Part shown: positions 1 to 64,000 of the stretch, one piece after another | How positions within the stretch are numbered: the first letter of the stretch is position 1 | How the letters are laid out: the number at the start of each line of letters is the position of its first letter | Assembly: GCF_003018115.1 (NCBI RefSeq) | Contig: NZ_CP027457.1 | DNA length: 64,000 nucleotides | Direction: 5' to 3' (one strand) | Origin: Escherichia coli | Lineage (GTDB): Bacteria; Pseudomonadota; Gammaproteobacteria; Enterobacterales; Enterobacteriaceae | The notes under the pieces: generated by a model | Told to the model about the DNA's origin: nothing | The model's input: only the letters and a program-made list of their open reading frames with translations | The model's database searches: none | Position numbers and translations under genes: made by a program

Positions 1-1429
1 CATTCATAAAATAGATATCACAGGTTTTATTATCTGTATTGATTATGATTTTTTCGAATGTTTTATAGGCAAGTGTACGACATAGCTCTCGCCCATTTTT
101 ACTGGTTAAGTCAATAGCATGAAAATCACCAAGTGAACTCACCGCTTTACTCTTCAAAGTTTTTAATGATACAGAAGCCCTTCGTAATTCCTTATCTAAT
201 ACTCTGATTTTTTCTGCTATAGCGGTAACTTCAGGCGCAACAGATAATGCAGCAATTAAATTATTAATTTTCATCTGGAGCTCAATAATTTTCAACTCTA
301 AAGTTTCATTAGCATCTTTCTTGTTTTCAACTGGTTGGATTTTACTACAATTAAAAAGCAACTCATTAATGATATTATAATCAACCAAATCTCTCTTTAT
401 TGATGGCCTGTCACATCGATGCAGTCTTCTCATCGGACAAACATAATAGCCATGCAAACTTCCAGATACCGCATGAACAATCATGGTATTACCACAAGCC
501 TCGCACTTCATAACTGTTCGAAGTAGATTTATCAACATAGGATTTTTGCTACTATTGCTAATACCAAAAGGTGCCAACCGAATTTCCTGCACAGCGTAAA
601 ACAAATCATCTGATATGACTCTGGGATAATAGCCAGCGATTTCACTTATTCCTTTACCTCTTGCACGATATGAAGGTACGCATATACCTATCAGAGCTTT
701 ATTCGCTAATAATTTTTCAATTACAGAAGGTCCCCATGCACTTTCTTTTCCTGAGAAATTCTTTACAGCATGATCATTTAAATACTTGGCTATTGCATTC
801 AATGAGCGCCTTTCCATCCTGAGTTTAAAAATTAGCTCAATAGTTTTCACCCTGTCGGGGTCTGGAACAAAAGCCGTTCTTTTGTCATCCAATGAGAGCC
901 ATCTCGGACAAGACGCCGTCATAATCGTGCCTGACTCCAGTGCATCCTGCCGTTTTTTCTTCCATGATAATTTAACCCGACTTGACTTTATCTCGCTTTC
1001 TTCATTTGCCCTTTGTGCTATAAGTATGGCTTTTATTAATGAATATGGCTCATTCAATGAGTCAATATTATAGACTGTATTATCGCAAAGAGTTATAACA
1101 TCAATACCGTGATTCAAAATCAATTTCAGACGCTCAATCGCTTCACCGACTTTTTCTCTTGAAAGTCTGTCCAGACTTTCAACTAACAATGTAGTCCCTG
1201 GCAATATATAACCATGTTCTATAGCATCTAAAAATTCCGAAAAAGCTCCTGATTGTGCATGCTTTCCATTGAATGCGCTTAACCCCAAATCTTCATACGT
1301 TACGGTATCAAGGTAATAATCACTATTTACCTTTAGCCATTCAGTAATAAGCCTTCTCTGGCGGTTTAATGAATCACCAGACATCTGACCTGGTGATGAA
1401 AATCGCATATATGCTATGGCTTTTTTCAT
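1..1429 (-). CDS. ybcK: Large serine recombinase (resolvase-type N-terminus), 5' portion only; gene runs off the window start
   Basis: Reverse-strand translation from ATG near 1429 reads MKKAIAYMRFSSPGQMSGDSLNRQRRLITEW... (resolvase catalytic Ser motif) and stays open to position 1; matches my recollection of DLP12 YbcK. Not in the ORF track because it lacks a stop in the window. Confidence 0.8.
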   Translation of the reverse strand, partial: MKKAIAYMRFSSPGQMSGDSLNRQRRLITEWLKVNSDYYLDTVTYEDLGLSAFNGKHAQSGAFSEFLDAIEHGYILPGTTLLVESLDRLSREKVGEAIERLKLILNHGIDVITLCDNTVYNIDSLNEPYSLIKAILIAQRANEESEIKSSRVKLSWKKKRQDALESGTIMTASCPRWLSLDDKRTAFVPDPDRVKTIELIFKLRMERRSLNAIAKYLNDHAVKNFSGKESAWGPSVIEKLLANKALIGICVPSYRARGKGISEIAGYYPRVISDDLFYAVQEIRLAPFGISNSSKNPMLINLLRTVMKCEACGNTMIVHAVSGSLHGYYVCPMRRLHRCDRPSIKRDLVDYNIINELLFNCSKIQPVENKKDANETLELKIIELQMKINNLIAALSVAPEVTAIAEKIRVLDKELRRASVSLKTLKSKAVSSLGDFHAIDLTSKNGRELCRTLAYKTFEKIIINTDNKTCDIYFMN

Positions 1430-1684
1430 GGTGACACCTGCTAAAGTATGCTTTTATAAACCTTAGTGGTGAGATATTATTTTTGTTTAATTTTTATTTA
1501 AAAAGACAATTAAGGTCACATTATCTTGAATATACAACAATAATCGTATTGCAATTTTCTTACACCATAATCTTGAAAGCACAAAAGAATGAATAAAAAC
1601 TAAAGACATTAACAAAAAGCATAAAACGAGGCCCATATAAATATACGAGCCTCCATATTTTAGTCGTTTAAAAACAAATTATTT

Positions 1685-2017
1685 TTAATGTGGTGTGCTT
1701 CGTGACAATAAATTAATAACCAACACACCGGCACAAATCAACATCATGCCTATAATGGCTGGCAGGTCCAACCGTTGGCCGAAAAATCCCCATGATAGTA
1801 AGCTAATCAGGACAATACCGACTCCTGACCAGATAGCATAAGCAATCCCTGTAGGAATATAAGCCAGCGTCTGAGCTAATAACCAGAATGATGCACAATA
1901 ACAAATAATTGTACCAACAGATGGCCATAACCGTGTAAAACCTTCTGAAAACTTCATTAAGGTTGTACCAATGACCTCTGCAAGTATTGCACCACCAAGA
2001 TAAATATAAGGATTCAT
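1685..2017 (-). CDS. emrE: SMR-family multidrug efflux protein EmrE (110 aa)
   Basis: Translation MNPYIYLGGAILAEVIGTTLMKFSEGFTRLWPSVGTIICYCASFWLLAQTLAYIPTGIAYAIWSGVGIVLISLLSWGFFGQRL... is essentially EmrE as I recall it; start taken at internal Met 19 of the track ORF. Confidence 0.95.
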   Translation of the reverse strand: MNPYIYLGGAILAEVIGTTLMKFSEGFTRLWPSVGTIICYCASFWLLAQTLAYIPTGIAYAIWSGVGIVLISLLSWGFFGQRLDLPAIIGMMLICAGVLVINLLSRSTPH

Positions 2018-2084
2018 AGCATATTCTTTCCTGTTCAAACTGGAGAGAATTGTACTACAGTTTGAACTCAACTCACCTGTTTCA

Positions 2085-2387
2085 TCATTGTGTACCCATT
2101 GATGTTCTTTTATATACCCTCAATACCCGTTTCATCGCGGCACTCTGGCGACACTCCTTAAAAATCAAATTCGTGCTCACCTTTCCTTCCCATTCTTCTC
2201 TGGTAGCGAACCGATAATACACCGTTCGCCAGACCTTACCATCAACGACCAGGATTCCTGCCCGCGCCATTTTAGCCGCAGCCTGATTTATGCTGGTTAC
2301 CGTTGCGCCTGTTACCGCGGCAACGTCCTGCGCACAGAATTTCTTATGAGTCCCCAGGTAATGAATAATTGCCTCTTTGCCCGTCAT
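2085..2387 (-). CDS. ren: Lambda Ren-like protein
   Basis: MTGKEAIIHYLGTH...AAKMARAGILVVDGKVWRTVYYRFATREE... is near-identical to lambda Ren as recalled; its start overlaps the P stop by 4 nt, as in lambda. Confidence 0.85.
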   Translation of the reverse strand: MTGKEAIIHYLGTHKKFCAQDVAAVTGATVTSINQAAAKMARAGILVVDGKVWRTVYYRFATREEWEGKVSTNLIFKECRQSAAMKRVLRVYKRTSMGTQ

Positions 2388-3085
2388 ACCCTTGCTCCTT
2401 TCAGCCCAAACTTAGCTTTGATTTCTGCGATCTTCGCCAGAGCCTGTGCACGATTTAGAGGTCTACCGCCCATGACAGGAAGTTGTTTTACTGGTTCAGG
2501 TATAGCCTCACCACGGTTAATTCGTGCGGTCATACAGGACAGTTCATCGGCAGCCTTGCGCCGTAATTCCGCGTCAGTCAACGCATTAGCCCGCATGTTC
2601 TGATACAGGTTGGTAACCAGCCAGTAGTGCGCGTTTGATTTCCACGGATAAGACTCTGCATCCGGATACAGCCCGCGCTTCCGGCAATACTCGTAAACCA
2701 TATCAACCAGCTCGCTGGCGTTTGGCAGCCCGGCGGTAACGGATGCTTCTTCCCGGCACCAGGCGACAAACTGCCCGGGTGATGGCAGGAATGGTCGATT
2801 CTGCCGACGGGCTACGCGCATTCCAGCGTTAACCTGTTCCATTGTGGTGATCCCGTTTTCCCGAAAAGCCAGCACCCACTGGCGGCGGATTTCGTTCAGT
2901 TCATTCTGGTCACGGTTAGCCAGGCTCGCCGGGAAAGTTGCCAGTAACTGGCTGAACACACCGTTGATGATCTGCGCTACCTGCTGTACCTGTGGCTTTT
3001 CGTCGTACTGTTCCGGCATGTTGTTGGCGATCCGACGCATCTGCTCACGGTCAAAGTTAACCATCTGTGCGGCGATGTTTTTCAT
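2384..3085 (-). CDS. P: Replication protein P (DnaB helicase loader), lambda P-like
   Basis: 233-aa translation MKNIAAQMVNFDREQMRRIANNMPEQYDEKPQVQQVAQIINGVF... matches lambda P over its full length as recalled. Confidence 0.9.
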   Translation of the reverse strand: MKNIAAQMVNFDREQMRRIANNMPEQYDEKPQVQQVAQIINGVFSQLLATFPASLANRDQNELNEIRRQWVLAFRENGITTMEQVNAGMRVARRQNRPFLPSPGQFVAWCREEASVTAGLPNASELVDMVYEYCRKRGLYPDAESYPWKSNAHYWLVTNLYQNMRANALTDAELRRKAADELSCMTARINRGEAIPEPVKQLPVMGGRPLNRAQALAKIAEIKAKFGLKGARV

Positions 3086-4101
3086 AGATCCACCCCGTAA
3101 ATCCAGTCAGTGTTTGTCAGGTCGAGTTTTGGTTTGCCGACTGTCACGCCAGCCTGTTGCTTGTTCCGGTTGATTTCGAGCTGGGTCCACTTGTCGCGGA
3201 GTTTGGCCGGACTCAGCACGTTACCGGACCAGAAGTTGTCCTGGCAGGCCCAGCGGAACAGTACACACATGTCGCGGTGGTTACGTCCATCACGTTCACG
3301 CATCAGACGGATATCGTTAGCCCACCCTGCAAAATTCGGTTTTCTGGCTGATGGCGCGATGGTCTTCACCATGTCAAACATCCACTCTGCGGCGGTCAGG
3401 TCTTCTGCTGTCCCCCACTTGCTGCCGCTCTGAATCGCAGCATCCGCTTTCACCACAGGAAGGTCGTTTTCTGGCAGGTCAGAGGATTCGCCAGAATTCT
3501 CGGACGAATAAGGTTTTATATTGTCTTTTGTTAGTTTGTCTTTTGTGTTTACCTGATTCGGGTAAGTGCCTTTACCTGATTTGGGTAAACTTTTCTTACC
3601 TGATTCAGGTAAATTTACCTCTTTCAGGTAAACTTTATTTTTCTTACCTGATTCGGGTAATTTTGACCATTCCCTGACCACATTATTAATGCCGATATTC
3701 CGCCCGCTCTGAATAAAAATCCCACGCTTTACCAGAACACTTTTTGCAGCAGAACACTTGTGCGGCAATATCCCGGTCAACTCGGAAAGTTGCTCGTTGC
3801 TCACCCAATCCAGTTTTTTATTAAAGCCATATGTTTTGCGCATGACAGCCAGGAAGACCAGAAGCTGGTGCTGTGTTAATCCGGCCAGCATTACAGCTTC
3901 CAGCAACTCATTTGCAATGCGCGTATAACCATCATCGAGATCTGCCACGCGCGGCTCCTTTTGTGCCGCATCCGGCACTGGAAAATTGAATATCTCAGCA
4001 GTGTTTGCCATAATTCCTCCCGCAATGAGTGTGTTACGATTTGCACCTGAAAGTCGGTTCTGTTGCCGCAGACCGACTTTCGCCATTTTTGAACCTGTCA
4101 T
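3082..4101 (-). CDS. O: Replication initiator O-like protein (lambda O-type N-terminal iteron-binding domain, divergent C-terminus)
   Basis: N-terminal VADLDDGYTRIANELLEAVMLAGLTQHQLLVFLAVMRKTYGFNK resembles lambda O; the gene contains the iteron array; the 4-nt overlap with P is typical. Confidence 0.85.
   Translation of the reverse strand: MTGSKMAKVGLRQQNRLSGANRNTLIAGGIMANTAEIFNFPVPDAAQKEPRVADLDDGYTRIANELLEAVMLAGLTQHQLLVFLAVMRKTYGFNKKLDWVSNEQLSELTGILPHKCSAAKSVLVKRGIFIQSGRNIGINNVVREWSKLPESGKKNKVYLKEVNLPESGKKSLPKSGKGTYPNQVNTKDKLTKDNIKPYSSENSGESSDLPENDLPVVKADAAIQSGSKWGTAEDLTAAEWMFDMVKTIAPSARKPNFAGWANDIRLMRERDGRNHRDMCVLFRWACQDNFWSGNVLSPAKLRDKWTQLEINRNKQQAGVTVGKPKLDLTNTDWIYGVDL
3550..3660. repeat. 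Replication origin iterons: five copies of about 16 bp TACCTGATTCGGGTAA (each TACC-N8-GGTA dyad) inside the O gene, next to an AT-rich stretch (about 3490-3545)
   Basis: Directly visible copies starting near 3550, 3573, 3597, 3616 and 3645; the same arrangement as ori-lambda inside O. Confidence 0.65.
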
Positions 4102-4643
4102 ATTGCCCCCAGCATGGTGGTGACCATCGCCATCAATGGACCAGCCAGATCTGGGTCCACTCGAAACATCGACACAATGCCTTCACTCATCTCCTTCAGT
4201 TTCTGGTGGCGTGGTGCGTTGAGAATGACCGCCTGCTTTGCCTCACTGAGTTCCTTTTCCATTTCAGCCAGCCGAGCCATGAAGCTATCCTGCTCAACCA
4301 GGTGGCCGCGATATTCCAGCGGTAGTACCGCCAGAATTGCCGGGGTCAGTTCACGCACGTTATTTCGGTATTTTTCAGAATCGAATTTGTTATCGAGGAA
4401 GCGGAACAGCTTCTGGCGTGCACGACTGACATCATCAGGAAAATCGATGGTGCCGCCGCCCTGTGCTCGATACTCATTCACAATGAGTGCGGCAACTACA
4501 TCCTGATTATCTTCAGCAGACCAGGCGCGGACGGCATCACGAATTTTTTCGTGGCCTGGCACCTGTTTTATTTGAGAACGATTTATCACCGCAGTCGGGC
4601 TAAATCCGCTAGTCTGTTGGTATGTAAGTGGTTGCATAATCAT
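4098..4643 (-). CDS. CII-position regulatory protein, possibly YdaT/CP76-family (181 aa)
   Basis: Occupies the cII position between cro-like and O; motifs EYRAQGGG and LTPAILAVLPLEY recall the YdaT/phage CII (CP76) family. Family assignment is from memory only. Confidence 0.5.
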   Translation of the reverse strand: MIMQPLTYQQTSGFSPTAVINRSQIKQVPGHEKIRDAVRAWSAEDNQDVVAALIVNEYRAQGGGTIDFPDDVSRARQKLFRFLDNKFDSEKYRNNVRELTPAILAVLPLEYRGHLVEQDSFMARLAEMEKELSEAKQAVILNAPRHQKLKEMSEGIVSMFRVDPDLAGPLMAMVTTMLGAI

Positions 4644-4667
4644 CGCCTTATCAGTTAACGCCGCAGA

Positions 4668-4895
4668 TTAGGCGGCAGAATTACTCGCGTTAAACAATGG
4701 TGCGAGGTCGGGACGAATATCTGCTGGCTTAATCTTTCCACCAGTGGCTGAGACAATTTTCATTACATAGCGGGCATCAATTCCGCCACCGTGTAGCCAA
4801 CGCCAAACAGTGGGCTGGGCTACACCGCATAGATCTGCCAGTCGTTTTTGACTACCTGTAATACTGATTGCGAGTTGAATGGTTTGATTTGTCAT
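4668..4895 (-). CDS. Cro-like HTH regulator (YdaS-like), 75 aa from the ATG
   Basis: Helix-turn-helix motif QKRLADLCGVAQPTVWRWL; divergent from the cI-like gene; AGGA 8 nt upstream of the ATG at 4895 (track ORF starts at a TTG at 4901). Confidence 0.6.
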   Translation of the reverse strand: MTNQTIQLAISITGSQKRLADLCGVAQPTVWRWLHGGGIDARYVMKIVSATGGKIKPADIRPDLAPLFNASNSAA

Positions 4896-5005
4896 TATCA
4901 ATTCCTATTGGTATTACAATGAATGGATAATAGCAATGCGTATTAACCATGGCAATAGCAAAACGTGTTTTGACCATCAATACGCAAGCGTATAAATTAA
5001 AACTT
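4896..5005. promoter_or_regulatory. Immunity-region divergent promoter/operator region (OR-like), with dyad sites ATAATAGCAATGCGTATTAA (about 4927-4946) and GCAATAGCAAAACGTGTTTTG (about 4952-4972)
   Basis: Intergenic between divergent cro-like and cI-like genes; dyad-symmetric repeats sharing AATAGCAA with the OL-like region at 7530-7577. Confidence 0.45.
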
Positions 5006-5698
5006 ATGAAAAAAGAAACTCTTGCTGATCGCTTAAACCTAGCGATGGAACAATCTGGGATGTCTCAAGGCGCTCTTGCAAAGGCGTCTGGCGTAGCTCA
5101 ACCCACAATCTGGAGACTGACAAGCGGCAACGCGCGCGGCTCAACAAAAATTGTTGAAATAGCGAATGCATTGGGTGTTCGAACAGAGTGGCTCTCATCA
5201 GGCATAGGCCCGATGAGAAATGACGGTCAACAATCAGGGAAGCCTACTGTCAACCATTCCAAATACTTCAAGATTGACGTTCTTGATATAGAAGTGAGTG
5301 CCGGGCCGGGAGTCATCAACCGTGAGTTTGTAGAAGTCCTACGCTCGGTTGAGTACTCGTTTGACGATGCTCGTCACATGTTCGATGGCAGGAAGGCGGA
5401 AAATATCCGCATCATTAACGTACGTGGTGACAGCATGTCAGGAACAATCGAACCAGGTGATCTGCTGTTCGTTGATATCACGGTTAAATCTTTCGACGGT
5501 GATGGCATCTATGCGTTTCTGTACGACGACACAGCCCATGTAAAGCGCCTGCAAATGATGAAGGATAAGCTGTTGGTTATCTCTGATAACAAGAGCTACT
5601 CACCGTGGGACCCGATCGAGAAAGACGAGATGAACCGGGTGTTCATTTTTGGGAAAGTCATCGGGAGCATGCCGCAGACCTACAGGAAGCATGGGTAG
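5006..5698 (+). CDS. cI: cI-like prophage repressor (N-terminal XRE-type HTH plus C-terminal S24/LexA-like autoprotease domain)
   Basis: HTH motif GMSQGALAKASGVAQPTIWRL; C-terminal region with GDSM Ser motif (RGDSMSGTIEPGDLLFVD) and downstream Lys (HVKRLQ). Start could also be the upstream ATG at 4949 (track); 5006 leaves room for operators. Confidence 0.8.
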   Translation: MKKETLADRLNLAMEQSGMSQGALAKASGVAQPTIWRLTSGNARGSTKIVEIANALGVRTEWLSSGIGPMRNDGQQSGKPTVNHSKYFKIDVLDIEVSAGPGVINREFVEVLRSVEYSFDDARHMFDGRKAENIRIINVRGDSMSGTIEPGDLLFVDITVKSFDGDGIYAFLYDDTAHVKRLQMMKDKLLVISDNKSYSPWDPIEKDEMNRVFIFGKVIGSMPQTYRKHG

Positions 5699-5733
5699 GT
5701 AGTATGTAAAGAATTACCTTTGGTTGATTTGTA

Positions 5734-5763
5734 ATAGCTACCGATTACGTTATCGGTAGCTAT
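5734..5763 (+). terminator. Perfect hairpin (12-bp arms ATAGCTACCGAT / ATCGGTAGCTAT, 6-nt loop) followed by an A/T-rich tract; possible terminator or attenuator after cI
   Basis: Inverted repeat read directly from sequence; followed by aagaaattttt. Confidence 0.35.
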
Positions 5764-5821
5764 AAGAAATTTTTATGTCTTTAACTGTGTTTATTTATTC
5801 AATACTAGTTGGACTATAGCA

Positions 5822-6844
5822 ATGAAAGATAACAGACAAAAAGTCGTTCATTATAAAAAAGCAGTAATCCCACACAGCAAATCATCATTACAAAACATAC
5901 TACTTAGTATTATAGGTGAGGGCGGCGTTGCAGAAAAAGTACTTAGTAGACAAGAAAAAATAACACCTTCAGATGAAAATTCGGGGTATCGTTTCTTAAA
6001 TAAAAGCGACACATACAAAACTATACTTTTTGGGCAACTGGTTTTATTTGAAAAAGACAAAAGCCAGTCTCTATTAGAGCTTAGTGATAATGTTAAATTT
6101 TATGACATTAACTCCATCACGTCTAATGATATAATTATTGATGGAGATAAACGTAGTGACAAAAAAAGAGAGTTTGTAGATTCAATTTTATATTTTGGTG
6201 TACTAAACAACCATGTCATGATCGTTCAATCCACATCGCTTCGAGCAAGGGAGCTTGAGGCGCATTTGAATTGGCTAATTAATACATTCACAGATGAAAA
6301 AGAATCTGTGTTAATGCTTCAAGATAAGCCATCCGAAGAAACGATGAAAAAAATGGAGAAAGCACCAGCCAAGAGCATAAAAATTGGTGGATTACCCATT
6401 ACTTCAGAAGTTAAAAATTCAGAGAACCAAACACCCTCCTTTTCAAATGGTTCGGTGAAGACAATAAAATACCGCCCAATAGGGAAAGGAGGTGCGCTAC
6501 TAAAAGCATTTTTTGGCGATAACTGGGCAAATGATATAAACATTAAAGATTCATTAGATGAGGCCAATTTACAAGTAAGCCTCGAGATTACATACTTCAG
6601 AAAAACAAATGATAGCGGTCAAGCTGTTATAGACAGTATTGCTACCTCACTACGACATCTAGATGAGGATGATATTAGCATCAAACTTCAAGGCGGTGGG
6701 GAAATAACGGGAAAAGAGATAAAATTATCCGGAAAAATTAGCGTTGAACATAACAATGGCATTATTGATGAAAATGATTTATTCTTAAAAATGCATAAGT
6801 GGCTGTTCTCAAAACTTGATGCCGGAGAATTGGTTGCAAAATAA
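5822..6844 (+). CDS. Hypothetical 340-aa soluble protein, first gene of a rexA-position two-gene module (candidate phage-exclusion component)
   Basis: Long ORF in a markedly AT-rich segment immediately downstream of cI on the same strand; no family recognised by eye; no predicted TM segment. Confidence 0.6.
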   Translation: MKDNRQKVVHYKKAVIPHSKSSLQNILLSIIGEGGVAEKVLSRQEKITPSDENSGYRFLNKSDTYKTILFGQLVLFEKDKSQSLLELSDNVKFYDINSITSNDIIIDGDKRSDKKREFVDSILYFGVLNNHVMIVQSTSLRARELEAHLNWLINTFTDEKESVLMLQDKPSEETMKKMEKAPAKSIKIGGLPITSEVKNSENQTPSFSNGSVKTIKYRPIGKGGALLKAFFGDNWANDINIKDSLDEANLQVSLEITYFRKTNDSGQAVIDSIATSLRHLDEDDISIKLQGGGEITGKEIKLSGKISVEHNNGIIDENDLFLKMHKWLFSKLDAGELVAK

Positions 6845-6865
6845 CCTACCAAAAGGAGGGCGATA

Positions 6866-7372
6866 ATGAAATCGAACATCATCCACCTTATTGGTATGTT
6901 GGTCTTCTATTTTGCTGGTTACTTTTTGTTCAAGTTAGCATTGGGCTATATTACACCGGGTGTTGTCCTAACAGCTCCGTGGGCTGTGGTTGGACTCATG
7001 CAATTGCCATTATCATATTGTATACAAGCCATTTTTAAGGCAAATGAGGCCAATGACCACTCGTCTTTAACCCCTAGTGAGGTTAGGCGATTAGTGCCAA
7101 TAGTCAAATCCAAGAGACTGAAATTGGTTTTATTATTAGCTTTCTATGTATTTTCAACTTTGTTTGTAATCTTGGGGTTAATAGCAAGCACAAATGATCA
7201 AGCCCTACTCTTCAGGGTCTTAAAAATTTCAGGTGGATTACTCTTTATTTCTCTCTATACCAGTGTATTCGTTCATAAAATAATGGTTGAGCTTCAAGAG
7301 TTTAAAGCGTTATTAAACCGAAGAGAATCAGAGAAGAAGGAAAGAGAGTCACTCCTTGATAGATTAAAATGA
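6866..7372 (+). CDS. Hypothetical 168-aa membrane protein with four predicted TM helices and a charged C-terminal tail, second gene of the rexB-position module
   Basis: Hydrophobic stretches IIHLIGMLVFYFAGYFLFKLALGYI, VVLTAPWAVVGLMQLPLSYCIQAIF, LKLVLLLAFYVFSTLFVILGLIAS and GGLLFISLYTSVFVHKIMV; RBS AAGGAGG upstream; 21-nt gap from the upstream gene. Confidence 0.6.
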   Translation: MKSNIIHLIGMLVFYFAGYFLFKLALGYITPGVVLTAPWAVVGLMQLPLSYCIQAIFKANEANDHSSLTPSEVRRLVPIVKSKRLKLVLLLAFYVFSTLFVILGLIASTNDQALLFRVLKISGGLLFISLYTSVFVHKIMVELQEFKALLNRRESEKKERESLLDRLK

Positions 7373-7381
7373 CCCCCCCTC

Positions 7382-7408
7382 CCCGGCCGTCGTGCCGGGT
7401 TTTCTTTT
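7382..7408 (+). terminator. Rho-independent terminator (stem CCCGGC/GCCGGG, loop CGTCGT, then TTTTCTTTT)
   Basis: Read directly from sequence, 10 nt after the stop of the membrane-protein gene. Confidence 0.65.
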
Positions 7409-7529
7409 GCCTCCCCTCATCACACACCGTTCAAAAAACCACCATAACCCCCGCTTCAGTTATCGCTATGCGATGCAAGTCACAAAATTAATTCCTTTTG
7501 CTATCAAACAGTTAATATCAAAATACATC

Positions 7530-7577
7530 AATCAATAGCAATAAGTATTGATATCACCAATAGCAATAGCTATTATT
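7530..7577. promoter_or_regulatory. Candidate OL-like operators / pL region: TCAATAGCAATAAGTATTGA and CCAATAGCAATAGCTATTATT
   Basis: Dyad-symmetric sites sharing the AATAGCAAT core with the OR-like region; located upstream of the N-position ORF, as OL/pL are in lambda. Confidence 0.35.
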
Positions 7578-7649
7578 ACCATGTCGCAACAACACAACGA
7601 TACGGCAACCACCTGATTCGCCGTTGCGATGACCGCTTAGATCCGCAGC

Positions 7650-8060
7650 TTGAATTTCAGCAGGCTCCGGGGAGTGCGAGGGGTGAAGCGGACGCGTGAA
7701 CGTCGGTGTGACCAGCTGAAATCAACTCAACACTTCATACCTCAGTCGCTTCAACGAGGCGGCTTAGTTATGACAACCGGCGGCCATCCACCGCCTGAAT
7801 ACGCGCAGAAGTCTCTATATGTTCAGCAGCCCAGCTTACGGGCAGGAGTTTTTATGGTTCATCAACATTACGGAACTCAGACCGTTAATCGCGGTGCCGT
7901 CCGGCCAGGTATGCTGGTTAAACACAAAGATGGTACCTGGACGGCATCAGCTAATTTGCGCGGTCGGCTTTACTTGCATCGCGGCATCGAACGAACGTAC
8001 ACAAAAGATTTGCTCGTGGAGGTTTACCTGAATGGTACTGGCGGTGGTCTGAGCCACTAA
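7650..8060 (+). CDS. Putative N-like antitermination protein (arginine-rich motif near N-terminus); start codon uncertain
   Basis: Track ORF begins at a TTG; translation contains RGVKRTRERR, resembling the lambda N arginine-rich motif (TRRRERR). Alternative starts: GTG near 7683, ATG at 7770, ATG at 7854 (the last with AGGAG 5 nt upstream). Confidence 0.35.
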   Translation: MNFSRLRGVRGVKRTRERRCDQLKSTQHFIPQSLQRGGLVMTTGGHPPPEYAQKSLYVQQPSLRAGVFMVHQHYGTQTVNRGAVRPGMLVKHKDGTWTASANLRGRLYLHRGIERTYTKDLLVEVYLNGTGGGLSH

Positions 8061-8064
8061 CTAC

Positions 8065-8370
8065 TCACTTGTTTGGGCCGTGTGGAGCCAAAGCAAATTC
8101 AAGGTTGTAGATACTCCCATCAGGGGCTTTGAAATCAACCTCAAACCGAGATGGCGGATTGAATGGATCGAGTACATTTTCTGCTACGCATGTAGATCTC
8201 CAATTGATATGGCCTTTGCCAAGCGAGCGAGATTCCCACCAAGCTCTCCAGGTCTGGTCTTGCGGTTGATCACTCCCCTTTTCCCTTACATACCAATGAT
8301 TCTTTTTCGACTGCTTACCCATTTCTGCGGTTGGGTACATCGGAGAAGACTTTAACTTATCAATCAGCAT
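8065..8370 (-). CDS. Hypothetical 101-aa protein encoded antisense to the early-left operon
   Basis: ORF on the opposite strand with AAGGTG 6 nt upstream of the ATG at 8370 (track extends to an upstream GTG at 8379); no recognisable family; no TM segment. Confidence 0.4.
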   Translation of the reverse strand: MLIDKLKSSPMYPTAEMGKQSKKNHWYVREKGSDQPQDQTWRAWWESRSLGKGHINWRSTCVAENVLDPFNPPSRFEVDFKAPDGSIYNLEFALAPHGPNK

Positions 8371-8508
8371 TCTAGACACCTTATTTATCAGATTTTGAGC
8401 AAGACATAGTGTGATCCAACATTTTGATTAATCAAGCGAGTTCATTCAAACAACTATGCAGTTAACGCACTGTCTGGATCCGCACATCAAAATTTCAGGA
8501 GTTTATCC

Positions 8509-8805
8509 ATGAACGCTTATTACATTCAGGATCGTCTTGAGGCTCAGAGCTGGGCGCGTCACTACCAGCAGATCGCCCGTGAAGAGAAAGAGGCAGAACT
8601 GGCAGACGACATGGAAAAAGGCCTGCCCCAGCACCTGTTTGAATCACTCTGCATCGATCATTTGCAACGCCACGGGGCCAGCAAAAAAGCCATTACCCGT
8701 GCGTTTGATGACGATGTTGAGTTTCAGGAGCGCATGGCAGAACACATCCGGTACATGGTTGAAACCATTGCTCACCACCAGGTTGATATTGATTCAGAGG
8801 TATAA
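8509..8805 (+). CDS. gam: Gam (RecBCD inhibitor), 98-aa form
   Basis: [60 protein letters not shown]... matches lambda Gam as recalled; AGGAG RBS. Confidence 0.95.
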
Positions 8806-8810
8806 AACGG

Positions 8811-9596
8811 ATGAGTACAGCACTCGCAACGCTGGCTGGGAAGCTGGCTGAACGTGTCGGCATGGATTCTGTCGACCCACAGGAACTGATCACCACTCTT
8901 CGCCAGACAGCATTTAAAGGCGATGCCAGCGATGCGCAGTTCATCGCATTGCTGATCGTCGCCAACCAATACGGCCTTAATCCGTGGACGAAAGAAATTT
9001 ACGCCTTCCCCGATAAGCAGAACGGCATCGTTCCGGTGGTGGGCGTTGATGGCTGGTCCCGCATCATCAACGAAAACCAGCAGTTTGACGGCATGGACTT
9101 TGAACAGGACAACGAATCCTGCACATGCCGGATTTACCGCAAAGACCGCAATCATCCGATCTGCGTTACCGAGTGGATGGATGAATGCCGCCGCGAACCA
9201 TTCAAAACCCGCGAAGGCAGAGAAATCACGGGGCCGTGGCAGTCGCATCCCAAACGGATGTTACGGCATAAAGCCATGATTCAGTGTGCCCGTCTCGCCT
9301 TCGGATTTGCTGGTATCTATGACAAGGATGAAGCCGAGCGCATTGTCGAAAATACCGCATACACTGCAGAACGTCAGCCGGAACGCGACATCACTCCGGT
9401 TAACGATGAAACCATGCAGGAGATTAACACTCTGCTGATTGCCCTGGATAAAACATGGGATGACGACTTATTGCCGCTCTGTTCCCAGATATTTCGCCGC
9501 GACATTCGCGCATCGTCAGAACTGACACAGGCCGAAGCAGTGAAAGCTCTTGGATTCCTGAAACAGAAAGCCACTGAGCAGAAGGTGGCAGCATGA
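8811..9596 (+). CDS. bet: Bet (Red-beta single-strand annealing protein), 261 aa
   Basis: Full-length match to lambda Bet as recalled ([66 protein letters not shown]...). Confidence 0.95.
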
Positions 9597-10273
9597 CACC
9601 GTACATTATCCTGCAGCGTACCGGGATCGACGTGAGAGCTGTCGAACAGGGGGATGATGCATGGCACAAATTACGGCTCGGCGTCATCACCGCTTCAGAA
9701 GTTCACAACGTGATAGCAAAGCCCCGATCAGGAAAGAAGTGGCCTGACATGAAAATGTCCTACTTCCACACCCTGCTGGCTGAGGTTTGCACCGGTGTGG
9801 CTCCGGAAGTTAATGCTAAGGCGCTGGCCTGGGGAAAACAGTACGAGAACGACGCCAGAACCCTGTTTGAATTCACTTCCGGCGTGAATATTACTGAATC
9901 CCCGATCATCTATCGCGACGAAAGTATGCGCACCGCCTGCTCTCCCGATGGTTTATGCAGTGACGGCAACGGCCTTGAACTGAAATGCCCGTTTACCTCC
10001 CGGGATTTCATGAAATTCCGGCTCGGTGGTTTCGAGGCAATAAAATCGGCTTACATGGCCCAGGTGCAGTACAGCATGTGGGTGACGCGAAAAGATGCCT
10101 GGTACTTTGCCAACTATGACCCGCGCATGAAGCGTGAAGGCCTGCATTATGTCGTGATTGAGCGGAATGAAAAGTACATGGCGAGTTTTGACGAGATGGT
10201 GCCGGAGTTCATCGAAAAAATGGACGAGGCACTGGCTGAAATTGGTTTTGTATTTGGGGAGCAATGGCGATGA
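9593..10273 (+). CDS. exo: Lambda exonuclease (Red-alpha), 226 aa
   Basis: [54 protein letters not shown]... matches lambda Exo as recalled; ATGA overlap with the bet stop. Confidence 0.95.
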
Positions 10274-10452
10274 CGCATCCTCACGATAATATCCGGGTAG
10301 GCGCGATCACTTTCGTCTACTCCGTTACAAAGCGAGGCTGGGTATTTCCCGGCCTTTCTGTTATCAGAAATCCACTGAAAGCACAGCGGCTGGCTGAGAA
10401 GATAAATAATAAACGGGAGGCGGTATGCACAAAGCATCTCCTGTTGAGTTAA
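10264..10452 (+). CDS. Small hypothetical phage protein (62 aa), lambda orf60a/orf61/orf63-position
   Basis: ORF overlapping the exo stop; position corresponds to the small orfs between exo and xis in lambda. Confidence 0.45.
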
Positions 10453-10622
10453 GAACGAGTATTGAGATGGCACATAGCCTTGCTCAAATTGGAGTCAGGT
10501 TTGTGCCAATACCAGTAGAAACAGACGAAGAATTTCATACGTTAGCCACATCCCTTTCACAAAAGCTGGAAATGATGGTGGCGAAAGCAGAAGCAGAAGC
10601 AGATGAGAGAGACCAGGTATGA
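10425..10622 (+). CDS. Small hypothetical phage protein (65 aa)
   Basis: ORF with GGGAGG-type RBS; acidic C-terminus; translationally coupled to the next ORF through an ATGA overlap. Confidence 0.5.
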   Translation: MHKASPVELRTSIEMAHSLAQIGVRFVPIPVETDEEFHTLATSLSQKLEMMVAKAEAEADERDQV

Positions 10623-10702
10623 CAACCACTGAATGCATTTTTCTGGCAGCGGGCTTCATATTCTGTGTGCTTATGCTTGCCGACATGGGGCTTGTTCAAT
10701 GA
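10619..10702 (+). CDS. Candidate 27-aa single-TM peptide (MTTTECIFLAAGFIFCVLMLADMGLVQ), below the ORF-track size cutoff
   Basis: ATG overlaps the upstream stop (ATGA) and its own stop overlaps the downstream ATG (ATGA); hydrophobic core consistent with one membrane helix. Confidence 0.35.
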   Translation: MTTTECIFLAAGFIFCVLMLADMGLVQ

Positions 10703-10914
10703 CACCTCAGCAAGAAAACGCCCTTCGCAGCATTGCCCGTCAGGCTAATTCTGAAATCAAAAAAGCCAGACAGCATTTTCCGGATAAAAACGTCGATGAC
10801 ATTTGCCGTAGCGTACTAAAGAAGCACCGCGAAACGGTAACGCTGATGGGATTCACACCGACTCATTTAAGCCTGGCGATCGGCATGTTGAACGGCGTCT
10901 TTAAGGAACGGTGA
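10699..10914 (+). CDS. Small hypothetical phage protein (71 aa from MTPQQ...)
   Basis: Internal ATG of track ORF 10633-10914, chosen because it is translationally coupled to the upstream small ORF. Confidence 0.5.
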   Translation: MTPQQENALRSIARQANSEIKKARQHFPDKNVDDICRSVLKKHRETVTLMGFTPTHLSLAIGMLNGVFKER

Positions 10915-11012
10915 ACATGAAAAGCAAAATCATCAGGGAGCTACAGGCTCCTTTTTTATTATTCGCATTTACCCTCAAGCGTATTAACCAACAATTCAGG
11001 GATTAATGAAAG

Positions 11013-11231
11013 ATGGCAGACATCATTGATTCAGCATCAGAAATCGAAGAATTACAGCGCAATACAGCAATAAAAATGCGTCGTCTGAACTACCAGACTG
11101 TATCCGCAACTCATTGTTGTGAGTGTGGCGATCCGATAGATGAGCGAAGACGCCTGGCTGTTCAGGGTTGTCGGACTTGTGCAAGTTGCCAGGAGGAGAT
11201 CGAACTTAAGAACAAACAATGGGGACTGTGA
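11013..11231 (+). CDS. TraR/DksA-family C4 zinc-finger protein (72 aa)
   Basis: CxxC...17...CxxC motif (CCECGDPIDERRRLAVQGCRTCASC) typical of TraR/DksA C4 zinc fingers; common in lambdoid early-left regions. Confidence 0.7.
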   Translation: MADIIDSASEIEELQRNTAIKMRRLNYQTVSATHCCECGDPIDERRRLAVQGCRTCASCQEEIELKNKQWGL

Positions 11232-11278
11232 TGGCCTCAAAGCAGCAAATTTCAACATCATCCAACTGAGGTGTAAAA

Positions 11279-11557
11279 ATGTTCAGAATCATTTTTCCTA
11301 ACACCTGGTACGTCGACCACCACGGCACTCCCTGCAAAATCCTGCGTTCTACCCACAACAAAGTTCACTACATCCGAAAAGGCAGAACATGTATCGCCAG
11401 CATGTTCCGCTTTAATCATGACTTTGAACCTGTGAATAAAGCTGATGCAGATCGGATAGCAGAAGAGATCGAAACGGCAGAACACATTAAGAAGTTACGT
11501 GACATGCGTTCAAAAAGCAGAGGTAACCATGGAATCATACAGCCTCACACTCGATGA
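11279..11557 (+). CDS. Hypothetical phage protein (92 aa), upstream of xis
   Basis: ORF with AGGTG-type RBS in the position occupied by ea-type accessory genes in lambda; no family recognised. Confidence 0.45.
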   Translation: MFRIIFPNTWYVDHHGTPCKILRSTHNKVHYIRKGRTCIASMFRFNHDFEPVNKADADRIAEEIETAEHIKKLRDMRSKSRGNHGIIQPHTR

Positions 11558-11900
11558 GGCCTGTCAGTTTCTTAAGATATCCAGACCAACCGCCACCAAC
11601 TGGATACGAACAGGCCGCCTACAGGCAACACGTAAAGATCCAACCAAGCCAAAATCTCCTTACCTCACAACACGGCAAGCCTGCATTGCGGCGCTTCAGT
11701 CTCCGCTGCATACTGTCCAGGTGAGCGCGGGTGATGGCATAACAGAGGAAAGAAAATGTCACTCTTCCGCAGAAATGAAATATGGTATGCCTCGTATTCG
11801 CTCCCGGGCGGGAAACGAATTAAGGAATCTCTTGGCACAAAGGACAAGCGGCAAGCTCAGGAGTTGCACGACAAGCGAAAAGCAGAACTCTGGCGAGTAG
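11529..11900 (+). CDS. xis: Excisionase-like (AlpA/Xis-type HTH) ORF; reading frame runs about 145 nt into int, so the true 3' end is uncertain
   Basis: [36 protein letters not shown] is an AlpA-like HTH; immediately upstream of the integrase. Confidence 0.45.
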
Positions 11901-12919
11901 AAAAGCTAGGGGATTTACCTGATGTCACTTTTGAAGAGGCCTGCCTAAGATGGCTTGAGGAAAAAGCTGATAAAAAATCTCTCGATTCAGATAAAAGCCG
12001 GATTGAGTTCTGGCTTGAACATTTTGAGGGTATAAGGCTTAAAGATATCTCGGAGGCAAAGATTTACTCTGCTGTAAGCAGAATGCATAACAGAAAGACG
12101 AAAGAAATATGGAAACAGAAAGTTCAGGCCGCCATCAGGAAAGGTAAAGAACCGCCTGTTTATGAACCAAAGCCAGTATCAACTCAGACAAAGGCAAAGC
12201 ATCTTGCCATGATAAAGGCCATTCTCCGTGCTGCAGAACGCGACTGGAAGTGGCTGGAAAAAGCGCCTGTCATCAAGATACCAGCGGTCAGAAACAAGCG
12301 AGTCAGATGGCTGGAAAAGGAGGAAGCAAAACGCCTTATTGATGAGTGCCCCGAACCACTGAAATCTGTCGTCAAGTTTGCGCTGGCAACTGGTCTGAGA
12401 AAGTCGAACATCATAAATCTGGAATGGCAACAAATCGACATGCAGCGACGAGTTGCCTGGGTGAATCCAGAAGAGAGCAAATCAAACCGCGCCATTGGCG
12501 TGGCGCTGAACGATACCGCCTGTAAAGTGTTGCGTGATCAAATAGGCAAGCATCACAAATGGGTGTTTGTACATACCAAGGCGGCTAAGCGAGCAGATGG
12601 AACATCAACGCCTGCGGTCAGGAAGATGCGCATCGACAGCAAGACATCATGGCTATCAGCTTGTCGTCGTGCAGGAATTGAAGATTTCCGTTTCCATGAC
12701 CTCAGACACACCTGGGCAAGCTGGCTGATTCAGTCAGGCGTCCCATTATCAGTGCTTCAGGAAATGGGCGGATGGGAGTCCATAGAAATGGTTCGTAGGT
12801 ATGCTCACCTTGCGCCTAATCATTTGACAGAGCATGCGAGGAAAATAGACGACATTTTTGGTGATAATGTCCCAAATATGTCCCACTCTGGAATTATGGA
12901 GGATATAAAGAAGGCGTAA
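11756..12919 (+). CDS. intD: Tyrosine integrase, DLP12 IntD-type (387 aa)
   Basis: Full-length match to DLP12 IntD as recalled ([46 protein letters not shown]...; C-terminal [10 protein letters not shown]...RYAHL catalytic region); stop 16 nt from the tRNA 3' end. Confidence 0.95.
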
Positions 12920-12934
12920 CTGATTGAATTGTAA

Positions 12935-13011
12935 TGGCGCGCCCTGCAGGATTCGAACCTGCGGCCCACGACTTAGAAGGTCGTTGCTCTATCCAACTGA
13001 GCTAAGGGCGC
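12935..13011 (-). tRNA. argU: tRNA-Arg (anticodon UCU)
   Basis: Reverse complement reads GCGCCCTTAGCTCAGTTGGATAGAGCAACGACCTTCTAAGTCGTGGGCCGCAGGTTCGAATCCTGCAGGGCGCGCCA; cloverleaf with TCT anticodon and encoded CCA. Confidence 0.95.
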
Positions 13012-13253
13012 GTTGATACCGCAATGCGGTGTAATCGCGTGAATTATACGGTCAACCCTTGCTGAGTCAATGGCTTTTGATCTGGTTGCTGAACAAGTGA
13101 ACGACCGCGTCTGATTTTCTGATTTATTTCGCTATAGCGGCAAACAAACGCACACCGCTGCGCGTCTGAATCAAGAAAACCCGTATTTTCATGTATCAAA
13201 GTACAATTTACCGCCCTAACGGAAAATTGTCCGCTCCTATGAGACTGGTAACT

Positions 13254-13886
13254 ATGAAACCAACGTCGGTGATCATTATGGATACTCATCCTATCATCAG
13301 AATGTCTATTGAAGTTCTGTTGCAAAAAAACAGTGAATTGCAGATTGTCCTGAAAACGGATGATTACCGCATAACCATCGATTATCTCCGAACCCGTCCT
13401 GTTGATTTAATCATTATGGATATAGACTTGCCCGGAACAGACGGTTTTACCTTCCTGAAAAGGATCAAACAAATCCAGAGCACAGTGAAAGTGTTATTTT
13501 TATCATCGAAATCAGAATGCTTTTATGCTGGCAGAGCGATACAAGCTGGTGCTAACGGTTTTGTCAGTAAATGCAATGATCAGAATGATATTTTTCATGC
13601 CGTTCAGATGATCCTCTCCGGATACACGTTTTTTCCCAGCGAAACGCTTAACTATATAAAAAGCAATAAATGTAGTACGAATAGTTCAACGGTCACTGTG
13701 CTATCTAATCGTGAAGTGACCATATTACGTTATCTAGTTAGCGGATTATCTAATAAAGAAATTGCCGATAAGTTATTACTTAGCAATAAAACAGTTAGTG
13801 CGCATAAATCTAATATTTATGGCAAGCTAGGTTTGCATTCAATTGTAGAGCTTATCGACTACGCCAAATTATACGAATTAATATAA
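13254..13886 (+). CDS. fimZ: Fimbrial response regulator FimZ (REC plus LuxR-type HTH)
   Basis: Translation from MKPTSVIIMDTHPIIRMSIEVLLQKN... matches FimZ as recalled; track ORF extends upstream to 13191. Confidence 0.9.
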   Translation: MKPTSVIIMDTHPIIRMSIEVLLQKNSELQIVLKTDDYRITIDYLRTRPVDLIIMDIDLPGTDGFTFLKRIKQIQSTVKVLFLSSKSECFYAGRAIQAGANGFVSKCNDQNDIFHAVQMILSGYTFFPSETLNYIKSNKCSTNSSTVTVLSNREVTILRYLVSGLSNKEIADKLLLSNKTVSAHKSNIYGKLGLHSIVELIDYAKLYELI

Positions 13887-13888
13887 TA

Positions 13889-14404
13889 TTAATTATAATT
13901 GATCATAAATATCGCATCCGCTTTCGCCACACCTGGCCGAACACCGCTGGCTAACGCTCGATAATTGGCAAAAAAGTTTAGTGTGACATTGCCATTTGCA
14001 TCTACTTCCTCAGTCGGGCTCGCCTCCCCCAGTGCGAGCCGGGAGCGATCGCTATTACGTAATTCGATGGCGACGGTTTGTGCCATTGCGGGATCATCCA
14101 GAGCCAGCAGGTTGGCATCAGATGCCGGCGTTCCCGTAAATAAAATCGCAACTGAACCCGGAGGACATCCCTCCAGCCGCAGGCTAAAAGGGACGAGTGC
14201 CGTGGTATCGCCAGCGTTCAGTAATTGTGTCGTAGGCCATCTGCCTAAATCTACCGTCTTATCAATATCCGCTGTGTTTACGGTACAGGAGAAATCAACA
14301 ACGTTACCGTGCAAATTGATATTAATCGTTCCTAAAGGGTCAGCTGCCCATCCACTGGAACTCCACAGTAACCCGCAGAAACAGCTAAAGAATACTCTTC
14401 TCAT
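13889..14404 (-). CDS. sfmF: Type 1-like fimbrial minor subunit SfmF
   Basis: Signal peptide MRRVFFSCFCGLLWSSSGWA followed by fimbrial subunit domain; gene order matches the sfm operon. Confidence 0.85.
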   Translation of the reverse strand: MRRVFFSCFCGLLWSSSGWAADPLGTININLHGNVVDFSCTVNTADIDKTVDLGRWPTTQLLNAGDTTALVPFSLRLEGCPPGSVAILFTGTPASDANLLALDDPAMAQTVAIELRNSDRSRLALGEASPTEEVDANGNVTLNFFANYRALASGVRPGVAKADAIFMINYN

Positions 14405-14414
14405 TCTCCGTACC

Positions 14415-15422
14415 TCATTGATAATCGACGCGTAAATACCCCAGCGCGCTAAACGGCCCTTCGGTCGGTTTTTGACCGGTAATACTGATAGGCCAGGCGC
14501 GAAGTGTGACATTGGCTGCCGCAGCTGCATCCAGACGGAAAGGAATAACGCTATTGAGATCGTTAGGCGTGATCGGCGTATCGTTCTGATCGGCGACAAT
14601 AAAACCTAAATCCTGATTGTCCGACACCATCGCCTGACCAGAAACGGCACTGGCTTCCAGACGCATTGTTAAATAAGCCTGCGCAGCAACATTCGTACAT
14701 TTGACCGCAATGCTCTTGGTTTGCGGCATGACACCAGCAGGTCGATTACCCGGCCCTGCCGCACTAAATAACGATGCGCCGATATCACCAAAATCAAATT
14801 CAACAATCTGCCCGGCATTTAATTCGCAGTTTTGCGGTACTTCAACCCGGCCACCAAAACTAATGGTATAAACAGGTGTAACCAACGGATCGTAAGGCGT
14901 TGATGTCACATACACGGTAAACATCACCTGTCTGGGGATCTCCACCATGTTAATAAAGGGCCGAATAACCTTTAAACGAAATATCAAACGAGAATCCATC
15001 ACCCCGAACGGAAGGTTTTGCGAAACGTTAGGATCTGTTCCCATACGAATATAATTTTGCGGGGGAAATTGAATATCCATCACGCTATCAACCAGACTCA
15101 TCGCACCTAATAGATAATCATTTAATTGCATATATTTATAATTATCGATAGTTTCCTGAACAATAAAGTTGGTGACATAACTACGGTATGTATAATTCAC
15201 CAGCGTGCCGGGTGGACAAATTGCTGACACACCTACCCAGCCGGATTTTTCCGGTAAAACAACAATCTGCCCTGGCTGATTATTGGTGCTATTAAAGACA
15301 TTTGAGAGATCATAGTGTTCATCTTCTGCTACGCCAGTACTATTTGCACAAACAGTAGCCCAGGATATGTTTGCCAGACACAAACATGCCATTGCCAATA
15401 ATAATCTGCAGATTATCTTCAT
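14415..15422 (-). CDS. sfmH: Fimbrial adhesin-like protein SfmH
   Basis: Signal peptide plus FimH-like two-domain protein; position in the sfm operon. Confidence 0.85.
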   Translation of the reverse strand: MKIICRLLLAMACLCLANISWATVCANSTGVAEDEHYDLSNVFNSTNNQPGQIVVLPEKSGWVGVSAICPPGTLVNYTYRSYVTNFIVQETIDNYKYMQLNDYLLGAMSLVDSVMDIQFPPQNYIRMGTDPNVSQNLPFGVMDSRLIFRLKVIRPFINMVEIPRQVMFTVYVTSTPYDPLVTPVYTISFGGRVEVPQNCELNAGQIVEFDFGDIGASLFSAAGPGNRPAGVMPQTKSIAVKCTNVAAQAYLTMRLEASAVSGQAMVSDNQDLGFIVADQNDTPITPNDLNSVIPFRLDAAAAANVTLRAWPISITGQKPTEGPFSALGYLRVDYQ

Positions 15423-15434
15423 TGATAATTTCCT

Positions 15435-18044
15435 TTATGAGCCAGGATGTGTGCAAACTGCCGAAATAACAGTGACGGCTTGCTGTAAGCTTTGCTTCGG
15501 CAATACATAGTGCGCAATGCAGCGTGAGTTCGCGCCGTCTCCCCACTGAACCAGTAATTCACCAGACAATGGCGCACCACTTAAATAAACTTGCCCGTCA
15601 TCACCCACCATACTGGTTATTCCGGTACTGTTTTCCCGTACCAGTGATCCAAACGGCACCGGTTTTCCGCCCTGGGTAACGGTAATGAGCGCCCGCACGC
15701 CTATGCGGGTATCAAAATTGGCACGAACCAACGCGCCTTGCGTCGGCACAACGCTGCTAATATTTTTTTCAACATCGATGGAATTCCCCATCGTATTGGT
15801 ATCAAGCGCGATACGGTTATACCGATAAACCGTGGCATACGGCATCACCGCATAGCCGCGCCAGTCGGTTAAAATGCCAGTTTGATTTTCAATGCGTACA
15901 CCGCCTGCGCCAGGCGCTTTAATCAAAACATTGGTATCCCCTAAAGGCTGGCTCAGCGTTATGCCATTTTCATGCCCGACCACACCGCCAGACAGCTGCC
16001 AGTTAACGTCATGTTGATCGCGGTCGTAGTTATACCCGACCCCCAGCGTACCGTAAGCGGCCTGCCAGTTTGCCGTGGCGCTGCCCGTGTACCCATTATT
16101 CGAGGTATCACCCTGGCTTACGTGATAACTCAGGTTGTGGCCTTCCAGTAAGGTCCCACCTACACCTGCCAGCCAGCTATTTTGCCCGTTGCTGTTACGG
16201 TTGGCGTTAAAGGAGGCATAAGCGCGGTCGAGCGCATTTTCCCGGGTGTAGCGACGTTTGGTCAAAACATTGAAAGGCACTGAAACATTAAGTCCGACAA
16301 TACGTTCGTTATCGGGGATCCCTACAGATTCATTCCACGAAAATGAGAGCGAATAACTGATGCCAACCCAGCTGCTGGTATACCCCACCTGATACCACGT
16401 ATCTGAATCCGAAGTATTCCAGTATTTTTGATGGGTACCAGAGATATAAAGCGAGCCAAAGTCATTAAGTGATTGTGAAATATTTAACTGCAAACGGTCT
16501 TTACGGCTAAAGCGTAAATTGTGGTAATTCACGATTATCGGTTCATCGCGATGCTCACCGTCGTAATCGTAATCATATTCGTACCCCTCCATTCGACGAT
16601 ACGCAACATCATCAAGGGTATAAAAACCTTGTGTCGAATAGCGGTAACCCATTAACTGAAAATTGGTGCCGAAGGTGTTCATTGATTTCGCATAGAGGAA
16701 GCGAATGGAATCCCCCTCATGACGACTGTCGTCGGCTAACTGACTGCGCGCATGCGTTACATCCAGCGACACTGCGCCCCAGTTCCCGAGGTTGCGCCCC
16801 AGCCCTAACAAAAAGGCGGTGTAATTTGCAGATAATTGCGTCCCGCCGTAGGCAGTAAATTCCTGTGGTAAACCACCGAGTGCCGTGCCCTGAAAAAAGA
16901 AAGGCGATGATTGCTGACTATTACCGCTACGAAAATCGCCCGCCGTCAGGTCAAATTTGAAACGCCCTTCGCGTTGTAAAATTGGCACTGTTGAATACGG
17001 AATAGTGTAATTCTGCTGATTGCCATCGCGTTCGTCGATGGTGACGTCCAGATCGCCATTTGAAGATGTCGGGTGCAAATCTGTAATTTCAAAAGCGCCG
17101 GGGGAAACATAGCTTTGATAGATAATAAAACCATTTTGCCGAATCGTTAGCTGGGCCGCCGTACGGGCAATCCCACGTACCGTTGGGGCAAACCCTTGCT
17201 GGCTATCAGGATACATATTATCGGAAGAATAAAGCCGTACACCACGAAATCCAACACCATCGAAAATATCACTTCCTGTATTGCCGTCTCCCATTACCAG
17301 TTCACTTTTCAGCGGAATAATGGCGCGCTGTACCCAGGTGCCAATATTATTCCACTGTTCTGAATGATATCCATTTCCGCGAAAATAGTTCCAGGAACCA
17401 TTGTTGCGTAAACGCCACGGGCCAATATTAATCCCGCTGAGCTCACTAAAAAAATAGCTATCGTTACCATTACCTCTGTTACCGGTGAAATTATAATTCA
17501 GGAGTAAAGCAGGAATACCTTCATCCCACTCTTCAGGCGGAATGTAACCGTGAGCGCTACTCAACAACGCTATCTGAGGAATAGTGATGTTCAGGCGCAT
17601 CGCTGCAAAATCAAAGTTAATTGTGGCATCAGGTACAGATTTCAGTAAATTGATGCATTTATTGTTTTGCTGCTGGGCTAACTCGGGAAATGCACTGCTA
17701 TTAAGGCCAATTCGTTCAAGGAGTACCTGGTTAAAACAGGGCATTAACCCACCTGATTTATCACCTGTATTTTCTGTTGTCGATTCAAATACGATATCCT
17801 GTGAACCAATGAACTCATCATTACGCCAGAGATCCACCCGATACACTCCCGCAGGTTGATGATTGCCTCTCTCAAAGCGCGATAAATCAGCAACGGATGT
17901 GCCATTCTCTAATAAAAATGCCGGGTTGAAATAACTTTCCGCATAGCTTAAAAAGGAGGGTAAAATGGCAAGAGATGAATAACAAATTCCGGCCAGACAC
18001 CAGGTATACCTCTGCGGAATATCCGTAGTAGTGGGTATTTTCAT
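15435..18044 (-). CDS. sfmD: Fimbrial outer-membrane usher SfmD
   Basis: 869-aa usher-family protein between chaperone and adhesin genes. Confidence 0.9.
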
Positions 18045-18074
18045 AATTAGCTCTGATATTGTCAGATGATTCGG

Positions 18075-18767
18075 TTAGTTTAAGTTCACTTCTCTGACCG
18101 GGGTTACTGAACCATAATCATTAACGGTCTGAAATTTCAGCTTTCCCTGCACTCCTGAGGGTAAGGGAATTTGTGAATTAACTCTGGGTGCAGCCATAGC
18201 ATTCCCCAACTTTTGGCTGCCCACTTGTAAGTTAACCAGGGTGACATAAAAAGGTGATGGATTATGAACATTGATATAGTTACCGGATCGCGAAAACTTG
18301 AGTGTGTCCGGCGCTTCTGCGGGTAATTCTTGTAATTGAATTGGACGGAGAAATAATTTCATGCGCGATAAAATCGCCAGTTGCAAAACATTCCTGCCGT
18401 TCAATGCATTTTTATCTACCGAAGGGATCGTCTTAACATTCATCCAGAACAGAGACTCACGATCTGCTGCCAGCGGTGGACCGGTGTAAATAATACGCAA
18501 AGTATTTTCGCTTTTGGGTTCACTAACAAACAGTGGCGGTGTAATGATGAATGACTTTTCTTTTACACCGCTGCTGTTTTCAATCCACGAATTGACCAGA
18601 AAACGCTCATTGGTATGGCTATTTCTAATCCATACCGCAGTCTGTTTAGCATCAGCGGGATAAATAATACGCGTGGCACCTAATGCGATCCCTCCGGCAG
18701 CATGGGCGCTGGCCGAAATGATTAAATAAAATATAATGAGCATCAATAACTTTATTTTAGTCATCAT
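18075..18767 (-). CDS. sfmC: Periplasmic fimbrial chaperone SfmC
   Basis: 230-aa PapD-like chaperone with signal peptide. Confidence 0.9.
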
Positions 18768-18986
18768 AGTTAATACGCCTTGTGTATTCCTGACGGCAAA
18801 AATAAGAAATATAAAGAAATGATTGCTTTGGTTTCTTACAACACATCATTCCCTTTTCATTTAATAAAGCGGCATGATACAAAGTGAACATGATTTCGAT
18901 TTACATTGCCACCATACCGCTTCAGACAACCGGTACATTACTTTGTTATAAGACGTGGTATATAATTCAAAACAACGTGGTTTTGA

Positions 18987-19529
18987 TTATTCGTATCTCA
19001 TAATAAAAGTCGCGTCAGCATTTGCTTGCCCTGCTGATGCACTTGTACCGGTGCCTTTATAACGTGCAGAAAAATGAAGAACGTTGGTCCCGGGGATCAA
19101 GTTCTGGTTGGTTGAGAAGCTATTCCCATCAGGTTTGAGAATTGCGGATGTATTATCAAGTATTTCAATACCGACACCCGTTGCTGTTGTTGTATTGGTA
19201 CTGGATGCAATGGCCAATAAATTATCATTGATTGCATCAGCCTGACCAGAAAATGCAACGGCAGCATTAGCGGCAACAACAGGATCGCAGTCGTTCAACT
19301 GAATGGTGAATGGAATTAATGCAGAGGTATTACCAACAGCATTGAAAATATCGGTACGATATTGACCGAGTGTGACAACCTGGTCTGCCGAGTCAGTATT
19401 CACTGAACAGGCAGCATTCACCAGTTCGCCTTCAAAGTGAATTGTACCGCCATCTACAACGGCAGCATAACTACCCGTAGCGGCGAATAGTGCGGCAGCC
19501 AGCGCAGACGAAATAAATCTTAATTTCAT
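18987..19529 (-). CDS. sfmA: Fimbrial major subunit SfmA
   Basis: Signal peptide [22 protein letters not shown] and fimbrial subunit fold; start taken at internal Met of the track ORF. Confidence 0.9.
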
Positions 19530-19999
19530 ATATATTCCTTCAATCTCATTTATCGACTCCACATCCGTATATAACCGATTACTTTATTTAAGACACTGAT
19601 AGTAGTAAATTCCTTTTTATCCTCTAAGAATGTCTTAATTGAAAATATGCACTCTATTCTAAAAAATAGAGAGCCCCGTTAGATGAATACTTCCGCGCAA
19701 AATATATTCAACACAAATATAGACCTGAAGCGGTAAATTACCAGGCTGAAAATTCTTTTTATATTGTCAGGTATTTCTTAAATTATCTTAATCCTTAGAC
19801 AAGGAAATAAATCAGTTCCAGATTTACAACGCCATCATGGACGAAAAATGAAGCTTTCAATCTCAGCGACAGTGCGCCTCACCTTCGCAAGAGGTCGCTT
19901 CACGCGATAAATCTGAAACGAAACCTGACAGCGCGCCCCGCTTCTGACAAAATAGGCGCATCCCCTTCGACCTACGTAACAGATGGAATCCTCTCTCTG

Positions 20000-20866
20000 A
20001 TGGCAGCAAAGATTATTGACGGTAAAACGATTGCGCAGCAGGTGCGCTCTGAAGTTGCTCAAAAAGTTCAGGCGCGTATTGCAGCCGGACTGCGGGCACC
20101 AGGACTGGCCGTTGTGCTGGTGGGTAGTAACCCTGCATCGCAAATTTATGTCGCAAGCAAACGCAAGGCTTGTGAAGAAGTCGGGTTCGTCTCCCGCTCT
20201 TACGACCTCCCGGAAACCACCAGCGAAGCGGAGCTGCTGGAGCTTATCGATGCGCTGAATGCCGATAACACCATCGATGGCATTCTGGTTCAACTGCCGT
20301 TACCGGCGGGTATTGATAACGTCAAAGTGCTGGAACGTATACACCCGGACAAAGACGTAGACGGTTTCCATCCTTATAACGTCGGTCGCCTGTGCCAGCG
20401 CGCGCCGCGTCTGCGTCCCTGCACCCCGCGCGGTATTGTCACGCTGCTTGAGCGTTACAACATTGATACCTTCGGCCTCAACGCCGTGGTGATTGGCGCA
20501 TCGAATATCGTTGGCCGCCCGATGAGCATGGAACTGCTACTGGCAGGTTGCACCACCACCGTGACTCACCGTTTCACTAAAAATCTGCGTCACCACGTAG
20601 AAAATGCCGATCTACTGATCGTTGCCGTCGGTAAGCCAGGTTTTATTCCCGGTGACTGGATCAAAGAAGGCGCAATTGTGATTGATGTCGGCATCAACCG
20701 TCTGGAAAATGGCAAAGTTGTGGGCGACGTGGTGTTTGAAGACGCGGCTAAACGCGCCTCATACATTACGCCTGTTCCGGGCGGCGTTGGCCCGATGACG
20801 GTTGCCACGCTGATTGAAAACACGCTACAGGCGTGCGTTGAATATCATGATCCACAGGGTGAGTAA
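20000..20866 (+). CDS. folD: Bifunctional methylenetetrahydrofolate dehydrogenase / methenyl-THF cyclohydrolase
   Basis: 288-aa translation matches FolD as recalled. Confidence 0.97.
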
Positions 20867-20867
20867 C

Positions 20868-21080
20868 ATGGCGACATTTTCTTTAGGTAAACATCCGCAC
20901 GTTGAGCTGTGCGACTTGCTGAAGCTGGAAGGCTGGAGCGAAAGCGGCGCGCAGGCGAAAATCGCGATTGCCGAAGGCCAGGTGAAAGTTGATGGCGCGG
21001 TTGAAACGCGCAAACGCTGCAAAATCGTCGCCGGTCAGACAGTGAGTTTTGCAGGTCACAGCGTACAGGTTGTTGCCTGA
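20868..21080 (+). CDS. ybcJ: S4-like RNA-binding protein YbcJ (70 aa)
   Basis: MATFSLGKHPHVELCDLLKLEGWSESGAQAKIAIAEGQVKVDG...; internal start of track ORF 20814-21080. Confidence 0.8.
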   Translation: MATFSLGKHPHVELCDLLKLEGWSESGAQAKIAIAEGQVKVDGAVETRKRCKIVAGQTVSFAGHSVQVVA

Positions 21081-21187
21081 TCCCTTTCCCGGCCTGTATC
21101 AACAGGCCGGTTCTCTTTTCAGACTTTTGCCCTCTACGCCCCATTCATTCATGCTGATAGCATCGACATTTTGCCGAAGCGACCATC

Positions 21188-21709
21188 ATGCCAACCGTTA
21201 TTACGCACGCCGCCGTTCCTCTATGCATTGGTTTAGGGTTGGGTTCGAAAGTCATCCCTCCGCGCCTGTTATTTGCCGGAATCATCCTGGCGATGCTGCC
21301 CGATGCCGACGTCTTGTCGTTTAAATTTGGCATTGCTTACGGCAATGTTTTTGGTCATCGCGGGTTTACCCATTCGCTGGTGTTTGCGTTTGTTGTCCCG
21401 CTGTTATGTGTGCTGATTGGACGCCGATGGTTCAGGGCTGGGCTGATTCGCTGCTGGCTGTTTTTAACCGTCTCGTTGCTATCGCACAGCTTACTGGATT
21501 CGGTAACCACTGGCGGTAAGGGCGTTGGCTGGCTGTGGCCGTGGTCAGATGAACGCTTTTTCGCTCCCTGGCAGGTGATTAAAGTCGCGCCGTTTGCATT
21601 GTCTCGTTACACCACAGCGTACGGGCATCAGGTGATTATTTCTGAATTGATGTGGGTGTGGTTGCCGGGGATGCTACTGATGGGAATGTTGTGGTGGCGC
21701 AGACGATAA
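21188..21709 (+). CDS. ybcI: Inner-membrane protein YbcI (DUF457-type metal-dependent hydrolase-like)
   Basis: 173-aa hydrophobic protein; conserved position between ybcJ and cysS. Confidence 0.85.
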   Translation: MPTVITHAAVPLCIGLGLGSKVIPPRLLFAGIILAMLPDADVLSFKFGIAYGNVFGHRGFTHSLVFAFVVPLLCVLIGRRWFRAGLIRCWLFLTVSLLSHSLLDSVTTGGKGVGWLWPWSDERFFAPWQVIKVAPFALSRYTTAYGHQVIISELMWVWLPGMLLMGMLWWRRR

Positions 21710-21744
21710 CCGGATGCGAAAACTCGCATCCGGCAATAGCGCAA

Positions 21745-23130
21745 TTACTTACGACGCCAGGTGGTTCCTTGCGGGCCATCTTCCAGCACGATCCCCATCT
21801 CGTTAAGACGGTCACGCGCCGCATCTGCCGCCGCCCAGTCTTTCGCTTTACGGGCATCCAGACGCTGTTGAATTAACGCTTCAATCTCAGCCACTTCGCT
21901 GTCGTCTGCCTGCGCGCCGCTTTGCAGGAACGCTTCCGGTTCTTGCTCCAGCAGGCCCAATACAGCGGAAAGTTTACGCAGGTGAGATGCCATTGCATTC
22001 GCCGCTGCCATATCTTCTGCTTTCAGACGGTTCACTTCACGCGCCATATCAAACAGCACGGAATAGGCTTCCGGGGTGTTAAAATCGTCGTCCATCGCTT
22101 CAATAAAGCGCGCTTCAAACGCTTCACCACCGGCAGGGGCAACAGATTTATCCGTACCGCGCAGCGCAGTGTAGAGACGCTCCAGCGCCGCACGCGCCTG
22201 CTTCAGGTTCTCTTCGCTGTAGTTCAGTTGGCTGCGATAGTGGCCCGACATCAGGAAGTAACGCACGGTTTCCGCGTCGTAGTATTTCAGCACATCACGC
22301 ACGGTGAAGAAGTTACCCAGCGATTTGGACATCTTCTCGCGGTCAACCATCACCATCCCGGAGTGCATCCAGTAGTTCACATACTGGCCATCATGCGCAC
22401 AGGTGGACTGAGCGATTTCGTTCTCGTGGTGCGGGAACATCAGGTCTGAACCGCCGCCGTGGATATCAAAGTGGTTACCCAGCTGCTTGCAGTTCATTGC
22501 CGAACATTCAATGTGCCAGCCTGGACGGCCCGCGCCCCACGGAGACGGCCAGCTCGGTTCGCCCTCTTTCGACATCTTCCACAGAACGAAGTCCATCGGG
22601 TTGCGTTTGTCATCAACCACGTCAACGCGCGCGCCTGCCTGCAGCTGGTCGAGATCCTGACGCGACAGCACGCCATAAGTTGGATCGGTCGGGACGTCGA
22701 ACATCACGTCGCCGTTGTCCGCCACATAAGCGTGACCTTTGGCGATCAGTTGTTCAGTGAGTTCAATAATTTCTGCGATATGGTGCGTCGCGCGCGGCTC
22801 CATATCCGGGCGCAGAATGTTCAACGCATCAAAATCTTTGTGCATTTCGGCGATCATGCGATCCACCAGCGCCACAAAGCTTTCGCCATTTTCATTGGCG
22901 CGTTTGATGATTTTGTCGTCGATATCGGTAATGTTGCGCACATACTTCAGCTTATAGCCGAGGAAACGCAGATAGCGCGCAACCACGTCAAAAGCAACAA
23001 AGGTACGCCCGTGACCGATATGACAGAGATCGTAAACGGTGATTCCACACACGTACATGCCGACTTCCCCGGCGTGAATAGGCTTAAATTCCTCTTTTTG
23101 GCGTGTCAGAGTATTGAAGATTTTTAGCAT
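21745..23130 (-). CDS. cysS: Cysteine--tRNA ligase
   Basis: 461 aa with class I motifs HIGH (CHIGHGR) and KMSKS. Confidence 0.97.
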
Positions 23131-23303
23131 CGAAGATTCCGTTTAGACATGTGTGGGTAATTGAGTTGCGTATAATACCCATATTTCCCGCGCGAATCAG
23201 CATACATTGCGTGATGATCCGATCGTGCGGTTATGCTATAACACCACCCTATATATGACCCGAACTGGGTTGAAGCACCAATCAAACGGAACAGGATGCA
23301 AAA

Positions 23304-23798
23304 ATGGTTACTTTCCACACCAATCACGGCGATATTGTCATCAAAACTTTTGACGATAAAGCACCTGAAACAGTTAAAAACTTCCTGGACTACTGCCGCG
23401 AAGGTTTTTACAACAACACCATTTTCCACCGTGTTATCAACGGCTTTATGATTCAGGGCGGTGGTTTTGAACCGGGCATGAAACAAAAAGCCACCAAAGA
23501 ACCGATCAAAAACGAAGCCAACAACGGTCTGAAAAATACCCGTGGTACGCTGGCAATGGCCCGTACTCAGGCTCCGCACTCTGCAACTGCACAGTTCTTC
23601 ATCAACGTGGTTGATAACGACTTCCTGAACTTCTCTGGCGAAAGCCTGCAAGGTTGGGGCTACTGCGTGTTTGCTGAAGTGGTTGAAGGCATGGACGTGG
23701 TAGACAAAATCAAAGGTGTTGCAACCGGTCGTAGCGGTATGCACCAGGACGTGCCAAAAGAAGACGTTATCATTGAAAGCGTGACCGTTAGCGAGTAA
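23304..23798 (+). CDS. ppiB: Peptidyl-prolyl cis-trans isomerase B (cyclophilin)
   Basis: 164-aa cyclophilin ([36 protein letters not shown]...). Confidence 0.97.
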
Positions 23799-23800
23799 TC

Positions 23801-24523
23801 GTGGCGACACTCTTTATTGCAGATCTTCATCTCTGCGTGGAAGAACCGGCGATCACCGCCGGTTTTCTGCGTTTTTTAGCGGGGGAAGCTCGCAAGGCCG
23901 ACGCGCTGTATATTCTTGGCGATCTGTTTGAAGCGTGGATTGGCGACGACGATCCCAACCCACTCCATCGCCAGATGGCGGCAGCGATCAAAGCGGTGTC
24001 CGATTCCGGCGTTCCCTGTTATTTCATTCATGGCAACCGTGATTTTCTGCTCGGCAAACGCTTTGCCCGTGAAAGCGGCATGACGTTATTGCCGGAAGAA
24101 AAGGTGCTCGAACTTTATGGTCGTCGGGTGCTGATTATGCATGGCGACACGCTGTGCACCGATGACGCGGGTTATCAGGCTTTTCGCACCAAAGTCCACA
24201 AACCCTGGCTGCAAACGCTATTCCTCGCTCTGCCGTTGTTTGTGCGCAAACGCATTGCCGCGCGAATGCGCGCGAACAGTAAAGAAGCCAACAGCAGTAA
24301 ATCGCTGGCGATCATGGACGTTAACCAAAACGCGGTGGTCAGTGCGATGGAAAAACATCAGGTGCAATGGCTGATCCACGGGCATACCCATCGCCCGGCG
24401 GTACATGAACTTATCGCCAATCAGCAACCTGCTTTTCGCGTGGTACTGGGTGCCTGGCATACGGAAGGTTCGATGGTGAAAGTCACGGCGGATGACGTTG
24501 AGCTGATTCATTTTCCGTTTTAA
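23801..24523 (+). CDS. lpxH: UDP-2,3-diacylglucosamine hydrolase
   Basis: 240-aa calcineurin-like phosphoesterase matching LpxH as recalled. Confidence 0.95.
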
Positions 24524-24640
24524 AAAACCCGCAACTTTGCTGATTTCATAGCCACGCAACCGTTTTCCTTGCTCTCTTTCCGTGCTATTCTCTGTGCCCT
24601 CTAAAGCCGAGAGTTGTGCACCACAGGAGTTTTAAGACGC

Positions 24641-25150
24641 ATGTCTTCCCGCAATAATCCGGCGCGTGTCGCCATCGTGATGGGGTCCAAAAGCGACTGG
24701 GCTACCATGCAGTTCGCCGCCGAAATCTTCGAAATCCTGAATGTCCCGCACCACGTTGAAGTGGTTTCTGCTCACCGCACCCCCGATAAACTGTTCAGCT
24801 TCGCCGAAAGCGCCGAAGAGAACGGTTATCAGGTGATTATTGCGGGCGCAGGCGGCGCAGCGCACCTGCCAGGTATGATTGCCGCCAAAACGCTGGTGCC
24901 AGTGCTGGGCGTGCCAGTACAGAGCGCCGCACTGAGCGGTGTCGATAGCCTCTACTCCATCGTACAAATGCCACGCGGCATTCCGGTGGGTACGCTGGCG
25001 ATTGGTAAAGCTGGCGCGGCAAACGCGGCATTACTGGCAGCACAAATTCTTGCGACTCATGATAAAGAACTGCACCAGCGTCTGAATGACTGGCGCAAAG
25101 CACAAACTGATGAAGTGCTGGAAAACCCGGACCCGCGAGGTGCGGCATGA
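24641..25150 (+). CDS. purE: N5-carboxyaminoimidazole ribonucleotide mutase
   Basis: Translation from [20 protein letters not shown]... matches PurE as recalled; internal start of the track ORF. Confidence 0.95.
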
Positions 25151-26214
25151 AACAGGTTTGCGTCCTCGGTAACGGGCAGTTAGGCCGTATGCTGCGTCAG
25201 GCAGGCGAACCGTTAGGCATTGCTGTCTGGCCGGTCGGGCTGGACGCTGAACCGGCGGCGGTGCCTTTTCAACAAAGCGTGATTACCGCTGAGATCGAAC
25301 GTTGGCCGGAAACCGCATTAACCCGCGAGCTGGCGCGCCATCCGGCCTTTGTGAACCGCGATGTGTTCCCGATTATTGCCGACCGTCTGACTCAGAAGCA
25401 GCTTTTCGATAAGCTCCACCTGCCGACCGCACCGTGGCAGTTACTTGCCGATCGCAGCGAGTGGCCTGCGGTGTTTGATCGTTTAGGTGAGCTGGCGATT
25501 GTTAAGCGTCGCACTGGTGGCTATGACGGACGCGGTCAATGGCGTTTACGCGCCGATGAAACCGAACAGTTACCGGAAGAGTGTTACGGCGAATGTATTG
25601 TCGAGCAAGGCATTAACTTCTCTGGTGAAGTATCGCTGGTTGGCGCGCGCGGCTTTGATGGCAGCACCGTGTTTTATCCGCTGACGCATAACCTGCATCA
25701 GGACGGTATTTTGCGCACCAGCGTCGCTTTTCCGCAGGCCAATGCGCAGCAGCAAGCGCAAGCCGAAGAGATGCTGTCGGCGATTATGCAGGAGCTGGGC
25801 TATGTGGGCGTGATGGCGATGGAGTGTTTTGTCACCCCGCAAGGTCTGCTGATCAACGAACTGGCACCGCGTGTGCATAACAGCGGTCACTGGACACAAA
25901 ACGGTGCCAGCATCAGCCAGTTTGAGCTACATCTGCGGGCGATTACCGCTCTGCCGTTACCGCAACCGATAGTGAATAGTCCGTCGGTGATGATCAACCT
26001 GATTGGTAGCGATGTGAATTATGACTGGCTGAAATTGCCGCTGGTGCATCTGCACTGGTACGACAAAGAAGTCCGTCCGGGGCGTAAAGTGGGGCATCTG
26101 AATTTAACCGACAGCGACACATCGCGTCTGACCGCGACGCTGGAAGCCTTAATCCCGCTGCTGCCGCCAGAGTATGCCAGCGGCGTGATGTGGGCGCAGA
26201 GTAAGTTCAGTTAA
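25147..26214 (+). CDS. purK: N5-carboxyaminoimidazole ribonucleotide synthase
   Basis: 355-aa ATP-grasp protein; 4-nt overlap with purE. Confidence 0.95.
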
Positions 26215-26232
26215 GCAGGTGCTCATTTGATT

Positions 26233-26319
26233 GCCGGATGCGGCGTAAACGCCTTATCCGGCTTACCGCTCCGATACCCATTGTAGGCCTGATAAGACGC
26301 GTCAAGCGTCGCATCAGGC
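26233..26319. repeat. REP/BIME elements (GCCGGATGCGGCGTAAACGCCTTATCCGGC and AGGCCTGATAAGACGCGTCAAGCGTCGCATCAGGC)
   Basis: Palindromic REP consensus-like units between convergent purK and ybcF. Confidence 0.6.
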
Positions 26320-26350
26320 ATGGTGCACCGATTGCTGGATGCTCTCATCA

Positions 26351-27244
26351 CTACAGCGAAATACAGGTCCCCGCTTCGCCCGCCAGCGTCTCTTCAATTC
26401 GCGATAACGCCCCAATCCACGCGGGTTTACCACGGCTTCTGACATAACCACTCACCGCCGTTACCTTCGGCCCCATCGAACCATCGGCTTTGGCAAATGG
26501 CGCTAACTCATCCGGTGTGGCATGGCGAATGGCACGTTGCTGCGGCGTTCCCCAGTTTTCATATACCGCATCAGCATCGGTGAGGATCACCAGCCCATCG
26601 GCGTTAATCTGCTCGGCGAGCAACGCAGCGGCGAGATCTTTATCAATCACTGCTTCACTCCCTGCCCCGTCTTCCGTCACAGGCACACCGCCGCCGCCAC
26701 TGCAAATCACCACATGCCCCTCTTTGAGCAACAACTCGATGGCTTCGCTGTCGAGAATTTTACGCGGTTGCGGAGACGCCACCACCCGGCGCAAATATTT
26801 ACCATCACGTTTCATCTGCCAGCCGTAAGCCGCTTCCAGTGCCTCTTGTTCTTCTGGCTGATAAACCGGACCAATAAATTTCTCTGGCTGCAAAAACGCC
26901 GGATCATCAGGCGAAACCTCAATGCGCGTCAGCACCGTCGTAACAGGCGGCATCTGCGGCTGTGCGCTCAAGCTCTGCGCCAGCATATAGCCAATCATCC
27001 CCTGACTTTCTGCCACCAGCACATCCAGCGGATACGGTTCTACCTCTTTCCACGCCAGATTCTGTAACGCCAGCAGCCCCACCTGCGGTCCGTTGCCGTG
27101 AACAATCGCCAGTCGATAAGAACGGGCCAGGCGCGCCAGCGCGGGGACAGCACTGGCGATATTGCGATATTGATTTTCCGCCGTCAGCGCCTCACCGCGC
27201 TGGAGTAAGGCGTTGCCCCCAAGAGCTACAACCAGTGTTTTCAT
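26351..27244 (-). CDS. ybcF: Carbamate kinase-like protein
   Basis: 297-aa amino-acid-kinase fold ([18 protein letters not shown]...). Confidence 0.9.
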
Positions 27245-28056
27245 GGTTTTCCTTGTAATAATTGTTGACCAAGCCAGAACCCCAGCAGTGTATCTGCCCC
27301 TGACGTATGCCCCAGCGCCAGCAGCGAATCAATCGCAACAGCGGTACGTTTCGGGCAACTCAGAGCATGAACAAAGTGCAGGAGTGGCGAGGCGAAATAT
27401 CCTTGCGCGGCATAACGTAAATAACTGACGCTCACCGCTGTGGTAACGAGTTGCAGATTGTCGGAACAGGCAAAAAACGGACGACCGGAGCGCGCATCTA
27501 AAGCGCCATAATACCAGGCCGCCAGCAGCATTCCGCTCAGCGTGTCATCATGACTCGGCGTTAATCCGGGGCCTTTACCCAGCCAGTGCCGCCAGTCGGT
27601 CTTAACGCCATTGAGCGCGGCCTGAAAACAGTGACGAAACTGGCGTAATTCAGCAGGCAGCGGATCGCTTGCCGCCAACACCAGTGGCCCGAAAAGCCCG
27701 GTTTCCTCCGCGCGTTGCATCCATGCAGCTACAAGCGGTTGAGGATGCGCAGGCGGCGTAATACGCAGCAAACAATAACGCTGTGGCTGTTTAACCGTGA
27801 AACGCCCGAGGCGAATCCCTTGAGCCACAACCTGTGGTCGTTCATTGCCGCATAATCCACCGCATAACGCATCGAATTGCGCACGGCGAAGCACCCATCC
27901 TCCGGGGCCGAAACCACTACCCTGACGATGCAGCGTTAACAGTTCGCCGCTTTCCGTCATCAGGTTAATCGCCCGCCGCCACACTCCCGCTAACCGCCAG
28001 GACTGGCGATAATTCGGTGCGCTACTACTGGCAAGCAGAGGATGGATGATCGTCAT
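27241..28056 (-). CDS. ylbF: DUF2877-family protein YlbF
   Basis: Translation from [12 protein letters not shown]...; conserved position; 4-nt overlap with ybcF. Confidence 0.8.
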
Positions 28057-28066
28057 TGCGCGTTCC

Positions 28067-29326
28067 TCAACCAATACCCATGCTTTCAGCCAGTGCTTCC
28101 AGCGCCTGTTCAAAGCACGCCAGCGGTGCCCGCACGGTGCCTGCGCCAATCTGCCCGATCCCCGCCTCTTTATGGGCGATACCGGTATTGATGAGTGGCG
28201 TAATGCCGGTTTCTACCACGCGACGAATGTCCAGTCCCAGGCACGCGCCCTGAAAATCCCAGCTTGGGATCTGCAACTGCATATTGCGTTCAAGGTAAAT
28301 TTCCGCCATCTCTTCAGATACCGCCCTGGCCGCTTCCATGCCACCCGCACCGACAAAGCGCGTTACGCCAGGCGCTGCGATCATTGCCGCACCTCCGATA
28401 CCAAAGGTTTCGGTAATCGCGCTATCGCCCATATCCGGGTTCGCCTGCTCCTGCGAGAAGCCGGTGAAAAACAGACCTTGCGGAGTGTTTACAGGCGCAG
28501 TAAACCAGCGTTCACCCAGCCCGCTTACCCGAATCCCGAACATATTGCCGTTGCGGGTCATTGCCGTGACGATGCTGCCTGCGCGGATCATCGCGCCAGC
28601 ATCCATCACCGCCTTGCAGTAAGCCATCGCGAGGTTGAGGAAGAACTGATCGGTCACGCTGAGGAAATCCATCACTTCCGCGATGTGCTGTTTATCATGA
28701 TCGAGGCGAGCAATTTGTGGGGCCAGCGCACGCATTAACAGTGCTGAGGAAGCAATATTGCGTTGATGGAACTCATCGCCCATGGTAATGCCCTGCGCCA
28801 TCATCGCAGTAAGATCGATACCGCGCTCCATGCGCCCCAGCGCCGCGCTTAATACTGGCATTAACACATCGCGCATCCAGCGATGGCGAGTCAGGACATC
28901 TTCGCCGTAAGCGCCAAAACGCATCACTTTGCCGATACCTTCGTTGAGGTTGCAGTACGCCCGGTTGCCGTCGGTCACGTTCTCGACCACCAGCATCGGC
29001 ATACTGGCAGAAGTAATACCGCCCATTGGCCCGACGGCATTCACATGGTGACAAGGAATGAAGTTCACTTCCCCCTGCTCCAGTATTGCCAGCGCCTGCG
29101 CTTCATCTTTCGCCCAACCTTCGAACAGACATGCGCCCACGCACGCCCCTTTCATGGGTCCGGTCATCTCCTGCCAGCGCATTGGCGGCCCGGCGTGAAG
29201 CAGTGTTTTGCCCGGGTGTAGTTCGCTGATAAGTGAAGAAGCCGGTTGCACATCCAGCCAGTGTGGACGAGCGCGACGAATTTGTTCGATAACCGCAGCA
29301 TTGGCTTGCGCCACTGATGTAAACAT
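28067..29326 (-). CDS. ylbE: DUF1116-family protein YlbE (intact 419-aa form)
   Basis: Uninterrupted ORF of 419 aa in the conserved position. Confidence 0.85.
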
Positions 29327-29335
29327 GGGAACCCC

Positions 29336-31003
29336 TTATTGCAAACGTTCTAATAAACGAGCCAGTTTTTTATTGCCGCCGGCGACTGGCGACCATTGGT
29401 AATGCACAACCGGTTTGCTGGCGCTTTGTAGCTCCAGCGCAAAACTGCGTAATCCGATGTTAATCACGGCGACGTTTTCCAGTAATGACGGTGTGTGTTG
29501 CTGTGCGGCAGGCGAGAGCGGATGAATTAACGCTGCCGCCAGCAAGGTGGCTTCCGGTAGCGAACTCACGACCGCAATCCCCGCATCTTCCAGCGTGGCG
29601 ATTTGCTGCGAGCGGCATTGCGGGTCACGTTCGGTACCTGTCACCGTGGCAATGGCGTACAGCGGTTGGCTGTCTGAACGCGCGGCACAGGCTTTTTGCC
29701 AGGCGCTCACCAGCGAGGCGGCAGGATCGGCGGTCGCGCCGAAGCCAATCACGACATCAAGTAGCAATACGCGCACTGACGGTTTAGCGCCGAGATCGGC
29801 AATTAACTGGTTGCGTAAGGTTGGGTCGATCATCGGATGGGGACGCCCGACGGTGTAGAAATCATCGCCGAGGTCAATAATCTGGTGACCATCGGCGTCG
29901 AGCATCATGCCGTGATGATGGGCATCATCGGCTTCCACGCCAAGGTGTCCGGCAAGTAATCCCGCCGCTTCGGCAGCCAGCGTACCGCCGGTATACAAAC
30001 CGCAAATAAATCCGCTGCTGGCAGGCGTTATCGCGTTACGTCGCGCCGTAACGCGTGAAAGCAGGCAAGCCAGGCGTGCGGCCTCATCCAGCGAGGAGGC
30101 AAACCAGACATTCTCGTCGCGGGCCACCGCCGGGGTATAACCTAAAAACAGCGCCACCGTCGGTTTGCCGGTTGCTTTCATGGCATTAACAATTTTCAGA
30201 CGCACCGCTTCGGCAGGTGGTTTTGAAACAAATGCCAGCACTTCGCTTTTCTCGTCTGCACTGAGCATTTCCAGCGCCGTCAGCGCACTGATGCCGCCCA
30301 CTTCACGGCTGAGGTCGCGGCCGCCAAGGCCAATCGCGTGAGTAATTCCCTCCCCTGCCAGCGCAATCTGCGAGCACAGCTCCTGAATCCCGGTACCGGA
30401 AGCGCCAATGACACCAATGTTGCCTTCCGGCATCACGTTAGCAAAAGCCAGCGGCGTGCCGGCAATCATCGACGTACCGCAGTCCGGCCCCATCACCAGC
30501 AAGCCTTTTTCCCGCGCGCGGGTTTTAAGTTGGATTTCATCTTCCAGCGTGACGTTATCGGAGAACATCATCACGTTGAGGTTGCGATCCAGCGCCTGAT
30601 TCGCCAGCTCCGCCGCATACTCGCCAGCCACTGAAATCAGCGCCAGATTGGCATCGGGTAATTTCTGACAGGCACTGTCCCAGCGACGCACCTGCGTCAA
30701 CGCCTGGCTGCTGCCTGACCCCTGCGCCAGTTGTTTTAGCGCCTCTTCAAGCTGCTGCATAATCGCCTGCGCGATCCCCGCATCCGCCGCTTCGCTACGA
30801 ATTGCCACGCAAATATCGTTCGGCGTGGCGTTATTAAAATCGTCATGCCAGAAACCTGTGGTATCTAATAACGCTTTATTGGCGGGCGTACCCATCATTA
30901 CGGAAACATCATCAACATTTTCTGATTCGCTGAGTTTTCGTGAAATAATCATTAAACTGACCGAATCCTGAAAACACCCTTTTTTAATAAAGGCGTGGAT
31001 CAT
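29336..31003 (-). CDS. fdrA: FdrA (succinyl-CoA synthetase alpha-like CoA-binding protein)
   Basis: 555-aa protein with CoA-binding/ligase-like domains. Confidence 0.9.
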   Translation of the reverse strand: MIHAFIKKGCFQDSVSLMIISRKLSESENVDDVSVMMGTPANKALLDTTGFWHDDFNNATPNDICVAIRSEAADAGIAQAIMQQLEEALKQLAQGSGSSQALTQVRRWDSACQKLPDANLALISVAGEYAAELANQALDRNLNVMMFSDNVTLEDEIQLKTRAREKGLLVMGPDCGTSMIAGTPLAFANVMPEGNIGVIGASGTGIQELCSQIALAGEGITHAIGLGGRDLSREVGGISALTALEMLSADEKSEVLAFVSKPPAEAVRLKIVNAMKATGKPTVALFLGYTPAVARDENVWFASSLDEAARLACLLSRVTARRNAITPASSGFICGLYTGGTLAAEAAGLLAGHLGVEADDAHHHGMMLDADGHQIIDLGDDFYTVGRPHPMIDPTLRNQLIADLGAKPSVRVLLLDVVIGFGATADPAASLVSAWQKACAARSDSQPLYAIATVTGTERDPQCRSQQIATLEDAGIAVVSSLPEATLLAAALIHPLSPAAQQHTPSLLENVAVINIGLRSFALELQSASKPVVHYQWSPVAGGNKKLARLLERLQ

Positions 31004-31319
31004 AACAACTCCTTAAAAATTGCACCCATGGCAATTGCACGAGCAGTGTTAATGTGGCGATTACGGTATCGATGACAACGAGTAAATAAGGTGATGAATA
31101 TCACACAGGGATTATTAACAAAAGAATTCAAATAACCGCCAGACTATTACGAGTTATTTTTTAATAAGCATGGTTGTTTTAAAAACCAGGTTAAAAGCGC
31201 GAAGATTATCAAATAAATTCTAACTATATTTTTTTGCCTGTCTGGATCACATAATCCAGATATTTTCCCTGTATGTTAATTGCAGTCATGCTTCACACCG
31301 TCGTTAAAAAGGAAGACAG

Positions 31320-32369
31320 ATGAAAATCAGTCGGGAAACACTCCACCAGCTAATTGAGAATAAACTCTGCCAGGCTGGGTTAAAACGTGAGCACGCTGCA
31401 ACCGTGGCTGAAGTATTGGTGTACGCCGATGCCAGAGGGATCCACTCTCATGGCGCGGTGCGCGTGGAATACTACGCGGAACGCATTTCAAAAGGCGGCA
31501 CCAACCGCGAACCGGAGTTTCGTCTTGAGGAAACCGGGCCGTGCTCGGCAATTTTACATGCCGACAATGCCGCCGGACAGGTCGCGGCGAAAATGGGTAT
31601 GGAACATGCCATCAAAACCGCCCAGCAAAATGGCGTTGCGGTGGTCGGTATCAGCCGGATGGGTCACAGCGGCGCAATCTCTTATTTTGTGCAGCAGGCA
31701 GCCCGCGCCGGATTAATTGGCATTTCGATGTGCCAGTCCGATCCAATGGTGGTGCCGTTTGGCGGCGCGGAAATTTACTACGGTACTAACCCACTGGCCT
31801 TTGCCGCGCCGGGAGAAGGCGACGAGATCCTTACCTTTGATATGGCGACTACCGTACAGGCATGGGGAAAAGTGCTCGACGCCCGCTCGCGTAATATGTC
31901 TATCCCGGATACCTGGGCGGTCGATAAAAACGGTGCACCAACAACCGATCCGTTCGCGGTACATGCTCTGCTCCCCGCCGCTGGGCCGAAAGGGTATGGC
32001 CTGATGATGATGATTGACGTCCTCTCAGGCGTCTTACTCGGCTTACCGTTCGGGCGACAGGTTAGTTCGATGTATGACGATTTACACGCCGGGCGTAATT
32101 TGGGGCAATTACATGTAGTTATTAACCCGAACTTTTTCTCCTCCAGCGAATTATTCCGTCAACATCTTAGCCAGACCATGCGCGAATTAAATGCCATTAC
32201 CCCCGCGCCCAGTTTAAATCAGGTTTATTATCCCGGACAGGATCAGGATATTAAACAACGCAAAGCCGCCGTCGAAGGCATCGAAATTGTTGATGATATT
32301 TACCAGTATTTAATTTCCGACGCGCTTTATAACACGTCATACGAAACGAAAAATCCCTTTGCGCAATAA
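31320..32369 (+). CDS. allD: Ureidoglycolate dehydrogenase
   Basis: 349-aa Ldh_2-family protein; position in the allantoin cluster. Confidence 0.95.
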   Translation: MKISRETLHQLIENKLCQAGLKREHAATVAEVLVYADARGIHSHGAVRVEYYAERISKGGTNREPEFRLEETGPCSAILHADNAAGQVAAKMGMEHAIKTAQQNGVAVVGISRMGHSGAISYFVQQAARAGLIGISMCQSDPMVVPFGGAEIYYGTNPLAFAAPGEGDEILTFDMATTVQAWGKVLDARSRNMSIPDTWAVDKNGAPTTDPFAVHALLPAAGPKGYGLMMMIDVLSGVLLGLPFGRQVSSMYDDLHAGRNLGQLHVVINPNFFSSSELFRQHLSQTMRELNAITPAPSLNQVYYPGQDQDIKQRKAAVEGIEIVDDIYQYLISDALYNTSYETKNPFAQ

Positions 32370-32390
32370 TTATTGAGACAGGACTTTCTT

Positions 32391-33626
32391 ATGATTACAC
32401 ATTTTCGTCAAGCCATAGAAGAAGCGCTGCCCTGGCTTTCCTCATTTGGCGCTGACCCAACGGGTGGGATGACCCGTTTACTTTATTCGCCGGAATGGCT
32501 GGAAACCCAGCAGCAATTTAAAAAAAGAATGGGCGCAAGTGGGCTGGAAACACGTTTCGATGAAGTGGGGAATTTATACGGTCGCCTGAGTGGCACCGAA
32601 TATCCACAGGAAGTGGTTCTGAGCGGTTCGCATATCGATACCGTGGTTAACGGCGGTAACCTCGACGGGCAATTCGGCGCGCTGGCGGCGTGGCTGGCAA
32701 TTGACTGGCTGAAAACGCAATACGGCGCACCGCTGCGTACGGTTGAAGTGGTGGCGATGGCGGAAGAAGAAGGCAGCCGCTTCCCGTATGTTTTCTGGGG
32801 CAGTAAAAATATCTTTGGACTGGCGAATCCTGACGACGTGCGGAATATCTGTGATGCCAAAGGAAATAGTTTTGTCGATGCGATGAAGGCTTGCGGATTT
32901 ACTCTGCCGGACGCCCCGCTAACTCCGCGTCAGGATATTAAAGCCTTTGTCGAACTGCATATCGAACAGGGCTGTGTGCTGGAAAGTAATGGGCAATCAA
33001 TTGGCGTGGTGAATGCAATTGTCGGGCAACGTCGCTATACGGTGACGCTGAACGGCGAATCAAACCATGCAGGCACCACGCCGATGGGTTATCGTCGTGA
33101 TACGGTTTACGCTTTCAGTCGCATTTGCCATCAGTCGATCGAAAAAGCGAAAAAGATGGGCGACCCGCTGGTGCTGACCTTTGGTAAGGTGGAGCCGCGC
33201 CCGAATACGGTGAATGTGGTGCCGGGTAAAACCACGTTCACCATTGATTGTCGTCATACCGACGCCGCCGTGCTGCGTGATTTCACCCAACAGTTAGAAA
33301 ACGACATGCGGGCGATTTGCGATGAAATGGACATTGGTATTGATATCGATTTATGGATGGACGAAGAACCCGTGCCGATGAATAAGGACCTGGTCGCCAC
33401 CCTGACAGAATTGTGTGAAAGTGAAAAACTGAATTACCGGGTGATGCACAGTGGTGCCGGGCACGACGCGCAAATTTTCGCGCCTCGCGTGCCGACCTGC
33501 ATGATTTTCATTCCCAGCATCAACGGGATCAGCCATAACCCGGCGGAACGCACCAATATTACCGACCTTGCCGAAGGGGTCAAAACGTTGGCACTCATGC
33601 TTTATCAACTTGCCTGGCAGAAATAA
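32391..33626 (+). CDS. allC: Allantoate amidohydrolase (M20 peptidase family)
   Basis: Translation from MITHFRQAIEEALPWL... matches AllC as recalled. Confidence 0.9.
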   Translation: MITHFRQAIEEALPWLSSFGADPTGGMTRLLYSPEWLETQQQFKKRMGASGLETRFDEVGNLYGRLSGTEYPQEVVLSGSHIDTVVNGGNLDGQFGALAAWLAIDWLKTQYGAPLRTVEVVAMAEEEGSRFPYVFWGSKNIFGLANPDDVRNICDAKGNSFVDAMKACGFTLPDAPLTPRQDIKAFVELHIEQGCVLESNGQSIGVVNAIVGQRRYTVTLNGESNHAGTTPMGYRRDTVYAFSRICHQSIEKAKKMGDPLVLTFGKVEPRPNTVNVVPGKTTFTIDCRHTDAAVLRDFTQQLENDMRAICDEMDIGIDIDLWMDEEPVPMNKDLVATLTELCESEKLNYRVMHSGAGHDAQIFAPRVPTCMIFIPSINGISHNPAERTNITDLAEGVKTLALMLYQLAWQK

Positions 33627-33636
33627 GGAGTCATAA

Positions 33637-34422
33637 ATGGGATATTTAAATAACGTCACCGGTTACCGCGATGATTTACTGGCTAACCGTGCGATTGTGA
33701 AACACGGTAATTTCGCACTGTTAACACCAGACGGTCTGGTAAAAAATATTATTCCGGGCTTTGAAAATTGTGACGCGACAATCCTCTCCACGCCAAAGCT
33801 GGGTGCCTCTTTTGTTGATTATCTGGTCACACTGCATCAAAACGGTGGCAACCAACAGGGCTTCGGTGGCGAAGGCATTGAAACGTTCCTGTATGTGATC
33901 TCTGGAAATATCACTGCCAAAGCCGAAGGCAAAACATTTGCCTTAAGCGAAGGTGGCTATCTTTATTGCCCACCAGGCTCCTTAATGACGTTTGTTAACG
34001 CCCAGGCCGAAGACAGCCAAATCTTTTTATATAAGCGCCGCTATGTTCCGGTAGAAGGCCATGCACCGTGGCTGGTTTCTGGCAATGCCAGCGAACTGGA
34101 ACGCATTCTCTATGAAGGTATGGATGATGTGATCCTGCTGGATTTTCTGCCCAAAGAGTTAGGTTTTGATATGAACATGCATATCCTCTCTTTTGCACCA
34201 GGTGCCAGCCACGGTTATATCGAAACACATGTTCAGGAACACGGTGCCTATATTCTTTCCGGTCAGGGGGTTTATAACCTCGACAATAACTGGATCCCGG
34301 TGAAAAAAGGCGATTACATCTTTATGGGCGCTTATTCTTTACAGGCTGGTTATGGTGTAGGGCGTGGTGAAGCGTTCAGCTATATTTACTCGAAAGATTG
34401 CAACCGCGACGTAGAGATTTAA
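33637..34422 (+). CDS. allE: (S)-ureidoglycine aminohydrolase (bicupin)
   Basis: 261-aa cupin protein (ylbA) downstream of allC. Confidence 0.9.
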   Translation: MGYLNNVTGYRDDLLANRAIVKHGNFALLTPDGLVKNIIPGFENCDATILSTPKLGASFVDYLVTLHQNGGNQQGFGGEGIETFLYVISGNITAKAEGKTFALSEGGYLYCPPGSLMTFVNAQAEDSQIFLYKRRYVPVEGHAPWLVSGNASELERILYEGMDDVILLDFLPKELGFDMNMHILSFAPGASHGYIETHVQEHGAYILSGQGVYNLDNNWIPVKKGDYIFMGAYSLQAGYGVGRGEAFSYIYSKDCNRDVEI

Positions 34423-34464
34423 GTCATACCACTCGCCTGATTATTTTTAGCTATGTTGGATTTT

Positions 34465-34491
34465 GCCACGGTTTATACCGTGGCTTTTTTT
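34465..34491 (+). terminator. Rho-independent terminator after allE (GCCACGG-TTTATA-CCGTGGC then T7)
   Basis: GC-rich hairpin followed by TTTTTTT, read directly. Confidence 0.7.
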
Positions 34492-34499
34492 GTAACATT

Positions 34500-34605
34500 G
34501 CCTGATGCGCTTCGCTTATCAGGCCTACATGATCTCTGCAATATATAGAATTTGCGCGATTTTCAGGAAGGATATAGTACTCATGCCGCATCCGGCATGA
34601 GTACT
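34500..34605. repeat. REP-type palindromic elements, including the perfect 13-bp-arm palindrome AGTACTCATGCCG-CATC-CGGCATGAGTACT
   Basis: REP-like GCCTGATGCG...ATCAGGC unit and perfect inverted repeat between convergent allE and glxK. Confidence 0.55.
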
Positions 34606-34649
34606 GCGCTCTTATACGAAATAAATAGCATCCGCTTTAAAGGCAAGAG

Positions 34650-35795
34650 TCAGTTTTTAATTCCCTGACCTATTTTAATGGCGCAGGCAATATTTCGCGC
34701 GCTGTTGAAGAGATTGATTTCACCGCTGGCGAGCACTTCGGCTAAAGGTGCCAGACGTGGCAAAATGCTGAATACCGCATCAATGCCATACTGGTGCACC
34801 ACTTCCACGCCATCACCCAATACGCCAGCAATCCCAATCACCGGTACATTAAACTGCTTCGCCACCGACGCCACACCCAGCGGCGCTTTACCGCCTGCCG
34901 TTTGCGAGTCGATGCGCCCTTCCCCGGTAATCACCAGTGCTGCGCCCTGCACTGCCTGCGCAAGATTGACCGCATTCAACACAATCTCAATACCTGGTTT
35001 AATATCCGCATTGAGAAATACCGCCGCCGCAATACCCATACCGCCCGCAGCGCCGCCGCCCGCCATCTGACAGACATTAATTTCAGTTTGCTGTTGTAAA
35101 ACACGGGCGTAATTTTGCAGCCCCTGTTCCAGCTCTTCGACCATCTCCGGCGTTGCCCCTTTTTGCGGGCCAAACACCGCCGCCGCGCCGCGTGCCCCTA
35201 CCAGCGGGTTATCAACGTCACATGCTACTTCAATATGGCAGTTCGCCAGACGCGGATCGCATTCCTCCATCTCAATGCTTGCCACGCGCGCTAAATTGCC
35301 GCCGTTAGCTGCCAGCACCTGACCGTCGGCATCGAGAAAACGCACACCAAGCGCCTGCGCCATGCCCATACCGCCGTCGACCGTCGCACTGCCGCCAATG
35401 CCGAGAATAATATGGCGAATGTCGTTATCCAGCGCATGCCGAATTAACTCCCCCGTACCAAAACTGGAGGCCAGCAACGGATTACGCTTTTCAGGCGCGA
35501 CCAGCATCAGGCCACTTGCTGCCGCCATCTCAATCACCGCTGTTTTCCCGTCGCCGGTAAGGCCATAAAAAGCATTCACTTTTTCGCCCATCGGCCCGCA
35601 GGCTTCAAGCGTCACGATGTTACCACCCGTCGCGGCGACCATCGCATCCACCGTCCCTTCGCCGCCATCCGCTATCGGCAAACAGATATAGTTCGCATCG
35701 GGAAAGAGGGTCGAAAACCCGGCTTTAATTGCCTGACAACATTTTTCTGCACTTAAGCTCTCTTTAAAAGAGTCTGGCGCAATGACAATCTTCAT
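34650..35795 (-). CDS. glxK: Glycerate 2-kinase
   Basis: Translation from [16 protein letters not shown]... is glycerate-kinase family. Confidence 0.92.
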
Positions 35796-35817
35796 TATCA
35801 ATCCTTTTTTCAACAAA

Positions 35818-37125
35818 TTATTCGATGCGTTCCCACGGAATAAGGTTATCCATAAGAACAGCCAGTAAAATCCCGACCAATAAGCCGTTACTGAGCAGAG
35901 GACGAAGCGTTAATGGAAGGTCTTGCAGATACACAGGCGGTAATGCCATTAAAAATATGCCGACAAATAACGGCAATGCGAGTCGATAAATATTGCGAGC
36001 GGTAAACGTTATTTGCTGGCTAAACACCAGCGCGGAAAAGAGTAAAGGCAGATAAGAAACCAGCATGACCGCACTACTCACGGGTAAAGGGATACTGCAA
36101 AACAGTCGCGTGAGTGCAGGAACCAGCGCCACCAGCAGGCAAATAACGCTGCCATAAATAAACGAACGCCGCGTGTAATCGCCAGTCTGGGTTAATAAAC
36201 CAATGGATGAAACAAACGGTGAAAATGGAATTACCGCCAGCGGTACGGTTATCAGCGTCATAAATCCGGTCGCCACAAAGCTGCGACGATAACGCGTATT
36301 CCCCGCGCCCTGCTGCGGATAAAACACATCCGTGCCCCGAATCGCACCGTAGGTATTGCTGATATTCACCAGACCTGTAATCACCGCCGTCAGAATAATC
36401 CCCGGAGACAAAGCACCGCCACTGCCGAGCGGGAACCACTGCCAGTGCAACTCACCGGAGAGCGAATGCGAAGAAGGAAAGCAAAAGTACCACAACAACC
36501 AGCCGGTTATGGTGCCGACCAGCAGGCCATAACGGGCAAAACGTTGCGGCAGGAAAATAATCATCGCCAGTACCAGGCACATCACCGCCACCGAGAGCGC
36601 GAACGGCGGTAACTGAATTTTAAAATTCGGGTCGGCTATGCCAAACGGCAGCCCGAGCATACCTTTGAAAAAGATAGTGGTCAGCTGCGCGCCCAGCATC
36701 AACATAAACAAGACCATCACCGACGGCGTAAATAACCGTGCCAGGCGATGGCCTAATCCGCTAAAACCAATCAACATCGTCAGCACGCCGGAGAGTGCAA
36801 TCCCCACCGCCAGACTGGTAGCGATATCGTTGATCGGTGTCTCGCGCGATGCTTCGCCAAGGGTGATAGTTAGGATGGTTCCCCACCACAGGCCCCCCGG
36901 CCCTTCCATAATAGCGCGACGATGGCCACAGAACGCCTGAGCGAAGCAGGCCAGTGCGGTAGCAAGAAAAGCATATTGTGTGAGTGTAAGCAGGCTACTT
37001 TGCGGCAACTGAAAAGCAGAAAGTAGCGTAGGAGGAACCACAACCGTGTTGCAAAAAATAAAGAAAAACCACTGAAATCCTGATAACAGGCTTTCGCGGC
37101 TGACTGCAAAATTGAACATAAACAC
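35818..37125 (-). CDS. ybbY: Putative purine/allantoin-pathway permease (NCS2-like), YbbY
   Basis: 435-aa polytopic membrane protein between allB and glxK. Confidence 0.85.
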
Positions 37126-37175
37126 ACCTTAACCGGAGAATGCCCGCCGCAAGGACGGGCATTGCAGGGGCCAGA

Positions 37176-38537
37176 TTACTGCTGATGTTTAAGGATAAAT
37201 TGACCTTTCGGCGCAACAGGGAAGCCCTGTTCAATGTCGTAAATCACATCACCACGTAAGATGGTTTTCGTGATACGCGCGCCAATGGTACGGCCAACAT
37301 ACGGGCTGACTTTGTGGCGATATTCCAGATCGTCATTGGTAAGAACATAGCTGCTATTCGGCTGAATGAAGACGAAGTCGGCATCTTTTCCTGGGGCGAT
37401 ACGGCCTTTTTGCTGCAGACCGAAAATATCTGCTGCGTTAGTCGCCATTAATTTGCCGAACATTGGCAGAGACATTCCGCGTTTCTGTACCGCTTCATCG
37501 AACATCACGTCCATACAGTTTTGCAGACCGGCAATACCGCCCCATGCTTCCATGATGTTGCCGGCTTTCATTTCCGGAGGGCATGGTGAGTGGTCGGAAA
37601 CCAGGCAGTCGATTTCACCGTTAAACAGTTTTTCCCACATGCCTTTCTGGTTTTCCAGATCGCGGATCGGCGGTGAACACTTCGCCAGAGTACCGATTTC
37701 TTCGAACTGATCGGTATCCAGTACAAAGTAATGCGGGCAGGATTCACAAGTAACGTCCTGACCTTCCTGACGTGCACGAGTCACTTCCTCAACACCTTCC
37801 GGGCTGCTGATATGGCAAACGTGCAGACGGCAACCGGCAACTTTCGCCAGATACAGCACGCGGCGAATCGCTTCCACTTCGGTAAATACCGGACGCGAAG
37901 CCACATAGTCATGGGCAGTTACGCGACCTTCACGTTTCGCTTCTTCGCCCAGTGCGTCACAGATCAGCGCGTTTTCGCAGTGCACCAGCACCGGCTGCCC
38001 CAGTTCGCCCAGCTTCTGCGCGCCTTTGAAGAACTGCCAGTCGTTTACATCACGGAAGTCGTTGTCGATACCGCGATCGCCACAGGTCGCAACGAAGCAT
38101 TTGAAGCCGACAACGCCCACTTCATCCAGCTCATGCAGACGGTCGATGTTGTAAGACACCAGGCCACCGAGTTGTGCCGCATCGATAGTCAGCTTGCCTT
38201 TAGCGGCATCGAACTTCAGTTCAATTGAAGCGCGGTCAACCGTTGCAGGCAGCTGGTTGAGCGGCATTTCGATCATGGTGGTGATACCACCTTTTGCCGC
38301 TGCGCGAGTACCGGTTTCATAACCTTCCCAGTGGCTACGACCCGGTTCAGAAATATGGGTGTGCGCATCAACCATGCCCGGCGAAACCACCAGACCAGAC
38401 GCATCCATAACTTCTTTTGCATCGCCCAGATCCTGACCGATAGCAGCAATTTTCCCGCCTTTAACGGCGATATCTACAACGCGAGCTTCGTTTTCTAAAA
38501 TAACGGTGCCGTTTTTAATGATTAAATCAAAAGACAT
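37176..38537 (-). CDS. allB: Allantoinase
   Basis: 453-aa amidohydrolase with metal-binding HxH motif ([10 protein letters not shown]). Confidence 0.95.
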
Positions 38538-38596
38538 AACAAACTCCTTGTAAAATACAGATTGGTTTTTAACTCAATGTTCAATATCGGGATTAA

Positions 38597-40051
38597 TTAA
38601 CCTATGGTTTTTTGCTCTCCTGTTTTTTCTGCTGTTGTACGTTTCTTTAATAAGGCGTAGGCCGCAAAGGCGACGATGACGCCGACAAACCATGAAACAC
38701 GCGATAACGGTTCCATTAAGGGAATAAACTTACCGCCAAGAGATAAAATAACGGCGACCAGAGTTACTGAAAACGCGGTGAGGTTAAAACCGTTATCGTA
38801 ATATTTATAATCGCCTGGTGCGGTGTACAGTTCATCAAGATTAATTTGCCCACGCATCACCACAAAATAATGCGCCATCATGACACCAATTACCGGACCC
38901 AGCATTCCGCCGATGATATCGAGGAACAGATAAATACTGTCCTGATTTTCCATTAATTTCCACGGGCAGATCAGCAGGCTGATAATACTGGCAATCAGTA
39001 CGCCGTTTTTATAGGTCAGTTTCGTCGGTGCAATAGCGGCAATCTGATAACCGGCCGGAATAATATTACCGGTGGCGTTAGTGGAAATGGTCGTCATCAG
39101 AATAACCAGTACCGCAAAGAACGAGGCAAACAGGCTGTCCCAACGCTGAACAATATCCAGCACGTTCCAGGTGTCAGCGCCGTAGTGAATACTGGCTCCG
39201 GCAATAATACATACCCCGGCGACCGCAAACAGAATATAGGCCACAACTAAACCCAGCGTTTGCCCCAGCGCTTGCTCACGAAACGAGTGGGCGTTTTGCG
39301 TAAAGTCGGATGCGCTCACCGCCGGTGCCGCCCAGACCGCAACTACCGCGTTAATCACCACCAGGAACAAGAATCCACTGTTTTCTGCTTTCTGAATACC
39401 GCTCGGAATGTAGTCAAAGATTGGACCGAGCCCGACCAGCGAAATCGCCCAAATCGCCATACCGCCGAAAACGATATAGATGCACGGGTTAAGAATGGCA
39501 GTGAATTTATTTAAAACTTTGCCACCGCCAAAACCTATACCAACGTTGACCAGCCAGAAGAGTAAGAAAGTAATTAAGCCCGGTAGAGAAAGGCCTAACA
39601 GAGTGAAATCACCACCGAGAGTCAAAAATCCCGGCCAGATTTTGCCAATCAGAATCAAGCAGGCCAGTGACCCTGCGTAACATTGCAGGCCAAACCACAT
39701 AATGGCAGCAATACCGCCTCTTAATAATCCGGGAAACAGTGCGCCACGTACGCCGTAAGAAGCACGCAGGATCATGGCAAACGGTACGCCGTATTTACTG
39801 CCCGCAGCACCGTTTAATACCATTACCGCGGCAATGAAAAAGGCGCTGAGGATAATTGCCAGCATAATACTAAAGGTAGACAAGCCGAGAATAAAAAAGC
39901 CGCCGACCATCACATAATTGGGAACGTTATGAACCGAACCCATCCATAAGGTAAAGTAGTTAAATGTTTTCCAGGTCCGCTGGCTTTGCGTTTTCGGCAA
40001 TAGATCTTCGCTATAGCCGCGTTGCTGAAATAGTTTTCTCTGATGTTCCAT
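38597..40051 (-). CDS. ybbW: Allantoin permease (NCS1 family)
   Basis: 484-aa polytopic transporter. Confidence 0.9.
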   Translation of the reverse strand: MEHQRKLFQQRGYSEDLLPKTQSQRTWKTFNYFTLWMGSVHNVPNYVMVGGFFILGLSTFSIMLAIILSAFFIAAVMVLNGAAGSKYGVPFAMILRASYGVRGALFPGLLRGGIAAIMWFGLQCYAGSLACLILIGKIWPGFLTLGGDFTLLGLSLPGLITFLLFWLVNVGIGFGGGKVLNKFTAILNPCIYIVFGGMAIWAISLVGLGPIFDYIPSGIQKAENSGFLFLVVINAVVAVWAAPAVSASDFTQNAHSFREQALGQTLGLVVAYILFAVAGVCIIAGASIHYGADTWNVLDIVQRWDSLFASFFAVLVILMTTISTNATGNIIPAGYQIAAIAPTKLTYKNGVLIASIISLLICPWKLMENQDSIYLFLDIIGGMLGPVIGVMMAHYFVVMRGQINLDELYTAPGDYKYYDNGFNLTAFSVTLVAVILSLGGKFIPLMEPLSRVSWFVGVIVAFAAYALLKKRTTAEKTGEQKTIG

Positions 40052-40220
40052 AAATCCCTCTTAATTTCACGTATCGAATAACGTTGTTTTAATCTAGCTA
40101 TGAGGAACAAATAAAATAAAAAATATTATTTTTAATACTGAAGCAACATCTTTGGCTGCTTTCTTTTTTAATATTGCTGGCCGATTCATTTTCTGATATC
40201 GGCCATTTTTATTGCGGGTA

Positions 40221-41099
40221 TCAGGCCAGTTTATGGTTAGCCATTAATTCCAGCGCCTGCACTAACGCAGAGTGATCCAACTGGCTGCCACCGTTTGCCG
40301 CGCAGGTATTAAATAACTCCTGGCAGGTCGCAGTGTTTGGCAGGTTCAGCGCAAGTGCTTTCGCACTTTGCAGTGCCAGGTTGAGATCTTTCTGGTGCAG
40401 CGCAATTTTGAAACCTGGATTAAAGGTGCGTTTAATCATGCGCTCACCGTGAACTTCCAGAATACGTGAGGAAGCAAAGCCGCCCATCAGCGCCTGGCGC
40501 ACACGTACCGGGTCTGCACCGGCTTTTGAAGCAAACAGCAGAGCTTCAGAGACCGCTTCAATATTGAGCGCTACGATAATCTGATTTGCCACTTTGCAGG
40601 TTTGACCGTCGCCGTTACCGCCCACAAGGGTGATATTTTTACCGAGCAGTTCAAACAGCGGTTTAACACGTTCAAATACCGCTTCGTCACCGCCAACCAT
40701 AATTGACAACGTCCCTTCACGCGCGCCGATTTCACCGCCGGAGACTGGCGCATCGAGATAATCACCGCCCAGTTCATTCACCTGACGAGCGAAACGTTTA
40801 GTTTCAATCGGGGAAATGGAGCTCATATCAACAATGGTTTTGCCCTTCAGCGAGGCTTTGGTACAACCATTTTCACCGAACAGAACTTCTTCAACCTGTG
40901 GTGTATCCGGCACCATAATAAAAATGATGTCCGATGCTTCCGTTACCTGGTGCGCAGTTTCAACACTGACGGCACCCAGTGACAGTAATTCATCAGCAAC
41001 CGGACCAATGGTTGTGACATGCAGTTGATGACCGGCACGCGCCAGATTAATGGCCATCGGTGTACCCATAATGCCTAAGCCAATAAATCCCAGTTTCAT
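40221..41099 (-). CDS. glxR: Tartronate semialdehyde reductase
   Basis: 292-aa protein with N-terminal Rossmann motif (MKLGFIGLGIMGTPMA), 3-hydroxyisobutyrate dehydrogenase family. Confidence 0.95.
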   Translation of the reverse strand: MKLGFIGLGIMGTPMAINLARAGHQLHVTTIGPVADELLSLGAVSVETAHQVTEASDIIFIMVPDTPQVEEVLFGENGCTKASLKGKTIVDMSSISPIETKRFARQVNELGGDYLDAPVSGGEIGAREGTLSIMVGGDEAVFERVKPLFELLGKNITLVGGNGDGQTCKVANQIIVALNIEAVSEALLFASKAGADPVRVRQALMGGFASSRILEVHGERMIKRTFNPGFKIALHQKDLNLALQSAKALALNLPNTATCQELFNTCAANGGSQLDHSALVQALELMANHKLA

Positions 41100-41198
41100 A
41101 ATTAACCTCTTTTAAATTTCGCTTTTCCTGAATTCAGACAACACGATCCCCTGCCAACTTAGCGGCCTAAAAAAGCATTGCCTGAACAGCGTTACGTT

Positions 41199-41975
41199 TT
41201 AACGGTACGGATCCATCCAGCGTAAACCGGCTTCCGTGGTGGTTTGGGGTTTATATTCACAACCAACCCAACCGTTGTAGTCAGAATTTTCGATTACCTT
41301 AAAGAGATAATCATAATTAATTTCTCCGGTCCCCGGTTCGCCGCGATGCGGATTATCGGCAATTTGCAGGTGACCAATTTTATCGGCCCACTGAGTCATG
41401 GTGTTGGTTAATTCACCTTCCATCCGCTGCATGTGATAAATGTCATACTGAATTTTCAAATTGCAGCAACCAACATCATCAATCAATTTCAGCGCCTGCC
41501 GAGTTCCGGTGAGATGGAAACCAGGAATATCAAAATGGTTAATAGGTTCAATCAGTAATAAAATATCTTCTTTCATCAGCATATTCGCGGCATAACGCAG
41601 GTTTTCTACAAGCGTTGCGTGAATCTGTTCACTGCTGAAACCAGCCGGCGTTTTACCGACCAGACAGTTAATTTTTTTATTACCCAGCGCACGGGCATAA
41701 CGAATCGCTGCTGCTACGCCATCCCGAAACTCTTCTTCACGGCCAGGAATACAGGCAATACCGCGCTCCCCCGCCGCCCAGTCACCCGCCGGTAAATTGT
41801 GCAGCGTATGTTCGAGTTTATTACTCGCCAGCACCTGTTTTAATTCTTCAATGTCGTAGTCATAAGGAAACATAAATTCAACGCCGCGAAAACCACACTG
41901 CGCAGCTTTCTCAAAACGGGCGAGAAAATCATATTCACCAAATAACATCGATAAATTAGCAGAGAAACGTAACAT
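41199..41975 (-). CDS. hyi: Hydroxypyruvate isomerase
   Basis: 258-aa TIM-barrel xylose-isomerase-like protein. Confidence 0.95.
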   Translation of the reverse strand: MLRFSANLSMLFGEYDFLARFEKAAQCGFRGVEFMFPYDYDIEELKQVLASNKLEHTLHNLPAGDWAAGERGIACIPGREEEFRDGVAAAIRYARALGNKKINCLVGKTPAGFSSEQIHATLVENLRYAANMLMKEDILLLIEPINHFDIPGFHLTGTRQALKLIDDVGCCNLKIQYDIYHMQRMEGELTNTMTQWADKIGHLQIADNPHRGEPGTGEINYDYLFKVIENSDYNGWVGCEYKPQTTTEAGLRWMDPYR

Positions 41976-41987
41976 TATTTATCTCCC

Positions 41988-43769
41988 TTATTCATAGTGC
42001 ATGAAGCAGGTTTCAGTCGGTGCGTCCGCTGCGTTATCGGCGATATCTTCAAATTCCATGACGTTATCCAGTTCGCTGCCCATCGAAATATTGGTCACAC
42101 GCTCGAGAATAACTTCCACGACTACCGGTACCCGATATTGCGCCATTAAGGCTTTCGCCTGTTCAAAGGCTGGCGCAATATCTTCCGGTTTGAAGACGCG
42201 AATAGCTTTACAACCTAAACCTTCCGCTACTTTTACGTGGTCGACGCCGTAACCGTTCACTTCGCTGGAGTTGATATTCTCGAAAGCGAGTTGCACGCAG
42301 TAGTCCATGTCAAAGGCGCGTTGTGACTGGCGAATCAGCCCCAGATATGCGTTATTCACCAGCACATGGATGTACGGAATGTTGAACTGCGCGCCAACGG
42401 CTAACTCTTCAATCAGGAACTGGAAGTCAAAGTCGCCAGAAATCGCCACCACATTGCGCTCTGGATCAGCGGCACAAACCCCCAGCGCCGCCGGAATCGT
42501 CCAGCCTAACGGACCAGCCTGACCACAGTTGATCCAGTGGCGGTCTTTAAAGACATGCAGCATTTGTGCCGCAGCGATTTGTGACAGGCCAATGGTGGTG
42601 ACATAACAAACATCGCGACCAAAGGCTTTGTTCATCTCTTCATACACGCGCTGCGGTTTCACCGGCACGTTGTCGAAATGGGTTTTGCGCAGCAAAGTGC
42701 GTTTGCGCTGCTGGCAGTCGGCGACCCATTCTTTACGACACGGCAGACGACCCGCTTTTTGCATCTCCTGCGCCACTTCAACCAGCAGTGTCAGCGCCGC
42801 TTTAGCATCAGAGACAATGCCGAGATCCGGACACAGCACGCGGCCAATTTGCGTCGGCTCAATATCGATATGAACGATTTTGCGCCCTTCGGTGTATTTC
42901 TCTACCGAACCGGTATGACGGTTAGCAAAACGGTTACCGATACCAAACACCATGTCGGACGCCAGCAACGTTGCGTTACCGTAACGATGCGCGGTTTGCA
43001 GACCGACCATCCCGGCCATCAGTTCATGATCGTCCGGGATACAGCCCCAGCCCATCAGCGTTGGGATCACCGGAACGCTGGTCAGTTCAGCAAACTGTTG
43101 TAACAGTGCAGCTGCGTCAGCATTGATTACCCCGCCCCCGGCAACAATCACCGGACGTTCGGCCTGAATTAACATTTCTACAGCTTTTTCGATCTGCGTA
43201 CGGCTGGCAGCAGGTTTGTAGACCGGCAGCGGTTCGTACATGTCAGGATCAAACTCGATTTCCGCAACCTGAACGTCGAACGGTAAATCCACCAGTACCG
43301 GCCCCGGACGACCAGAACGCATCAGGTGAAATGCCTGTTGCAGCACGCGAGGCACCAGCGCCGCTTCACGAACTGTAACCGCCATTTTGCTGACCGGTTT
43401 AGCAATTGCTTCAATATCTACGGCCTGAAAATCTTCTTTATGCAGACGGGCGCGCGGTGCCTGGCCGGTAATGCACAGAATAGGAATGGAATCAGCAGAA
43501 GCGGAATAGAGCGCGGTGATCATGTCCGTGCCCGCAGGACCGGAAGTCCCCAGACATACGCCGATATTACCTGCCGTTGCGCGGGTATAACCTTCCGCCA
43601 TGTGCGAAGCACCTTCCACATGACGCGCCAGAATGTGACGAATACCGCCGTGCTTACGCATCGCTGAGTAGAACGGATTGATTGCAGCTCCCGGAACACC
43701 AAAGGCGGTGGTGATACCTTCTTTCTCCAGCACATACATTGCCGCGTCAACGGCTCTCATTTTTGCCAT
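41988..43769 (-). CDS. gcl: Glyoxylate carboligase (ThDP-dependent)
   Basis: Translation from [37 protein letters not shown]...; track ORF extends 30 codons upstream. Confidence 0.95.
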
Positions 43770-43858
43770 TTTATTCCTACCTCTATTAATTGGAAAAATT
43801 TTCCAGCTTTCAAATTTTGTCAAAAAAACCCGCTCCGCAGAGCGGGATGCGACAGACA

Positions 43859-44674
43859 CTATGGATGTGCTTTCAGTCCCAACGCCGTGCTGATATCGCG
43901 GGCGGTGTCTCTGACCAGCTCACCCTGACTGACAAAACGATCTTCTGTCAGTCTTGATGAAGGCCCGGAGATGGAGATAGCGGCAACAACACTACCTACA
44001 TCATCGTAAATTGCTGAAGCTATGCAATTCAGACCTACAACATGCTCTTCTTTATCTACGGTATAGCCCAGTTCACGCGCTTGCTCCAGGTCCTTCAGTA
44101 AGGTGGGCATATCCACAAGCGTAGTTGGCGTAAACTGCTGCAAACCGGTTTGCAGAATGATGCTCATCAACTCCTCTTCCGCCAGCGGATAAAGCAGCGC
44201 TTTGCCCGCACCGGAAGCATGCAGTGGCAGACGACTGCCCAGTGGCGCACACATCCTGACCATCGATTTACACTCTAACTGACCAATTAATACCGCTTCA
44301 TTGCCGTTACGGATCGCGACATTGACCGTTTCGCCGGAAAGTAACATCAGACGGCGCATAAACGGCCCGGCGACGGAGAGGACATCGCGGTTATGGATGT
44401 ACGCTGCACCGACGTTAAAGACACCTAATCCTATATGCCACCAGCCTAACTGACTGTCCTGATAGACAAAATCCGCTGCCTGTAAAACCTTCAGCAAGCG
44501 AAAGGTCGTGGAGAGCGGCAAATCCAGATTGAGAGAAATATCGCTAACCGAAGAACTTCCCCCACTTTTTTCCAGATATTGCAGAATCGCAATTCCCCGC
44601 TCTAATGCCTGTGCGCCCTTCTGTGCCACAGGCTCCGCCTGTCCTGGCCTGCCGCGCCGTCTAACTTCCGTCAT
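43859..44674 (-). CDS. allR: Allantoin regulon repressor (IclR family)
   Basis: 271-aa IclR-type protein. Confidence 0.92.
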
Positions 44675-44751
44675 ACCTACGTTAACTCCGACCTACAAGT
44701 GAGCATAAACAATGAACAATTAGTTTATCTTATGCAAGTCGGTTGCAGGCG

Positions 44752-45234
44752 TCACGCAAAACAGAGTTCCTGTTCAGGAATACTTTCAACATCACAGTTG
44801 TCACTGCCGCCGCGATCGATGGTCAGAAAATCGGTGACGCGCTGCCAGGCGAAAAGTGGGTGATGCCAGACGTTACGATGGTAATTCACTCCCTGTTCGC
44901 CGTTGGTAATAAACGCCCGCAGGGTTGACAGGTCTGGTTTGTCGTCACCTAACGCCACGACCACCACAAACACCTCACCTTTCATCGGGATAAAGGCCTG
45001 AGTACCCAGCGGATGACGTTCGAGTTCGTGAATGGTCAGCGGCAGATTCGCCGGTTGCGCGCGGTTAATGCTGATAAGCGTACGGTCTTGCTCAAGAATC
45101 TCAACCAGCGCCAAATCGTGGTAACGCTCCACCAGGCCATTGTTAATATGGAAAAAATCCCGTTGCTGCGTTTCGATTACGTCGCCATAAGCACTAAAGG
45201 CTTCCTGACTTAACGGTAATACCTGAAGTTTCAT
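44752..45234 (-). CDS. allA: Ureidoglycolate lyase
   Basis: 160-aa protein in the conserved position. Confidence 0.92.
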
Positions 45235-45463
45235 CTTTTTGTCCTTGTAACATAATTCCGTTCAACCACCGCCGACCGGTCAGCTTGGTTTCAATAACAG
45301 GCAATCTAAAACCTTAAGAGAACAACATCAACACAAAAGTTGGAATATTTTTCCAAAACTAGATTTAGTCCACAAATTGAACAGGGTTATCATGTAAAAA
45401 TACTGATAAATCAGAGGATAAGAAAATCACGCAACTTGCGGATTTAAAAGGGGATACCTGAAG

Positions 45464-46390
45464 ATGTTCGATCCAGAAACCTTGCGGACTTTCATTGCGG
45501 TTGCTGAAACAGGAAGTTTTTCAAAAGCGGCAGAACGATTATGTAAAACCACGGCGACGATCAGTTATCGCATTAAACTTCTGGAAGAGAATACCGGAGT
45601 AGCGCTGTTTTTCCGTACGACTCGCAGCGTGACGTTGACAGCGGCTGGCGAGCATCTACTTTCCCAGGCCAGAGACTGGCTGAGCTGGCTGGAAAGTATG
45701 CCAAGCGAGCTGCAACAGGTGAATGATGGCGTGGAACGCCAGGTGAATATTGTCATCAACAACCTGCTCTACAACCCCCAGGCCGTCGCCCAGTTGCTCG
45801 CGTGGCTGAATGAGCGTTACCCCTTTACCCAGTTTCACATCTCCCGACAAATCTATATGGGCGTCTGGGACTCGCTATTGTACGAAGGTTTTTCGCTGGC
45901 TATCGGCGTCACGGGAACTGAGGCGCTGGCAAATACCTTTAGTCTTGATCCCTTAGGATCGGTGCAATGGCGATTTGTCATGGCGGCGGATCATCCGCTG
46001 GCGAACGTTGAAGAGCCGCTAACAGAAGCGCAGTTGCGGCGCTTTCCGGCGGTCAATATTGAAGACAGCGCCCGCACCTTAACCAAACGCGTCGCCTGGC
46101 GATTGCCAGGGCAAAAAGAGATTATTGTTCCTGATATGGAAACGAAAATCGCCGCCCATCTGGCGGGCGTTGGCATTGGTTTTTTGCCAAAATCGCTTTG
46201 CCAGTCAATGATCGATAATCAACAACTGGTCAGCCGGGTAATCCCAACGATGCGCCCTCCTTCGCCATTGAGTCTGGCATGGCGCAAATTTGGCAGCGGC
46301 AAAGCGGTAGAAGATATTGTGACCTTGTTTACCCAGCGCAGGCCGGAAATCAGCGGATTTTTAGAAATTTTCGGCAACCCACGCAGTTAA
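45464..46390 (+). CDS. allS: LysR-family activator of the allantoin regulon
   Basis: 308-aa LysR-type regulator with N-terminal HTH. Confidence 0.92.
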
Positions 46391-46443
46391 AAATCAAGTT
46401 TCCTTGCGCGTTGGCGCGTAAAATAGCGCGCAAGCTGATTTGA

Positions 46444-47553
<1,110 letters not shown>

Positions 47554-47632
47554 TGAGGGACGTATTTGTATTAGTCGCGACTTGATCTGACACATAGCCT
47601 TGAAAGGTTGAGAGTTACCGGTTTTGATATGA

Positions 47633-48040
47633 GTGTCGAATCCTTATCCAAAACAAGAGGTAACTCTCATGCTTCATACTGCCAATCCCGTCATCAAACA
47701 CAAAGCCGGTTTGCTCAATCTGGCTGAAGAACTCAGCAACGTATCAAAAGCTTGTAAAATCATGGGCGTTTCGCGTGATACGTTTTATCGTTACCGCGAA
47801 CTGGTCGCTGAAGGCGGTGTGGATGCGCAGATTAATCGTAGTCGCCGCGCTCCTAACCTTAAGAACCGTACCGATGAGGCAACTGAACAGGCTGTTGTTG
47901 ATTACGCCGTCGCTTTCCCGACACATGGTCAGCACCGGGCCAGCAACGAGCTGCGTAAACAGGAGGTTTTTATCTCCGACAGTGGTGTCCGTTCTGTCTG
48001 GTTACTCCATAACCTTGAGAATCTCAAAAGACGATACTGA
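47633..48040 (+). pseudogene. ybbD: Transposase N-terminal fragment (IS481-like HTH region), ybbD-like remnant
   Basis: 135-aa ORF resembling the HTH region of IS481-type transposases (VSRDTFYRYRELVAEGG...INRSRRAPN); no catalytic domain follows. Confidence 0.5.
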
Positions 48041-48094
48041 ACAAATTTTATCAGGTGACGTTCCGTAAAAAGTTGTATGGAGTTCTCGATGCAG

Positions 48095-48190
48095 TCGGCG
48101 CGACTATCAGTACCCCCGCTGAACCCTGGACTATCGGGCCGCCGTACTGGGGCATGTCACCCTGGCGTGCCGCTGGTTTTCCGCTAATGG
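48095..48190 (-). pseudogene. Orphan Rhs 5'-end fragment (start codon mutated ATG to ATT)
   Basis: Reverse strand encodes ...[31 protein letters not shown]..., a degenerate copy of the RhsD N-terminus ([32 protein letters not shown]); roughly 80% nucleotide identity to 53158-53228 by eye. Confidence 0.5.
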
Positions 48191-48554
48191 TTTATTTCCT
48201 CTTTCTTTCCCAGCAAGAATTTATTTTAATCCGGAAGGATTATTTATTTTCAGATAGGGACTCACATTAAACACGTAACATTTTAATTAATGCATGGCTG
48301 AATATGTATTACACAATGTCAGATATCGTAAAAGACCAGTGCAATTCTATGTAAACTCTCTGACTGTTCATTTTATTTGTTGTTTCAGGGTCGGAACTCA
48401 CCCTCAATAAACAACTGAATACGAGTAGATATTCATCGTCTGAGCTATATGGCTTTACACAATAGCCGACATGTCTTTTCTCAGTCAGGAATTTTACTTT
48501 TCCTCACTACGAAGTTGACGACTTCGATATGGGATAGACTCTTAATTCAAGCAA

Positions 48555-49046
48555 TTACTCTGCACAAGCATCAGGCAATCCAGCTCCAATATTTGTTATA
48601 AAATAATGCGTAACATTAATTTCACCAACAAAAAAAAGGTTTACGCTATCCCCTTGCCCTGGTATTTTACCATATTTACACCACACTTTTTTTGTATCTG
48701 GATCATTCTCTGATACGATTTTCGCCACTTGTTCCCTGGCCCTCACTGTCAATGTTTTCTTAAACCTACCCCCATCATCATTTGTTAGGGAAAAATAAGA
48801 AAAAAAATAATCATCTTCTACATTTGTGTATATTGATATATCCACCGCTACGTGCGGAAAAAAATCTGGGAGCCATGTAAAAACTCCATCATTTTCTGGT
48901 ATTGCCATATAGTTTATGTAATGTTTACTTACAAGAGATTCATCTTTGTATAAATAAAGATAAGTAATTACGCATAAAACAACAATGATTATAATAGCAA
49001 AAATAAATATTATCATCTTTGATAGATTACTTGAGATAGCCAGCAT
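48555..49046 (-). CDS. Probable Rhs immunity protein (N-terminal TM segment)
   Basis: AT-rich ORF immediately downstream of, and overlapping, the rhsD 3' end; hydrophobic N-terminus [22 protein letters not shown]. Confidence 0.6.
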
Positions 49047-52000
49047 CTTGTAAAGCCTTTATCGTTTTTTTATGCTCTGGATTAATATAATCACTACATC
49101 TATCTGAGCAATCTGTTGTTGATGGACATGTCAACCCATGGTCATTTACAGCCAAGTCTTTTTTATTATCTTCAATCATTTCAGAATGGGATAGCTTTAC
49201 TTTTCTGCCGTACATACCGAACAGATTTAACCCGTAATCTCTAATCTCTTTTTCATAACCCAGCCCTTTCGCCGATCGGCTAACACCAGCGTCATTTAAT
49301 TTAGACACTCGACAAAATGCCATACAATGGAAAAATTGATCAGTCCCACCTAAATTTAATCTCTTCATATCTTCATAAGTATCAGATAATATATCCCATG
49401 CTCTTTGATGGTTTAGTTGATCTTTTCTTCTTATTAGCGCTACATCTGCGGGACTTAACCCTAATGGATCAATACCATTCACCGGATTCAGCGGATACGC
49501 ATACAGACTCCATCCCCCCTCCAGCCCTATCGGGTCCTGAGTGATATACCGCCCCTGCAACGGATCGTAGTACCGGTTCCGGTTGTAGTACAGCCCCGAC
49601 TCCGTATCATACTGCTGCCCCGGCAGCCGGTACGGCTGGTGCAGGTGATGCGGGTTCTCCTCATTAAGCTGGTTGCCCCATTCATCATATTCCGCGCTCC
49701 ACGCCGTATTGCCGTCTTCACTGATAAGCGCCAGCGGCAGGCCCCGGTGGTCACAGTGATAAAGATGTATTTTTCGCTCAGGCAAATAAACCGGCTCTAT
49801 CTGTGCCGCCAGCCGCTCCACCGTCAGCCCGCACTGCGCAAGCCACTGGCGGCTTTCACTGCTCACGCAGTTTGCCCGGATTTCCCCCTCCAGCCTGTCC
49901 AGCAGCCCCACCAGTTCAGCCGGGAACACCACACCGTGACCGTCCTCACTCCCTTCCTGCTGTAACTTCTCCACCAGGCTTCGCCGCTGCGCTTTATCCA
50001 GTTCGCCGTTCTCTGTCTCGATGCGGATGAGCGGCGCGAAGCTCCCCGGCTGGTATACCGTCTGGATACGCGTGGTATCGGTCTGTACCGTCGTCAGCCA
50101 GTCGCCGTCCCATCCGTACCACGTCACCTCCGGTTTACGCGACAGCGACATCCATCCCGTCAGGTCACTCTCGCGACGCCACACCCGTTTCCCCGTCCGG
50201 CGGCCCAGCGGGTCGTAGAGGTAGCGGCTCTCGACCAGTGGCTCCTCATGCTGTATCCGCGTGTAAAACACCAGCCGGTGCTGGCTGTCGTAGTGGTAGT
50301 GGTGGGTCCGCTCGTCGTCCGTCCGTATCACACCCGTCGGGATGCGGTCCGTCTTCTCCGTCAGCCTGCCGTATTCATCGTGGCGGTAGACATAGTGCGC
50401 ATCCTCCGCGATGCGGTTATCCGGCCACACTGTGAGTGTACTGTCCGGGTGCAGCTCCGGGTCCGGCAGCCGGTTGCCCGCCGGGTCCGTGGCATACGGG
50501 ATGCGGATGTCCAGGTCTGGTGCGAGGGTGCGCACACTCTCCAGCCTGCCCGTGGCGCTGTAGCCGTATTCCCGCGTCTGTCGCGGGCCGCTGATGCGCA
50601 CCAGGTCGCCGTTGTCACTCCACCCGTAGTCACGGTCATATACCAGGCTGTTCAGGTGCTGGCTCTGTAACTGGCCTGCGGGGGTGTATGTGCTGGTCAG
50701 TTCGTATGCGGCATTACTGCCTGCCATGCTGCCGAAGCTGCGCACCGTCTCACGGTGCAGCCTGTCCCGCGTATACTCGACCAGCGGCGTCCCGCCCAGC
50801 TTCATTCCCGCCAGGTAACCGCTGCCATACGTCAGCCACTCCACCGGCGGCAGGCTGTCCGGCGTGACGCGGTTTGCCAGCCCCTGCTCGTTGTATGCGT
50901 GTTTCGTCTCATGCTGCCACAGCAGTTCCCCCGTCTCCGGGTTCTCCACCGTCTGGCGTTCGCCGGTCAGGCGGCCTTTATCGTCATAGCCATAGTGGAC
51001 GGCAACACGGTGGCCTTCGCTCAGGTGGCTGATGTCTGTCAGCCAGCCGTGGCCATCATACTGCCACTGCTCTGCCGGTTCGCCGTTCACCGTGCGGTGA
51101 GTGATACGGTCCGATTCATCGTAGTACCAGAGGGTGACAAGTCCCTCATCCTCACTCTGTGTGAGTTTTCCTGTCAGGTCATAATGATAACGCTGCGTCC
51201 GCCCGTCAAAGCCGCCCTGCTGTACCAGGCGGTCCAGCGCATCGTAACTGAAATCACTGTGGCTGCCGTTCTCGTTAGTCAGACTGATGACACGTCCGGC
51301 AACATCGTACTCCATACTGCGCGTCAGCCCGCCCTGCGTGGTGCTGACCGCCTTTCCCCACGCATCGTACTGTGTCTCGCTCCGGTTGCCGTCCGGAGTG
51401 ATAACGGCAGTCAGGTCGCCTGCGGCGTTGTACTCATACTGCGTTTCACGGCCCTGTGCGTCTTTCACCGAGGTTAACCGGCCACGGTTGTCATAGCGGC
51501 GGTAACGGCTGATACCTTCCTCGCGGTGGACCGCCGTCATCTGGCCGAAGCGGTCGTATTCATAGCGGGTCTGGTAGCCCGAGCAGTCGGTGAACGCCAG
51601 CAACTGCCCGTAGCGGCTCCACGTCATCTGCCGGGTGCTGCCCGTCGCATCTGTTGTCGTGGCCGGTAATTCACTGTGCGGATTATCATAAGCATACCGG
51701 ATGACGTCCCCGCTGCGCGATGTCTCCGATACCAGCCTGCCCGGTTCATCATATGCCCGGCGGCTCTCCAGCCCGTCCGGGGACACCACCGCCGTCAGCT
51801 GGTTCCCGTCGTTATAGTAAAATTTCGTCTCCCGCCCGTCCGGTGTGGTGATGTCCGTGATATCGCCGGACACCACATTCAGACCGTACTCTGTCCGCCG
51901 TCCCGCCGCGTCCGTCTGCGCCGTGAGCCTTCCTGCCGCGTCATACCCGCTGTGCGTGACGCTGCCGTCCGCCAGTTCTTTTTTCACCACCCGTTTCAGC

Positions 52001-53256
52001 CCGCCTTCACCTTCTGTATGCAGCACCTCACGCCGGTTCAGGCTGTCGGTGACGGTGATGCGGTCCTGCTCATAAAGATAGCGGTAACTTAACCCTGCCG
52101 GGTTCAGTTGCTCCACCACCCGCCCCGTATCGTCGTAGCGGTAGCGCATCTCCGGCCTTCCCGCATAACGGTGCGCCACCATCCGGCCCGGGTGCTGCGC
52201 GTCATACGTGAAAGCGCGCACCTGCGTATTGCTGCGGTCATATACCGCCAGCAGTTCACCGGCTTCCGTATACGTGTACCGCACCAGTGGCGCAGCGGGC
52301 AGGCTCTCCGGGTATGCCGGGTCGTGCATCAGCCACACCGCCGAAAGGCGGATACCCCTGTCGGGGCCGTATTCGGTACCGGGCAGTGTGTCGGGGAACG
52401 CTGAGGCTGAGAGAGGGCGGGAACTGTCAGAAGAAGATAGCGAAGAGGTGCGGGCCTCTTCCGCACGCTGCGCCTGCGTGGTCAGCACCAGACGGAACTC
52501 CCGCCCGGCACCGTCCGTCACGCCGGTGATTTCCCCGGCCAGGTCGCCTGCGGCCTCACGCCGGTACGTCAGCGTCCGCCCGAAGCGGTCCGCCATCCCG
52601 GTAAGCACCCGGTACGGCGGCAGCGGCGCTGGCAGTACGTCCTCAGCACCCGGCACCCGCTCAGACCACCCCAGTATCCACCACGGCCCCTGTGCGCTGT
52701 TGGTCGCCAGGTAAAGATGCGGACTTAACCGGATATCCGGCGGCAGCGCCCCCCACAGCCGCGCCAGCGTGTGGCCGTCCGGCTGTGCTGCCTTACCACC
52801 GCGCACCAGCCACATTGACTCGCTGCGGCTGTACACCGCCTCACCCGGCAGCAGCGGCTCAAAGTGAATGCTCCGCCCGCCGTTGTCGTTGAGTATCAGT
52901 CCGTCATCACGTAGCTGTAAGCGGATATCAGAAGGCGCTTTCCAGCCGGGGCCGAAAAAGCCCACCGGTGCAGGCGTCCGGGTCCGGTAGCTGCTGTAGG
53001 TGCGGGAGAGAATGAACGGCAGCGGGCCGTGCAGCGCAAGGTCCGTCTCGCCGGGCAGCACCTTCGCCCCCAGCAGCGGATTTACCGGGTTGCCCGAAGT
53101 CATCCCGCCCGGACACACCGAGCACGCCACGCCAGTTGGCGCGCCAATTCTTACACCTGCCGACCCCTGGACAATGGGACCGCCATACTGAGTCATATCT
53201 CCCTGACGCGCCGCTGGTTTTCCGCTCATATAAAGTGCCCTTTTAGTTTTGTTCAT
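49027..53256 (-). CDS. rhsD: Rhs-family protein with YD-repeat core and variable AT-rich C-terminal tip after the DPxGL motif
   Basis: 1409-aa ORF; N-terminus [26 protein letters not shown] (the track start lies 9 codons upstream of MSGKP, making the preferred start about 53229); YD repeats; DPLGL boundary followed by a low-GC tip. Confidence 0.92.
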
Positions 53257-53656
53257 ATCCCTGTGTTAGCAACAAAAAAATAAAATGACACACAAGACCA
53301 GCTAATGTATTTATATATTTTTCACATAAACTTATTTGTTCTCAATCAACAACAACTGTTATTACAGGTCACTTTCAATATTTTATTAAACTAAAATTTT
53401 TAGCACAGATGAATTCATCATCAACAAATTCACTATATGGATAATATCCATTCAACGCATATGATTTATGATTTTATTAGTCTGAGTTATTTTTGTAGGG
53501 CTATATTTAAAATTATTAAACTCCACCGATTCAGATTAATATCAGCAATAGAAAAACAGGAAATCACCAATTCAATAACATCATCAATGAAACATATTGT
53601 AGAATTAATTTAAACAAGGCGTTCCATTCAACCAGAACGCCCCTTATTTACTCTCA

Positions 53657-56071
53657 TCACCCCGCAAACTGCCTGAACAGCGCCTTACCCTTAACCAGTC
53701 TCGCGCCCAGCCAGCCGCCGAAAAGCGACAGCAGCAGCGCACCGCAGCACGGCAGAACAATCCACAATCGCCAGTCTGGCTCCCACGGGAAATCAAACAC
53801 TTTCGCCTGCAACACTGCCAGCGCCGTTTCCGCACCAATTGCGGCCACCAGGCCAGAAACAAACCCAAGCATGGCGAACTCGCACCACAATGTCGTGCGC
53901 AGCAGTTTTTTCCCCGCACCGAGTGTGCGCCACACCACCAGCTCCTGATGACGCTGACGCATTCCCACCTGCACCTGTGCCAGCAACAGCAACATACCGC
54001 AGGCGGTGACCAGCACCACCATCACCTCCAGCGCCCGACTTACCTGCTCCAGCACCTGACCGACCTGTTTTAAAATCGCGCCAATGTCTAACAGGCTAAT
54101 GGTCGGGAACTGGCGGTTGAGTTGCGTCAACATGCCGTTGCCATTCTCCCAGCGGAAACTGGTAAGCCAGCTCTGCGGTTGCCCGTCTAATGCCCCTTCC
54201 GGGAAAATAAAATAGAAATTAGGCCGCAAACTTTCCCAGTCCACTTTGCGCAGGCTGGTCACTTTAGCGCGGAACTCCTGGGTATCGCCCATAAAAGTCA
54301 CGGTATCTCCGAGGGTAACGTTTAAGCGTTTCGCCAGCCCCTCTTCCATCGACACTTCATCAGCTTTTGGCGGCCAGTTACCGGCGACAATCGGATTATG
54401 ATCGGGCCGCGTATTTTGCCAGGTAAGATTGAGTTCGCGGTTGAGCGCCTCATCTTCATTGCCTTCTGTCGGCTTGCCGTTAATCGCCGTCAGCCGCGCT
54501 CGCACCACCGGATAAAACGATTCCGGGACTATCTGATGTTCCGCGAGGAACGCTTTTAGCGGCGTAACCTGTTCTGTGGCGATGTTGATTAAAAAGTAGT
54601 TCGGGCTTTCTGGCGGTAGCTGTTGTTGCCAGCGGTCTAGCAGATCGCCACGCAACACCAGCAGCAGCGCCAGCAGCATAAAGGAGAGCGAAAAAGCTGA
54701 AAGCTGGCTTAACGTTGACCACGGCTGACGTAACAGGCGGCTAACCGCCAGGCGCAGAGGCAGCGATTTCAGCGTCATGCGGCGAAGTACATTCAGCAGC
54801 ATCCAGCCCAGCACACCGCACAGCAAAGCCAGTACTACCGCGCCCGCCAGCACCGCCCAGAGCAGCATACTGCCGCCCATTAATCCGGCAAGCAGCAGCA
54901 CAACCACCACACTGACAATCGGCAGATAAAACTTCAGCGGCCAGACGTTCGCTACCACATCATTACGTAATACGCGTAAAGGCTGCGTTGCCAGCAACAA
55001 GCGGTACGGTCGTAGCCCCACCAGCAGCGAGATGACTGTCATGGTGCCAAGCGCCCACAGCCACGGCCAGAGACTGGCAGGCGGTAGTGCAGCAGGCAGA
55101 ACGGGCTTGAGCAGCACCATCAACACGTTTTCGAACAACAGGCCTATCGCCCCACCGGTAACGGCTGAAAGCGCCAGCACCATCAACCACTGACCGACGA
55201 TTAGCTTACGCAGTTGCGCTCGCCCTGCCCCCAGCGTTTTGAGGATCGCCACCAGATCGTAGCGACTGCGACAGTAATGATTCATCGCTACCGCCACTGC
55301 TGCCACTGCCAGCAGCAAGGTCAGAAGCGCCGAAAGCAGCAGGAACTGTTGCGAGCGTTCCATCGATCGCCCCAGCGCGCCTTCGTCCTGTTCCAGACCG
55401 TACCAGCGTTGTTCGGGTTTAAGCTGAGGTAACAACCATTTCTCATAGCTGTCGAGCTGGTTCTCGCTGCCGCCGAATTTATAGCGCCAGGTGACCCGAC
55501 TCCCCGGCTGCACGGCTCCGGTTTTATCGACATCCGCCAGATTCATCATCAGACGCGGAGCCATCTGGAAGGGGTTAAAACCGGAATCCGGTTCCTGAAT
55601 CACTTCTCCGGCAATCCGCAAGGTGGCATCGCCCACGTCAATGGTGTCGCCCGTTTTCAGGTTAAGCAGTGCCATCAGGCGTGGGGCCAGCAATACGCTG
55701 CCCGCCTGCGGTTTCAGGCCAGGGGGATTGGTTTGCAGATCGCCATACATCGGGTAGATATCATCCACCGCTTTGACGTTCGCCAGCTGCGGTGTGTCGC
55801 CTGCAAATGTCATGGTGGCGAAAGTCAGCTGCTTGCCGACTTTCAGGCCGCGCTTTTGCGCTTCCTCCAGCCACGCTTGCGGCACTTCGCGCGAACTGCG
55901 CAACGCCCGATCGCCCGACATAAACTCCCGGCTTTGCTGGCTTAAGCCCTTCTCCATGCGATCGCTGATATTGCCCAGCGCCAGCACGCAGGCCACCGCC
56001 AGGCTTAGCGCCAGCCAGACAATTAATAACGACGGCGAGCGCCATTCGCGCCAGAACCAACGTGCAATCAT
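53657..56071 (-). CDS. ybbP: ABC transporter permease (FtsX-like, duplicated), YbbP
   Basis: 804-aa polytopic protein, 4-nt overlap with the upstream ATPase gene. Confidence 0.9.
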   Translation of the reverse strand: MIARWFWREWRSPSLLIVWLALSLAVACVLALGNISDRMEKGLSQQSREFMSGDRALRSSREVPQAWLEEAQKRGLKVGKQLTFATMTFAGDTPQLANVKAVDDIYPMYGDLQTNPPGLKPQAGSVLLAPRLMALLNLKTGDTIDVGDATLRIAGEVIQEPDSGFNPFQMAPRLMMNLADVDKTGAVQPGSRVTWRYKFGGSENQLDSYEKWLLPQLKPEQRWYGLEQDEGALGRSMERSQQFLLLSALLTLLLAVAAVAVAMNHYCRSRYDLVAILKTLGAGRAQLRKLIVGQWLMVLALSAVTGGAIGLLFENVLMVLLKPVLPAALPPASLWPWLWALGTMTVISLLVGLRPYRLLLATQPLRVLRNDVVANVWPLKFYLPIVSVVVVLLLAGLMGGSMLLWAVLAGAVVLALLCGVLGWMLLNVLRRMTLKSLPLRLAVSRLLRQPWSTLSQLSAFSLSFMLLALLLVLRGDLLDRWQQQLPPESPNYFLINIATEQVTPLKAFLAEHQIVPESFYPVVRARLTAINGKPTEGNEDEALNRELNLTWQNTRPDHNPIVAGNWPPKADEVSMEEGLAKRLNVTLGDTVTFMGDTQEFRAKVTSLRKVDWESLRPNFYFIFPEGALDGQPQSWLTSFRWENGNGMLTQLNRQFPTISLLDIGAILKQVGQVLEQVSRALEVMVVLVTACGMLLLLAQVQVGMRQRHQELVVWRTLGAGKKLLRTTLWCEFAMLGFVSGLVAAIGAETALAVLQAKVFDFPWEPDWRLWIVLPCCGALLLSLFGGWLGARLVKGKALFRQFAG

Positions 56072-56754
56072 GCTTCCTCCTGCAACTGCCCGTTCACCAG
56101 CCGTAAGCAGCGGTCGCAGCGTGCCGCCAGTTGCAGGTCGTGGGTCACCATAATCAACGTGGTGCCATGCTCACGGTTGAGGGAAAACAGCAGGTCGGCA
56201 ATTTTATCACCCGTCTGGCGGTCAAGGTTGCCGGTGGGTTCGTCGGCAAACAGCACATCAGGTCGACCGTTAAAGGCTCGTGCCAGCGCCACTCGTTGCT
56301 GTTCACCGCCGGAAAGCTGTGCCGGAAGATGATCCAGACGTTTACCCAGCCCTAACTGTTCGAGCAACGCTTTCGCTCCGTTACGACTTTCCGCGCTACT
56401 CTCACCGCGCAGCAGAGCCGGAAGCTCGACGTTTTCCAGCGCGTTAAGGGTAGGAATTAACATAAATGACTGAAAAACAAAGCCGACGTGCTTCGCGCGC
56501 AACTTTGCCCGCGCTTCTTCGTCCATATTATGTAGCGGTTGTCCCACCAGACTCACTTCGCCACTGCTGCCGTCATCAAGCCCGGCGAGGATCGCCAGCA
56601 AGGTTGACTTACCCGATCCCGACTCGCCCACCAGTGCGATGGTCTCGCCACGTTTGACAACCAGCTCAACTCCGGTGAGGATGGAGAGTTCATGCTCCCC
56701 CTGACCGACGGACTTCTTAAGATGATGAACTTCAACAATGTTTTCCGCTGGCAT
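56068..56754 (-). CDS. ybbA: ABC transporter ATP-binding protein YbbA
   Basis: Walker A (GESGSGKST), ABC signature (LSGGEQQR), Walker B (ILFADEPTGNLD). Confidence 0.9.
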   Translation of the reverse strand: MPAENIVEVHHLKKSVGQGEHELSILTGVELVVKRGETIALVGESGSGKSTLLAILAGLDDGSSGEVSLVGQPLHNMDEEARAKLRAKHVGFVFQSFMLIPTLNALENVELPALLRGESSAESRNGAKALLEQLGLGKRLDHLPAQLSGGEQQRVALARAFNGRPDVLFADEPTGNLDRQTGDKIADLLFSLNREHGTTLIMVTHDLQLAARCDRCLRLVNGQLQEEA

Positions 56755-57348
56755 TTGCCCTTCCTGTTCCTGGTCCTGTTAACCTTCCGTGCCGCCGCAG
56801 CGGACACGTTATTGATTCTGGGTGATAGCCTGAGCGCCGGGTATCGAATGTCTGCCAGCGCGGCCTGGCCTGCCTTGTTGAATGATAAGTGGCAGAGTAA
56901 AACGTCGGTAGTTAATGCCAGCATCAGCGGCGACACCTCGCAACAAGGGCTGGCGCGCCTTCCGGCTCTGCTGAAACAGCATCAGCCGCGTTGGGTGCTG
57001 GTTGAACTGGGCGGCAATGACGGTTTGCGTGGTTTTCAGCCACAGCAAACCGAGCAAACGCTGCGCCAGATTTTGCAGGATGTCAAAGCCGCCAACGCTG
57101 AACCATTGTTAATGCAAATACGTCTGCCTGCAAACTATGGTCGCCGTTATAATGAAGCCTTTAGCGCCATTTACCCCAAACTCGCCAAAGAGTTTGATGT
57201 TCCGCTGCTGCCCTTTTTTATGGAAGAGGTCTACCTCAAGCCACAATGGATGCAGGATGACGGTATTCATCCCAACCGCGACGCCCAGCCGTTTATTGCC
57301 GACTGGATGGCGAAGCAGTTGCAGCCTTTAGTAAATCATGACTCATAA
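56722..57348 (+). CDS. tesA: Acyl-CoA thioesterase I / lysophospholipase L1 (SGNH hydrolase)
   Basis: Translation from MMNFNNVFRWHLPFLFLVLLTFRAAAADTLLILGDSLSAGY... with GDSL motif. Confidence 0.92.
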   Translation: MMNFNNVFRWHLPFLFLVLLTFRAAAADTLLILGDSLSAGYRMSASAAWPALLNDKWQSKTSVVNASISGDTSQQGLARLPALLKQHQPRWVLVELGGNDGLRGFQPQQTEQTLRQILQDVKAANAEPLLMQIRLPANYGRRYNEAFSAIYPKLAKEFDVPLLPFFMEEVYLKPQWMQDDGIHPNRDAQPFIADWMAKQLQPLVNHDS

Positions 57349-58147
57349 AGCAACGGAGATCCTGACAGGTAAAGTTATGCAAAAATCGGTCTTAATTACC
57401 GGATGTTCCAGTGGAATTGGCCTGGAAAGCGCGCTCGAATTAAAACGCCAGGGTTTTCATGTGCTGGCAGGTTGCCGGAAACCGGATGATGTTGAGCGCA
57501 TGAACAGCATGGGATTTACCGGCGTGTTGATCGATCTGGATTCACCAGAAAGTGTTGATCGCGCAGCCGACGAGGTGATCGCCCTGACCGATAATTGTCT
57601 GTATGGGATCTTTAACAATGCCGGATTCGGCATGTATGGCCCCCTTTCCACCATCAGCCGTGCGCAGATGGAACAGCAGTTTTCCGCCAACTTTTTCGGC
57701 GCACACCAGCTCACCATGCGCCTGTTACCCGCGATGTTACCGCACGGTGAAGGGCGTATTGTGATGACATCATCGGTGATGGGATTAATCTCCACGCCGG
57801 GTCGTGGCGCTTACGCGGCCAGTAAATATGCGCTGGAGGCGTGGTCAGACGCGCTGCGCATGGAGCTACGCCACAGCGGAATTAAAGTCAGCCTGATCGA
57901 ACCCGGTCCCATTCGTACTCGCTTCACCGACAACGTCAACCAGACGCAAAGTGATAAACCAGTCGAAAATCCCGGCATCGCCGCCCGCTTTACGTTGGGA
58001 CCGGAAGCGGTGGTGGACAAAGTACGCCATGCTTTTATTAGCGAGAAGCCGAAGATGCGCTATCCGGTAACGCTGGTGACCTGGGCAGTAATGGTGCTTA
58101 AGCGCCTGCTGCCGGGGCGCGTGATGGACAAAATATTGCAGGGGTGA
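57338..58147 (+). CDS. ybbO: Short-chain dehydrogenase/reductase YbbO
   Basis: 269-aa SDR with N-terminal nucleotide-binding motif TGCSSGIG. Confidence 0.9.
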   Translation: MTHKATEILTGKVMQKSVLITGCSSGIGLESALELKRQGFHVLAGCRKPDDVERMNSMGFTGVLIDLDSPESVDRAADEVIALTDNCLYGIFNNAGFGMYGPLSTISRAQMEQQFSANFFGAHQLTMRLLPAMLPHGEGRIVMTSSVMGLISTPGRGAYAASKYALEAWSDALRMELRHSGIKVSLIEPGPIRTRFTDNVNQTQSDKPVENPGIAARFTLGPEAVVDKVRHAFISEKPKMRYPVTLVTWAVMVLKRLLPGRVMDKILQG

Positions 58148-58165
58148 GTTGAAGCGCGCGCTTAA

Positions 58166-59062
<897 letters not shown>

Positions 59063-59092
59063 TATTCCGTTGATCGGCACATGAACCACAAC

Positions 59093-59118
59093 GCCGGATG
59101 CGATGCTGCGCATCCGGC
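59093..59118. terminator. REP-type hairpin GCCGGATGCG-ATGC-TGCGCATCCGGC between convergent cnoX and fetB (likely bidirectional terminator)
   Basis: Perfect inverted repeat read directly. Confidence 0.5.
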
Positions 59119-59124
59119 ATCGCA

Positions 59125-59904
59125 TCATTTCTTCTTCAATTGCGTCACCACCAACTGGTGGCGCGAATTATAAAACTTACGATAGGTTAAATAGCAGGCA
59201 ATAATGGTCGACAAGCTGGCGGTTGAGAGCAGCATAAAGGTCACCATAATCTGATATTTAATCGCCTTCACCGGATCAATCCCGGCAAATATCAGCCCGG
59301 ACATCATTCCTGGTAAACTCACTAAGCCAACCGTTTTTGCTGAATCGACCGTCGGAATTAAAGCCGCGCGAATACTGTCGCGAATCAATATCGCTGAAGC
59401 CTGCTTCGGCGTCGCGCCAAGACTCAGTTTCTCCTGAATCTGTTGCTGTTCGCTAATGACCCGTTGCCCTAAATTGTTGTAACACAACCCCACCGCTACC
59501 ATGGCGTTACCGGCAATCATCCCGGCGATAGGGATCACCTGCATCGGGATAAATTCAATCGACCCTGAGAGAATCAGCACCGCCAGGGTAATTCCCGCCC
59601 CGACCGTAATGGCAATAAACGATGAGATAAAAGCTTTAGCAATATATTTACTGCGTTTTTGCGCGTTCCACGCCGCATTAAAGCAGATAAATAACACCAT
59701 CAATAATGTCAGGCTGGCATCATCCACGCTGAAAATATACTTCAGCACATAGCCAACAATAATCAGCTGAATTATCGCGCGCCCGACGCTCCAGAGAATA
59801 TCTTTCTCCAGCGCCAGTTTTTCTTTATGGCTAATTAAGATTGCCACCACTACCAGCATTAATGCCAGTGCTAATGATTCGTTAGTAATATTATGCGAGT
59901 TCAT
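59125..59904 (-). CDS. fetB: Iron export ABC permease FetB (YbbM)
   Basis: Polytopic membrane protein from MNSHNITNESLALALMLVV... Confidence 0.9.
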   Translation of the reverse strand: MNSHNITNESLALALMLVVVAILISHKEKLALEKDILWSVGRAIIQLIIVGYVLKYIFSVDDASLTLLMVLFICFNAAWNAQKRSKYIAKAFISSFIAITVGAGITLAVLILSGSIEFIPMQVIPIAGMIAGNAMVAVGLCYNNLGQRVISEQQQIQEKLSLGATPKQASAILIRDSIRAALIPTVDSAKTVGLVSLPGMMSGLIFAGIDPVKAIKYQIMVTFMLLSTASLSTIIACYLTYRKFYNSRHQLVVTQLKKK

Positions 59905-60568
59905 AGCGTGCTTCCTGCATTTCTCCGGCATGCGGTTGCAATGTAATCACTTTATCCGCATGATTAATTTCGACTTTATCGTGTGTCACCCACAGCACGG
60001 CAATATTTTGCTCGCGCACATAACGATGGATCATCTCATTAACGTTATGTTTATTACTTTCATCCAGCGCACTGGTGATTTCATCCAGCAATAAAACCTT
60101 CGGCATAAATTGCAGGTTACGAATCAGTGAGATGCGTTGTTTTTCACCACCAGATAGCTCGGCGATATTTTTCGTCAAAATGCTGTCCGGCAAGGCGAAG
60201 CGTTCGAGAAAATCGAGAAAAATGGCTGGGTCAGGCTGCCGGTTACGGATCTGCCAGGGAAAGATCAGATTATCGTATACCGTATCGCCAAACAGCGTCG
60301 GTGTCTGGGCGCAGTAAGAGACTTGCTGGCGGTAGATTTCTGGCTTTAGTGTGCTGACATCCTCACCTTCAAACAGTAACGTTCCGCTGGTTGGGCTGAT
60401 CAATGAAGCAACTATTTTTAGCAGCGTACTTTTGCCACAACCAGAAGGACCGGTAATTAACTTAAATTCGCCAGCACGCAGCGAAAAATTGATGTTATTA
60501 AGAATCTTCGTATCACCCGCCAGATATCCTACGTTTTGTAGCTGAAGCAAAGGACTATTTTCCTGCAT
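59891..60568 (-). CDS. fetA: Iron export ABC ATPase FetA (YbbL)
   Basis: Walker A GPSGCGKST, signature LSGGEKQR, Walker B LLLDEITSALD. Confidence 0.9.
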   Translation of the reverse strand: MQENSPLLQLQNVGYLAGDTKILNNINFSLRAGEFKLITGPSGCGKSTLLKIVASLISPTSGTLLFEGEDVSTLKPEIYRQQVSYCAQTPTLFGDTVYDNLIFPWQIRNRQPDPAIFLDFLERFALPDSILTKNIAELSGGEKQRISLIRNLQFMPKVLLLDEITSALDESNKHNVNEMIHRYVREQNIAVLWVTHDKVEINHADKVITLQPHAGEMQEARYELA

Positions 60569-60713
60569 CGCTGTTCCCTTTTTCTGATTTTTACTAAAAA
60601 CAGTTTATCCTTCGCAGGAATAAGGGGGAACTCTCTTTCAGTAATCAGGTATAATTTGTTTAATCAAGCAGCAATTTTGCTGATTATGGACGGTACAACA
60701 GGAGGTTTTTCCG

Positions 60714-61631
60714 ATGCTTATCTTTATCCCGATTCTCATTTTTGTCGCGCTGGTCATTGTCGGCGCGGGCGTCAAAATCGTGCCGCAGGGCTATCAATGG
60801 ACGGTAGAACGTTTTGGTCGCTATACCAAAACGTTACAGCCGGGGCTCAGTCTGGTGGTGCCGTTTATGGATCGCATTGGTCGCAAGATCAATATGATGG
60901 AGCAAGTGCTCGATATCCCTTCCCAGGAAGTTATCTCGAAAGATAACGCCAACGTTACCATCGACGCAGTCTGTTTTATTCAGGTGATTGACGCGCCGCG
61001 CGCTGCCTATGAAGTCAGCAATCTGGAGCTGGCGATCATCAACCTGACCATGACTAACATCCGTACCGTGTTGGGTTCAATGGAACTTGACGAAATGCTC
61101 TCTCAGCGCGACAGCATCAACTCACGCCTGCTGCGTATTGTCGATGAAGCCACCAACCCGTGGGGGATTAAAGTCACCCGTATTGAAATTCGCGACGTGC
61201 GCCCACCGGCAGAGCTTATCTCTTCAATGAACGCGCAGATGAAAGCGGAACGTACCAAACGCGCTTACATTCTTGAAGCGGAAGGGATCCGTCAGGCGGA
61301 AATCCTCAAAGCAGAAGGTGAAAAACAGTCGCAAATCCTGAAAGCGGAAGGCGAACGTCAGTCGGCGTTTTTACAGGCTGAAGCGCGTGAACGTTCCGCC
61401 GAAGCAGAAGCCCGCGCCACCAAAATGGTGTCTGAAGCTATCGCCTCCGGTGATATTCAGGCGGTGAACTACTTCGTAGCGCAGAAATACACCGAAGCGT
61501 TACAGCAGATCGGTTCCTCCAGTAACAGCAAAGTAGTGATGATGCCATTAGAGGCCAGCAGCCTGATGGGGTCGATTGCCGGGATTGCCGAGCTGGTGAA
61601 AGACAGTGCCAACAAACGGACTCAGCCATGA
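60714..61631 (+). CDS. qmcA: SPFH/stomatin-family protein QmcA
   Basis: 305-aa protein with N-terminal TM and SPFH domain. Confidence 0.92.
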
Positions 61632-62080
61632 TGGAGTTAATGGTCGTTCATCCACATATTTTCTGGCTCAGTCTCGGCGGTTTGCTGCTGGCAGCCGAGA
61701 TGCTGGGCGGAAATGGTTATTTGTTGTGGAGCGGCGTGGCAGCGGTGATTACCGGCCTGGTAGTCTGGCTGGTGCCGCTGGGTTGGGAGTGGCAAGGGGT
61801 GATGTTTGCCATCCTGACGCTGCTCGCCGCCTGGCTGTGGTGGAAATGGTTGTCGCGGCGGGTGCGCGAACAAAAGCACAGCGATAGTCATTTAAACCAG
61901 CGCGGGCAGCAGCTGATTGGCCGACGTTTTGTGCTGGAATCTCCGCTGGTCAACGGGCGCGGTCATATGCGCGTCGGTGACAGTTCATGGCCTGTCAGCG
62001 CCAGCGAGGATCTCGGCGCAGGTACGCATGTTGAAGTCATTGCGATAGAAGGGATAACGCTGATCATCCGTGCGGTCATC

Positions 62081-62086
<6 letters not shown>
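61628..62086 (+). CDS. ybbJ: NfeD-like membrane protein YbbJ
   Basis: 152-aa protein, 4-nt overlap with qmcA (typical SPFH/NfeD pair). Confidence 0.9.
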
Positions 62087-62230
<144 letters not shown>

Positions 62231-62264
62231 TCCGCCATGTTAAATGTTAACTGGCATTGGCAAT

Positions 62265-62627
62265 TTACTCTTCCCGGCCTTTACTCATACTTTTTTGGTC
62301 TTCATCCGGATAGTGTTTTTTTAGATATTCCAGGACGTTTTTATTGACCTTGTGTTGGGTATACACCCACCCTTTCCAGTAATCAGGCTGGTCCAGGTAA
62401 ACTTCTGGCGGAATGGTGAAATCAGAAAGCGTTAACCATTCGGCTAACAGATCGGGGTTTCGTTTCTGGATCAACTGCAACAGCATAATCAGCGACATGG
62501 CAGAGGCAGGAGCCGTACTATCGCCGCTTAAATACTTCCACACTGTCGACCGGTTCGAACGAAAAAGGATCGGTAGCAATGCCCGGTCCAGATTCATTTC
62601 ATTAAAAATCTTCTCAAATTCATTCAT
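62265..62627 (-). CDS. Hypothetical 120-aa protein
   Basis: ORF in AT-rich DNA; no recognisable family. It is not CueR, which I would expect next to ybbJ in K-12. Confidence 0.45.
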   Translation of the reverse strand: MNEFEKIFNEMNLDRALLPILFRSNRSTVWKYLSGDSTAPASAMSLIMLLQLIQKRNPDLLAEWLTLSDFTIPPEVYLDQPDYWKGWVYTQHKVNKNVLEYLKKHYPDEDQKSMSKGREE

Positions 62628-62993
62628 TTAAATTTTCCTGCCTGGCGTAAACCTCTTAAAAATTGAGATTTATCAAAGAAACGTATTTTAGCACACATCA
62701 GGAACCGCTTCACGTTTAGTCCAGAAACAGAATTTATTTCGCTTATCAAAACAAGTCTTTACTCTTTTTTACATTGAAAGAGCACGAAATAATTTCCTTT
62801 TTTATTTATATAAGAAACCATTTTTGTTTCTTATTGGTGATGTTTACGCTTACACCAGACAAAAATGCGCTTTACATCACACAAATGGCGGCGTAGATTT
62901 CGATTAAATTGCAACGTAGTTTATTTCTTAAAACAATATTATTTGTTTCTTATAGAAACATTAATACGACTTATTTTGAACAAGAGAAAATGA

Positions 62994-64000
62994 ATGAAAA
63001 CTGTAAACGTAGCTTTACTGGCACTCATAATTTCAGCAACATCCAGCCCTGTTGTTTTAGCTGGTGATACCATTGAAGCGGCGGCAACAGAGCTTTCAGC
63101 CATTAACTCTGGCATGTCGCAATCGGAGATTGAGCAGAAGATTACCCGCTTTTTAGAACGCACAGACAACAGCCCCGCTGCGTATACCTATTTGACTGAA
63201 CATCACTACATCCCTTCTGAAACACCTGATACCACTCAGACTCCCACTGTCCAGACAGATCCTGACGCAGGACAAAAAACCGTTGCCGCTACAGGTGATG
63301 TACAGACAACTGCTCGTTATCAGAGCATGATCAACGCCCGACAGTCTGCGGTAACTGACGCCCAGCAAACGCAAATTACAGAGCAACAGGCGCAGATCGT
63401 AGCCACACAAAAAACGCTCGCCGCGACTGGAGATACGCAAAATACCGCGCATTATCAGGAGATGATTAATGCCAGACTGGCGGCTCAAAATGAGGCTAAT
63501 CAGCGCACTACCACTGAACAAGGGCAGAAAATGAATGCGCTGACAACCGATGTGGCAGTACAACAGCAAAATGAAAGGACTCAATACGATAAACAAATAC
63601 AAAGTCTGGCGCAGGAGTCTGCCCAGGCACATGAACAAATTGACAGCCTGTCACAAGACGTAACCCAAACGCACCAACAGTTAACCAACACCCAAAAACG
63701 GGTTGCAGATAACAGCCAGCAAATTAACACGCTCAACAACCATTTCAGTTCGCTAAAAAACGAAGTTGATGACAATCGTAAAGAAGCCAATGCGGGAACT
63801 GCATCTGCCATCGCTATCGCCTCACAACCACAGGTTAAAACCGGTGACGTGATGATGGTGTCAGCGGGAGCGGGAACCTTCAACGGTGAATCTGCGGTGT
63901 CTGTAGGAACATCTTTTAATGCCGGAACGCATACCGTGATTAAAGCCGGTGTCTCTGCAGATACACAATCTGATTTCGGCGCGGGTGTCGGCGTGGGATA
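62994..64000 (+). CDS. YadA-like trimeric autotransporter adhesin (signal peptide, coiled-coil repeats, start of the C-terminal membrane anchor); 3' end beyond the window
   Basis: MKTVNVALLALIISATSSPVVLAGD signal peptide; Q/T-rich heptad repeats (ATGDVQTTARYQSMINARQ / ATGDTQNTAHYQEMINARL); anchor-like ...GTASAIAIASQPQ...GDVMMVSAGAGTFNGESAVSVGTSFNA...; open to the window end. Confidence 0.7.
   Translation, partial: MKTVNVALLALIISATSSPVVLAGDTIEAAATELSAINSGMSQSEIEQKITRFLERTDNSPAAYTYLTEHHYIPSETPDTTQTPTVQTDPDAGQKTVAATGDVQTTARYQSMINARQSAVTDAQQTQITEQQAQIVATQKTLAATGDTQNTAHYQEMINARLAAQNEANQRTTTEQGQKMNALTTDVAVQQQNERTQYDKQIQSLAQESAQAHEQIDSLSQDVTQTHQQLTNTQKRVADNSQQINTLNNHFSSLKNEVDDNRKEANAGTASAIAIASQPQVKTGDVMMVSAGAGTFNGESAVSVGTSFNAGTHTVIKAGVSADTQSDFGAGVGVG

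Follow-up and report, generated by a model that had tools for sequence, protein, structure and literature searches.

Is the lambdoid prophage arm that adjoins argU in a 64,000-nucleotide stretch of Escherichia coli DNA (contig NZ_CP027457.1; hereafter, the window) the same remnant as the cryptic DLP12 of K-12, or a form of that element that has not decayed? An earlier note on the sequence had proposed a DLP12-type element at argU with an early region intact unlike that of K-12, which it described as carrying exo and ren pseudogenes and as lacking the segment between them. The alignments with K-12 DLP12 and with lambda presented below bore out both proposals, the K-12 deletions not being present in the window. 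Accordingly, positions 1-12934 very probably represent the att-proximal half of a lambdoid prophage inserted in the 3' end of argU, in an undecayed form of the K-12 element.

The int-proximal arm and its integrity

Positions 1-12934 form the int-proximal arm of a lambdoid prophage adjoining tRNA-Arg(UCU) argU. The features of its right part are the following; PhiR68_2 and Perceval are phages, and VG35A2 is an E. coli strain carrying the same arm.

12935-13011, minus strand: argU, tRNA-Arg, anticodon tct (ARAGORN; Rfam tRNA, 72 bits)
11756-12919, plus strand: int, IntD-type tyrosine integrase, 387 aa, 99.5% identical to K-12 IntD and 100% to PhiR68_2 Int (phrog_10426, phrog_1)
11529-11900, plus strand: xis, full length, 123 aa (phrog_2907 'excisionase', E 6e-46, profile positions 2-117 of 117; TIGR01764 at the N-terminus)
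11279-11557, plus strand: DUF4222 gene (phrog_54/phrog_285 profile matches and VG35A2 annotation)
11013-11231, plus strand: TraR/DksA-like zinc-finger gene (phrog_54/phrog_285 profile matches and VG35A2 annotation)
10264-10914, plus strand: homologues of lambda orf60a, orf63 and orf61 (97%, 91% and 93% aa identity)
9593-10273, plus strand: exo, 226 aa, 97.8% to lambda Exo, full length
8811-9596, plus strand: bet, 261 aa, 99.6% to lambda Bet, full length
8509-8805, plus strand: gam, 98 aa, 98% to lambda Gam residues 41-138
8065-8379, minus strand: orf104, small antisense cargo gene (phrog_16212, unknown function, E 1e-69)
7854-8060, plus strand: kil, FtsZ inhibitor of the KilR/PRK11354 family (phrog_294, E 3e-36; NF008465)

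The 3' 47 nt of argU (12935-12981) are the att core at the prophage–chromosome junction, present in a single copy in the window, and 15 bp separate the end of int from argU. The annotated K-12 DLP12 feature likewise begins within argU, and its other end bears a 47-bp argU-like repeat (PMC6379469); the PhiR68_2 record begins inside the argU-homologous core, its match reaching position 12986.

All the early genes named in the earlier note are uninterrupted. Specifically, ren, P, O, the cII analogue, cro, cI, kil, gam, bet, exo, xis and int are full-length ORFs, no internal stop occurs in any of the 23 listed ORFs of the arm, and neither frameshifts nor IS elements were found among them. With the exception of orf104, these ORFs are full length at 94-100% aa identity in Perceval and/or PhiR68_2. 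These statements concern the early arm, since the second att site and the genes for Q, lysis and structural proteins are situated beyond the left end of the window.

As for individual genes, the Red module (8509-10273) is 96.5% identical to lambda DNA. Xis is 100% identical to its PhiR68_2 homologue; in relatives, PGAP calls a partial HTH pseudogene where xis lies, which counts against the reading preferred here. The kil start lies near ATG 7854, phrog_294 and NF008465 both matching the long ORF from about residue 60-69, and the kil differences from Perceval and PhiR68_2 fall mostly at third codon positions. BLASTP detected no similarity of kil to lambda Kil, and kil falls in a different NCBIfam family. 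The orf104 gene matched nothing in Pfam or PADLOC, nor did tblastn find it in any of 50,697 phage records, and it is absent from both Perceval and PhiR68_2.

The left part of the arm carries the replication genes, followed by cargo:

3082-4101, minus strand: O, replication initiator, 339 aa (phrog_277 'replication initiation O-like', E 1.5e-160; TIGR01610 O N-terminal domain; 66% to lambda O)
3516-3665: predicted ori within O, five iterons with a palindromic TTACCTGATTCGGGTAA core (3548-3665) and an A+T-rich stretch (3516-3545)
2384-3085, minus strand: P, helicase loader, 233 aa, 97.9% to lambda P, full length
2085-2387, minus strand: ren, intact, 100 aa, 88% to lambda Ren
1685-2017, minus strand: emrE, cargo, SMR multidrug efflux transporter, 110 aa, 99% to K-12 EmrE, 100% to Perceval and PhiR68_2
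1487-1636, minus strand: ylcJ, small ORF, 49 aa, 88% to K-12 YlcJ
1-1429, minus strand: ybcK, large serine recombinase, 97.9% to K-12 YbcK, 98.7% to the Perceval homologue

The five iterons, found by repeat search, are spaced by 19-29 bp, and lambda DNA similarity stops exactly at their edge, 3548. The ybcK-like recombinase reported earlier is indeed present and collinear with the annotated ybcK of VG35A2, but the start of the window cuts it, leaving 476 of 508 codons visible. Positions 1-2000 have a GC content of 0.36. It had also been suggested that the arm delimits where cargo was inserted, and this holds: emrE-ylcJ-ybcK begin right after ren, where lambda similarity ends (2112), and the place of rexAB is taken by a cassette of two low-GC genes.

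The immunity region and the gene pair behind cI

Between the replication genes and kil lie the following features:

4098-4643, minus strand: cII-position regulator of YdaT-domain type, not lambda cII (phrog_163 'CII-like transcriptional activator', E 1e-66; VG35A2 annotation YdaT-domain)
4668-4895, minus strand: cro-like repressor (phrog_35, E 1e-24; 100% to the Perceval and PhiR68_2 homologues)
4929-4996: predicted oR, three AATAGCAA-type operator repeats 25 bp apart (repeat search)
5006-5698, plus strand: cI repressor, HTH and S24 autopeptidase (Pfam HTH_3 and Peptidase_S24, E 1.9e-18)
5822-6844, plus strand: orf340, candidate RexA-like cargo in the rexA position
6866-7372, plus strand: orf168, membrane protein in the rexB position, four predicted transmembrane helices (hydropathy segments about 5-27, 33-57, 86-108, 113-137)
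7382-7399, plus strand: terminator-like hairpin, CCCGGCCGTCGTGCCGGG then TTTTCTTTTG, closing the cI-orf340-orf168 unit
7533-7581, plus strand: predicted oL/pL, two operator repeats of AATAGCAA type, 25 bp apart

The cI, cro and cII-position proteins gave no BLASTP match to lambda early proteins at E<=1e-3, and a direct comparison of cI with lambda cI returned 24% identity (E 0.027). The Ala-Gly site (SAGPG), Ser (GDSMSG) and Lys (VKRL) of cI nevertheless align with lambda cI A111-G112, S149 and K192. A promoter scan placed a pR-like promoter (4955-4927, minus strand) and a pRM-like promoter (4970-4998, plus strand) over the predicted oR, and the predicted pL-like site TTGATA-17-TATTAT (7548-7576) overlaps the oL repeats. 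Four of the five AATAGCAAW sites in the 64 kb fall within oR or oL. The arm is a mosaic. Its int-xis and emrE-ylcJ-ybcK segments are specific to DLP12; the stretch from gam to orf61 resembles lambda, as do ren, P and O in its 3' part; and the immunity module is of Perceval type without N. The description of the early region as lambda-like stands for the Red module, for ren and P and for O towards its 3' end, and fails for the immunity module, which is of another type and lacks both N and cIII.

Taken together, these features suggest how the arm would work. An IntD-type tyrosine integrase would have inserted the prophage into the 3' end of argU. In the lysogen, cI would bind the oR and oL repeats and keep off pR (cro, the cII analogue, O, P, ren) and pL (kil, gam, bet, exo, xis, int), while being co-expressed with the two downstream cargo genes. 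Upon induction, RecA-stimulated self-cleavage of cI would allow O to act on the five iterons in its own gene, with P recruiting DnaB to start replication; Gam, Bet and Exo would supply Red recombination, and excision at the argU core would fall to Xis and Int. Since these early parts are near-identical to those of phages known to grow, we infer that they work, although a protein of full length could still carry an inactivating point mutation. The possibility, raised earlier, that the arm is still recombination- and replication-competent is accordingly plausible and well supported, full-length early proteins (94-100% identical to active-phage orthologues), ori iterons, operators and the cI autocleavage residues all being present. 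Against it, no N, nut or put-like element that would carry delayed-early transcription past the terminator-like sites at 10334 and 10935 was found in the arm. The same arrangement, with no N gene annotated, is seen in Perceval, an active relative.

The orf340/orf168 pair resembles RexA/RexB of lambda, as well as the Rex-like exclusion systems known from the actinobacteriophages Sbash, CarolAnn and Toast, in forming a two-gene, terminator-closed unit directly 3' of cI on the same strand, and in the small partner protein with four predicted transmembrane helices. The sizes differ (340 versus 279 aa for the soluble protein, 168 versus 144 aa for the membrane partner), and no sequence similarity to RexA/RexB was found, even in a profile-versus-sequence comparison (hhalign probability 0.2); the structure model used in the Rex comparison is of moderate confidence only (pLDDT 70). 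The two genes remain paired in other mobile elements, and LF82_152, the Perceval homologue of orf168, was transcribed 81-fold over background in the lysogen (PMC9928086).

Fate and origin of the prophage

An intact early arm may still belong to a defective prophage, damaged in late genes that the window does not reach, or through a subtle regulatory or missense change, in which case the arm would be a mere reservoir of Red and replication genes. The window stops in ybcK, with Q, lysis, terminase, head, tail and attR beyond it. In addition, a DLP12 element occurs at argU in 74% of 638 Escherichia/Shigella genomes in one survey (PMC6379469), yet at least 80% of this arm is present in only 82 of 5,426 complete E. 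coli genomes, and its 3-4% divergence from the nearest copy across ybcK to O indicates that it is not a recent clonal copy of a proven phage. Those 5,426 genomes, which do not include the source genome, match the arm at 98.6% at best and the chromosomal flank at 99.5%. Against a defective prophage, VG35A2 (98.6% across all 13.1 kb) and OkiPb01681, which carry the nearest chromosomal copies of the arm, possess Q, lysis, terminase, head and tail genes in full. Long decay should, moreover, have left at least one frameshift or IS in the 23 ORFs. We therefore consider a defective prophage possible, though not probable.

A further reading is that a resident DLP12-like remnant (int-xis, emrE-ybcK) recombined homologously with a lambdoid phage that entered its host and was thereby recently rebuilt, so that the arm would not be ancestral intact DLP12. 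The divergence from VG35A2 is patchy, with 0-2 differences per 500 bp in 4000-8500 and 10000-13000 and 8-31 in 1-4000; the module boundaries coincide with the edges of lambda homology at 2112, 3548, 8492 and 11208; and K-12 and the window agree at 100% over the exoD fragment, against 93.7-96.6% over flanking segments. Such mosaicism is, however, normal in lambdoid phages and does not separate a rescued element from one that never decayed, and free phages such as PhiR68_2 already carry int-xis-Red-O-P-ren-emrE-ybcK. A rebuilt hybrid is, in our view, unlikely, and an arm that never decayed remains the preferred reading.

Comparison with K-12 DLP12, lambda and related phages

K-12 DLP12 (intD, xisD, exoD, peaD, renD, emrE, ylcJ, ybcK) shares with the arm the integration site, the att core and emrE-ylcJ-ybcK after ren. 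The two are collinear over int-argU-fimZ (99.7%) and ybcK-emrE-ren (96.6%), and DNA identity is 93.7-100% wherever K-12 keeps sequence. The state of the K-12 copy as given in the earlier note was confirmed and sharpened to two missing blocks and one insertion. Specifically, K-12 MG1655 lacks 2696-9993 (7.3 kb, running from inside P into exo) and 10300-11660 (1.36 kb, from orf60a to xis codon 44), and its ren is split by IS3 (IS3C), inserted at about position 2297; this IS3 is absent from the ren of the window. As a consequence, K-12 is left without the immunity region, O, ori, kil, gam and bet, and with fragments only of P (residues 131-233, the C-terminal fragment peaD), exo (9994-10299, exoD) and xis (xisD, which misses the first 44 codons, bearing the HTH). 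That the window holds this same remnant, its pseudogenes misread as intact, has practically no chance of being right: only the prior expectation that DLP12 remnants are common speaks for it, and the alignment refutes it, both segments being present, ren being free of IS3, and P, exo, xis and ren being full length. The analysis shows gene content, integrity, synteny, the map of the K-12 deletions and the presence of the predicted cis sites.

With lambda, the arm shares the order int-xis...exo-bet-gam...cI/cro...O-P-ren, an ori in O composed of iterons and an A+T-rich stretch, and the S24 autopeptidase of cI; the Red proteins are 98-99.6% identical (Exo 97.8%) and P 97.9%. DNA similarity is limited to 2112-3548 (93.7%) and 8492-11208 (96.5%); the genes alike at this level are gam to orf61, ren, P and, for its 3' third, O. 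The O N-terminal domain and iterons differ in specificity, int and xis are unrelated, emrE-ylcJ-ybcK stand in place of ninB-ninC after ren, and N, nutL/nutR, cIII, ral, sieB and the ea genes are lacking.

The closest likenesses are with two phages. Perceval (OV696612, genus Bievrevirus), an active plaque-forming prophage of the AIEC strain LF82 that was isolated as plaques (PMC9928086), has the same immunity region (cI 98%, cro 100%, YdaT-type cII 97%), the same orf340/orf168 pair (99.7% and 99.4%) and the same O, P, ren, emrE, ybcK, kil and Red genes. Its similarity to the window stops at 11508, and its integrase and excisionase differ, which implies a different integration specificity. PhiR68_2 (PV340576), a temperate lambda relative that plaques on ECOR13 and was used in plaquing assays (PMC13190303), has Int, Xis, Bet, Gam and cro at 100%, cI at 99%, and O, P and ren at 96-98%, together with emrE and ybcK; it differs in its cII analogue (95%) and in carrying another gene pair at the rex position, with no orf340/orf168 homologue. 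In conclusion, the near-identity of the arm to phages already isolated and grown means that an undamaged DLP12-type arm was already known.

Position of the arm at argU and the losses of K-12 DLP12

The sole tRNA gene found by ARAGORN in the window is a tRNA-Arg (anticodon tct), corresponding to argU, at 12935-13011 on the - strand. The integrase gene (11756-12919, + strand, 387 aa) stops 15 bp short of it. Alignment across the int-argU-fimZ junction gives 99.7% identity to K-12; Int shares 99.5% identity with K-12 IntD, and Xis, which is full length here, shares 97.5% identity with the surviving portion of K-12 xisD (residues 43-123). In addition, emrE, ylcJ and ybcK start directly after ren, at the end of the lambda similarity, in a region of low GC content (0.36 for window 1-2000), and their products are 88-99% identical to those of K-12. 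Integration at the 3' end of argU with int beside the tRNA gene, the IntD-type integrase and the emrE-ylcJ-ybcK block after ren all agree with the proposal of the earlier note that a DLP12-type element occupies argU. The gene order of the arm (1-12934, the int-proximal half of the prophage), drawn from the annotation of strain VG35A2 and from our own ORF table, reads on the + strand as follows.

ybcK (cut by the window start), ylcJ, emrE, ren, P, O
a YdaT-domain protein in the cII position, cro, cI, orf340, orf168
kil, orf104 (opposite strand), gam, bet, exo
homologues of lambda orf60a, orf63 and orf61, a TraR/DksA-like gene, DUF4222, xis, int, argU

When window 1-13100 was compared by megablast with 5,426 complete E. 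coli genomes, the same arrangement turned up at the argU-fimZ-sfm locus, and 82 genomes contained 80% or more of the query at a single site. The top match was VG35A2 (100% coverage, 98.6% identity). Against this copy the arm is a mosaic, nearly identical at 4000-8500 and 10000-13000 and 3-4% divergent at 1-4000. A 6-bp in-frame insertion relative to VG35A2 at 10585-10590 preserves the frame of the orf63 homologue (65 aa vs 63 aa). Within the window the argU core is present in one copy only, the second copy (attR) and the quuD/nmpC/essD-rrrD-rzpD late region being expected to the left of window position 1. Since the late regions are complete in both nearest chromosomal copies, VG35A2 and OkiPb01681, the whole prophage is likely to be complete, being known here from its int-proximal arm, which starts inside ybcK.

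On the other side of argU, the chromosomal flank (13012-37900) carries fimZ, sfm, folD, cysS, purEK and the allantoin genes, and reaches at most 99.5% identity to any of the 5,426 complete genomes, the closest being O169:H41 strains. An RHS element core protein of 1,409 aa is encoded at 49027-53256 on the - strand (NF041261, 2737 bits). GC content is 0.61-0.66 across window 50001-53000, within the RHS gene region, and 0.37 in an A+T-rich segment at 48001-49000, downstream of the RHS gene. Judging from synteny with K-12, the locus is probably rhsD.

The annotated MG1655 DLP12 region, the cryptic prophage at argU in K-12, was aligned against the window. Four collinear blocks were obtained.

1-2298: ybcK, ylcJ, emrE and the 3' part of ren; 96.6% identity to K-12
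2297-2695: the 5' part of ren and a P fragment (peaD); 93.7% identity to K-12
9994-10299: exoD; 100% identity to K-12
11661-13100: the 3' part of xis, intD, argU and flank; 99.7% identity to K-12

Specifically, K-12 is missing window 2696-9993 (7,298 bp, from mid-P to mid-exo) and window 10300-11660 (1,361 bp, from orf60a to xis codon 44), and carries an IS3C inside ren, at about window 2297. This direct alignment rules out a K-12-like remnant for the present arm. The decay of exo and ren in K-12 and the loss of the intermediate segment had been given correctly in the earlier note, as the 2696-9993 deletion and the IS3C in ren demonstrate; the second deletion, which took the HTH-encoding start of xis, was absent from it. 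The arm can serve as a reference for the losses of K-12 DLP12, which amount to two deletions totalling 8.66 kb and an IS3 insertion. Both deletion junctions (2695/9994 and 10299/11661) read GTA/CCTC; the corresponding right-hand end points of the intact copy have the sequences TTTACCTCC and CTTACCTCA. The shared junction sequence suggests a common mechanism or a sequence preference behind the two deletions, although it may be due to chance.

Integrity of the early genes and regulatory sites

None of the 23 listed ORFs contains an internal stop. Bet, Exo and P are 99.6%, 97.8% and 97.9% identical to their lambda counterparts, each over the whole length, while Gam, in its 98-aa short form, is 98% identical to residues 41-138 of lambda Gam. 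Identity to lambda is 88% for Ren and 66% for O, in which the divergence lies in the N-terminal domain. Integrity was also checked by tblastn against two phages, PhiR68_2 and the LF82 prophage Perceval, and two chromosomal copies. The proteins were full length in these comparators, orf104 having no match in the phage records. Towards PhiR68_2, identity is 100% for Int, Xis, Bet, Gam and Cro, 99% for cI and 96-98% for O, P and Ren; towards Perceval, it is 98% for cI, 100% for Cro, 97% for the cII analogue, 96% for O, 98% for P and 96% for Ren. Given the lack of internal stops and the full-length tblastn comparators, the early genes are full length and uninterrupted, as had been claimed from the sequence.

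One gene called for closer scrutiny, as the place of xis in argU prophages is labelled by RefSeq/PGAP as a pseudogene of 21-22 codons, 'partial HTH, missing C-terminus' (in two relatives, L001 29522-29587 and L013 29514-29576). This label was not accepted as a sign of a pseudogene, in view of the end-to-end match of the xis ORF (11529-11900, + strand, 123 aa) to the excisionase profile phrog_2907 (positions 2-117 of 117, E 6e-46), together with 100% identity to the protein of PhiR68_2, a growing phage. The ORF overlaps int by 145 nt. Because it spans nearly the whole profile, we take xis as intact, and the PGAP label is probably a systematic annotation miss.

The kil gene belongs to the KilR/PRK11354 family. 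A long ORF of 136 aa (7650-8060) was discarded, as the family profiles match only from about residue 60-69 on; the 68-aa form was chosen because of this profile start and of the strong Shine-Dalgarno (AGGAG) ahead of the ATG at 7854. Between kil and gam, orf104 (8065-8379, - strand) lies antisense to the pL operon. It falls in PHROG 16212, of unknown function, has no tblastn match among 50,697 phage records and, among complete E. coli genomes, is covered only by VG35A2 and E9.

The cis-acting sites of the arm, all of them sequence predictions, are the following.

3516-3545: two short A+T-rich repeats adjoining the O iterons
3548-3665: five ori iterons inside O, 17-23 bp, around a palindromic TTACCTGATTCGGGTAA core
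4929, 4954 and 4979: three oR operators, AATAGCAA-type repeats at 25 bp spacing, between cro and cI
7533 and 7558: two oL operators, further repeats at 25 bp spacing
4955-4927, - strand: pR-like promoter, overlapping the operators in the expected orientation
7548-7576, + strand: pL-like promoter, overlapping the operators in the expected orientation
ending 8 nt ahead of the cI ATG: pRM-like promoter, overlapping the operators in the expected orientation
7382-7399: terminator-like hairpin closing the cI unit
10334 and 10935: terminator-like sites downstream of pL

AATAGCAAW occurs at five sites in the entire 64 kb, four of which lie inside the oR and oL intergenic regions. The cI protein comprises HTH_3 and Peptidase_S24 domains and, when aligned to lambda cI, conserves the Ala-Gly dipeptide of the cleavage site together with the Ser and Lys residues. 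With such a repressor, RecA-dependent induction of the prophage would be expected. The arm thus combines the uninterrupted early genes and the predicted cis-acting sites looked for in an inducible prophage.

Extent of the likeness to lambda

The earlier note had described the early region as lambda-like. Similarity to lambda DNA is limited to two blocks, one spanning ren, P and the 3' third of O (2112-3548) and the other running from gam to orf61 (8492-11208). The gam-bet-exo Red module is 98-99.6% identical to that of lambda in amino acids over the full length and 96.5% identical in DNA. The O/P module resembles that of lambda in its P and O homologues and in the iterons within O, but has iterons of another sequence and a different O N-terminus. 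The lambda similarity ends exactly at 3548, at the edge of the iterons; judged from the sequence, this is a classic lambdoid module boundary, separating the O specificity half and its iterons from the P-interacting half. As for immunity, BLASTP gave no lambda early-protein match at E<=1e-3 for cI, cro or the cII-position protein, and cI compared directly with lambda cI shows 24% identity (E 0.027). The cII analogue, annotated as a YdaT-domain protein, is a member of phrog_163. Lambda immunity specificity is not shared, the operators being of the AATAGCAA type.

No cIII, ral, sieB or N gene is found in the arm. Specifically, the ORFs downstream of pL gave no PHROG N match, no boxA is located close to pL or pR, and the Rfam scan returned the tRNA and no further family. 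Only 24 bp separate cro from the cII analogue, too little to accommodate a nutR. Similarity to the HK022 early region is confined to a 178-bp stretch (69%) inside the cI gene, with no put likeness. The pL leader upstream of kil maps to 7583-7853 (+ strand), and its folding energy is no better than that of shuffled sequence (z 0.42). The in-frame translation upstream of kil contains an Arg-rich stretch, VKRTRERRCDQL, resembling the arginine-rich motif of N. Conservation is much higher in the 204 nt that precede kil (7650-7853) than in kil itself, with 1-6 differences from Perceval and PhiR68_2 and no codon-position bias, compared with 20-24 differences, mainly at third positions, in kil. As a coding-type substitution pattern is absent, the region was not accepted as an N gene.

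Lambdoid phages without N exist (PMC12315714), and Perceval has the same N-less arrangement; for these reasons, we treat the missing N as a difference of type rather than as a defect. In conclusion, the description as lambda-like holds for the Red module and for ren, P and the 3' part of O, and does not extend to the immunity specificity or to N/nut.

A gene pair in the rexAB position

A second cargo site coincides with the rexAB position, which holds orf340 (5822-6844) and orf168 (6866-7372); GC content is 0.37 for window 6001-7000. Both genes fall in the PHROGs class 'unknown function', without a match in Pfam, NCBIfam or PADLOC; the PADLOC defence models likewise gave nothing for kil, orf104, the YdaT-type protein or ybcK. 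Like cI, orf168 is on the + strand; it begins 21 bp past orf340, and the terminator-like hairpin at 7382-7399 then closes the unit. The orf168 product has four hydrophobic segments, and RexB is described as a four-helix membrane protein. As in a Rex-like pair, a small polytopic membrane partner therefore lies directly downstream in the cI unit, and comparison of predicted structures points to a RexA-type fold for the soluble component, orf340. No sequence homology to RexA/RexB was detected by BLASTP or by hhalign (probability 0.2 in both comparisons), and a profile search of PDB sequences gave no match. A sequence-level tie was discarded on these grounds, the fold comparison being the sole link.

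A Klebsiella aerogenes prophage likewise carries the two genes as a pair, between its Q gene and hicAB/holin. They are also paired at the end of a mobile element of Aeromonas veronii that encodes a P4-like primase together with a P2-type capsid protein, and in the rex position of Perceval-type lambdoids. In the LF82 lysogen, the orf168 homologue is the top-expressed Perceval gene, 81-fold above background (PMC9928086). We consider it an even call whether orf340 and orf168 make up a RexA/RexB-like cassette for superinfection exclusion or defence, unnamed and divergent in sequence, which would be transferred whole from one defence hotspot to another among unrelated mobile elements. If the cassette works, the Rex family would be spread much more widely across Gammaproteobacteria than sequence searches show. 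The pair, which lies outside the claims of the earlier note, would then be a candidate new branch of a classic exclusion system.

All together, an intact early arm at argU is confirmed, and its interpretation, including possible recombination and replication competence, is supported. The strain probably carries an SOS-inducible phage, with the potential to mobilise emrE and to provide Red functions that can recombine with incoming lambdoid phages. Active relatives are on record. Perceval is an active prophage of LF82 that makes virions and was isolated as plaques (PMC9928086), and PhiR68.2 was employed in efficiency-of-plaquing assays (PMC13190303). The PhiR68_2 record contains a full lambda-type set of head, tail, lysis and Q genes, plus emrE and ybcK, and at least six more isolated phages (PhiR34_1, PhiR30_1, PhiR26_1, 2G7b, ev243 and Turner) match through the integrase gene. 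The arm adds one more copy to a family of argU-integrating lambdoids that is already known and has been shown by experiment to be active: intact, inducible DLP12 relatives of this kind were sequenced and grown earlier (PhiR68_2, PhiR34_1, PhiR30_1, 2G7b and ev243), and the early region is also known from the characterised LF82 phage Perceval.

Follow-up and report, generated by a model that had tools for sequence, protein, structure and literature searches.

A probable replication origin of the ori-lambda plan, with iterons unlike those of lambda, inside the O gene of an Escherichia coli prophage

The first 13.1 kb of the 64-kb stretch of E. coli DNA analysed here (hereafter the window) matches phage Perceval with 97 % identity across 84 % of its length, and comparable matches are found to PhiR68_2, 4A7, 4C10, 1W and 3W. 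Two minus-strand genes of this region, O and P, have intact frames and flank the array described below (Table 1). The O frame matches the Pfam family Phage_rep_O (PF04492, 3.3e-33) over residues 51-145 of its longest, 339-aa form, and the P ORF matches Phage_lambda_P (PF06992, 8.2e-62). The genes upstream of O, in the sense of transcription, are one that is YdaT-like, another that is YdaS/Cro-like and a third, divergent one whose product is a cI-like repressor containing an S24 peptidase domain. Since the pR-like promoter is located upstream of the cro-like gene, the ydaT-like gene, O and P, transcription from it would cross the array. On the other side, P is followed by a ren-like ORF and then, at 1685-2071 on the minus strand, by an ORF that we take from its translation to be emrE; a QacE/EmrE-type gene occupies the equivalent position in phage 4A7. 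The argU integration site and the emrE cargo are presumably those of DLP12, the cryptic prophage of strain K-12. Because emrE comes directly after ren and the tRNA-Arg(TCT) gene adjoins an integrase-sized ORF, the prophage sits at the integration site of DLP12 and has the same cargo gene. We read this layout as that of a lambdoid prophage which is integrated at argU and, while related to DLP12, has kept O and P intact; phages Perceval and 4A7 are its close relatives.

Two further ORFs on the plus strand, 5822-6844 (340 aa) and 6866-7372 (168 aa, hydrophobic), come immediately after the cI-like repressor gene, which has the same orientation, and are placed as rexA and rexB are in lambda. Neither has a match in Pfam or PADLOC, and the pair could represent an uncharacterised exclusion or defence system expressed in the lysogen. 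Within the chromosomal DNA of the window, and unrelated to the origin, Rfam matches to the enterobacterial small RNAs STnc480, ES036 and naRNA4 are found at 34429-34563 (minus strand) and 62137-62214 (plus strand).

The start of O deserves a comment. Upstream of the ATG at 4011, which is homologous to that of lambda, the frame stays open for 30 more codons up to an ATG at 4101 (ORF 3082-4101, 339 aa), and public records annotate O in both the 309-aa and the 339-aa forms. The sequence GGGAGGA stands just before ATG 4011, and the 309-aa form seems more likely to be the true product. ATG 4101 overlaps the stop codon of the ydaT-like gene as ATGA, and the upstream extension contains, on the plus strand, a strong hairpin (4049-4081, -24.6 kcal/mol, z = -3.8) followed by a T-run (4086-4090). 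Antisense to the O start codon there is also a promoter-like TTGAAT-17-CATAAT with an upstream TG, a layout that we assume to be the same as that of the lambda pO promoter. The plus-strand segment 3986-4090 could yield an oop-like antisense RNA of ~70 nt, beside which the gene upstream of O is YdaT-like and not cII. Rfam gave no match for this candidate or elsewhere in the O region, and a simple terminator scan of 3000-5000 made no call, at the candidate or in the rest of the interval.

Table 1. Positions of the array and of the surrounding features in the window
Feature	Position	Strand	Remarks
ITN0	3644..3660	-	TTACCCGAATCAGGTAA (O sense); extra copy, 29 bp upstream of the canonical array
ITN1	3615..3631	-	TTACCTGAAAGAGGTAA; centre the most divergent of the five; aligned to lambda ITN1
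ITN2	3596..3612	-	TTACCTGAATCAGGTAA; perfect 17-bp palindrome (8+1+8); aligned to lambda ITN2
ITN3	3572..3588	-	TTACCCAAATCAGGTAA; aligned to lambda ITN3
ITN4	3549..3565	-	TTACCCGAATCAGGTAA; aligned to lambda ITN4; ACACAAAAGACA directly after
AT-rich tract, presumed DNA-unwinding element	3500..3548	-	49 bp; downstream of the iterons in O sense
O gene, replication initiator	3082..4011	-	309 aa from the lambda-homologous ATG 4011
Origin-binding N-terminal domain of O, predicted winged helix	3667..3951	-	predicted recognition helix PHKCSAAKSVLVKR
C-terminal half of O, lambda-type	3082..3499	-	P-interacting domain in lambda
P gene, lambda-type helicase loader	2384..3085	-	233 aa; start overlaps the O stop
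pR-like promoter	4927..4955	-	TTGCCA-17-TATTAT, TG upstream; from a consensus scan whose total matches were not above shuffles
tRNA-Arg(TCT)	12935-13011	-	adjoins an integrase-sized ORF

The array consists of five copies of a 17-bp dyad at window 3549-3660, with the consensus TTACCyGAATCrGGTAA when read in the sense of O. Each unit has the form TTACC-N7-GGTAA, the outer 5+5 bases being the same in 5/5 copies. A pattern search of the whole 64 kb that tolerated up to three mismatches returned the five sites of the array and no others; 0.09 matches were expected by chance, and the observed count was reached in 0/100 shuffles. The original prediction, made from the sequence alone, had announced five iterons of about 16 bp inside the O gene. 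Their number and their location within the coding sequence are borne out, the array lying between the Phage_rep_O domain and the lambda-type C-terminal half within ORF 3082-4101; the unit is, however, 17 bp long. Likewise, the predicted spacing of 23-24 bp is right as a mean and not as a constant, because in plus-strand order the copies follow each other at 23, 24, 19 and 29 bp (29/19/24/23 in O sense). A repeated linker of the PESGKK type, also foreseen, is indeed encoded, since the peptide across the iterons reads ...KLPESGKKNKVYLKEVNLPESGKKSLPKSGKGTYPNQVNTKDK.... The same is true of the AT-rich flank, with a GC content of ~0.32 over 3500-3559 as against 0.5-0.6 on either side. A repeat search finds two ACAAAAGACAA repeats inside this tract, and it is also here that the sequence switches to the lambda type.

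The protein expected to read these sites was modelled as well. In an AlphaFold model of O residues 1-130, of moderate confidence (mean pLDDT 74, core 80-93), a long helix is followed by a winged-helix unit, with the topology H-H-beta-H-H-beta hairpin. Foldseek matched this model only to dimeric winged-helix regulators of the CRP/FNR and MarR families, and since these matches are weak (E at least 0.008, TM ~0.4), they justify no more than a generic winged-helix assignment. A sequence search of the PDB with O gave no match, i.e., no solved O structure is detectable by sequence.

Over its full length, the 309-aa O protein is 67 % identical to O of phage 434/lambda, but this average hides two very different parts. 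The N-terminal domain is ~45 % identical to that of lambda while the proteins are near-identical from YSSENSGESSD onward. The nucleotide sequences behave similarly: identity to lambda is about 40-70 % (~55 % overall) across the iterons and the N-terminal domain. In the AT-rich tract it is higher, at 70-87 %, and it amounts to 87-100 % from about 3520 to the O stop; taken together, the sequence from the tract onward exceeds 90 %. The last four repeats align without gaps with ITN1-4 as annotated in phage 434, and both arrays end in ACACAAAAGACA. Given this alignment, the array therefore comprises a canonical set of four iterons plus one additional copy 29 bp upstream.

The architecture of ori-lambda, whose repeats are the binding sites of O, is well described (PMC5043065). 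The original prediction had proposed a comparison with this and other lambdoid origins, which shows that the position of the array is shared and that the iteron sequence is not. In common with the lambda/434 origin are the location within the O gene, the 17-bp dyad geometry, a homologous AT-rich tract with the same motif, and a near-identical O C-terminal domain and P protein. The spacing of the four canonical sites, 19/24/23 bp, differs by little from the 20/24/23 of ori-lambda. In contrast, the lambda iteron consensus ATCCCTCAAAACGAGGGA is not matched by the iterons of the window, the half-sites being TTACCy as opposed to TCCCTC and the aligned columns ~55 % identical. In addition, the A-tract (CAAAAC) at the centre of the lambda iteron has no equivalent in the window, and lambda with its four sites lacks a counterpart of ITN0.

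These observations lead us to regard the array as very probably the replication origin of a lambdoid prophage, built like ori-lambda with sites unlike those of lambda. The ori-lambda-like origin that had been predicted is thus supported by the comparison on several counts, namely the position, the differing sites, the divergence of O that goes with them and the conservation at the DNA level discussed below. By homology with lambda, the following sequence of events would be expected. Winged-helix dimers formed by the N-terminal domain of O would bind each dyad through the TTACC/GGTAA arms, and the five bound dimers would come together in an O-some, bending the DNA. On a supercoiled template, the O-some would then melt the adjacent AT-rich tract (PMC5043065, PMC7466680). 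The lambda-type C-terminal domain of O would recruit P bound to DnaB, host chaperones would release the helicase, and rightward transcription from the pR-like promoter would cross the origin and activate it.

How this origin relates to others of its family was examined in a sample of 14 O/gp18 homologues, which fall into ~8 recognition-helix/iteron types (Table 2). The sampled homologues carry type-specific dyad repeats at the equivalent spot, usually with 20/24/23 spacing, as seen in lambda, P22, HK97 and the Yersinia and Klebsiella phages. In a scan for the AT-rich-tract motif after the last iteron, it was found in lambda, P22, HK97, the Stx phage and the Klebsiella and Salmonella relatives and was absent in mEp237; the same scan left SEN34, Eho49, Gifsy-1 and mEp043 unplaced. 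As far as can be judged from aligned sequences, the repeat tracks the predicted recognition helix across O types. An alignment of N-terminal domains gives PHKCSAAKS for the window, PTKCSTAKN for P22 and VKRCNEAKL for lambda at this helix, and the group with TTAGC repeats has HTH(C/V), e.g., HTHVCAAKR in HK97. That different O-like proteins bind different iterons inside their own genes has been described (PMC8022706).

Table 2. Repeats at the equivalent position in other O types; those of SEN34, Eho49, mEp237 and Gifsy-1 come from a general repeat search and not from the iteron-register scan
Phage	Repeat	Copies
lambda/434	TCCCTCAAAACGAGGGA	4
Stx phage P27	lambda-type	6; spacing 20, 19, 20, 24, 23 bp
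P22	TTTACCAGATCGGTAAA	4
HK97, a Yersinia phage, a Klebsiella phage	TTAGCCAAGTCGGCTAA	4
SEN34, Erwinia Eho49	TTAGCGGAAGTTGCTAA	3 found
mEp043	TGTCACCAAAACGGTGACA	3-4
Gifsy-1	ATCCCCGAAAACGGGGA	several
mEp237 (phi80-like by annotation)	TTCCCGAAAACGGGAA	at least 3

Among the other systems, the Stx-phage origins (P27, 933W) resemble that of the window in that a canonical four-site array is extended upstream and the O linker is correspondingly longer. However, their iterons are of the lambda type and bound by lambda O, whereas the sites of the window differ in sequence, and they have six iterons in total while the window has only one extra copy and its relatives 5-8 copies. In the Stx phages, the extra iterons are reported to be weakly bound and yet essential (PMC7466680). 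The closest N-terminal domain to have been studied experimentally is that of P22 gp18, 64 % identical over residues 19-115. The P22 origin lies inside gene 18 and contains four ~20-bp repeats (PMC8022706). It shares with the window a related TTACC/GGTAA half-site and ACAAAAGACAAT repeats downstream, in addition to the spacing already mentioned. Its half-sites, however, are 2 bp closer together, it lacks a fifth copy, and the C-terminal domain of gp18 pairs with gp12, a DnaB-type helicase, whereas O of the window is paired with P. More distantly, iteron plasmid origins (pSC101, R6K, RK2, P1) also have arrays of sites for winged-helix initiators beside an AT-rich unwinding element (PMC5043065). 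Plasmid iterons are nevertheless usually direct repeats, bound by monomers and located outside the rep gene, unlike the dyads of the window, which lie within the gene of the initiator.

The specificity of its own with which the origin had been credited holds relative to lambda, but it is less clear-cut with respect to P22 (TTTACC) and HK97 (TTAGCC), since the half-site is close to both. The array could be an origin without private specificity, with an O protein that cross-reacts with iterons of the P22 type (TTTACC-N5-GGTAAA) or the HK97 type (TTAGCC-N5-GGCTAA). Its half-sites are indeed one base away from those of HK97 and shifted by 1 bp per half-site from those of P22, and the resemblance to the gp18 N-terminal domain points in the same direction. 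On the other hand, the three recognition helices quoted above for the window, P22 and HK97 differ from one another, a 2-bp change in half-site separation compared to P22 should matter to a dimer, and the arms are invariant within the iteron group of the window. We therefore consider such cross-reaction unlikely.

The module is very widespread. In a phage collection, the origin fragment was matched at a coverage of at least 80 % by 15 E. coli and 6 Klebsiella phage records, and at the same coverage the O N-terminus together with the origin was present in 2295/5426 complete E. coli genomes (~42 %), in up to five places per genome. The corresponding O protein cluster at 90 % identity has 7825 members, all of them named just "replication protein". 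Intact relatives have 5, 7 or 8 iteron copies and differ by in-frame units of 24 or 48 bp. For example, in-frame duplications of 24 bp or 48 bp have expanded the array to 7 or 8 copies in two Salmonella loci (L018, L020) and one of E. coli (L021), and each expansion step lengthens the O linker by a unit of the LPESGKKS type. Recombination between iterons has also produced deletions, of 23 bp (one repeat) in E. coli MS8324 (L014) and of 95 bp in E. coli PRO_A-1504 (L015). The latter corresponds exactly to the distance from ITN0 to ITN4 and fuses the two copies. Both deletions are out of frame, both O genes are annotated as frameshifted pseudogenes, and such deletions were seen only in O pseudogenes. 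Since the inter-iteron deletions in L014 and L015 shift the O frame, the array is a deletion hotspot in decaying prophages.

Decay of this kind raises the possibility that the window contains a genuine origin which has fallen silent in a prophage as defective as DLP12 of K-12. The integration site and cargo gene are presumably those of this cryptic element. Many E. coli copies have decayed, O being frameshifted in the two strains just mentioned and truncated in EDL933, and the late genes of the prophage fall outside the 64-kb window. Nevertheless, open frames are retained by O and P, by the cro-like gene, by the cI-like gene (S24 peptidase domain included) and by the integrase ORF, and the 13-kb region shows the near-identity to phage Perceval given above. 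Moreover, 15 sequenced phage genomes, several of them recorded with laboratory E. coli hosts, have identical iterons and an O protein ~97 % identical. Because the same module is found in these genomes, the origin is likely to be active, and we judge a silent relic to be quite improbable.

An origin should be constrained as DNA and not only as coding sequence. To look at this, eight genes with this iteron type were compared (the window, 4A7, two Klebsiella phages, two E. coli prophages and two Salmonella prophages), which share 75-99 % nucleotide identity in their N-terminal coding regions. In the iteron arms, 2/50 columns vary, and none of the 14 third-codon positions does. The corresponding figures are 108/351 and 68/117 for the N-terminal coding region and 10/25 and 4/9 for the spacers; the third-codon difference between the arms and the N-terminal region is significant (Fisher p = 1.5e-5). 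The iteron centres and the spacers are free to vary among the eight relatives. Because the third-codon positions are invariant in the arms and mostly variable in the adjacent coding sequence, the iteron DNA itself is under selection, and on this comparison coding constraint alone does not explain the conservation of the arms, to which gene conversion homogenising the repeats could also contribute. It is accordingly very improbable that the repeats are kept for the protein, with an LPESGKK linker under amino-acid selection and the DNA repeats as a by-product: the repeats do form part of the translated frame, and intact genes change their copy number only in frame, but selection on the linker leaves the dyad symmetry (perfect 17-bp palindrome included) and the invariant third-codon positions of the arms unexplained, the dyad arrays of other O types encode unrelated peptides at the same place, and the equivalent repeats of lambda are O-binding sites (PMC5043065).

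The unit formed by the N-terminal domain of O, the iterons and the AT-rich tract occurs in different genetic contexts. Its partners are P and a lambda-type C-terminus in the window, in 4A7 and in the Salmonella prophages, and another C-terminus with a loader of the DnaC/IstB type in Klebsiella GZ7 and two E. coli prophages. In the Klebsiella phages, the similarity to the window stops right after the AT-rich tract. The N-terminal domain, the iterons and the AT-rich tract are one exchangeable specificity module. This agrees with the classical division of O into an origin-specific N-terminal half and a loader-specific C-terminal half, which is due to Furth and Yates 1978 and Wickner and Zahn 1986 as cited in PMC6022878.

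Some further ideas are put forward jointly and tentatively, with more chance of being wrong than right. The array may be tunable, each change in the number of O-binding sites being accompanied by one in the length of the O linker. ITN0 may serve as an auxiliary or regulatory site, in the manner of the extra iterons of the Stx phages. Finally, TTACC half-sites 2 bp wider apart than in P22 would, if this reading is true, amount to a natural experiment in retargeting a dimeric winged-helix initiator.

The kind of element described here is textbook material, a further member of the family of lambdoid O-iteron origins that introduces no new principle. Nevertheless, the origin was unannotated in every database record inspected for this module, and the literature searched yielded neither an occurrence of the iteron string nor binding or replication data for this iteron type. 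An identification of 284-aa relatives with YdaU of the K-12 Rac prophage (oriJ) was rejected, since YdaU belongs to the DUF1376 family and is no homologue of O. Phage 82 presumably has type-specific iterons, possibly five, and an O C-terminus interchangeable with that of lambda, and we take the DLP12-type prophages to be related to it. In view of this relationship, the window may carry the classical phage 82 origin sequenced in 1979-81, which was reportedly described by Moore et al. (1979, 1981), Grosschedl and Hobom (1979) and Furth and Yates (1978). For phage 82, the phage collection contained no record matching the origin, and no sequence-level description was found in the literature within reach, which did not extend to the papers of the 1980s.

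Coordinates and a consensus are now at hand for one of the commonest lambdoid replication modules, one that reaches O157:H7 as well as prophages of Klebsiella and Salmonella. They can help to annotate prophages and to predict whether those residing in the same cell will be incompatible in replication or activate one another, and they provide comparative material on the co-evolution of O proteins and their sites.

Follow-up and report, generated by a model that had tools for sequence, protein, structure and literature searches.

What are the two small genes that lie between a divergent repressor gene and the replication genes in the 64-kb stretch of Escherichia coli DNA analyzed here (hereafter the window): a toxin pair, or the regulators of a lysis/lysogeny switch? 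An earlier note on this DNA had assigned both genes to the cro and cII positions and had left their role, in the lysogeny decision or as toxins, undecided. We confirmed the positions, which lie between a divergent S24-type cI and O/P-like genes, while the undecided role now appears outdated, the literature and the free recombination of cII with cro both favoring regulators. We propose that the locus is, with high probability, a lambda-type lysis/lysogeny switch built on Cro and CII analogues and on a box-driven PRE-like promoter, and not a toxin system.

The host element is an intact DLP12-type prophage at argU with a complete lambda-type switch, in which the genes are ordered cI, cro-like, cII-like, O, and P (Table 1). 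The repressor assignment relies on matches to PF00717 (E 1.6e-18), PF01381, and phrog_4 (E 4e-70), and its translation shows SAG and GDSM motifs plus the K in VKRL. The three operator-like repeats of OR, at 4929 to 4944, 4954 to 4969, and 4979 to 4994 (direct-repeat family D1), are overlapped at operators 1 and 2 by the PR-like promoter. The other switch elements identified by sequence include PL and a putative OL, the latter with two operator repeats resembling the OR copies and found by direct reading of the sequence. The start of the PRM-like transcript would fall on the cI ATG at 5006, predicting a leaderless mRNA, and a leaderless repressor mRNA of the same arrangement has been shown experimentally for paaR2 of CP-933P.

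Table 1. Switch elements of the prophage, in window coordinates
Feature	Position	Strand	Description
Lambda P-like replication gene	2384-3085	-	Replication gene in the cI/cro/cII/O/P order
Lambda O-like replication initiator	3082-4011	-	Likely start ATG 4011 after GGAGGA Shine-Dalgarno; annotations use 4101
oop/M3-like antisense RNA unit	3986-4082	+	In cII-O spacer
CII analogue, phi80-type YdaT-family regulator	4098-4637	-	179 aa; 181 aa if start is 4643
Candidate CII (YdaT) box, inverted repeat	4572-4589	.	cII codons 17-22; sense GTGATAAATCGTTCTCAA; + strand TTGAGAACGATTTATCAC
-10-like hexamer TAGTCT	4610-4615	+	Of the predicted PRE-like promoter; exactly 20 nt after the box, cI-ward
GC hairpin GCCGC...GCGGC	4660-4676	-	Encloses cro stop codon, at cro/cII module junction
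Cro analogue, 75-aa HTH, YdaS family	4668-4895	-	ORF; first gene of PR operon
Second box-like inverted repeat	4884-4901	.	TTGATTTGTCATTATCAA; over cro start codon
PR-like promoter	4927-4955	-	TTGCCA, 17 nt, TG-TATTAT; 10/12 match in promoter scan
OR	4929-4994	.	Three 16-bp operator-like repeats, 25-bp spacing, consensus AATAGCAAnnCGTATT
PRM-like promoter	4970-4998	+	TTGACC, 17 nt, TAAATT; promoter scan
cI repressor	5006-5698	+	N-terminal HTH, C-terminal LexA-type S24 self-cleavage domain

For the O-like gene, the start at 4011 agrees with the alignments of PF04492 and phrog_277, both of which begin at residue 31, and matches the start of phi80 gene 15; in close relatives, the cII-to-O spacer is annotated as coding. 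This spacer holds an oop/M3-like unit consisting of a promoter-like sequence (TTGAAT at 3986 to 3991, 17 nt, CATAAT at 4009 to 4014) and an RNA of about 4023 to 4082 with a hairpin (4049 to 4081). The region aligns with the annotated M3 RNA region of phi80, with compensatory changes in the hairpin and a fold z-score of -3.4. Rfam gave no match within positions 1 to 12000 at E<=1, so that it is the phi80 alignment alone that identifies this RNA.

The cro-slot gene is divergent from cI and begins 34 bp downstream of the PR-like -10, with an ATG preceded by a Shine-Dalgarno AGGA 7 nt upstream; the 75-aa ORF reported earlier stands. Its product, of the HK639 type, scores 54.6 bits (cutoff 30) with the YdaS family profile PF15943 and matches phrog_35 with an E value of 9e-24, and in sequence it weakly resembles the all-alpha Cro proteins 3bd1 and 5w8y. 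As Cro does, this protein would work at the three OR operators to counter cI expression. The GC hairpin at the end of the gene is also kept beside unrelated cro genes, whose products without exception end in Ala-Ala.

For the cII-slot gene, the 181-aa reading frame described previously (4098 to 4643) exists, yet translation most likely begins at the second ATG, at 4637, giving 179 aa, because homologues begin with MQ/MH-S-L, because database clusters and the PGAP call have 179 to 180 aa, and because the spacing of the AAGG Shine-Dalgarno suits the second ATG better. The PF06254 (YdaT) profile gives the protein a score of 103.5 bits (cutoff 21, E 8e-30), and phrog_163, a "CII-like transcriptional activator," covers residues 19 to 181 (E 1e-66). 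In its AlphaFold2 monomer model (pLDDT 77.5), a POU-like five-helix HTH with an unusually long alpha2-alpha3 loop is followed by a long helix (helices 29 to 43, 45 to 58, 70 to 82, 88 to 104, 107 to 112, and 119 to 138; loop 59 to 69), and the only significant PDB matches of this model in Foldseek were 3c4r and 8bt1 (probability 1.0), both YdaT crystal structures. The two profile scores and these top folds bear out the YdaS/YdaT association made earlier from sequence motifs. Both motifs are present: the GGG stretch, in "RAQGGGTIDF," is the long alpha2-alpha3 loop typical of the YdaT family, and the PAILA motif, in "LTPAILAVLP," contains a P-A-I that is invariant across phi80-type, Rac, and CP-933P YdaT. 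R79 (179-aa numbering) does not vary among 37 homologues and corresponds to the recognition-helix arginine, Arg60 of CP-933P and R57 of Rac, a position that is the sole fully conserved alpha3 residue in the YdaT family. Compared with CP-933P YdaT, the protein is longer by a disordered N-terminal extension of 25 residues and by two C-terminal helices (143 to 178); its conserved C-terminal tail is GPLMAMVTTMLGAI. YdaT-family proteins form tetramers by way of the C-terminal helix, and the C-terminal helices of this protein would likewise serve oligomerization.

Neither protein is of the lambda type, as the earlier note had held: neither lambda CII (PF05269) nor lambda Cro (PF09048) matched either protein even at E<=10. 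The accompanying link to the CP76 family of CII proteins did not hold, since PF06892 ("Phage_CP76"), the phage 186 CII family, gave no Pfam match at E<=10 either. The true named CII relative is instead phage phi80 CII (NC_021190 gp48; X13065 cII), with 66% full-length identity, and the annotated cII proteins of the isolated coliphages Perceval, 4A7, 1W, and 3W are 95 to 98% identical. The phi80 protein shares the N-terminal extension and the GPLMxMVTxMLG C-terminal tail, is encoded in the same slot, with gene 30 (a cro analogue) on one side and gene 15 (O-like) on the other, is followed by the M3/oop-like RNA hairpin, and has the same box/-10 geometry in codons 17 to 22 (see below). In contrast, the cI, cro, and operators of the window are unrelated to those of phi80 and form a different immunity module. 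The two genes are the switch regulators, one Cro-like and one CII-like, of a lambda-like prophage that is common in E. coli, an identification that is correct but ordinary.

The names under which these families are filed nevertheless suggest something else, namely, a toxin-antitoxin or toxin-repressor module in which YdaT would be the toxin and YdaS the antitoxin or co-toxin, serving growth arrest or prophage stabilization. Pfam calls the families "YdaS_toxin" and "YdaT_toxin," PGAP labels the product a "toxin YdaT domain-containing protein," and, according to the literature, de-repression of Rac ydaST is lethal and overexpression of Rac YdaT causes filamentation. We consider such a module highly improbable. 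The Rac toxicity has been explained by off-target activation of the host gene rcsA, lambda CII is likewise toxic when overproduced, the YdaT of CP-933P is not toxic, and direct tests revealed no toxin-antitoxin behavior. The YdaS/YdaT proteins of Rac and CP-933P have been described as Cro/CII analogues and not as a toxin-antitoxin pair, their toxicity being a side effect of overexpression (PMC5917428, PMC8630535, PMC9986795, PMC11879457); published work has largely decided the matter in favor of regulators. In our searches, PADLOC and NCBIfam yielded no defense-system or named-family match for either protein, with no convincing PADLOC hit, and the fold of the CII-slot protein is that of a DNA-binding HTH.

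The distribution of the genes points the same way. Among 5426 complete E. coli genomes, 716 have the 1.6-kb cI-cro-cII block. Across 70 loci, the cro slot ahead of the phi80-type cII holds at least seven unrelated proteins, among them XRE HTH_3 proteins and a true lambda Cro (PF09048 matches the cro of locus L067, which has the same cII type). The two genes are therefore not a co-inherited pair, as a toxin and its antidote would be expected to be under the module reading.

If the CII-slot protein is a regulator, where does it act? CP-933P YdaT activates a PRE-type reporter and leaves a footprint on TTGATTN6AATCAA, and Rac YdaT needs its box for a 29-fold activation of leftward transcription. 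In the window, an inverted repeat inside cII resembles the footprinted boxes TTGATT-N6-AATCAA and ATGATT-N6-AATCAA, although only 8 of the 12 positions that the footprinted consensus specifies agree. Its nucleotides recur in divergent homologues, where Ile18 is always encoded by the rare codon ATA and Gln22 always by CAA, and, judged from these alignments, the box is conserved beyond coding needs. Synonymous diversity is low at the box and over codons 2 to 22, to which translation-initiation constraints or a recombination junction could contribute in part.

The box is joined to a second element. A TAnnnT hexamer lies 20 nt from the box (21 nt in two lineages) in all 13 YdaT-family lineages tested, against a background frequency of 0.0095 per position; it occurs at no other offset in three or more lineages and is always on the cI-proximal side of the box. 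At the window site, the composite box/TAnnnT pattern has 0 mismatches, and its matches are confined to the immunity region of the window. With respect to the start codon, the position of the box varies among lineages between -41 and +49, while its spacing to the hexamer stays constant, which argues against an explanation by translation or coding. When the antisense strand near the cII start was scanned in 18 lineages for consensus sigma-70 promoters, no -35/-10 pair was common to them; only an activator-type, box-anchored geometry is conserved. The predicted -10 (TAGTCT) and the -35 are weak in the window, where the consensus promoter scan was blank. A missing -35 is usual for promoters that depend on an activator. 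A search of the window for additional boxes of possible PI- or PaQ-type promoters gave none above chance, the Q region lying outside the window.

These observations suggest that, throughout the YdaT family, the CII analogue may be a class II-type activator of a box-adjacent promoter with the box centered at -41.5 and the -10 20 nt away, in phages of E. coli, Klebsiella, Citrobacter, Aeromonas, and Stenotrophomonas, and that in the phi80 type both promoter and box may be contained within codons 1 to 22 of cII. We lean slightly toward this view, in its general and its phi80-type form alike. Such a promoter would differ from published proposals, in which activation occurs at a promoter about 190 bp from the box (Rac) or the box is placed downstream of PRE (CP-933P); the CP-933P fragment used in the published reporter starts 18 bp past the box, and the activated promoter must therefore be on the cro side. 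For the phi80 PRE, no usable mapping was found in the literature available to us.

The two elements could instead be an extended protein-binding site, an mRNA element that controls the translation of cII, or a linker at which phage modules recombine, with no promoter at all. The low synonymous diversity over the whole 5' 66 nt, reaching beyond both elements, would fit this alternative, as would the absence of a consensus -35; against it stand the fixed box-hexamer spacing at variable distances from the start codon and the invariable placement of the hexamer toward cI, and we regard it as rather unlikely.

Another role for the protein is raised by the second inverted repeat, the only match to TTGATTN6AATCAA with at most one mismatch in the 64-kb window (0.29 expected by chance). 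Being the best match there to the footprint consensus, this repeat could make the YdaT-like protein mainly a repressor or roadblock at the cro start, maybe looping to the cII site and shutting the PR operon. Rac YdaT is reported to bind also around the ydaS start, lowering racR expression, YdaT tetramers can hold two DNA duplexes, and the 312 bp between the repeat and the cII box is a distance much as in Rac. However, the repeat is absent from phi80-type relatives carrying other cro genes and is degraded in Perceval. A scan for TTGATTN6AATCAA at up to two mismatches revealed nothing consistent in the phi80-type relatives scanned, so that a near-perfect copy over the cro ATG is not a family feature. 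Moreover, the repeat has no proper TAnnnT partner, with TATTAC instead, and the effect reproducible in both studied homologues is activation, not repression. Mainly repressive action at this site is therefore unlikely in our view.

Returning to activation from the cII box, the proposed sequence of events is as follows. After infection or induction, PR would transcribe the genes of the 75-aa and the 179-aa proteins, then O and P. The 179-aa protein would bind the inverted repeat in its own codons 17 to 22 and activate the weak leftward promoter adjoining it, with a start near 4622 and the box center at -41.5. The resulting transcript would run on the plus strand, antisense through cro, into cI, and repression would be established. 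In this scheme, the DNA binding, the activation, and the direction of regulation are what we infer, whereas family membership, fold, gene order, the operators and promoters as sequence elements, and the conservation of the box/-10 geometry come directly from the analysis.

This arrangement recalls lambda in the positions of the genes and in its inferred logic, with a leftward establishment promoter activated by CII from a site at the 5' end of its own gene, an antisense RNA of the oop type, and a PRM-type transcript of cI that has no leader. The proteins, in contrast, have no sequence or family relationship with those of lambda, only a 24-bp gap separates cro from cII, without a nutR/tR1 interval, and YdaT-type proteins act as symmetric tetramers on an inverted repeat, whereas lambda CII acts on the direct repeat TTGC-N6-TTGC. 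CP-933P YdaT (8bt1, 3c4r), also encoded after a YdaS-family cro analogue, shares the Pfam family, the fold (Foldseek probability 1.0, TM 0.66), the long alpha2-alpha3 loop, the invariant Arg, and PAI; it is only about 27% identical and lacks the N-terminal extension and the helices 143 to 178, its box lies over the start codon and not in the coding sequence at +49 as does the candidate box of the window, and its partner repressor PaaR2 is not SOS-cleavable, unlike the S24-type repressor of the window. Rac YdaS/YdaT (K-12 b1357/b1358) are of the same families in the same order with a divergent repressor, have a box near the ydaT 5' end with the -10-like hexamer TATGAT 20 nt on, at 1420651 to 1420656 of NC_000913.3, and may share with the window the second site around the cro/ydaS start. 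Rac differs in being a defective prophage with the non-cleavable RacR, in its YdaT identity of 33%, in its recognition helix (H56-R57-W58 versus F-R-F in the window), and in host-directed effects through rcsA, which are known from Rac alone.

For annotation, our study indicates that the two genes should be labeled analogues of cro and cII, not toxins. The YdaS and YdaT families were once mislabeled as toxins, and hundreds of E. coli genomes still carry the NCBI pipeline's name "toxin YdaT domain-containing protein" for the CII-slot product. What is new beyond published work is only the conserved geometry of box, 20 nt, and TAnnnT. If a promoter is indeed written into the codons of cII, this would explain an N-terminal extension that is conserved yet disordered, and the activator and its target would stay linked in mosaic recombination. 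If the reading is right, the geometry would fix the position of the establishment promoter that serves this very widespread alternative to lambda CII.

Both genes at the cro and cII positions of this prophage are ordinary and already known, since near-identical ones are annotated as cII in sequenced phages and both crystal structures and functional studies exist for the family; the sole novelty is a conserved promoter geometry, which refines the known picture in a testable way and is no new kind of system. The earlier note had described two ORFs at these positions, the longer with GGG and PAILA-type motifs, and associated them with the YdaS/YdaT pair. The ORFs are real and lie on the minus strand where it had placed them, both motifs are present in the cII analogue translation, and Pfam agreed with the assignment, with 54.6 bits for the 75-aa protein (YdaS_toxin, cutoff 30) and 103.5 bits for the cII analogue (YdaT_toxin, cutoff 21). 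PHROGs placed the former in phrog_35 (transcriptional repressor) and the latter in phrog_163 (CII-like transcriptional activator, E 1e-66). The best matches to the cII analogue in a sequence search of the PDB were 8bt1 (CP-933P YdaT) and 3c4r, which were also the only meaningful Foldseek matches in the PDB (prob 1.0, TM about 0.66) to its AlphaFold model (pLDDT 77.5, 37 homologues as input). Profile and fold searches confirmed the YdaT family and not lambda CII (PF05269, no match even at E<=10). The proposed tie to the CII (CP76) family did not hold, as PF06892 (phage 186 CII family, "CP76") gave no match even at E<=10.

In the model, residues 1-25 are predicted to be disordered and to be followed by helices 29-43 and 45-58, a long GGG-containing loop (59-69), the putative recognition helix (70-82), and more helices up to 138; the C-terminus has two extra helices. 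R79 is invariant and equivalent in alignment to Arg60 of CP-933P and R57 of Rac; within the YdaT family, no other residue of the recognition helix is fully conserved, and the arginine is essential for binding in Rac. For the cII analogue, the second ATG (4637) is the probable start, because homologues open with MQ/MH-S-L, protein clusters and PGAP give 179-180 aa, and this ATG has the better Shine-Dalgarno spacing. The hydrophobic tail DPDLAGPLMAMVTTMLGAI (residues 160-179, window 4098-4160) is strongly conserved, including in homologues at 47% identity, but is absent from Rac and CP-933P YdaT. A speculative role is that of a signal for degradation or membrane targeting, comparable to the C-terminal FtsH tag of lambda CII.

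The window begins within a DLP12-type lambdoid prophage with the order ybcK, emrE, ren, P, O, cII, cro, cI, kil, gam, bet, exo, and intD, ending at tRNA-Arg at about 12.9-13.0 kb (via comparison locus L089), past which lie the host genes fimZ, sfm, folD, and cysS. In a 99.9% identical strain, the element is an intact DLP12-type prophage at tRNA-Arg, beside intD, with head, lysis, and Q-type genes beyond the window's left edge. The multidrug transporter gene emrE (1685-2017, minus strand) is phage cargo. The 4-kb stretch around the two genes shares 96.8% identity with coliphage Perceval and about 96.5% with 4A7, Lambda_4C10, 1W, 3W, and several PhiR phages, whose records annotate the gene as cII and whose cII proteins are 95-98% identical to the cII analogue. 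Protein identity is 67% with mEp237, 66% with phage phi80 CII, 53% with HK225 and HK639, and about 35% with Rac-type proteins. Of 5426 complete E. coli genomes, 716 carry the 1.6-kb cI-cro-cII block (>=80% covered), and RefSeq there names the protein "toxin YdaT domain-containing protein."

Features of the immunity region and of the candidate activator site
Feature	Coordinates	Strand or direction	Basis or remarks
oop/M3-like antisense RNA unit	3986-4082	+	between cII and O; promoter-like TTGAAT-17-CATAAT, strong hairpin
cII analogue, 181 aa	4098-4643	-	ORF; 179 aa if second ATG (4637) used
Candidate box GTGATAAATCGTTCTCAA	4572-4589		cII codons 17-22; nucleotide-level conservation
TAnnnT hexamer TAGTCT	4610-4615	toward cro and cI	exactly 20 nt past candidate box
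cro analogue, 75 aa	4668-4895	-	ORF; ATG start with AGGA in front
Box-like repeat TTGATTTGTCATTATCAA	4884-4901		over cro start codon; window's best match to footprinted consensus
Operator-like repeats, three of 16 bp	4929-4994		spaced 25 bp apart, between cI and cro analogue
PR-like promoter		-	promoter scan
PRM-like promoter		toward cI	predicted start coincides with cI ATG (leaderless)
cI-type repressor	5006-5698	divergent from cro analogue	HTH + LexA-like S24 self-cleavage domain; Pfam, PHROGs
Two further operator copies and PL-like promoter	7534-7576		PL-like -10 at 7571-7576

As judged from these sequence features, both genes sit within a complete lambda-type immunity region, reversed in the window. 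The leaderless cI-type arrangement predicted here has been demonstrated by experiment in CP-933P. Lambda O- and P-like genes lie downstream of the cII analogue, and the cro-cII gap is only 24 bp (4644-4667), so that a lambda-style nutR/tR1 interval is missing. Between the PL-like promoter and kil (7854-8060) no N-like ORF was seen, and the ~270-nt PL leader (7577-7853) might, by analogy with HK022 and HK639, hold an RNA-based antitermination element. The 87-bp spacer that precedes the probable start of O (4011) can be aligned with the M3 RNA annotated in phi80, the oop homologue, and its hairpin pairing is kept via compensatory changes relative to phi80 (fold z -3.4); no Rfam model detects this RNA in window 1-12000 at E<=1. 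Annotations give the O-like gene 30 additional N-terminal codons (4011-4101, minus strand), an extension that overlaps the cII stop codon and would span the M3-like RNA region. Homology with lambda O and with phi80 gene 15 starts at Met31 (ATG 4011), with a GGAGGA Shine-Dalgarno sequence there, and the annotated start is probably mis-called. Directly after cI, the rexA/rexB slot holds a two-gene cassette on the plus strand, encoding a 340-aa soluble protein (5822-6844) and a 168-aa protein, membrane-spanning in appearance (6866-7372), and followed by a GC hairpin and T-run at about 7372-7400. Neither protein matched in Pfam or PADLOC, and their PHROG families (3482 and 16807) are of unknown function; the two genes of the cassette (5822-7372) may form a Rex-like pair acting in exclusion or abortive infection.

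Whether such genes act as regulators or toxins, posed as open in the earlier note, had been answered for relatives in the literature: the toxin label originated from a prediction algorithm and was not confirmed by direct tests, while genetic context and reporter assays identified YdaS as the Cro analogue and YdaT as the CII analogue (PMC5917428, PMC8630535, PMC9986795, PMC11879457). Overexpression toxicity is common to YdaT and lambda CII, and in Rac it was traced to off-target activation of host rcsA. Our comparison of 70 loci agrees with this literature and answers the question again. Upstream of this cII type, the cro slot is held by at least seven unrelated groups, including YdaS-family proteins, XRE HTH_3 proteins, and a genuine lambda Cro (PF09048), which makes the two genes separate mosaic modules rather than a co-evolving couple. 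A toxin-antitoxin pair would show the opposite of such mosaic combinations, and this reading was rejected. A GC hairpin (GCCGC...GCGGC; 4660-4676, minus strand) encloses the cro stop codon and recurs at the same position in comparison loci L002, L005, L007, and others. As its 5' arm codes for the terminal Ala-Ala of many unrelated cro-slot proteins, the hairpin is a marker of the mosaic junction and moves together with the cII module; it may serve as a boxB-like element or as a processing site.

Of the two homologues that have been studied, CP-933P YdaT forms a tetramer, gives a footprint on TTGATT-N6-AATCAA where ydaS and ydaT meet, and activates a PRE-type reporter. The footprint of Rac YdaT, ATGATT-N6-AATCAA, covers the start codon of ydaT itself, and this box is needed for the 29-fold activation of leftward transcription. 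The homologous candidate box of the window appears to lie inside the cII coding sequence. Among 16 representatives (<95% identity over the first 150 nt of the cII gene), the rare codon ATA always encodes Ile18 and CAA always encodes Gln22, with adjacent codons varying freely, and synonymous diversity over codons 2-22 is 0.1-0.2 versus a gene mean of 0.44. We compared 13 lineages, namely Rac, the CP-933P-type phage Tritos, two Klebsiella phages, Citrobacter phage Chris1, Aeromonas phage pAEv1818, Stenotrophomonas phage BUCT708, and six phi80-type members including the window. A TAnnnT hexamer (background frequency, 0.0095 per position) stands at offset 20 from the box in 11 of the 13 and at offset 21 in 2; within offsets 5-44, no other TAnnnT offset was common to >=3 lineages, and none on the opposite side. 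Measured from the start codon, the box lies anywhere between -41 and +49 with the box-hexamer spacing unchanged, which argues against explaining the spacing by coding or translation. If the hexamer serves as a -10 element, the box centre would fall at -41.5, where class II activators classically bind, and the poor -35 would match the expectation for an activator-dependent promoter. The predicted transcript would start near 4622 (plus strand) and run antisense across cro into cI, like lambda PRE. The composite TTGA-N9-ATCA-N21-TANNNT (<=1 mismatch) has two matches in the 64-kb window, both in the immunity region.

We infer a box-adjacent promoter, a hypothesis that fits the published data. In Rac, the promoter to which the authors assigned activation, PracR4, is a software prediction and stands about 190 bp from the box; the PracR4 reporter also includes the box-adjacent TATGAT. 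This strong -10-like hexamer lies 20 nt from the footprinted YdaT box (L088, NC_000913.3 1420651-1420694). The CP-933P structural paper put the box downstream of PRE. The activation reporter fragment starts only 18 bp beyond the box, as mapped by primer on Tritos, a stand-in whose ydaT 5' end is identical to that of CP-933P, so that the activated promoter has to be on the cro side of the box. CP-933P-type phages carry TAGTTT 21 nt from the box (L090, Tritos 758-802). For CP-933P itself, the published primer suggests one C fewer in the spacer and thus a distance of 20 nt.

The repeat over the cro start codon has one mismatch to the footprinted consensus, with 0.29 such matches expected by chance in the window. 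It is conserved in close relatives and degraded in Perceval, and phi80-type phages with other cro genes have no copy. It could equally be a chance occurrence or a second, operator-like site, the latter by analogy with Rac, whose YdaT also binds around the ydaS start; a YdaT tetramer can hold two duplexes. The repeat belongs to the second composite match (box, 20 nt, TATTAC; 4858-4901, minus strand), which points rightwards into cro and cII and, if functional, would constitute either a positive-feedback promoter dependent on CII or an operator covering the ribosome-binding site of cro.

Follow-up and report, generated by a model that had tools for sequence, protein, structure and literature searches.

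In phage lambda, divergently transcribed cI and cro genes flank three OR operators which lie over the promoters pR and pRM, whose starts are about 80 bp apart, and the operator is repeated over pL, a promoter stimulated by IHF bound upstream. The lambda operators are 17 bp long, are spaced slightly closer than 25 bp and follow a consensus of roughly TATCACCGCCGGTGATA. The cI message is leaderless, the repressor is a self-cleaving S24 protein, and cargo genes are inserted between cI and OL. The operator of phage 434 is a dyad whose outer bases do not vary (ACAA-N6-TTGT) while its centre does, and the repressor and Cro have a recognition-helix motif in common. As to prophage CP-933P of E. coli O157:H7, in which the Cro position is occupied by a YdaS-family protein and the CII position by a YdaT-family protein, footprints of the repressor PaaR2 and of YdaS were located on overlapping operators that cover pR and pRM, with YdaS occupying the side of pRM first, and the repressor message is leaderless (PMC8630535). 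The operators of CP-933P are four equally spaced inverted repeats with the palindrome half-site GTTTAGTAA, and an OL-like copy is associated with a promoter repeating the pR hexamers (PMC8630535, PMC9986795). The repressor of Salmonella phage ST104, which is related to that of BTP1, has been listed as an unstudied specificity type (PMC2629481), and the word "operator" does not occur in the papers on BTP1 and Perceval (including PMC7067206 and PMC9928086).

The locus considered here belongs to a 64,000-nucleotide stretch of an Escherichia coli genome (referred to below as the window), the bases 1-13000 of which are the early region of a lambdoid prophage in the orientation opposite to that of the lambda map; over the part 4600-7900 the identity with Perceval, a phage of E. 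coli LF82, is 98.3%. The minus strand carries emrE (1685-2071), adjoined by ren, the replication genes P (2384-3085) and O (3082-4101), a CII-position gene of the YdaT family (4098-4643) and cro (4668-4895), whose 75-aa product belongs to the YdaS family, while cI (5006-5698, 230 aa) diverges from cro on the plus strand across a gap of 110 bp. [quoted passage not shown] The Pfam names of these families, "Bacterial toxin YdaS" and "toxin YdaT," are misleading, since gene position and the work on CP-933P (PMC8630535, PMC9986795) make them the equivalents of Cro and CII.

The CI protein consists of an HTH_3 domain (28.3 bits at a cut-off of 23) and a Peptidase_S24 domain (67.2 bits at a cut-off of 23.3) with the LexA-type self-cleavage signature, that is Ala99-Gly100, Ser143, and Lys180 (in SAGPG 98-102, GDSM 141-144, and VKRL 179-182, respectively). 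In this it agrees with the lambda repressor and differs from PaaR2, a much smaller protein of 15 kDa which, judging from its size alone, should lack the S24 domain. The N-terminal domain of CI is 434-like, the 434 repressor being its closest solved relative (E = 2e-5, ~32% identity). The recognition helix, AQPTIWR (residues 31-37), aligns with TQQSIEQ of the 434 repressor, so that the Gln opening the helix is conserved while the remainder is not (QPTIWR versus QQSIEQ). The outer bases of the operators differ as well, being AATAG here and ACAA in 434, which points to a different specificity within a common fold family. The recognition helix of Cro, QPTVWRW, is nearly that of CI, so that the two proteins, like their 434 counterparts, read DNA with a common motif; this gives separate grounds for expecting both at the same sites.

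Two dyads in the cro-cI gap had been reported in a preliminary description of this DNA, and both of them are real: OR1 (4929-4944, AATAGCAATGCGTATT) and OR2 (4954-4969, AATAGCAAAACGTGTT). That description missed a third site, OR3 (4979-4994, AATACGCAAGCGTATA), which continues the same register, all three being 25 bp apart from centre to centre within the 110-bp gap. The two further dyads that it had placed upstream of the N-position open reading frame were located correctly, and we designate them OL2 (7534-7549, AATAGCAATAAGTATT) and OL1 (7559-7574, AATAGCAATAGCTATT). Each of these sites is a 16-bp imperfect dyad of the form AATA-N8-TATT, and the consensus of the family, AATAGCAA-TTGCTATT, is palindromic; the sequence AATAGCAA, previously regarded as the common core, is thus one half-site of this palindrome. 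The self-complementarity of the 16-mers (OR1 10/16, OR2 6/16, OR3 12/16, OL2 10/16, OL1 14/16) characterizes the sites as imperfect dyads with one strong half, AATAGCAA. OR3 contains a perfect 6-2-6 palindrome, ATACGCaaGCGTAT, with half-sites of the ATACGC type. The arrangement of three operators over pR and pRM and of further copies over pL repeats that of lambda, except that only two clear OL sites are present; the sites are shorter than the lambda operators (16 versus 17 bp) and somewhat farther apart, and the consensus differs from the lambda one.

A chance likeness of AT-rich intergenic sequences could be suspected, as the bare 8-mer AATAGCAA is not significantly enriched in the window: it occurs six times (at 4929, 4954, 7534, and 7559 on the plus strand, and also at 7180 and 48993) against 3.07 expected, and six or more occurrences were found in 7 of 100 shuffles. 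The preliminary description had made its claim depend on a low frequency of the motif outside promoter regions, and because of the lack of enrichment of the 8-mer this claim holds for the full dyad only. The extended dyad AATAGCAANNNNTATT, allowing no more than one mismatch, has five matches in the window against 0.46 expected, a number that none of the 100 shuffles reached, and all five lie within the OR-like and OL-like regulatory regions. Furthermore, a 20-bp matrix trained on the three OR sites only and applied to the 64 kb with a cut-off of 14 bits gave just three matches outside OR. Two of them are the OL sites (7532-7551, 17.0 bits, and 7557-7576, 14.1 bits), located on the same strand exactly 25 bp apart, whereas first-order Markov simulations (n = 100) gave 0.55 matches on average and not a single pair with this spacing. 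In the reciprocal test a matrix trained on OL returned OR1 as its top match and recovered OR2 as well, though not OR3. The third match of the OR-trained matrix (777-796, 14 bits), which might speak for chance, lies inside the ybcK recombinase gene and is present in the heteroimmune phage PhiR47_2 too, and was therefore itself treated as accidental. Taken with the conservation and co-variation across genera described below, these statistics effectively refute an origin of the likeness by chance.

The sites are closely interlaced with predicted promoters, pR, pRM, and pL being consensus-scan predictions and not mapped starts. The promoter pR (4955 to 4927, minus strand) has the -35 hexamer TTGCCA (4955 to 4950), a 17-bp spacer and the TG-extended -10 hexamer TATTAT (4932 to 4927), matching the consensus at 10 of 12 positions; its predicted start near 4920 is followed by cro (ATG at 4895, Shine-Dalgarno sequence AGGA). 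The promoter pL (7548-7576, plus strand) has TTGATA and TATTAT, again separated by 17 bp (10/12), with the start predicted near 7583. On the sense strand the layout of pR and pL is the same: O2 ends two bases into the -35 hexamer, O1 begins five bases after this hexamer and ends four bases into the -10 hexamer, so that OR2 and OL2 share 2 nt with the respective -35 hexamers, and OR1 and OL1 share 4 nt with the -10 hexamers. A candidate pRM (4970-4998, plus strand; TTGACC, 17-bp spacer, TAAATT; 9/12) has its -35 hexamer adjoining OR2, while OR3 covers its spacer and the start of its -10 hexamer.

This layout invites the supposition that the sequences shared by the two regions are nothing but duplicated or convergent sigma-70 promoter architecture, with no common repressor site. 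Indeed, OR1 and OL1 have their AATA/TATT ends in the -10 hexamer TATTAT, just as OR2 and OL2 end at the -35 hexamer, so that a part of the similarity between OR1 and OL1 is promoter similarity. But the positions of the conserved AATAGCAA, within the spacer and ahead of the hexamers, are ones at which sigma-70 promoters require no particular sequence, and the orientation of AATAGCAA relative to the promoter is not constant. The strong half-site is promoter-distal at pL of the window and promoter-proximal at pR, at OL of the Klebsiella phage discussed below and at OL of another relative (the L019-type locus), an inversion explained by binding of a symmetric dimer and not by a promoter element. 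Perfect 16-bp palindromes in related phages, and the wholesale replacement of the motif where the repressor helix changes on the same backbone, also count against the promoter-only reading, which we consider very unlikely.

The comparison with relatives shows how the motif is distributed. Of 5426 complete E. coli genomes, 717 contain cro, OR and the start of cI with 95-99% identity. With a query reaching from cro into cI (4668-5300), 2100 of the 5426 gave a match to at least some part of it and only the 717 to most of it, and the partial matches, among the matches listed, comprise only the last 54-58 bases of the query (window 5247-5300), just past the DNA-binding domain. The restriction of these matches to the end of the query suggests that the downstream part of cI is common to several immunity types, and there seems to be a recombination junction behind the DNA-binding domain of CI. 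Among 82 OR sequences (the window and 81 loci; 32 distinct sequences), the common polymorphisms fall into the OR1-OR2 spacer and upstream of OR1, and changes within the sites are rare singletons. A strict pattern detected the OL pair in 71 of 84 loci, its distance from cI (1.8-2.7 kb) varying with the cargo genes. In eight of the remaining 13 the sequence downstream of cI is too short, and the last five possess slightly variant pairs. The OL site pair is present at all viral loci that combine this cI with sufficient downstream sequence.

Phages of E. coli, Klebsiella, and Salmonella whose repressors contain this helix possess these sites as well. The N-terminal domains of the repressors of Klebsiella phage ST11-VIM1phi8.2 and of BTP1, ST104, ST160, and SE1 are 87-88% identical to that of the window (88% over residues 1-74 in ST104/BTP1) and their recognition helix is the same; Fraca and ASU11, 66-74% identical, retain this helix. 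ST104 and BTP1 differ from the window prophage in having a podovirus backbone, an N-like antiterminator, a lambda-like CII and, as cargo, bstA. OR2 is identical in the window, ST11-VIM1phi8.2, and BTP1, and OR1 and OR3 differ by 1-2 bases, the equivalent of OR1 being AATAGCAATTCGTATT in the Klebsiella phage (L001) and AATAGCAATTAGTATT in BTP1 (L004). The OL sites of BTP1 read AATAACAA and not AATAGCAA, differing at position 5. A centre-to-centre distance of 25 bp separates O1 from O2 at OR as well as at OL of the window, ST11-VIM1phi8.2, BTP1, and ASU11, and the same spacing was found at the OLs of Fraca and of the L019-type locus. Identity with the Klebsiella and Salmonella modules amounts to 86-88% in the non-coding core 4947-5005, whereas it is only 62-79% in the coding DNA of cro and cI.

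Among the distinct N-terminal variants with the AQPTIWR helix, all 14 are accompanied by an OR1 with 0-3 mismatches from AATAGCAATTGCTATT, and this perfect palindrome itself stands at OR1 in three lineages, including the Fraca-type relatives, which is why we regard the 16-bp palindrome as the true consensus. Across four unrelated backbones the OL similarity extends from AAATTCnTTTnGCTATCAA to a point just past the -10 hexamer, so that an operator block of ~95 bp travels together with the repressor.

OR3 is the weakest of the site assignments. Its sequence is conserved in the Klebsiella phage and in BTP1, but this conservation could stem from pRM itself; since, in addition, OR2 is a poor dyad and OR3 was missed by the OL-trained matrix, the three-site OR rests in part on register and conservation.

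Phage PhiR47_2 provides a natural control: its backbone, down to the pL leader, is that of the window prophage, but its repressor has the helix QAAIQK, and at its OR and OL the motif of the window is replaced by AACAAC/GTTGTT-type repeats. The operator sequence thus varies together with the recognition helix, as an immunity cassette, and the motif accompanies its helix across unrelated phage backbones. The dyads of PhiR47_2 (L003 1838-1943 and 4280-4340) are of the AAAACAAC/GTTGTTTT type at OR and OL, and they constitute a second, apparently undescribed set of operators, a clean example of cassette swapping.

The co-variation with the helix bears on still another explanation, according to which the sites are real and serve a different regulator, be it Cro alone, the YdaT-type CII, or a host factor such as IHF. 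In its favor are the recognition-helix motif common to Cro and CI, an IHF-core-like sequence at 7502-7514, and a sequence, TTGATTTGTCATTATCAA, at 4884-4901 (plus strand), which spans the cro start codon and, as TTGATT-N6-TATCAA, agrees at 11 of 12 positions with the YdaT operator of CP-933P, TTGATT-N6-AATCAA (PMC9986795), being the only match to it in the window with one mismatch or less. But the motif follows the N-terminal domain of CI into the Klebsiella phage and BTP1, whose CII is not of the YdaT type, and its sequence is not that of the YdaT operator described in CP-933P (PMC9986795). Sites of a host factor would not co-vary with a phage repressor, and binding of Cro alongside CI is a part of the explanation we prefer rather than a rival to it. 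Another regulator as the main ligand of these sites is therefore hardly to be expected. The sequence at 4884-4901 was itself rejected as a YdaT site: neither the Klebsiella phage nor BTP1 has it, and it appears to be absent from PhiR47_2 despite the YdaT-sized cII of the latter.

The five sites are thus very probably the operators of a lambda-style bistable CI/Cro switch in a Perceval-like lambdoid prophage of E. coli. The proposal of the preliminary description that they form a probable operator for this repressor is upheld, as a prediction from sequence, by the overlap with promoters, the statistics, and the co-variation with the helix. Its proposal of a specificity distinct from that of lambda is a fair one, since the motif is unlike the lambda operator and follows the recognition helix.

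In such a switch CI dimers, reading DNA with the helix QPTIWR, would bind the 16-bp dyads of the consensus AATAGCAA-TTGCTATT. CI on OR1 and OR2 would cover the -10 and -35 hexamers of pR and turn off cro and the replication genes, and CI on OR2, which adjoins the -35 hexamer of pRM, would be placed to contact RNA polymerase in the manner of lambda CI activating its own promoter. OR3, lying over pRM, might mediate negative autoregulation or shut-off by Cro, and CI on OL1 and OL2 should cover pL and keep the leftward kil-gam-bet-exo operon off. Cro, with its helix QPTVWRW, should bind the same sites in competition with CI; it might prefer half-sites of the ATACGC type, to which ATACGCaaGCGTAT in OR3 and the right half of OR1 belong. 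Upon the SOS response, activated RecA would promote self-cleavage of CI at Ala99-Gly100, and the prophage would be induced. Altogether this is almost certainly an ordinary lambdoid operator set with a recognition sequence of its own, of which no earlier description was found in the open full-text literature, where a search with the motif strings also returned nothing relevant. The general understanding of such switches is not changed by it, and it should be no surprise to a specialist.

Two additional sequences resemble the operators. A possible third OL site lies at 7490-7505 (minus strand, GATAGCAAAAGGAATT), 44 bp upstream of the OL2 centre, with 13.5-13.8 bits by either matrix, and coincides with the left edge of the OL module common to the four unrelated backbones. 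At 4900-4915 (minus strand, AATACCAATAGGAATT), covering the Shine-Dalgarno sequence in the leader of cro, there is a possible auxiliary site whose distance from the OR1 centre is 29 bp. In both of them GAAT replaces GTAT at positions 12-15, the scores being 13.5-16.5 bits. ST11-VIM1phi8.2 has these GAAT bases too and again an offset of 29 bp from OR1, and both are present also in BTP1, where they were read from the sequence by eye. The site at 4900-4915 is a candidate, confounded by the ribosome-binding site of cro. If functional, the GAAT variants could act as a transcriptional roadblock, as a means of translational occlusion of cro, or as an anchor of an OL-OR loop.

The window prophage and ST104/BTP1 may well have the same or overlapping immunity specificity, judging from their identical helices and nearly identical OR sites, although the N-terminal domains are only 88% identical and the OL sites differ at position 5. 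A broader proposal, which we put forward tentatively and regard as rather doubtful, is that the QPTIWR helix and the AATAGCAA-TTGCTATT operator define a single cross-genus immunity group, in which the GAAT variant sites maybe add a layer absent from lambda. If real, this group would link lambda-like siphoviruses of E. coli (Perceval, 4A7), Klebsiella phages, and P22-like podoviruses of Salmonella (BTP1, ST104), and a prophage could then act on phages of a different genus, repressing them when they superinfect its host or reside there with it. Two Salmonella prophages, BTP1 in the epidemic ST313 and ST104 in DT104, possess operators nearly identical to those of the window. The occurrence of the module in 717 of the 5426 complete E. 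coli genomes and in these notable Salmonella prophages makes it useful: a defined operator would allow mutually immune prophages to be predicted, pR, pRM, pL, and the true cI start to be annotated in hundreds of genomes, and orthogonal repressor-operator pairs to be obtained.

The open reading frame downstream of pL had been taken for the one in the N position. It is kil (7854-8060, plus strand), encoding a 68-aa Kil-type FtsZ inhibitor (phrog_294; NF008465), which is followed by gam, bet, exo, and int. No homologue of N was found among the open reading frames just downstream of pL, so that, unlike in lambda, where the N gene and nutL directly follow pL, kil is the first gene after this promoter; this difference has no bearing on the operator assignment. 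Between pL and kil there is a leader of ~270 nt (7583-7853, plus strand), which is retained in the heteroimmune PhiR47_2 and, in part, in phi80 and in Enterobacter and Klebsiella phages; in the related HK639 a putL-like antiterminator RNA is annotated at the equivalent place. RNA-based antitermination in this leader was considered and rejected, as it has no similarity to the putL-like or the M3-like RNAs annotated in HK639. Rfam gave no match in 4000-9000 at E values up to 1, the predicted fold of the leader is no more stable than those of shuffled sequences (z = +0.42), and in the HK022 record no put annotation is present in the stretch compared. The IHF-core-like sequence mentioned above (TATCAAACAGTTA, 7502-7514, plus strand) matches the core consensus WATCAANNNNTTR; it precedes the predicted start of pL by ~75-80 bp and shares bases with the possible OL3.

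Between cI and OL, in the position of rexAB in lambda, there is a pair of cargo genes on the plus strand, one at 5822-6844 (340 aa, phrog_3482) and another at 6866-7372 (a membrane protein of 168 aa, phrog_16807), separated from the OL/pL region by a terminator at 7382-7399. Neither product has a match in Pfam, NCBIfam, or PADLOC. We consider this pair a candidate defence or exclusion system. Other phages with the same cI have different cargo at this place, annotated, for example, as GevTA or HipA-type toxins.

As for the start of cI, the pRM start is predicted at about 5005-5006, about 85 bp from that of pR and at the ATG of cI itself (5006), and a leaderless cI message, like that of lambda and CP-933P, is thus predicted. 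An upstream ATG at 4949 was rejected as the start codon, being polymorphic among close relatives, and both the Perceval annotation and PGAP place the start of cI at the ATG homologous to 5006. In the Perceval lysogen CI is expressed 11-fold above the background and the downstream membrane protein 81-fold (PMC9928086), and the cI-bstA operon of BTP1 has a single transcription start site (PMC7067206). For c1 of BTP1, RefSeq gives a start 36 nt before the conserved ATG, within OR2 or adjacent to it (L004 3465-3500), to which the ATG at 4949 of the window is analogous; this start is probably annotated too far upstream.

Follow-up and report, generated by a model that had tools for sequence, protein, structure and literature searches.

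A putative, highly divergent RexAB-type gene pair beside the repressor gene of a lambdoid Escherichia coli prophage

Between the cI-type repressor gene and the immunity terminator of a lambdoid (Bievrevirus/DLP12-site) prophage lies a pair of genes, here termed A and B, which encode a soluble protein and a small membrane protein. On balance, this cassette is probably a moron of the prophage immunity region that encodes an abortive-infection or exclusion module of the RexAB type, albeit a highly divergent one. Its putative activities would comprise DNA binding by A, interaction of A with B, membrane depolarization and a resulting anti-phage effect. The first-pass annotation had put the pair forward as an undescribed phage-exclusion system. 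The family is uncharacterized, and a literature search found no experimental data on it, but it reads as a very distant relative of RexA/RexB rather than as a wholly new kind of system.

The immunity region and its cargo cassette

The features of the region, numbered within the 64-kb stretch of E. coli DNA that was analysed (the window), are as follows.

4902-4998, no strand: oR-like operator and promoter sequences separating cI from cro (- strand); sigma-70-like promoters in divergent orientation, along with repeats of the CAATAGCAA type
4955->4927, - strand: pR-like site, sigma-70-like, within the oR-like region
4970-4998, + strand: pRM-like site, sigma-70-like, within the oR-like region
5006-5698 (annotated start), + strand: cI-type lysogeny repressor (HTH and S24 peptidase); longest ORF 4949-5698
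5699-7381, + strand: exchangeable cargo cassette (hairpin, A and B), extending from just after the cI stop codon to the backbone terminator
5734-5763, + strand: hairpin between cI and A, with a perfect 12-bp stem and a 6-nt loop
5822-6844, + strand: gene A, ATG start, 340-aa soluble protein, proposed sensor or DNA-binding partner
6866-7372, + strand: gene B, ATG start, 168-aa 4-TM inner-membrane protein, proposed membrane effector
7382-7408, + strand: intrinsic terminator, CCCGGC-CGTCGT-GCCGGG then TTTTCTTTT, ending the immunity-region transcript
7533-7576, + strand: oL/pL-like region, CAATAGCAA repeats overlapping a sigma-70-like promoter (TTGATA-17-TATTAT) aimed into kil-gam-bet-exo

The repressor matches phrog_4 (4e-70), with weaker LexA/UmuD-like S24 matches, and in phage Perceval the protein carries the annotation CI repressor. 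Operator clusters of CAATAGCAA at 4902-4961 and 7533-7572 bracket cI, A and B. Exact copies of this repeat number three in the window, at 4953 (oR-like), 7533 and 7558 (both oL-like), and the other copies in the oR- and oL-like regions have one mismatch each. Genes downstream of the oL/pL-like region are annotated as kil, gam, bet and exo. The rexA-rexB position proposed for the pair is thereby borne out, as A and B, separated by 21 nt, lie between cI and the terminator within an operator-bracketed immunity region. The ORFs, hairpin and terminator of the first-pass annotation were all found where it had placed them.

The cassette is mobile. In BLASTN comparisons with the sibling phages PhiR47_2 and PhiR30_1, similarity is lost exactly at 5698 and returns at 7379-7382, and megablast similarity to these phages is confined to cI and the backbone. 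The siblings' own cargo in this slot is GevT/GevA, HipD/HipA or another gene pair, which marks the stretch from the cI stop codon to the immunity terminator as a hotspot of cargo exchange in this phage group. This agrees with the suggestion that the genes are a horizontally acquired moron. The AT-richness ascribed to the segment is also evident, with GC contents of 34.9% for A (GC3 29%) and 37.3% for B against 48.8% for cI, 53% for bet and 50.1% for the window. The terminator had been described as a clean closure of the module. It is present, but it is backbone sequence common to siblings with different cargo, and it was therefore ruled out as part of the cassette.

The RNA fold of the cI-A intergenic region is stronger than expected (z = -3.4), with none of 200 shuffled sequences folding equally well. 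The hairpin may be a partial terminator, an RNA-processing site or a protein-binding site. It has no second copy within the window and no match in Rfam, and it is absent upstream of the A homologues examined, namely those of 81%-identical Klebsiella cassettes and of Methylobacter, Acinetobacter and Pseudomonas. A conserved regulatory element of the A-B family was rejected on these grounds. The hairpin had been taken to indicate attenuated or independent expression; it is real and perfect, and expression is independent of cI, but a fixed attenuator cannot explain the expression seen in E. coli LF82 (below), because the ratio of cI to A transcripts varies with the condition, between ~3:1 and 1:5.6.

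Proteins A and B and their family

In keeping with its earlier description as soluble, protein A lacks hydrophobic segments (the highest 19-residue Kyte-Doolittle window is 1.1); it is acidic to neutral (pI 6.4). [quoted passage not shown] The model is of medium confidence, with pLDDT 40-63 at residues 190-290, and only 165 residues align. The Foldseek comparison that had been proposed for A thus found a RexA-like fold, although the AFDB50 relatives also include a protein annotated with DUF4868. Conserved basic positions are K7, K12, R43, R143, K184 and R278. By analogy with RexA and RexApp of Pseudomonas putida, A is probably a dimeric, sequence-nonspecific DNA-binding sensor.

For B, the expected four transmembrane segments are seen both in the hydropathy profile (~5-27, 32-56, 86-108 and 113-137, with an additional charged C-terminal helix) and as four long helices in the AF2 model (2-27, 40-63, 70-107 and 112-167; pLDDT 84). 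The predicted topology, derived solely by the positive-inside rule, is N-in/C-in. This would place in the cytoplasm a basic loop with a conserved S-E-x-R-R-L motif, and the C-terminal helix is long and charged. The transmembrane helices and the loop motif are strictly conserved among B proteins at 18-33% identity. B is assigned to PHROG 16807 (unknown function), and its gene has a strong ribosome-binding site, AAGGAGG.

The first-pass annotation had noted no similarity to RexA, RexB or any recognizable family. This holds for sequence, but not for the fold of the A model. BLASTP gave no meaningful match of A to RexA (E 0.79) or of B to RexB (E 0.27). The PADLOC models for RexA (PDLC02339) and RexB (PDLC02340), which recovered the lambda proteins at 9e-110 and 9e-61 as positive controls, matched none of 13 A-family and none of 11 B-family proteins. 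Pfam returned nothing for A at E<=10, nothing in 70 family members and nothing for B, and NCBIfam matched neither protein. The module is therefore invisible to PADLOC, the tool suggested for checking it, as well as to Pfam and NCBIfam. In hhalign, A alignments of 41 and 70 sequences scored below 1% probability against a 23-sequence RexA alignment, and the B alignment scored 0.4% against that of RexB. A profile search of PDB sequences with A did not retrieve RexA (8TWQ). From these searches we conclude only that similarity of A and B to Rex lies below sequence detection, and not that the proteins are unrelated.

Homologues of A fall into at least 818 clusters at 50% identity, and A and B form an obligate pair. 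A profile search of IMG/VR with the 41-sequence A alignment yielded 29 distinct viral clusters (A at 90% identity), and in all 29 a B-family 4-TM gene is directly 3' of A. B starts between -26 and +25 nt relative to the A stop codon, with one case at +128 nt. The order A then B was also found in every genome context inspected. A and B are not chance ORFs, since A is so widespread, B is conserved alongside it and both are transcribed in the lysogen.

Placement after cI is recurrent. An HTH/S24 repressor on the same strand lies upstream of A within 1.3 kb in 13 of the 29 clusters and within 200 nt in nine, and such cases include prophages of E. coli, Klebsiella (two cI alleles), Acinetobacter, Pseudomonas and Methylobacter. 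About half of the clusters are not just 3' of a cI-like repressor and occupy other moron sites. Where the cassette is far from a repressor, its neighbours are lysis genes on one side and the Q antiterminator on the other, stx2, structural genes or, in satellite-like elements, a preceding primase gene. Hosts of the family include E. coli (among them the AIEC strain LF82), Stx2a phages of O157:H7, Shigella phage SfIV, and prophages of Klebsiella and Acinetobacter baumannii. One A homologue in an Acinetobacter phage bears the annotation 'DefenseFinder protein'; our guess is that this label arose from a structure-based annotator matching RexA.

Transcription in the lysogen, a possible mechanism and its alternatives

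Strain LF82 carries a copy of the module that is 99.7% identical, and published RNA-seq of this lysogen under five conditions (PMC9928086, S1 Table) supplied the transcription check that had been proposed. In log2(fpkm+5), B ranges from 8.4 to 10.4, A from 4.2 to 9.6 and cI from 6.2 to 8.1. The genes kil, gam, bet and exo are silent, with kil and gam at or near the floor of 2.3. The predicted expression in the lysogen is thus seen under repression for cI, A and B, with regulation of A and B independent of cI (PMC9928086). The B transcript exceeds those of A and cI in all five conditions; B is the highest-transcribed Perceval gene in LF82, 81-fold over the prophage background. Transcription of A is strongly condition-dependent, with a range of ~40-fold. 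Several weak sigma-70-like sites occur inside A, and A shows unusually high conservation of its DNA sequence at the 3' end; neither observation is decisive as to a B promoter.

A RexAB-type module could operate as follows. In the lysogen, A and B are transcribed while the lytic genes are silent, and B would be held in excess over A by its own candidate promoter and strong ribosome-binding site. A superinfecting phage would yield a trigger, such as a DNA-protein intermediate of replication or recombination or a phage protein, on which A would change state and engage B. Engaged B may then permeabilize or depolarize the membrane, and this damage would lead to growth arrest, so that infection is aborted and the clonal population spared.

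Several other readings have to be weighed against this. In a Kiwa-like mechanism, which we regard as unlikely, B would sense the disturbance of the membrane when a phage attaches or its DNA enters, and would release or activate A. A would then clamp the incoming phage DNA and block both its replication and late transcription, in a response that the cell survives. The component logic fits Kiwa, with its 4-TM KwaA and dimeric, non-specifically DNA-clamping KwaB (PMC11785009), and constitutive, high expression of B is as expected of a standing membrane sensor. A 'DUF4868 domain-containing' protein, DUF4868 being the domain of KwaB, stands at rank 29 in the Foldseek AFDB50 search with the A model (E 2e-20, TM ~0.64-0.69, 24% identity). 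The best match of this model among solved structures is RexA, not KwaB; no KwaB chain is among the PDB matches, although KwaB may be missing from the libraries searched. The KwaA, KwaB and DUF4868 profiles of PADLOC and Pfam matched neither the A nor the B family. It is conceivable, if doubtful, that the Pfam-orphan A-B family is an evolutionary bridge, and that Rex and Kiwa belong to one ancient superfamily, in which a DNA clamp of RdgC fold works with a membrane protein of four helices. The A-B mechanism could in that case differ from that of classical Rex, for example through capture of incoming DNA at the membrane. Roles may also be reversed within a Rex-like pair. The gp30/gp31 pair of mycobacteriophage Butters has a RexA-like effector and can defend without its membrane partner, whereas the membrane protein is the effector in the other four described Rex-like systems (PMC12894663). 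A would then be the cytotoxic or antiviral effector, sequestered at the membrane by B until infection. The consistent excess of B transcript suits a stoichiometric sequestering partner, but the strict conservation of the helices and loop motif of B at low overall identity suggests more than a tether, and we consider this arrangement decidedly unlikely.

A function outside defence is quite unlikely. The pair might modulate the lysis-lysogeny switch of its own phage, as RexA itself stabilizes the lytic state, or have some other lysogenic-conversion or addiction (toxin-antitoxin-like) function. The GevT/GevA and HipD/HipA pairs that sibling phages hold in the same hotspot are toxin-antitoxin systems, and the condition dependence of A transcription would accord with such a role. 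However, neither A nor B matches a toxin or antitoxin family in NCBIfam, Pfam or PADLOC, and the occurrence of the cassette at sites remote from repressors means that it can function independently of a cognate cI/Cro switch. A very remote alternative is that superinfection exclusion is the work of B alone, which would stop DNA from entering through the inner membrane, with A accessory or regulatory. Small, highly expressed inner-membrane proteins of prophages are typical of the Sie type, and B answers to this description; its linkage to A in every cluster and the RexA-like fold predicted for A favour a two-component mechanism.

If the RexAB-type reading is correct, the family bears on a question still debated ~70 years after the discovery of Rex, namely the mechanism of exclusion. 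Only five Rex-like systems have been described by a 2026 count (Rosendahl et al. 2026, PMC12894663), and the A-B family would add a large branch, sequence-unrelated to Rex, in hosts that are tractable and medically relevant. The versions of PADLOC, Pfam and NCBIfam tested miss it completely, and tools built on them therefore undercount Rex-type defences. Where two families are alike only in fold and architecture, the features they share could reveal what activation requires. The surplus of membrane partner is one candidate; others are the basic residues conserved in A and, in B, the basic loop and the C-terminal helix.

Comparison with known systems

The lambda Rex system (RexA and RexB: Pfam PF15969 and PF15968, PADLOC PDLC02339 and PDLC02340; RexA structure PDB 8TWQ) likewise consists of a soluble protein and a downstream small 4-TM protein encoded 3' of cI in the immunity region. 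Both systems are expressed from the repressed prophage, and the excess of B recalls the extra rexB transcription from pLIT. The N-in/C-in pattern predicted for B is that reported for RexB, although the resemblance of B to RexB is limited to size class and topology, and four-helix designs are common among membrane proteins. With 340 aa against 279, A exceeds RexA by 61 residues, and it lacks the basic character of RexA (pI 6.4 vs 8.6). B is 24 residues longer than RexB, with its long charged C-terminal helix, and the S-E-x-R-R-L loop has no counterpart in the RexB alignment. In addition, the A-B cassette also occurs outside immunity regions, and it is known from its genes and transcription, whereas lambda Rex has an exclusion phenotype. 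In lambda, dimeric RexA binds DNA non-specifically and activates RexB, and T4 rII is among the phages excluded by the membrane depolarization that follows.

RexABpp of the P. putida prophage P1 (PP_5643/PP_5644), compared here by its published description only, has been proven experimentally to provide defence, bind DNA and damage the membrane (PMC12894663). RexApp is linked to RexA by HHpred at 98% probability, in contrast to the A family, which hhalign does not detect. RexBpp is longer than B (at least 181 aa), and two extra genes separate rexABpp from cI.

The actinobacteriophage pairs Sbash gp30/31, CarolAnn gp44/43 and Butters gp30/31 are prophage-encoded systems of heterotypic defence, identified via BLAST to RexA (PMC11077077). 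As in the A-B family, the gene for a soluble RexA-like protein, here of ~340-370 aa, is paired with one for a membrane protein in the neighbourhood of the immunity repressor. They differ in belonging to hosts of another phylum, in the inverted gene order of some, and in the reversed roles seen in Butters. Kiwa shares with A-B the two-gene design of a 4-TM protein and a soluble protein of ~315-340 aa, but in the opposite order, with kwaA preceding kwaB, whereas here the soluble protein is encoded first and the membrane protein second.

The immunity region and the two encoded proteins

The window is E. coli chromosome, with core genes from 13.6 kb onward, and the prophage carrying the module lies at the argU/DLP12 site. 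On the + strand, a cI-type repressor is followed by ORF A and then by ORF B.

4949-5698, + strand, longest ORF of the cI-type repressor (HTH and S24 peptidase; annotated start 5006; phrog_4, 4e-70)
5822-6844, + strand, ORF A, 340 aa
6866-7372, + strand, ORF B, 168 aa
12115-13278, intD
13294-13370, tRNA-Arg

Over the queried 2.6-kb cI-A-B region, the prophage is 98.4% identical to Perceval (OV696612, Bievrevirus), an active prophage of AIEC strain LF82. The module is present at ≥99.6% identity in 42 of 5426 complete E. coli genomes. The prophage seems to be a complete relative of DLP12, the defective K-12 prophage, which is not known to carry this immunity region. Its left side (window 1-2400) carries ybcK, emrE and ren homologues. 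Annotations conflict for the gene at the cII position (4098-4643, - strand), a 'toxin YdaT domain-containing protein' in RefSeq and a CII regulatory protein in Perceval. A 104-aa ORF (8065-8379, - strand; hypothetical in RefSeq), on the strand opposite to the surrounding kil-gam-bet-exo operon, might represent a further moron or be antisense-encoded within the early-left region.

Three exact copies of CAATAGCAA occur in the 64 kb (4953, 7533 and 7558), with one-mismatch copies grouped beside them (4902, 4928 and 7564). Promoter-like sites overlap with these clusters: divergent ones between cro and cI, and one directed into kil-gam-bet-exo. cI-A-B-terminator is thus bracketed by oR- and oL-like regions, the same placement as lambda cI-rexA-rexB. 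The rexA-rexB position proposed for the two genes by the first-pass annotation is therefore borne out, as is the combination of a soluble with a four-TM protein. Protein A has no hydrophobic segment, and B has four hydrophobic helices (approximately residues 5-27, 32-56, 86-108 and 113-137) plus a charged C-terminal helix; an AF2 model of B from a 12-sequence alignment comprises four long helices (pLDDT 84). The 57-85 loop and C-terminal tail of B contain its basic residues, from which the positive-inside rule predicts an N-in/C-in topology. The AT-richness noted at the outset is clear: GC content is 34.9% in A and 37.3% in B (GC3 29 and 39%, respectively), against 48.8% in cI, 50-53% in the red genes and 50.1% in the window.

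An exchangeable and mobile gene pair

Sibling phages have cI in common up to 5698 and the backbone in common from 7379-7382 on, with different cargo between breakpoints at the same nucleotides. The slot holds GevT/GevA in PhiR47_2 (locus L002, 2954-4454), HipD/HipA in PhiR5_1, and two other hypothetical genes in PhiR30_1 (locus L003, 3299-4788). In this phage group, the interval from the cI stop codon to the common immunity terminator is a cargo-exchange hotspot, consistent with the earlier view of a horizontally acquired moron. The cassette extends over 5699-7381. The GC-rich terminator at 7382-7408 exists as described; however, it was taken to close the cassette, and its conservation in siblings with other cargo identifies it as a phage backbone element. 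The perfect 12-bp hairpin reported between cI and A is also present (5734-5763), within the cassette. It occurs once in the window, lacks an Rfam match, and is missing upstream of A both in the 81%-identical Klebsiella cassettes and in those of Methylobacter, Acinetobacter and Pseudomonas.

Eighty IMG/VR loci encoding A relatives formed 29 clusters at 90% identity, and a B-family gene (hmmsearch E≤1e-22) adjoins A in all 29, starting -26 to +25 nt from the A stop codon (+128 nt in one case). A and B thus form an obligate pair in a mobile cassette. The B family is conserved down to 18-33% identity, keeping an invariant TM2 proline, an S-E-x-R-R-L cytoplasmic-loop motif, a TM4 serine and a glutamate after TM4. 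A same-strand HTH/S24 repressor lies upstream within 1.3 kb in 13 clusters and within 200 nt in nine, and repressor-adjacent modules occur in prophages of E. coli, Klebsiella (with two different cI alleles), Acinetobacter, Pseudomonas and Methylobacter. Elsewhere, the module is found between lysis genes and a Q antiterminator or DUF968-type gene, adjoining stx2 in Stx2a phages, after the primase in satellite-like elements, and beside structural genes. Given these varied sites, its function is not tied to any one cI/Cro switch, and this speaks for an autonomous role as a moron, for instance in defence.

An IS1 truncates the B homologue of Shigella phage SfIV (3501-4324 of locus L005), an IS3-family element lies within the module of equine E. 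coli T309.Ta3 (NZ_CP128255.1, 3009114-3012083), and three IMG/VR loci (L054, L073 and L075) have split and truncated A genes. Such disruptions may reflect fitness cost or toxicity.

Transcription in the lysogen

Expression in the lysogen, as had been anticipated, is evident in the LF82 RNA-seq data re-analysed by Misson et al. (S1 Table, PMC9928086), where values cover five conditions (overnight growth in LB, two culture time points, and 1 h and 6 h in macrophages).

Transcript levels in LF82, log2(fpkm+5) (PMC9928086)
B (LF82_152): 8.4-10.4
A (LF82_153): 4.2-9.6
cI (LF82_154): 6.2-8.1
kil and gam: 2.3-3.4 (floor 2.32)

The module is transcribed under repression, with kil and gam at or near the floor, and among the Perceval morons B is given as the strongest, 81-fold over prophage background (PMC9928086). 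In all five conditions the B transcript is above those of A and cI, and the A:cI ratio varies between about 0.3 and 5.6. Transcript levels above that of cI mean that promoters other than pRM must be needed for B, and for A in at least one condition. The membrane partner is maintained in excess, and has a conserved AAGGAGG ribosome-binding site, that of A being weak. In an alignment of cassettes otherwise ~81% identical in protein, the DNA at the 3' end of A (columns ~334-400; window ~6750-6815) is near-invariant, synonymous sites included. This stretch is a candidate site for the independent B promoter implied by the RNA-seq, or for another embedded signal.

Relationship to Rex and other systems

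Neither A nor B matched PADLOC, Pfam-A or NCBIfam, confirming their unannotated status; their PHROG assignments (3482 and 16807, respectively) are of unknown function. The A family is large: a word search gave 129 clusters at 90% identity, and exhaustive HMMER gave 818 representatives at 50% identity (E≤1e-3), 306 of them at E≤1e-30; among 70 diverse members, no relevant Pfam domain was found. A 'DefenseFinder protein' label, lacking a system name, on the A homologue in Acinetobacter phage phi1_092021 (3483-4484 of locus L004) is the sole public annotation found to hint at defence.

The claim that the proteins show no likeness to RexA or RexB holds for sequence but not for the modelled fold of A. 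BLASTP of A and B against RexA and RexB found nothing, and the PADLOC RexA and RexB models, which matched the lambda proteins at 9e-110 and 9e-61 as a positive control, matched 0/13 A-family and 0/11 B-family proteins. Profile-profile comparison was negative for A with RexA and for B with RexB, so the A-RexA relationship is detectable only at the structure level. In a Foldseek search of all PDB chains with the AF2 model of A (41-sequence alignment; pLDDT 73.7, pTM 0.70, weaker over residues 190-290), the lambda RexA structure 8TWQ ranked first (probability 0.93, E 1.6e-3), with noise below. The model thus points to a RexA-like fold.

According to the RexA structure paper, RexA's own structural neighbours are RdgC, IML3, CHL4 and the C. 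glutamicum epimerase 3OH8 (PMC11077077). Foldseek relatives of the A model in AFDB50 include proteins annotated RdgC, DUF4868 and DUF4747 (ranks 7, 29 and 37), DUF4868 being the domain of KwaB in Kiwa, which hints at a wider superfamily joining Rex-like and Kiwa-like soluble components. A Methylobacter prophage carries a bona fide RdgC-family gene (PF04381; 8263-9050 of locus L013) ~3 kb downstream of its A-B pair. This one element thus encodes both a RexA-fold protein and the structurally related RdgC.

The simplest interpretation is that of a remote abortive-infection module of the RexAB type, in which A would be a RexA-fold sensor, probably binding DNA, and B a membrane effector. Lambda Rex, the Sbash and CarolAnn systems and the P. 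putida prophage pair RexABpp provide the analogy for the proposed steps: infection would activate A, and activated A would bring about B-mediated membrane damage that aborts the infection. Several alternatives were weighed against this. A Kiwa-like mechanism is prompted by the DUF4868-annotated AlphaFold model among the relatives of A and by a parallel logic, a 4-TM protein with a DNA clamp. The roles of A and B might instead be reversed, as in a Butters-like system, or B by itself might be a superinfection-exclusion protein. The pair might also act in the prophage's own switch, or in some other conversion function.

The first interpretation, of an undescribed exclusion system, is thus partly supported, but the module does have a relationship to Rex. 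The RexAB-type reading would make it a large, unrecognised branch of the classic, mechanistically still unsolved Rex system, involving no new principle; it occurs in well-studied strains and is readily testable. In lambda, rexB receives additional transcription from pLIT. The excess of B and its strong ribosome-binding site resemble this arrangement, and also the dependence of lambda Rex exclusion on RexA:RexB stoichiometry (restated in PMC12894663). A appears to have the lambda RexA fold, but each test of sequence membership in the RexA and RexB families was negative for the module.
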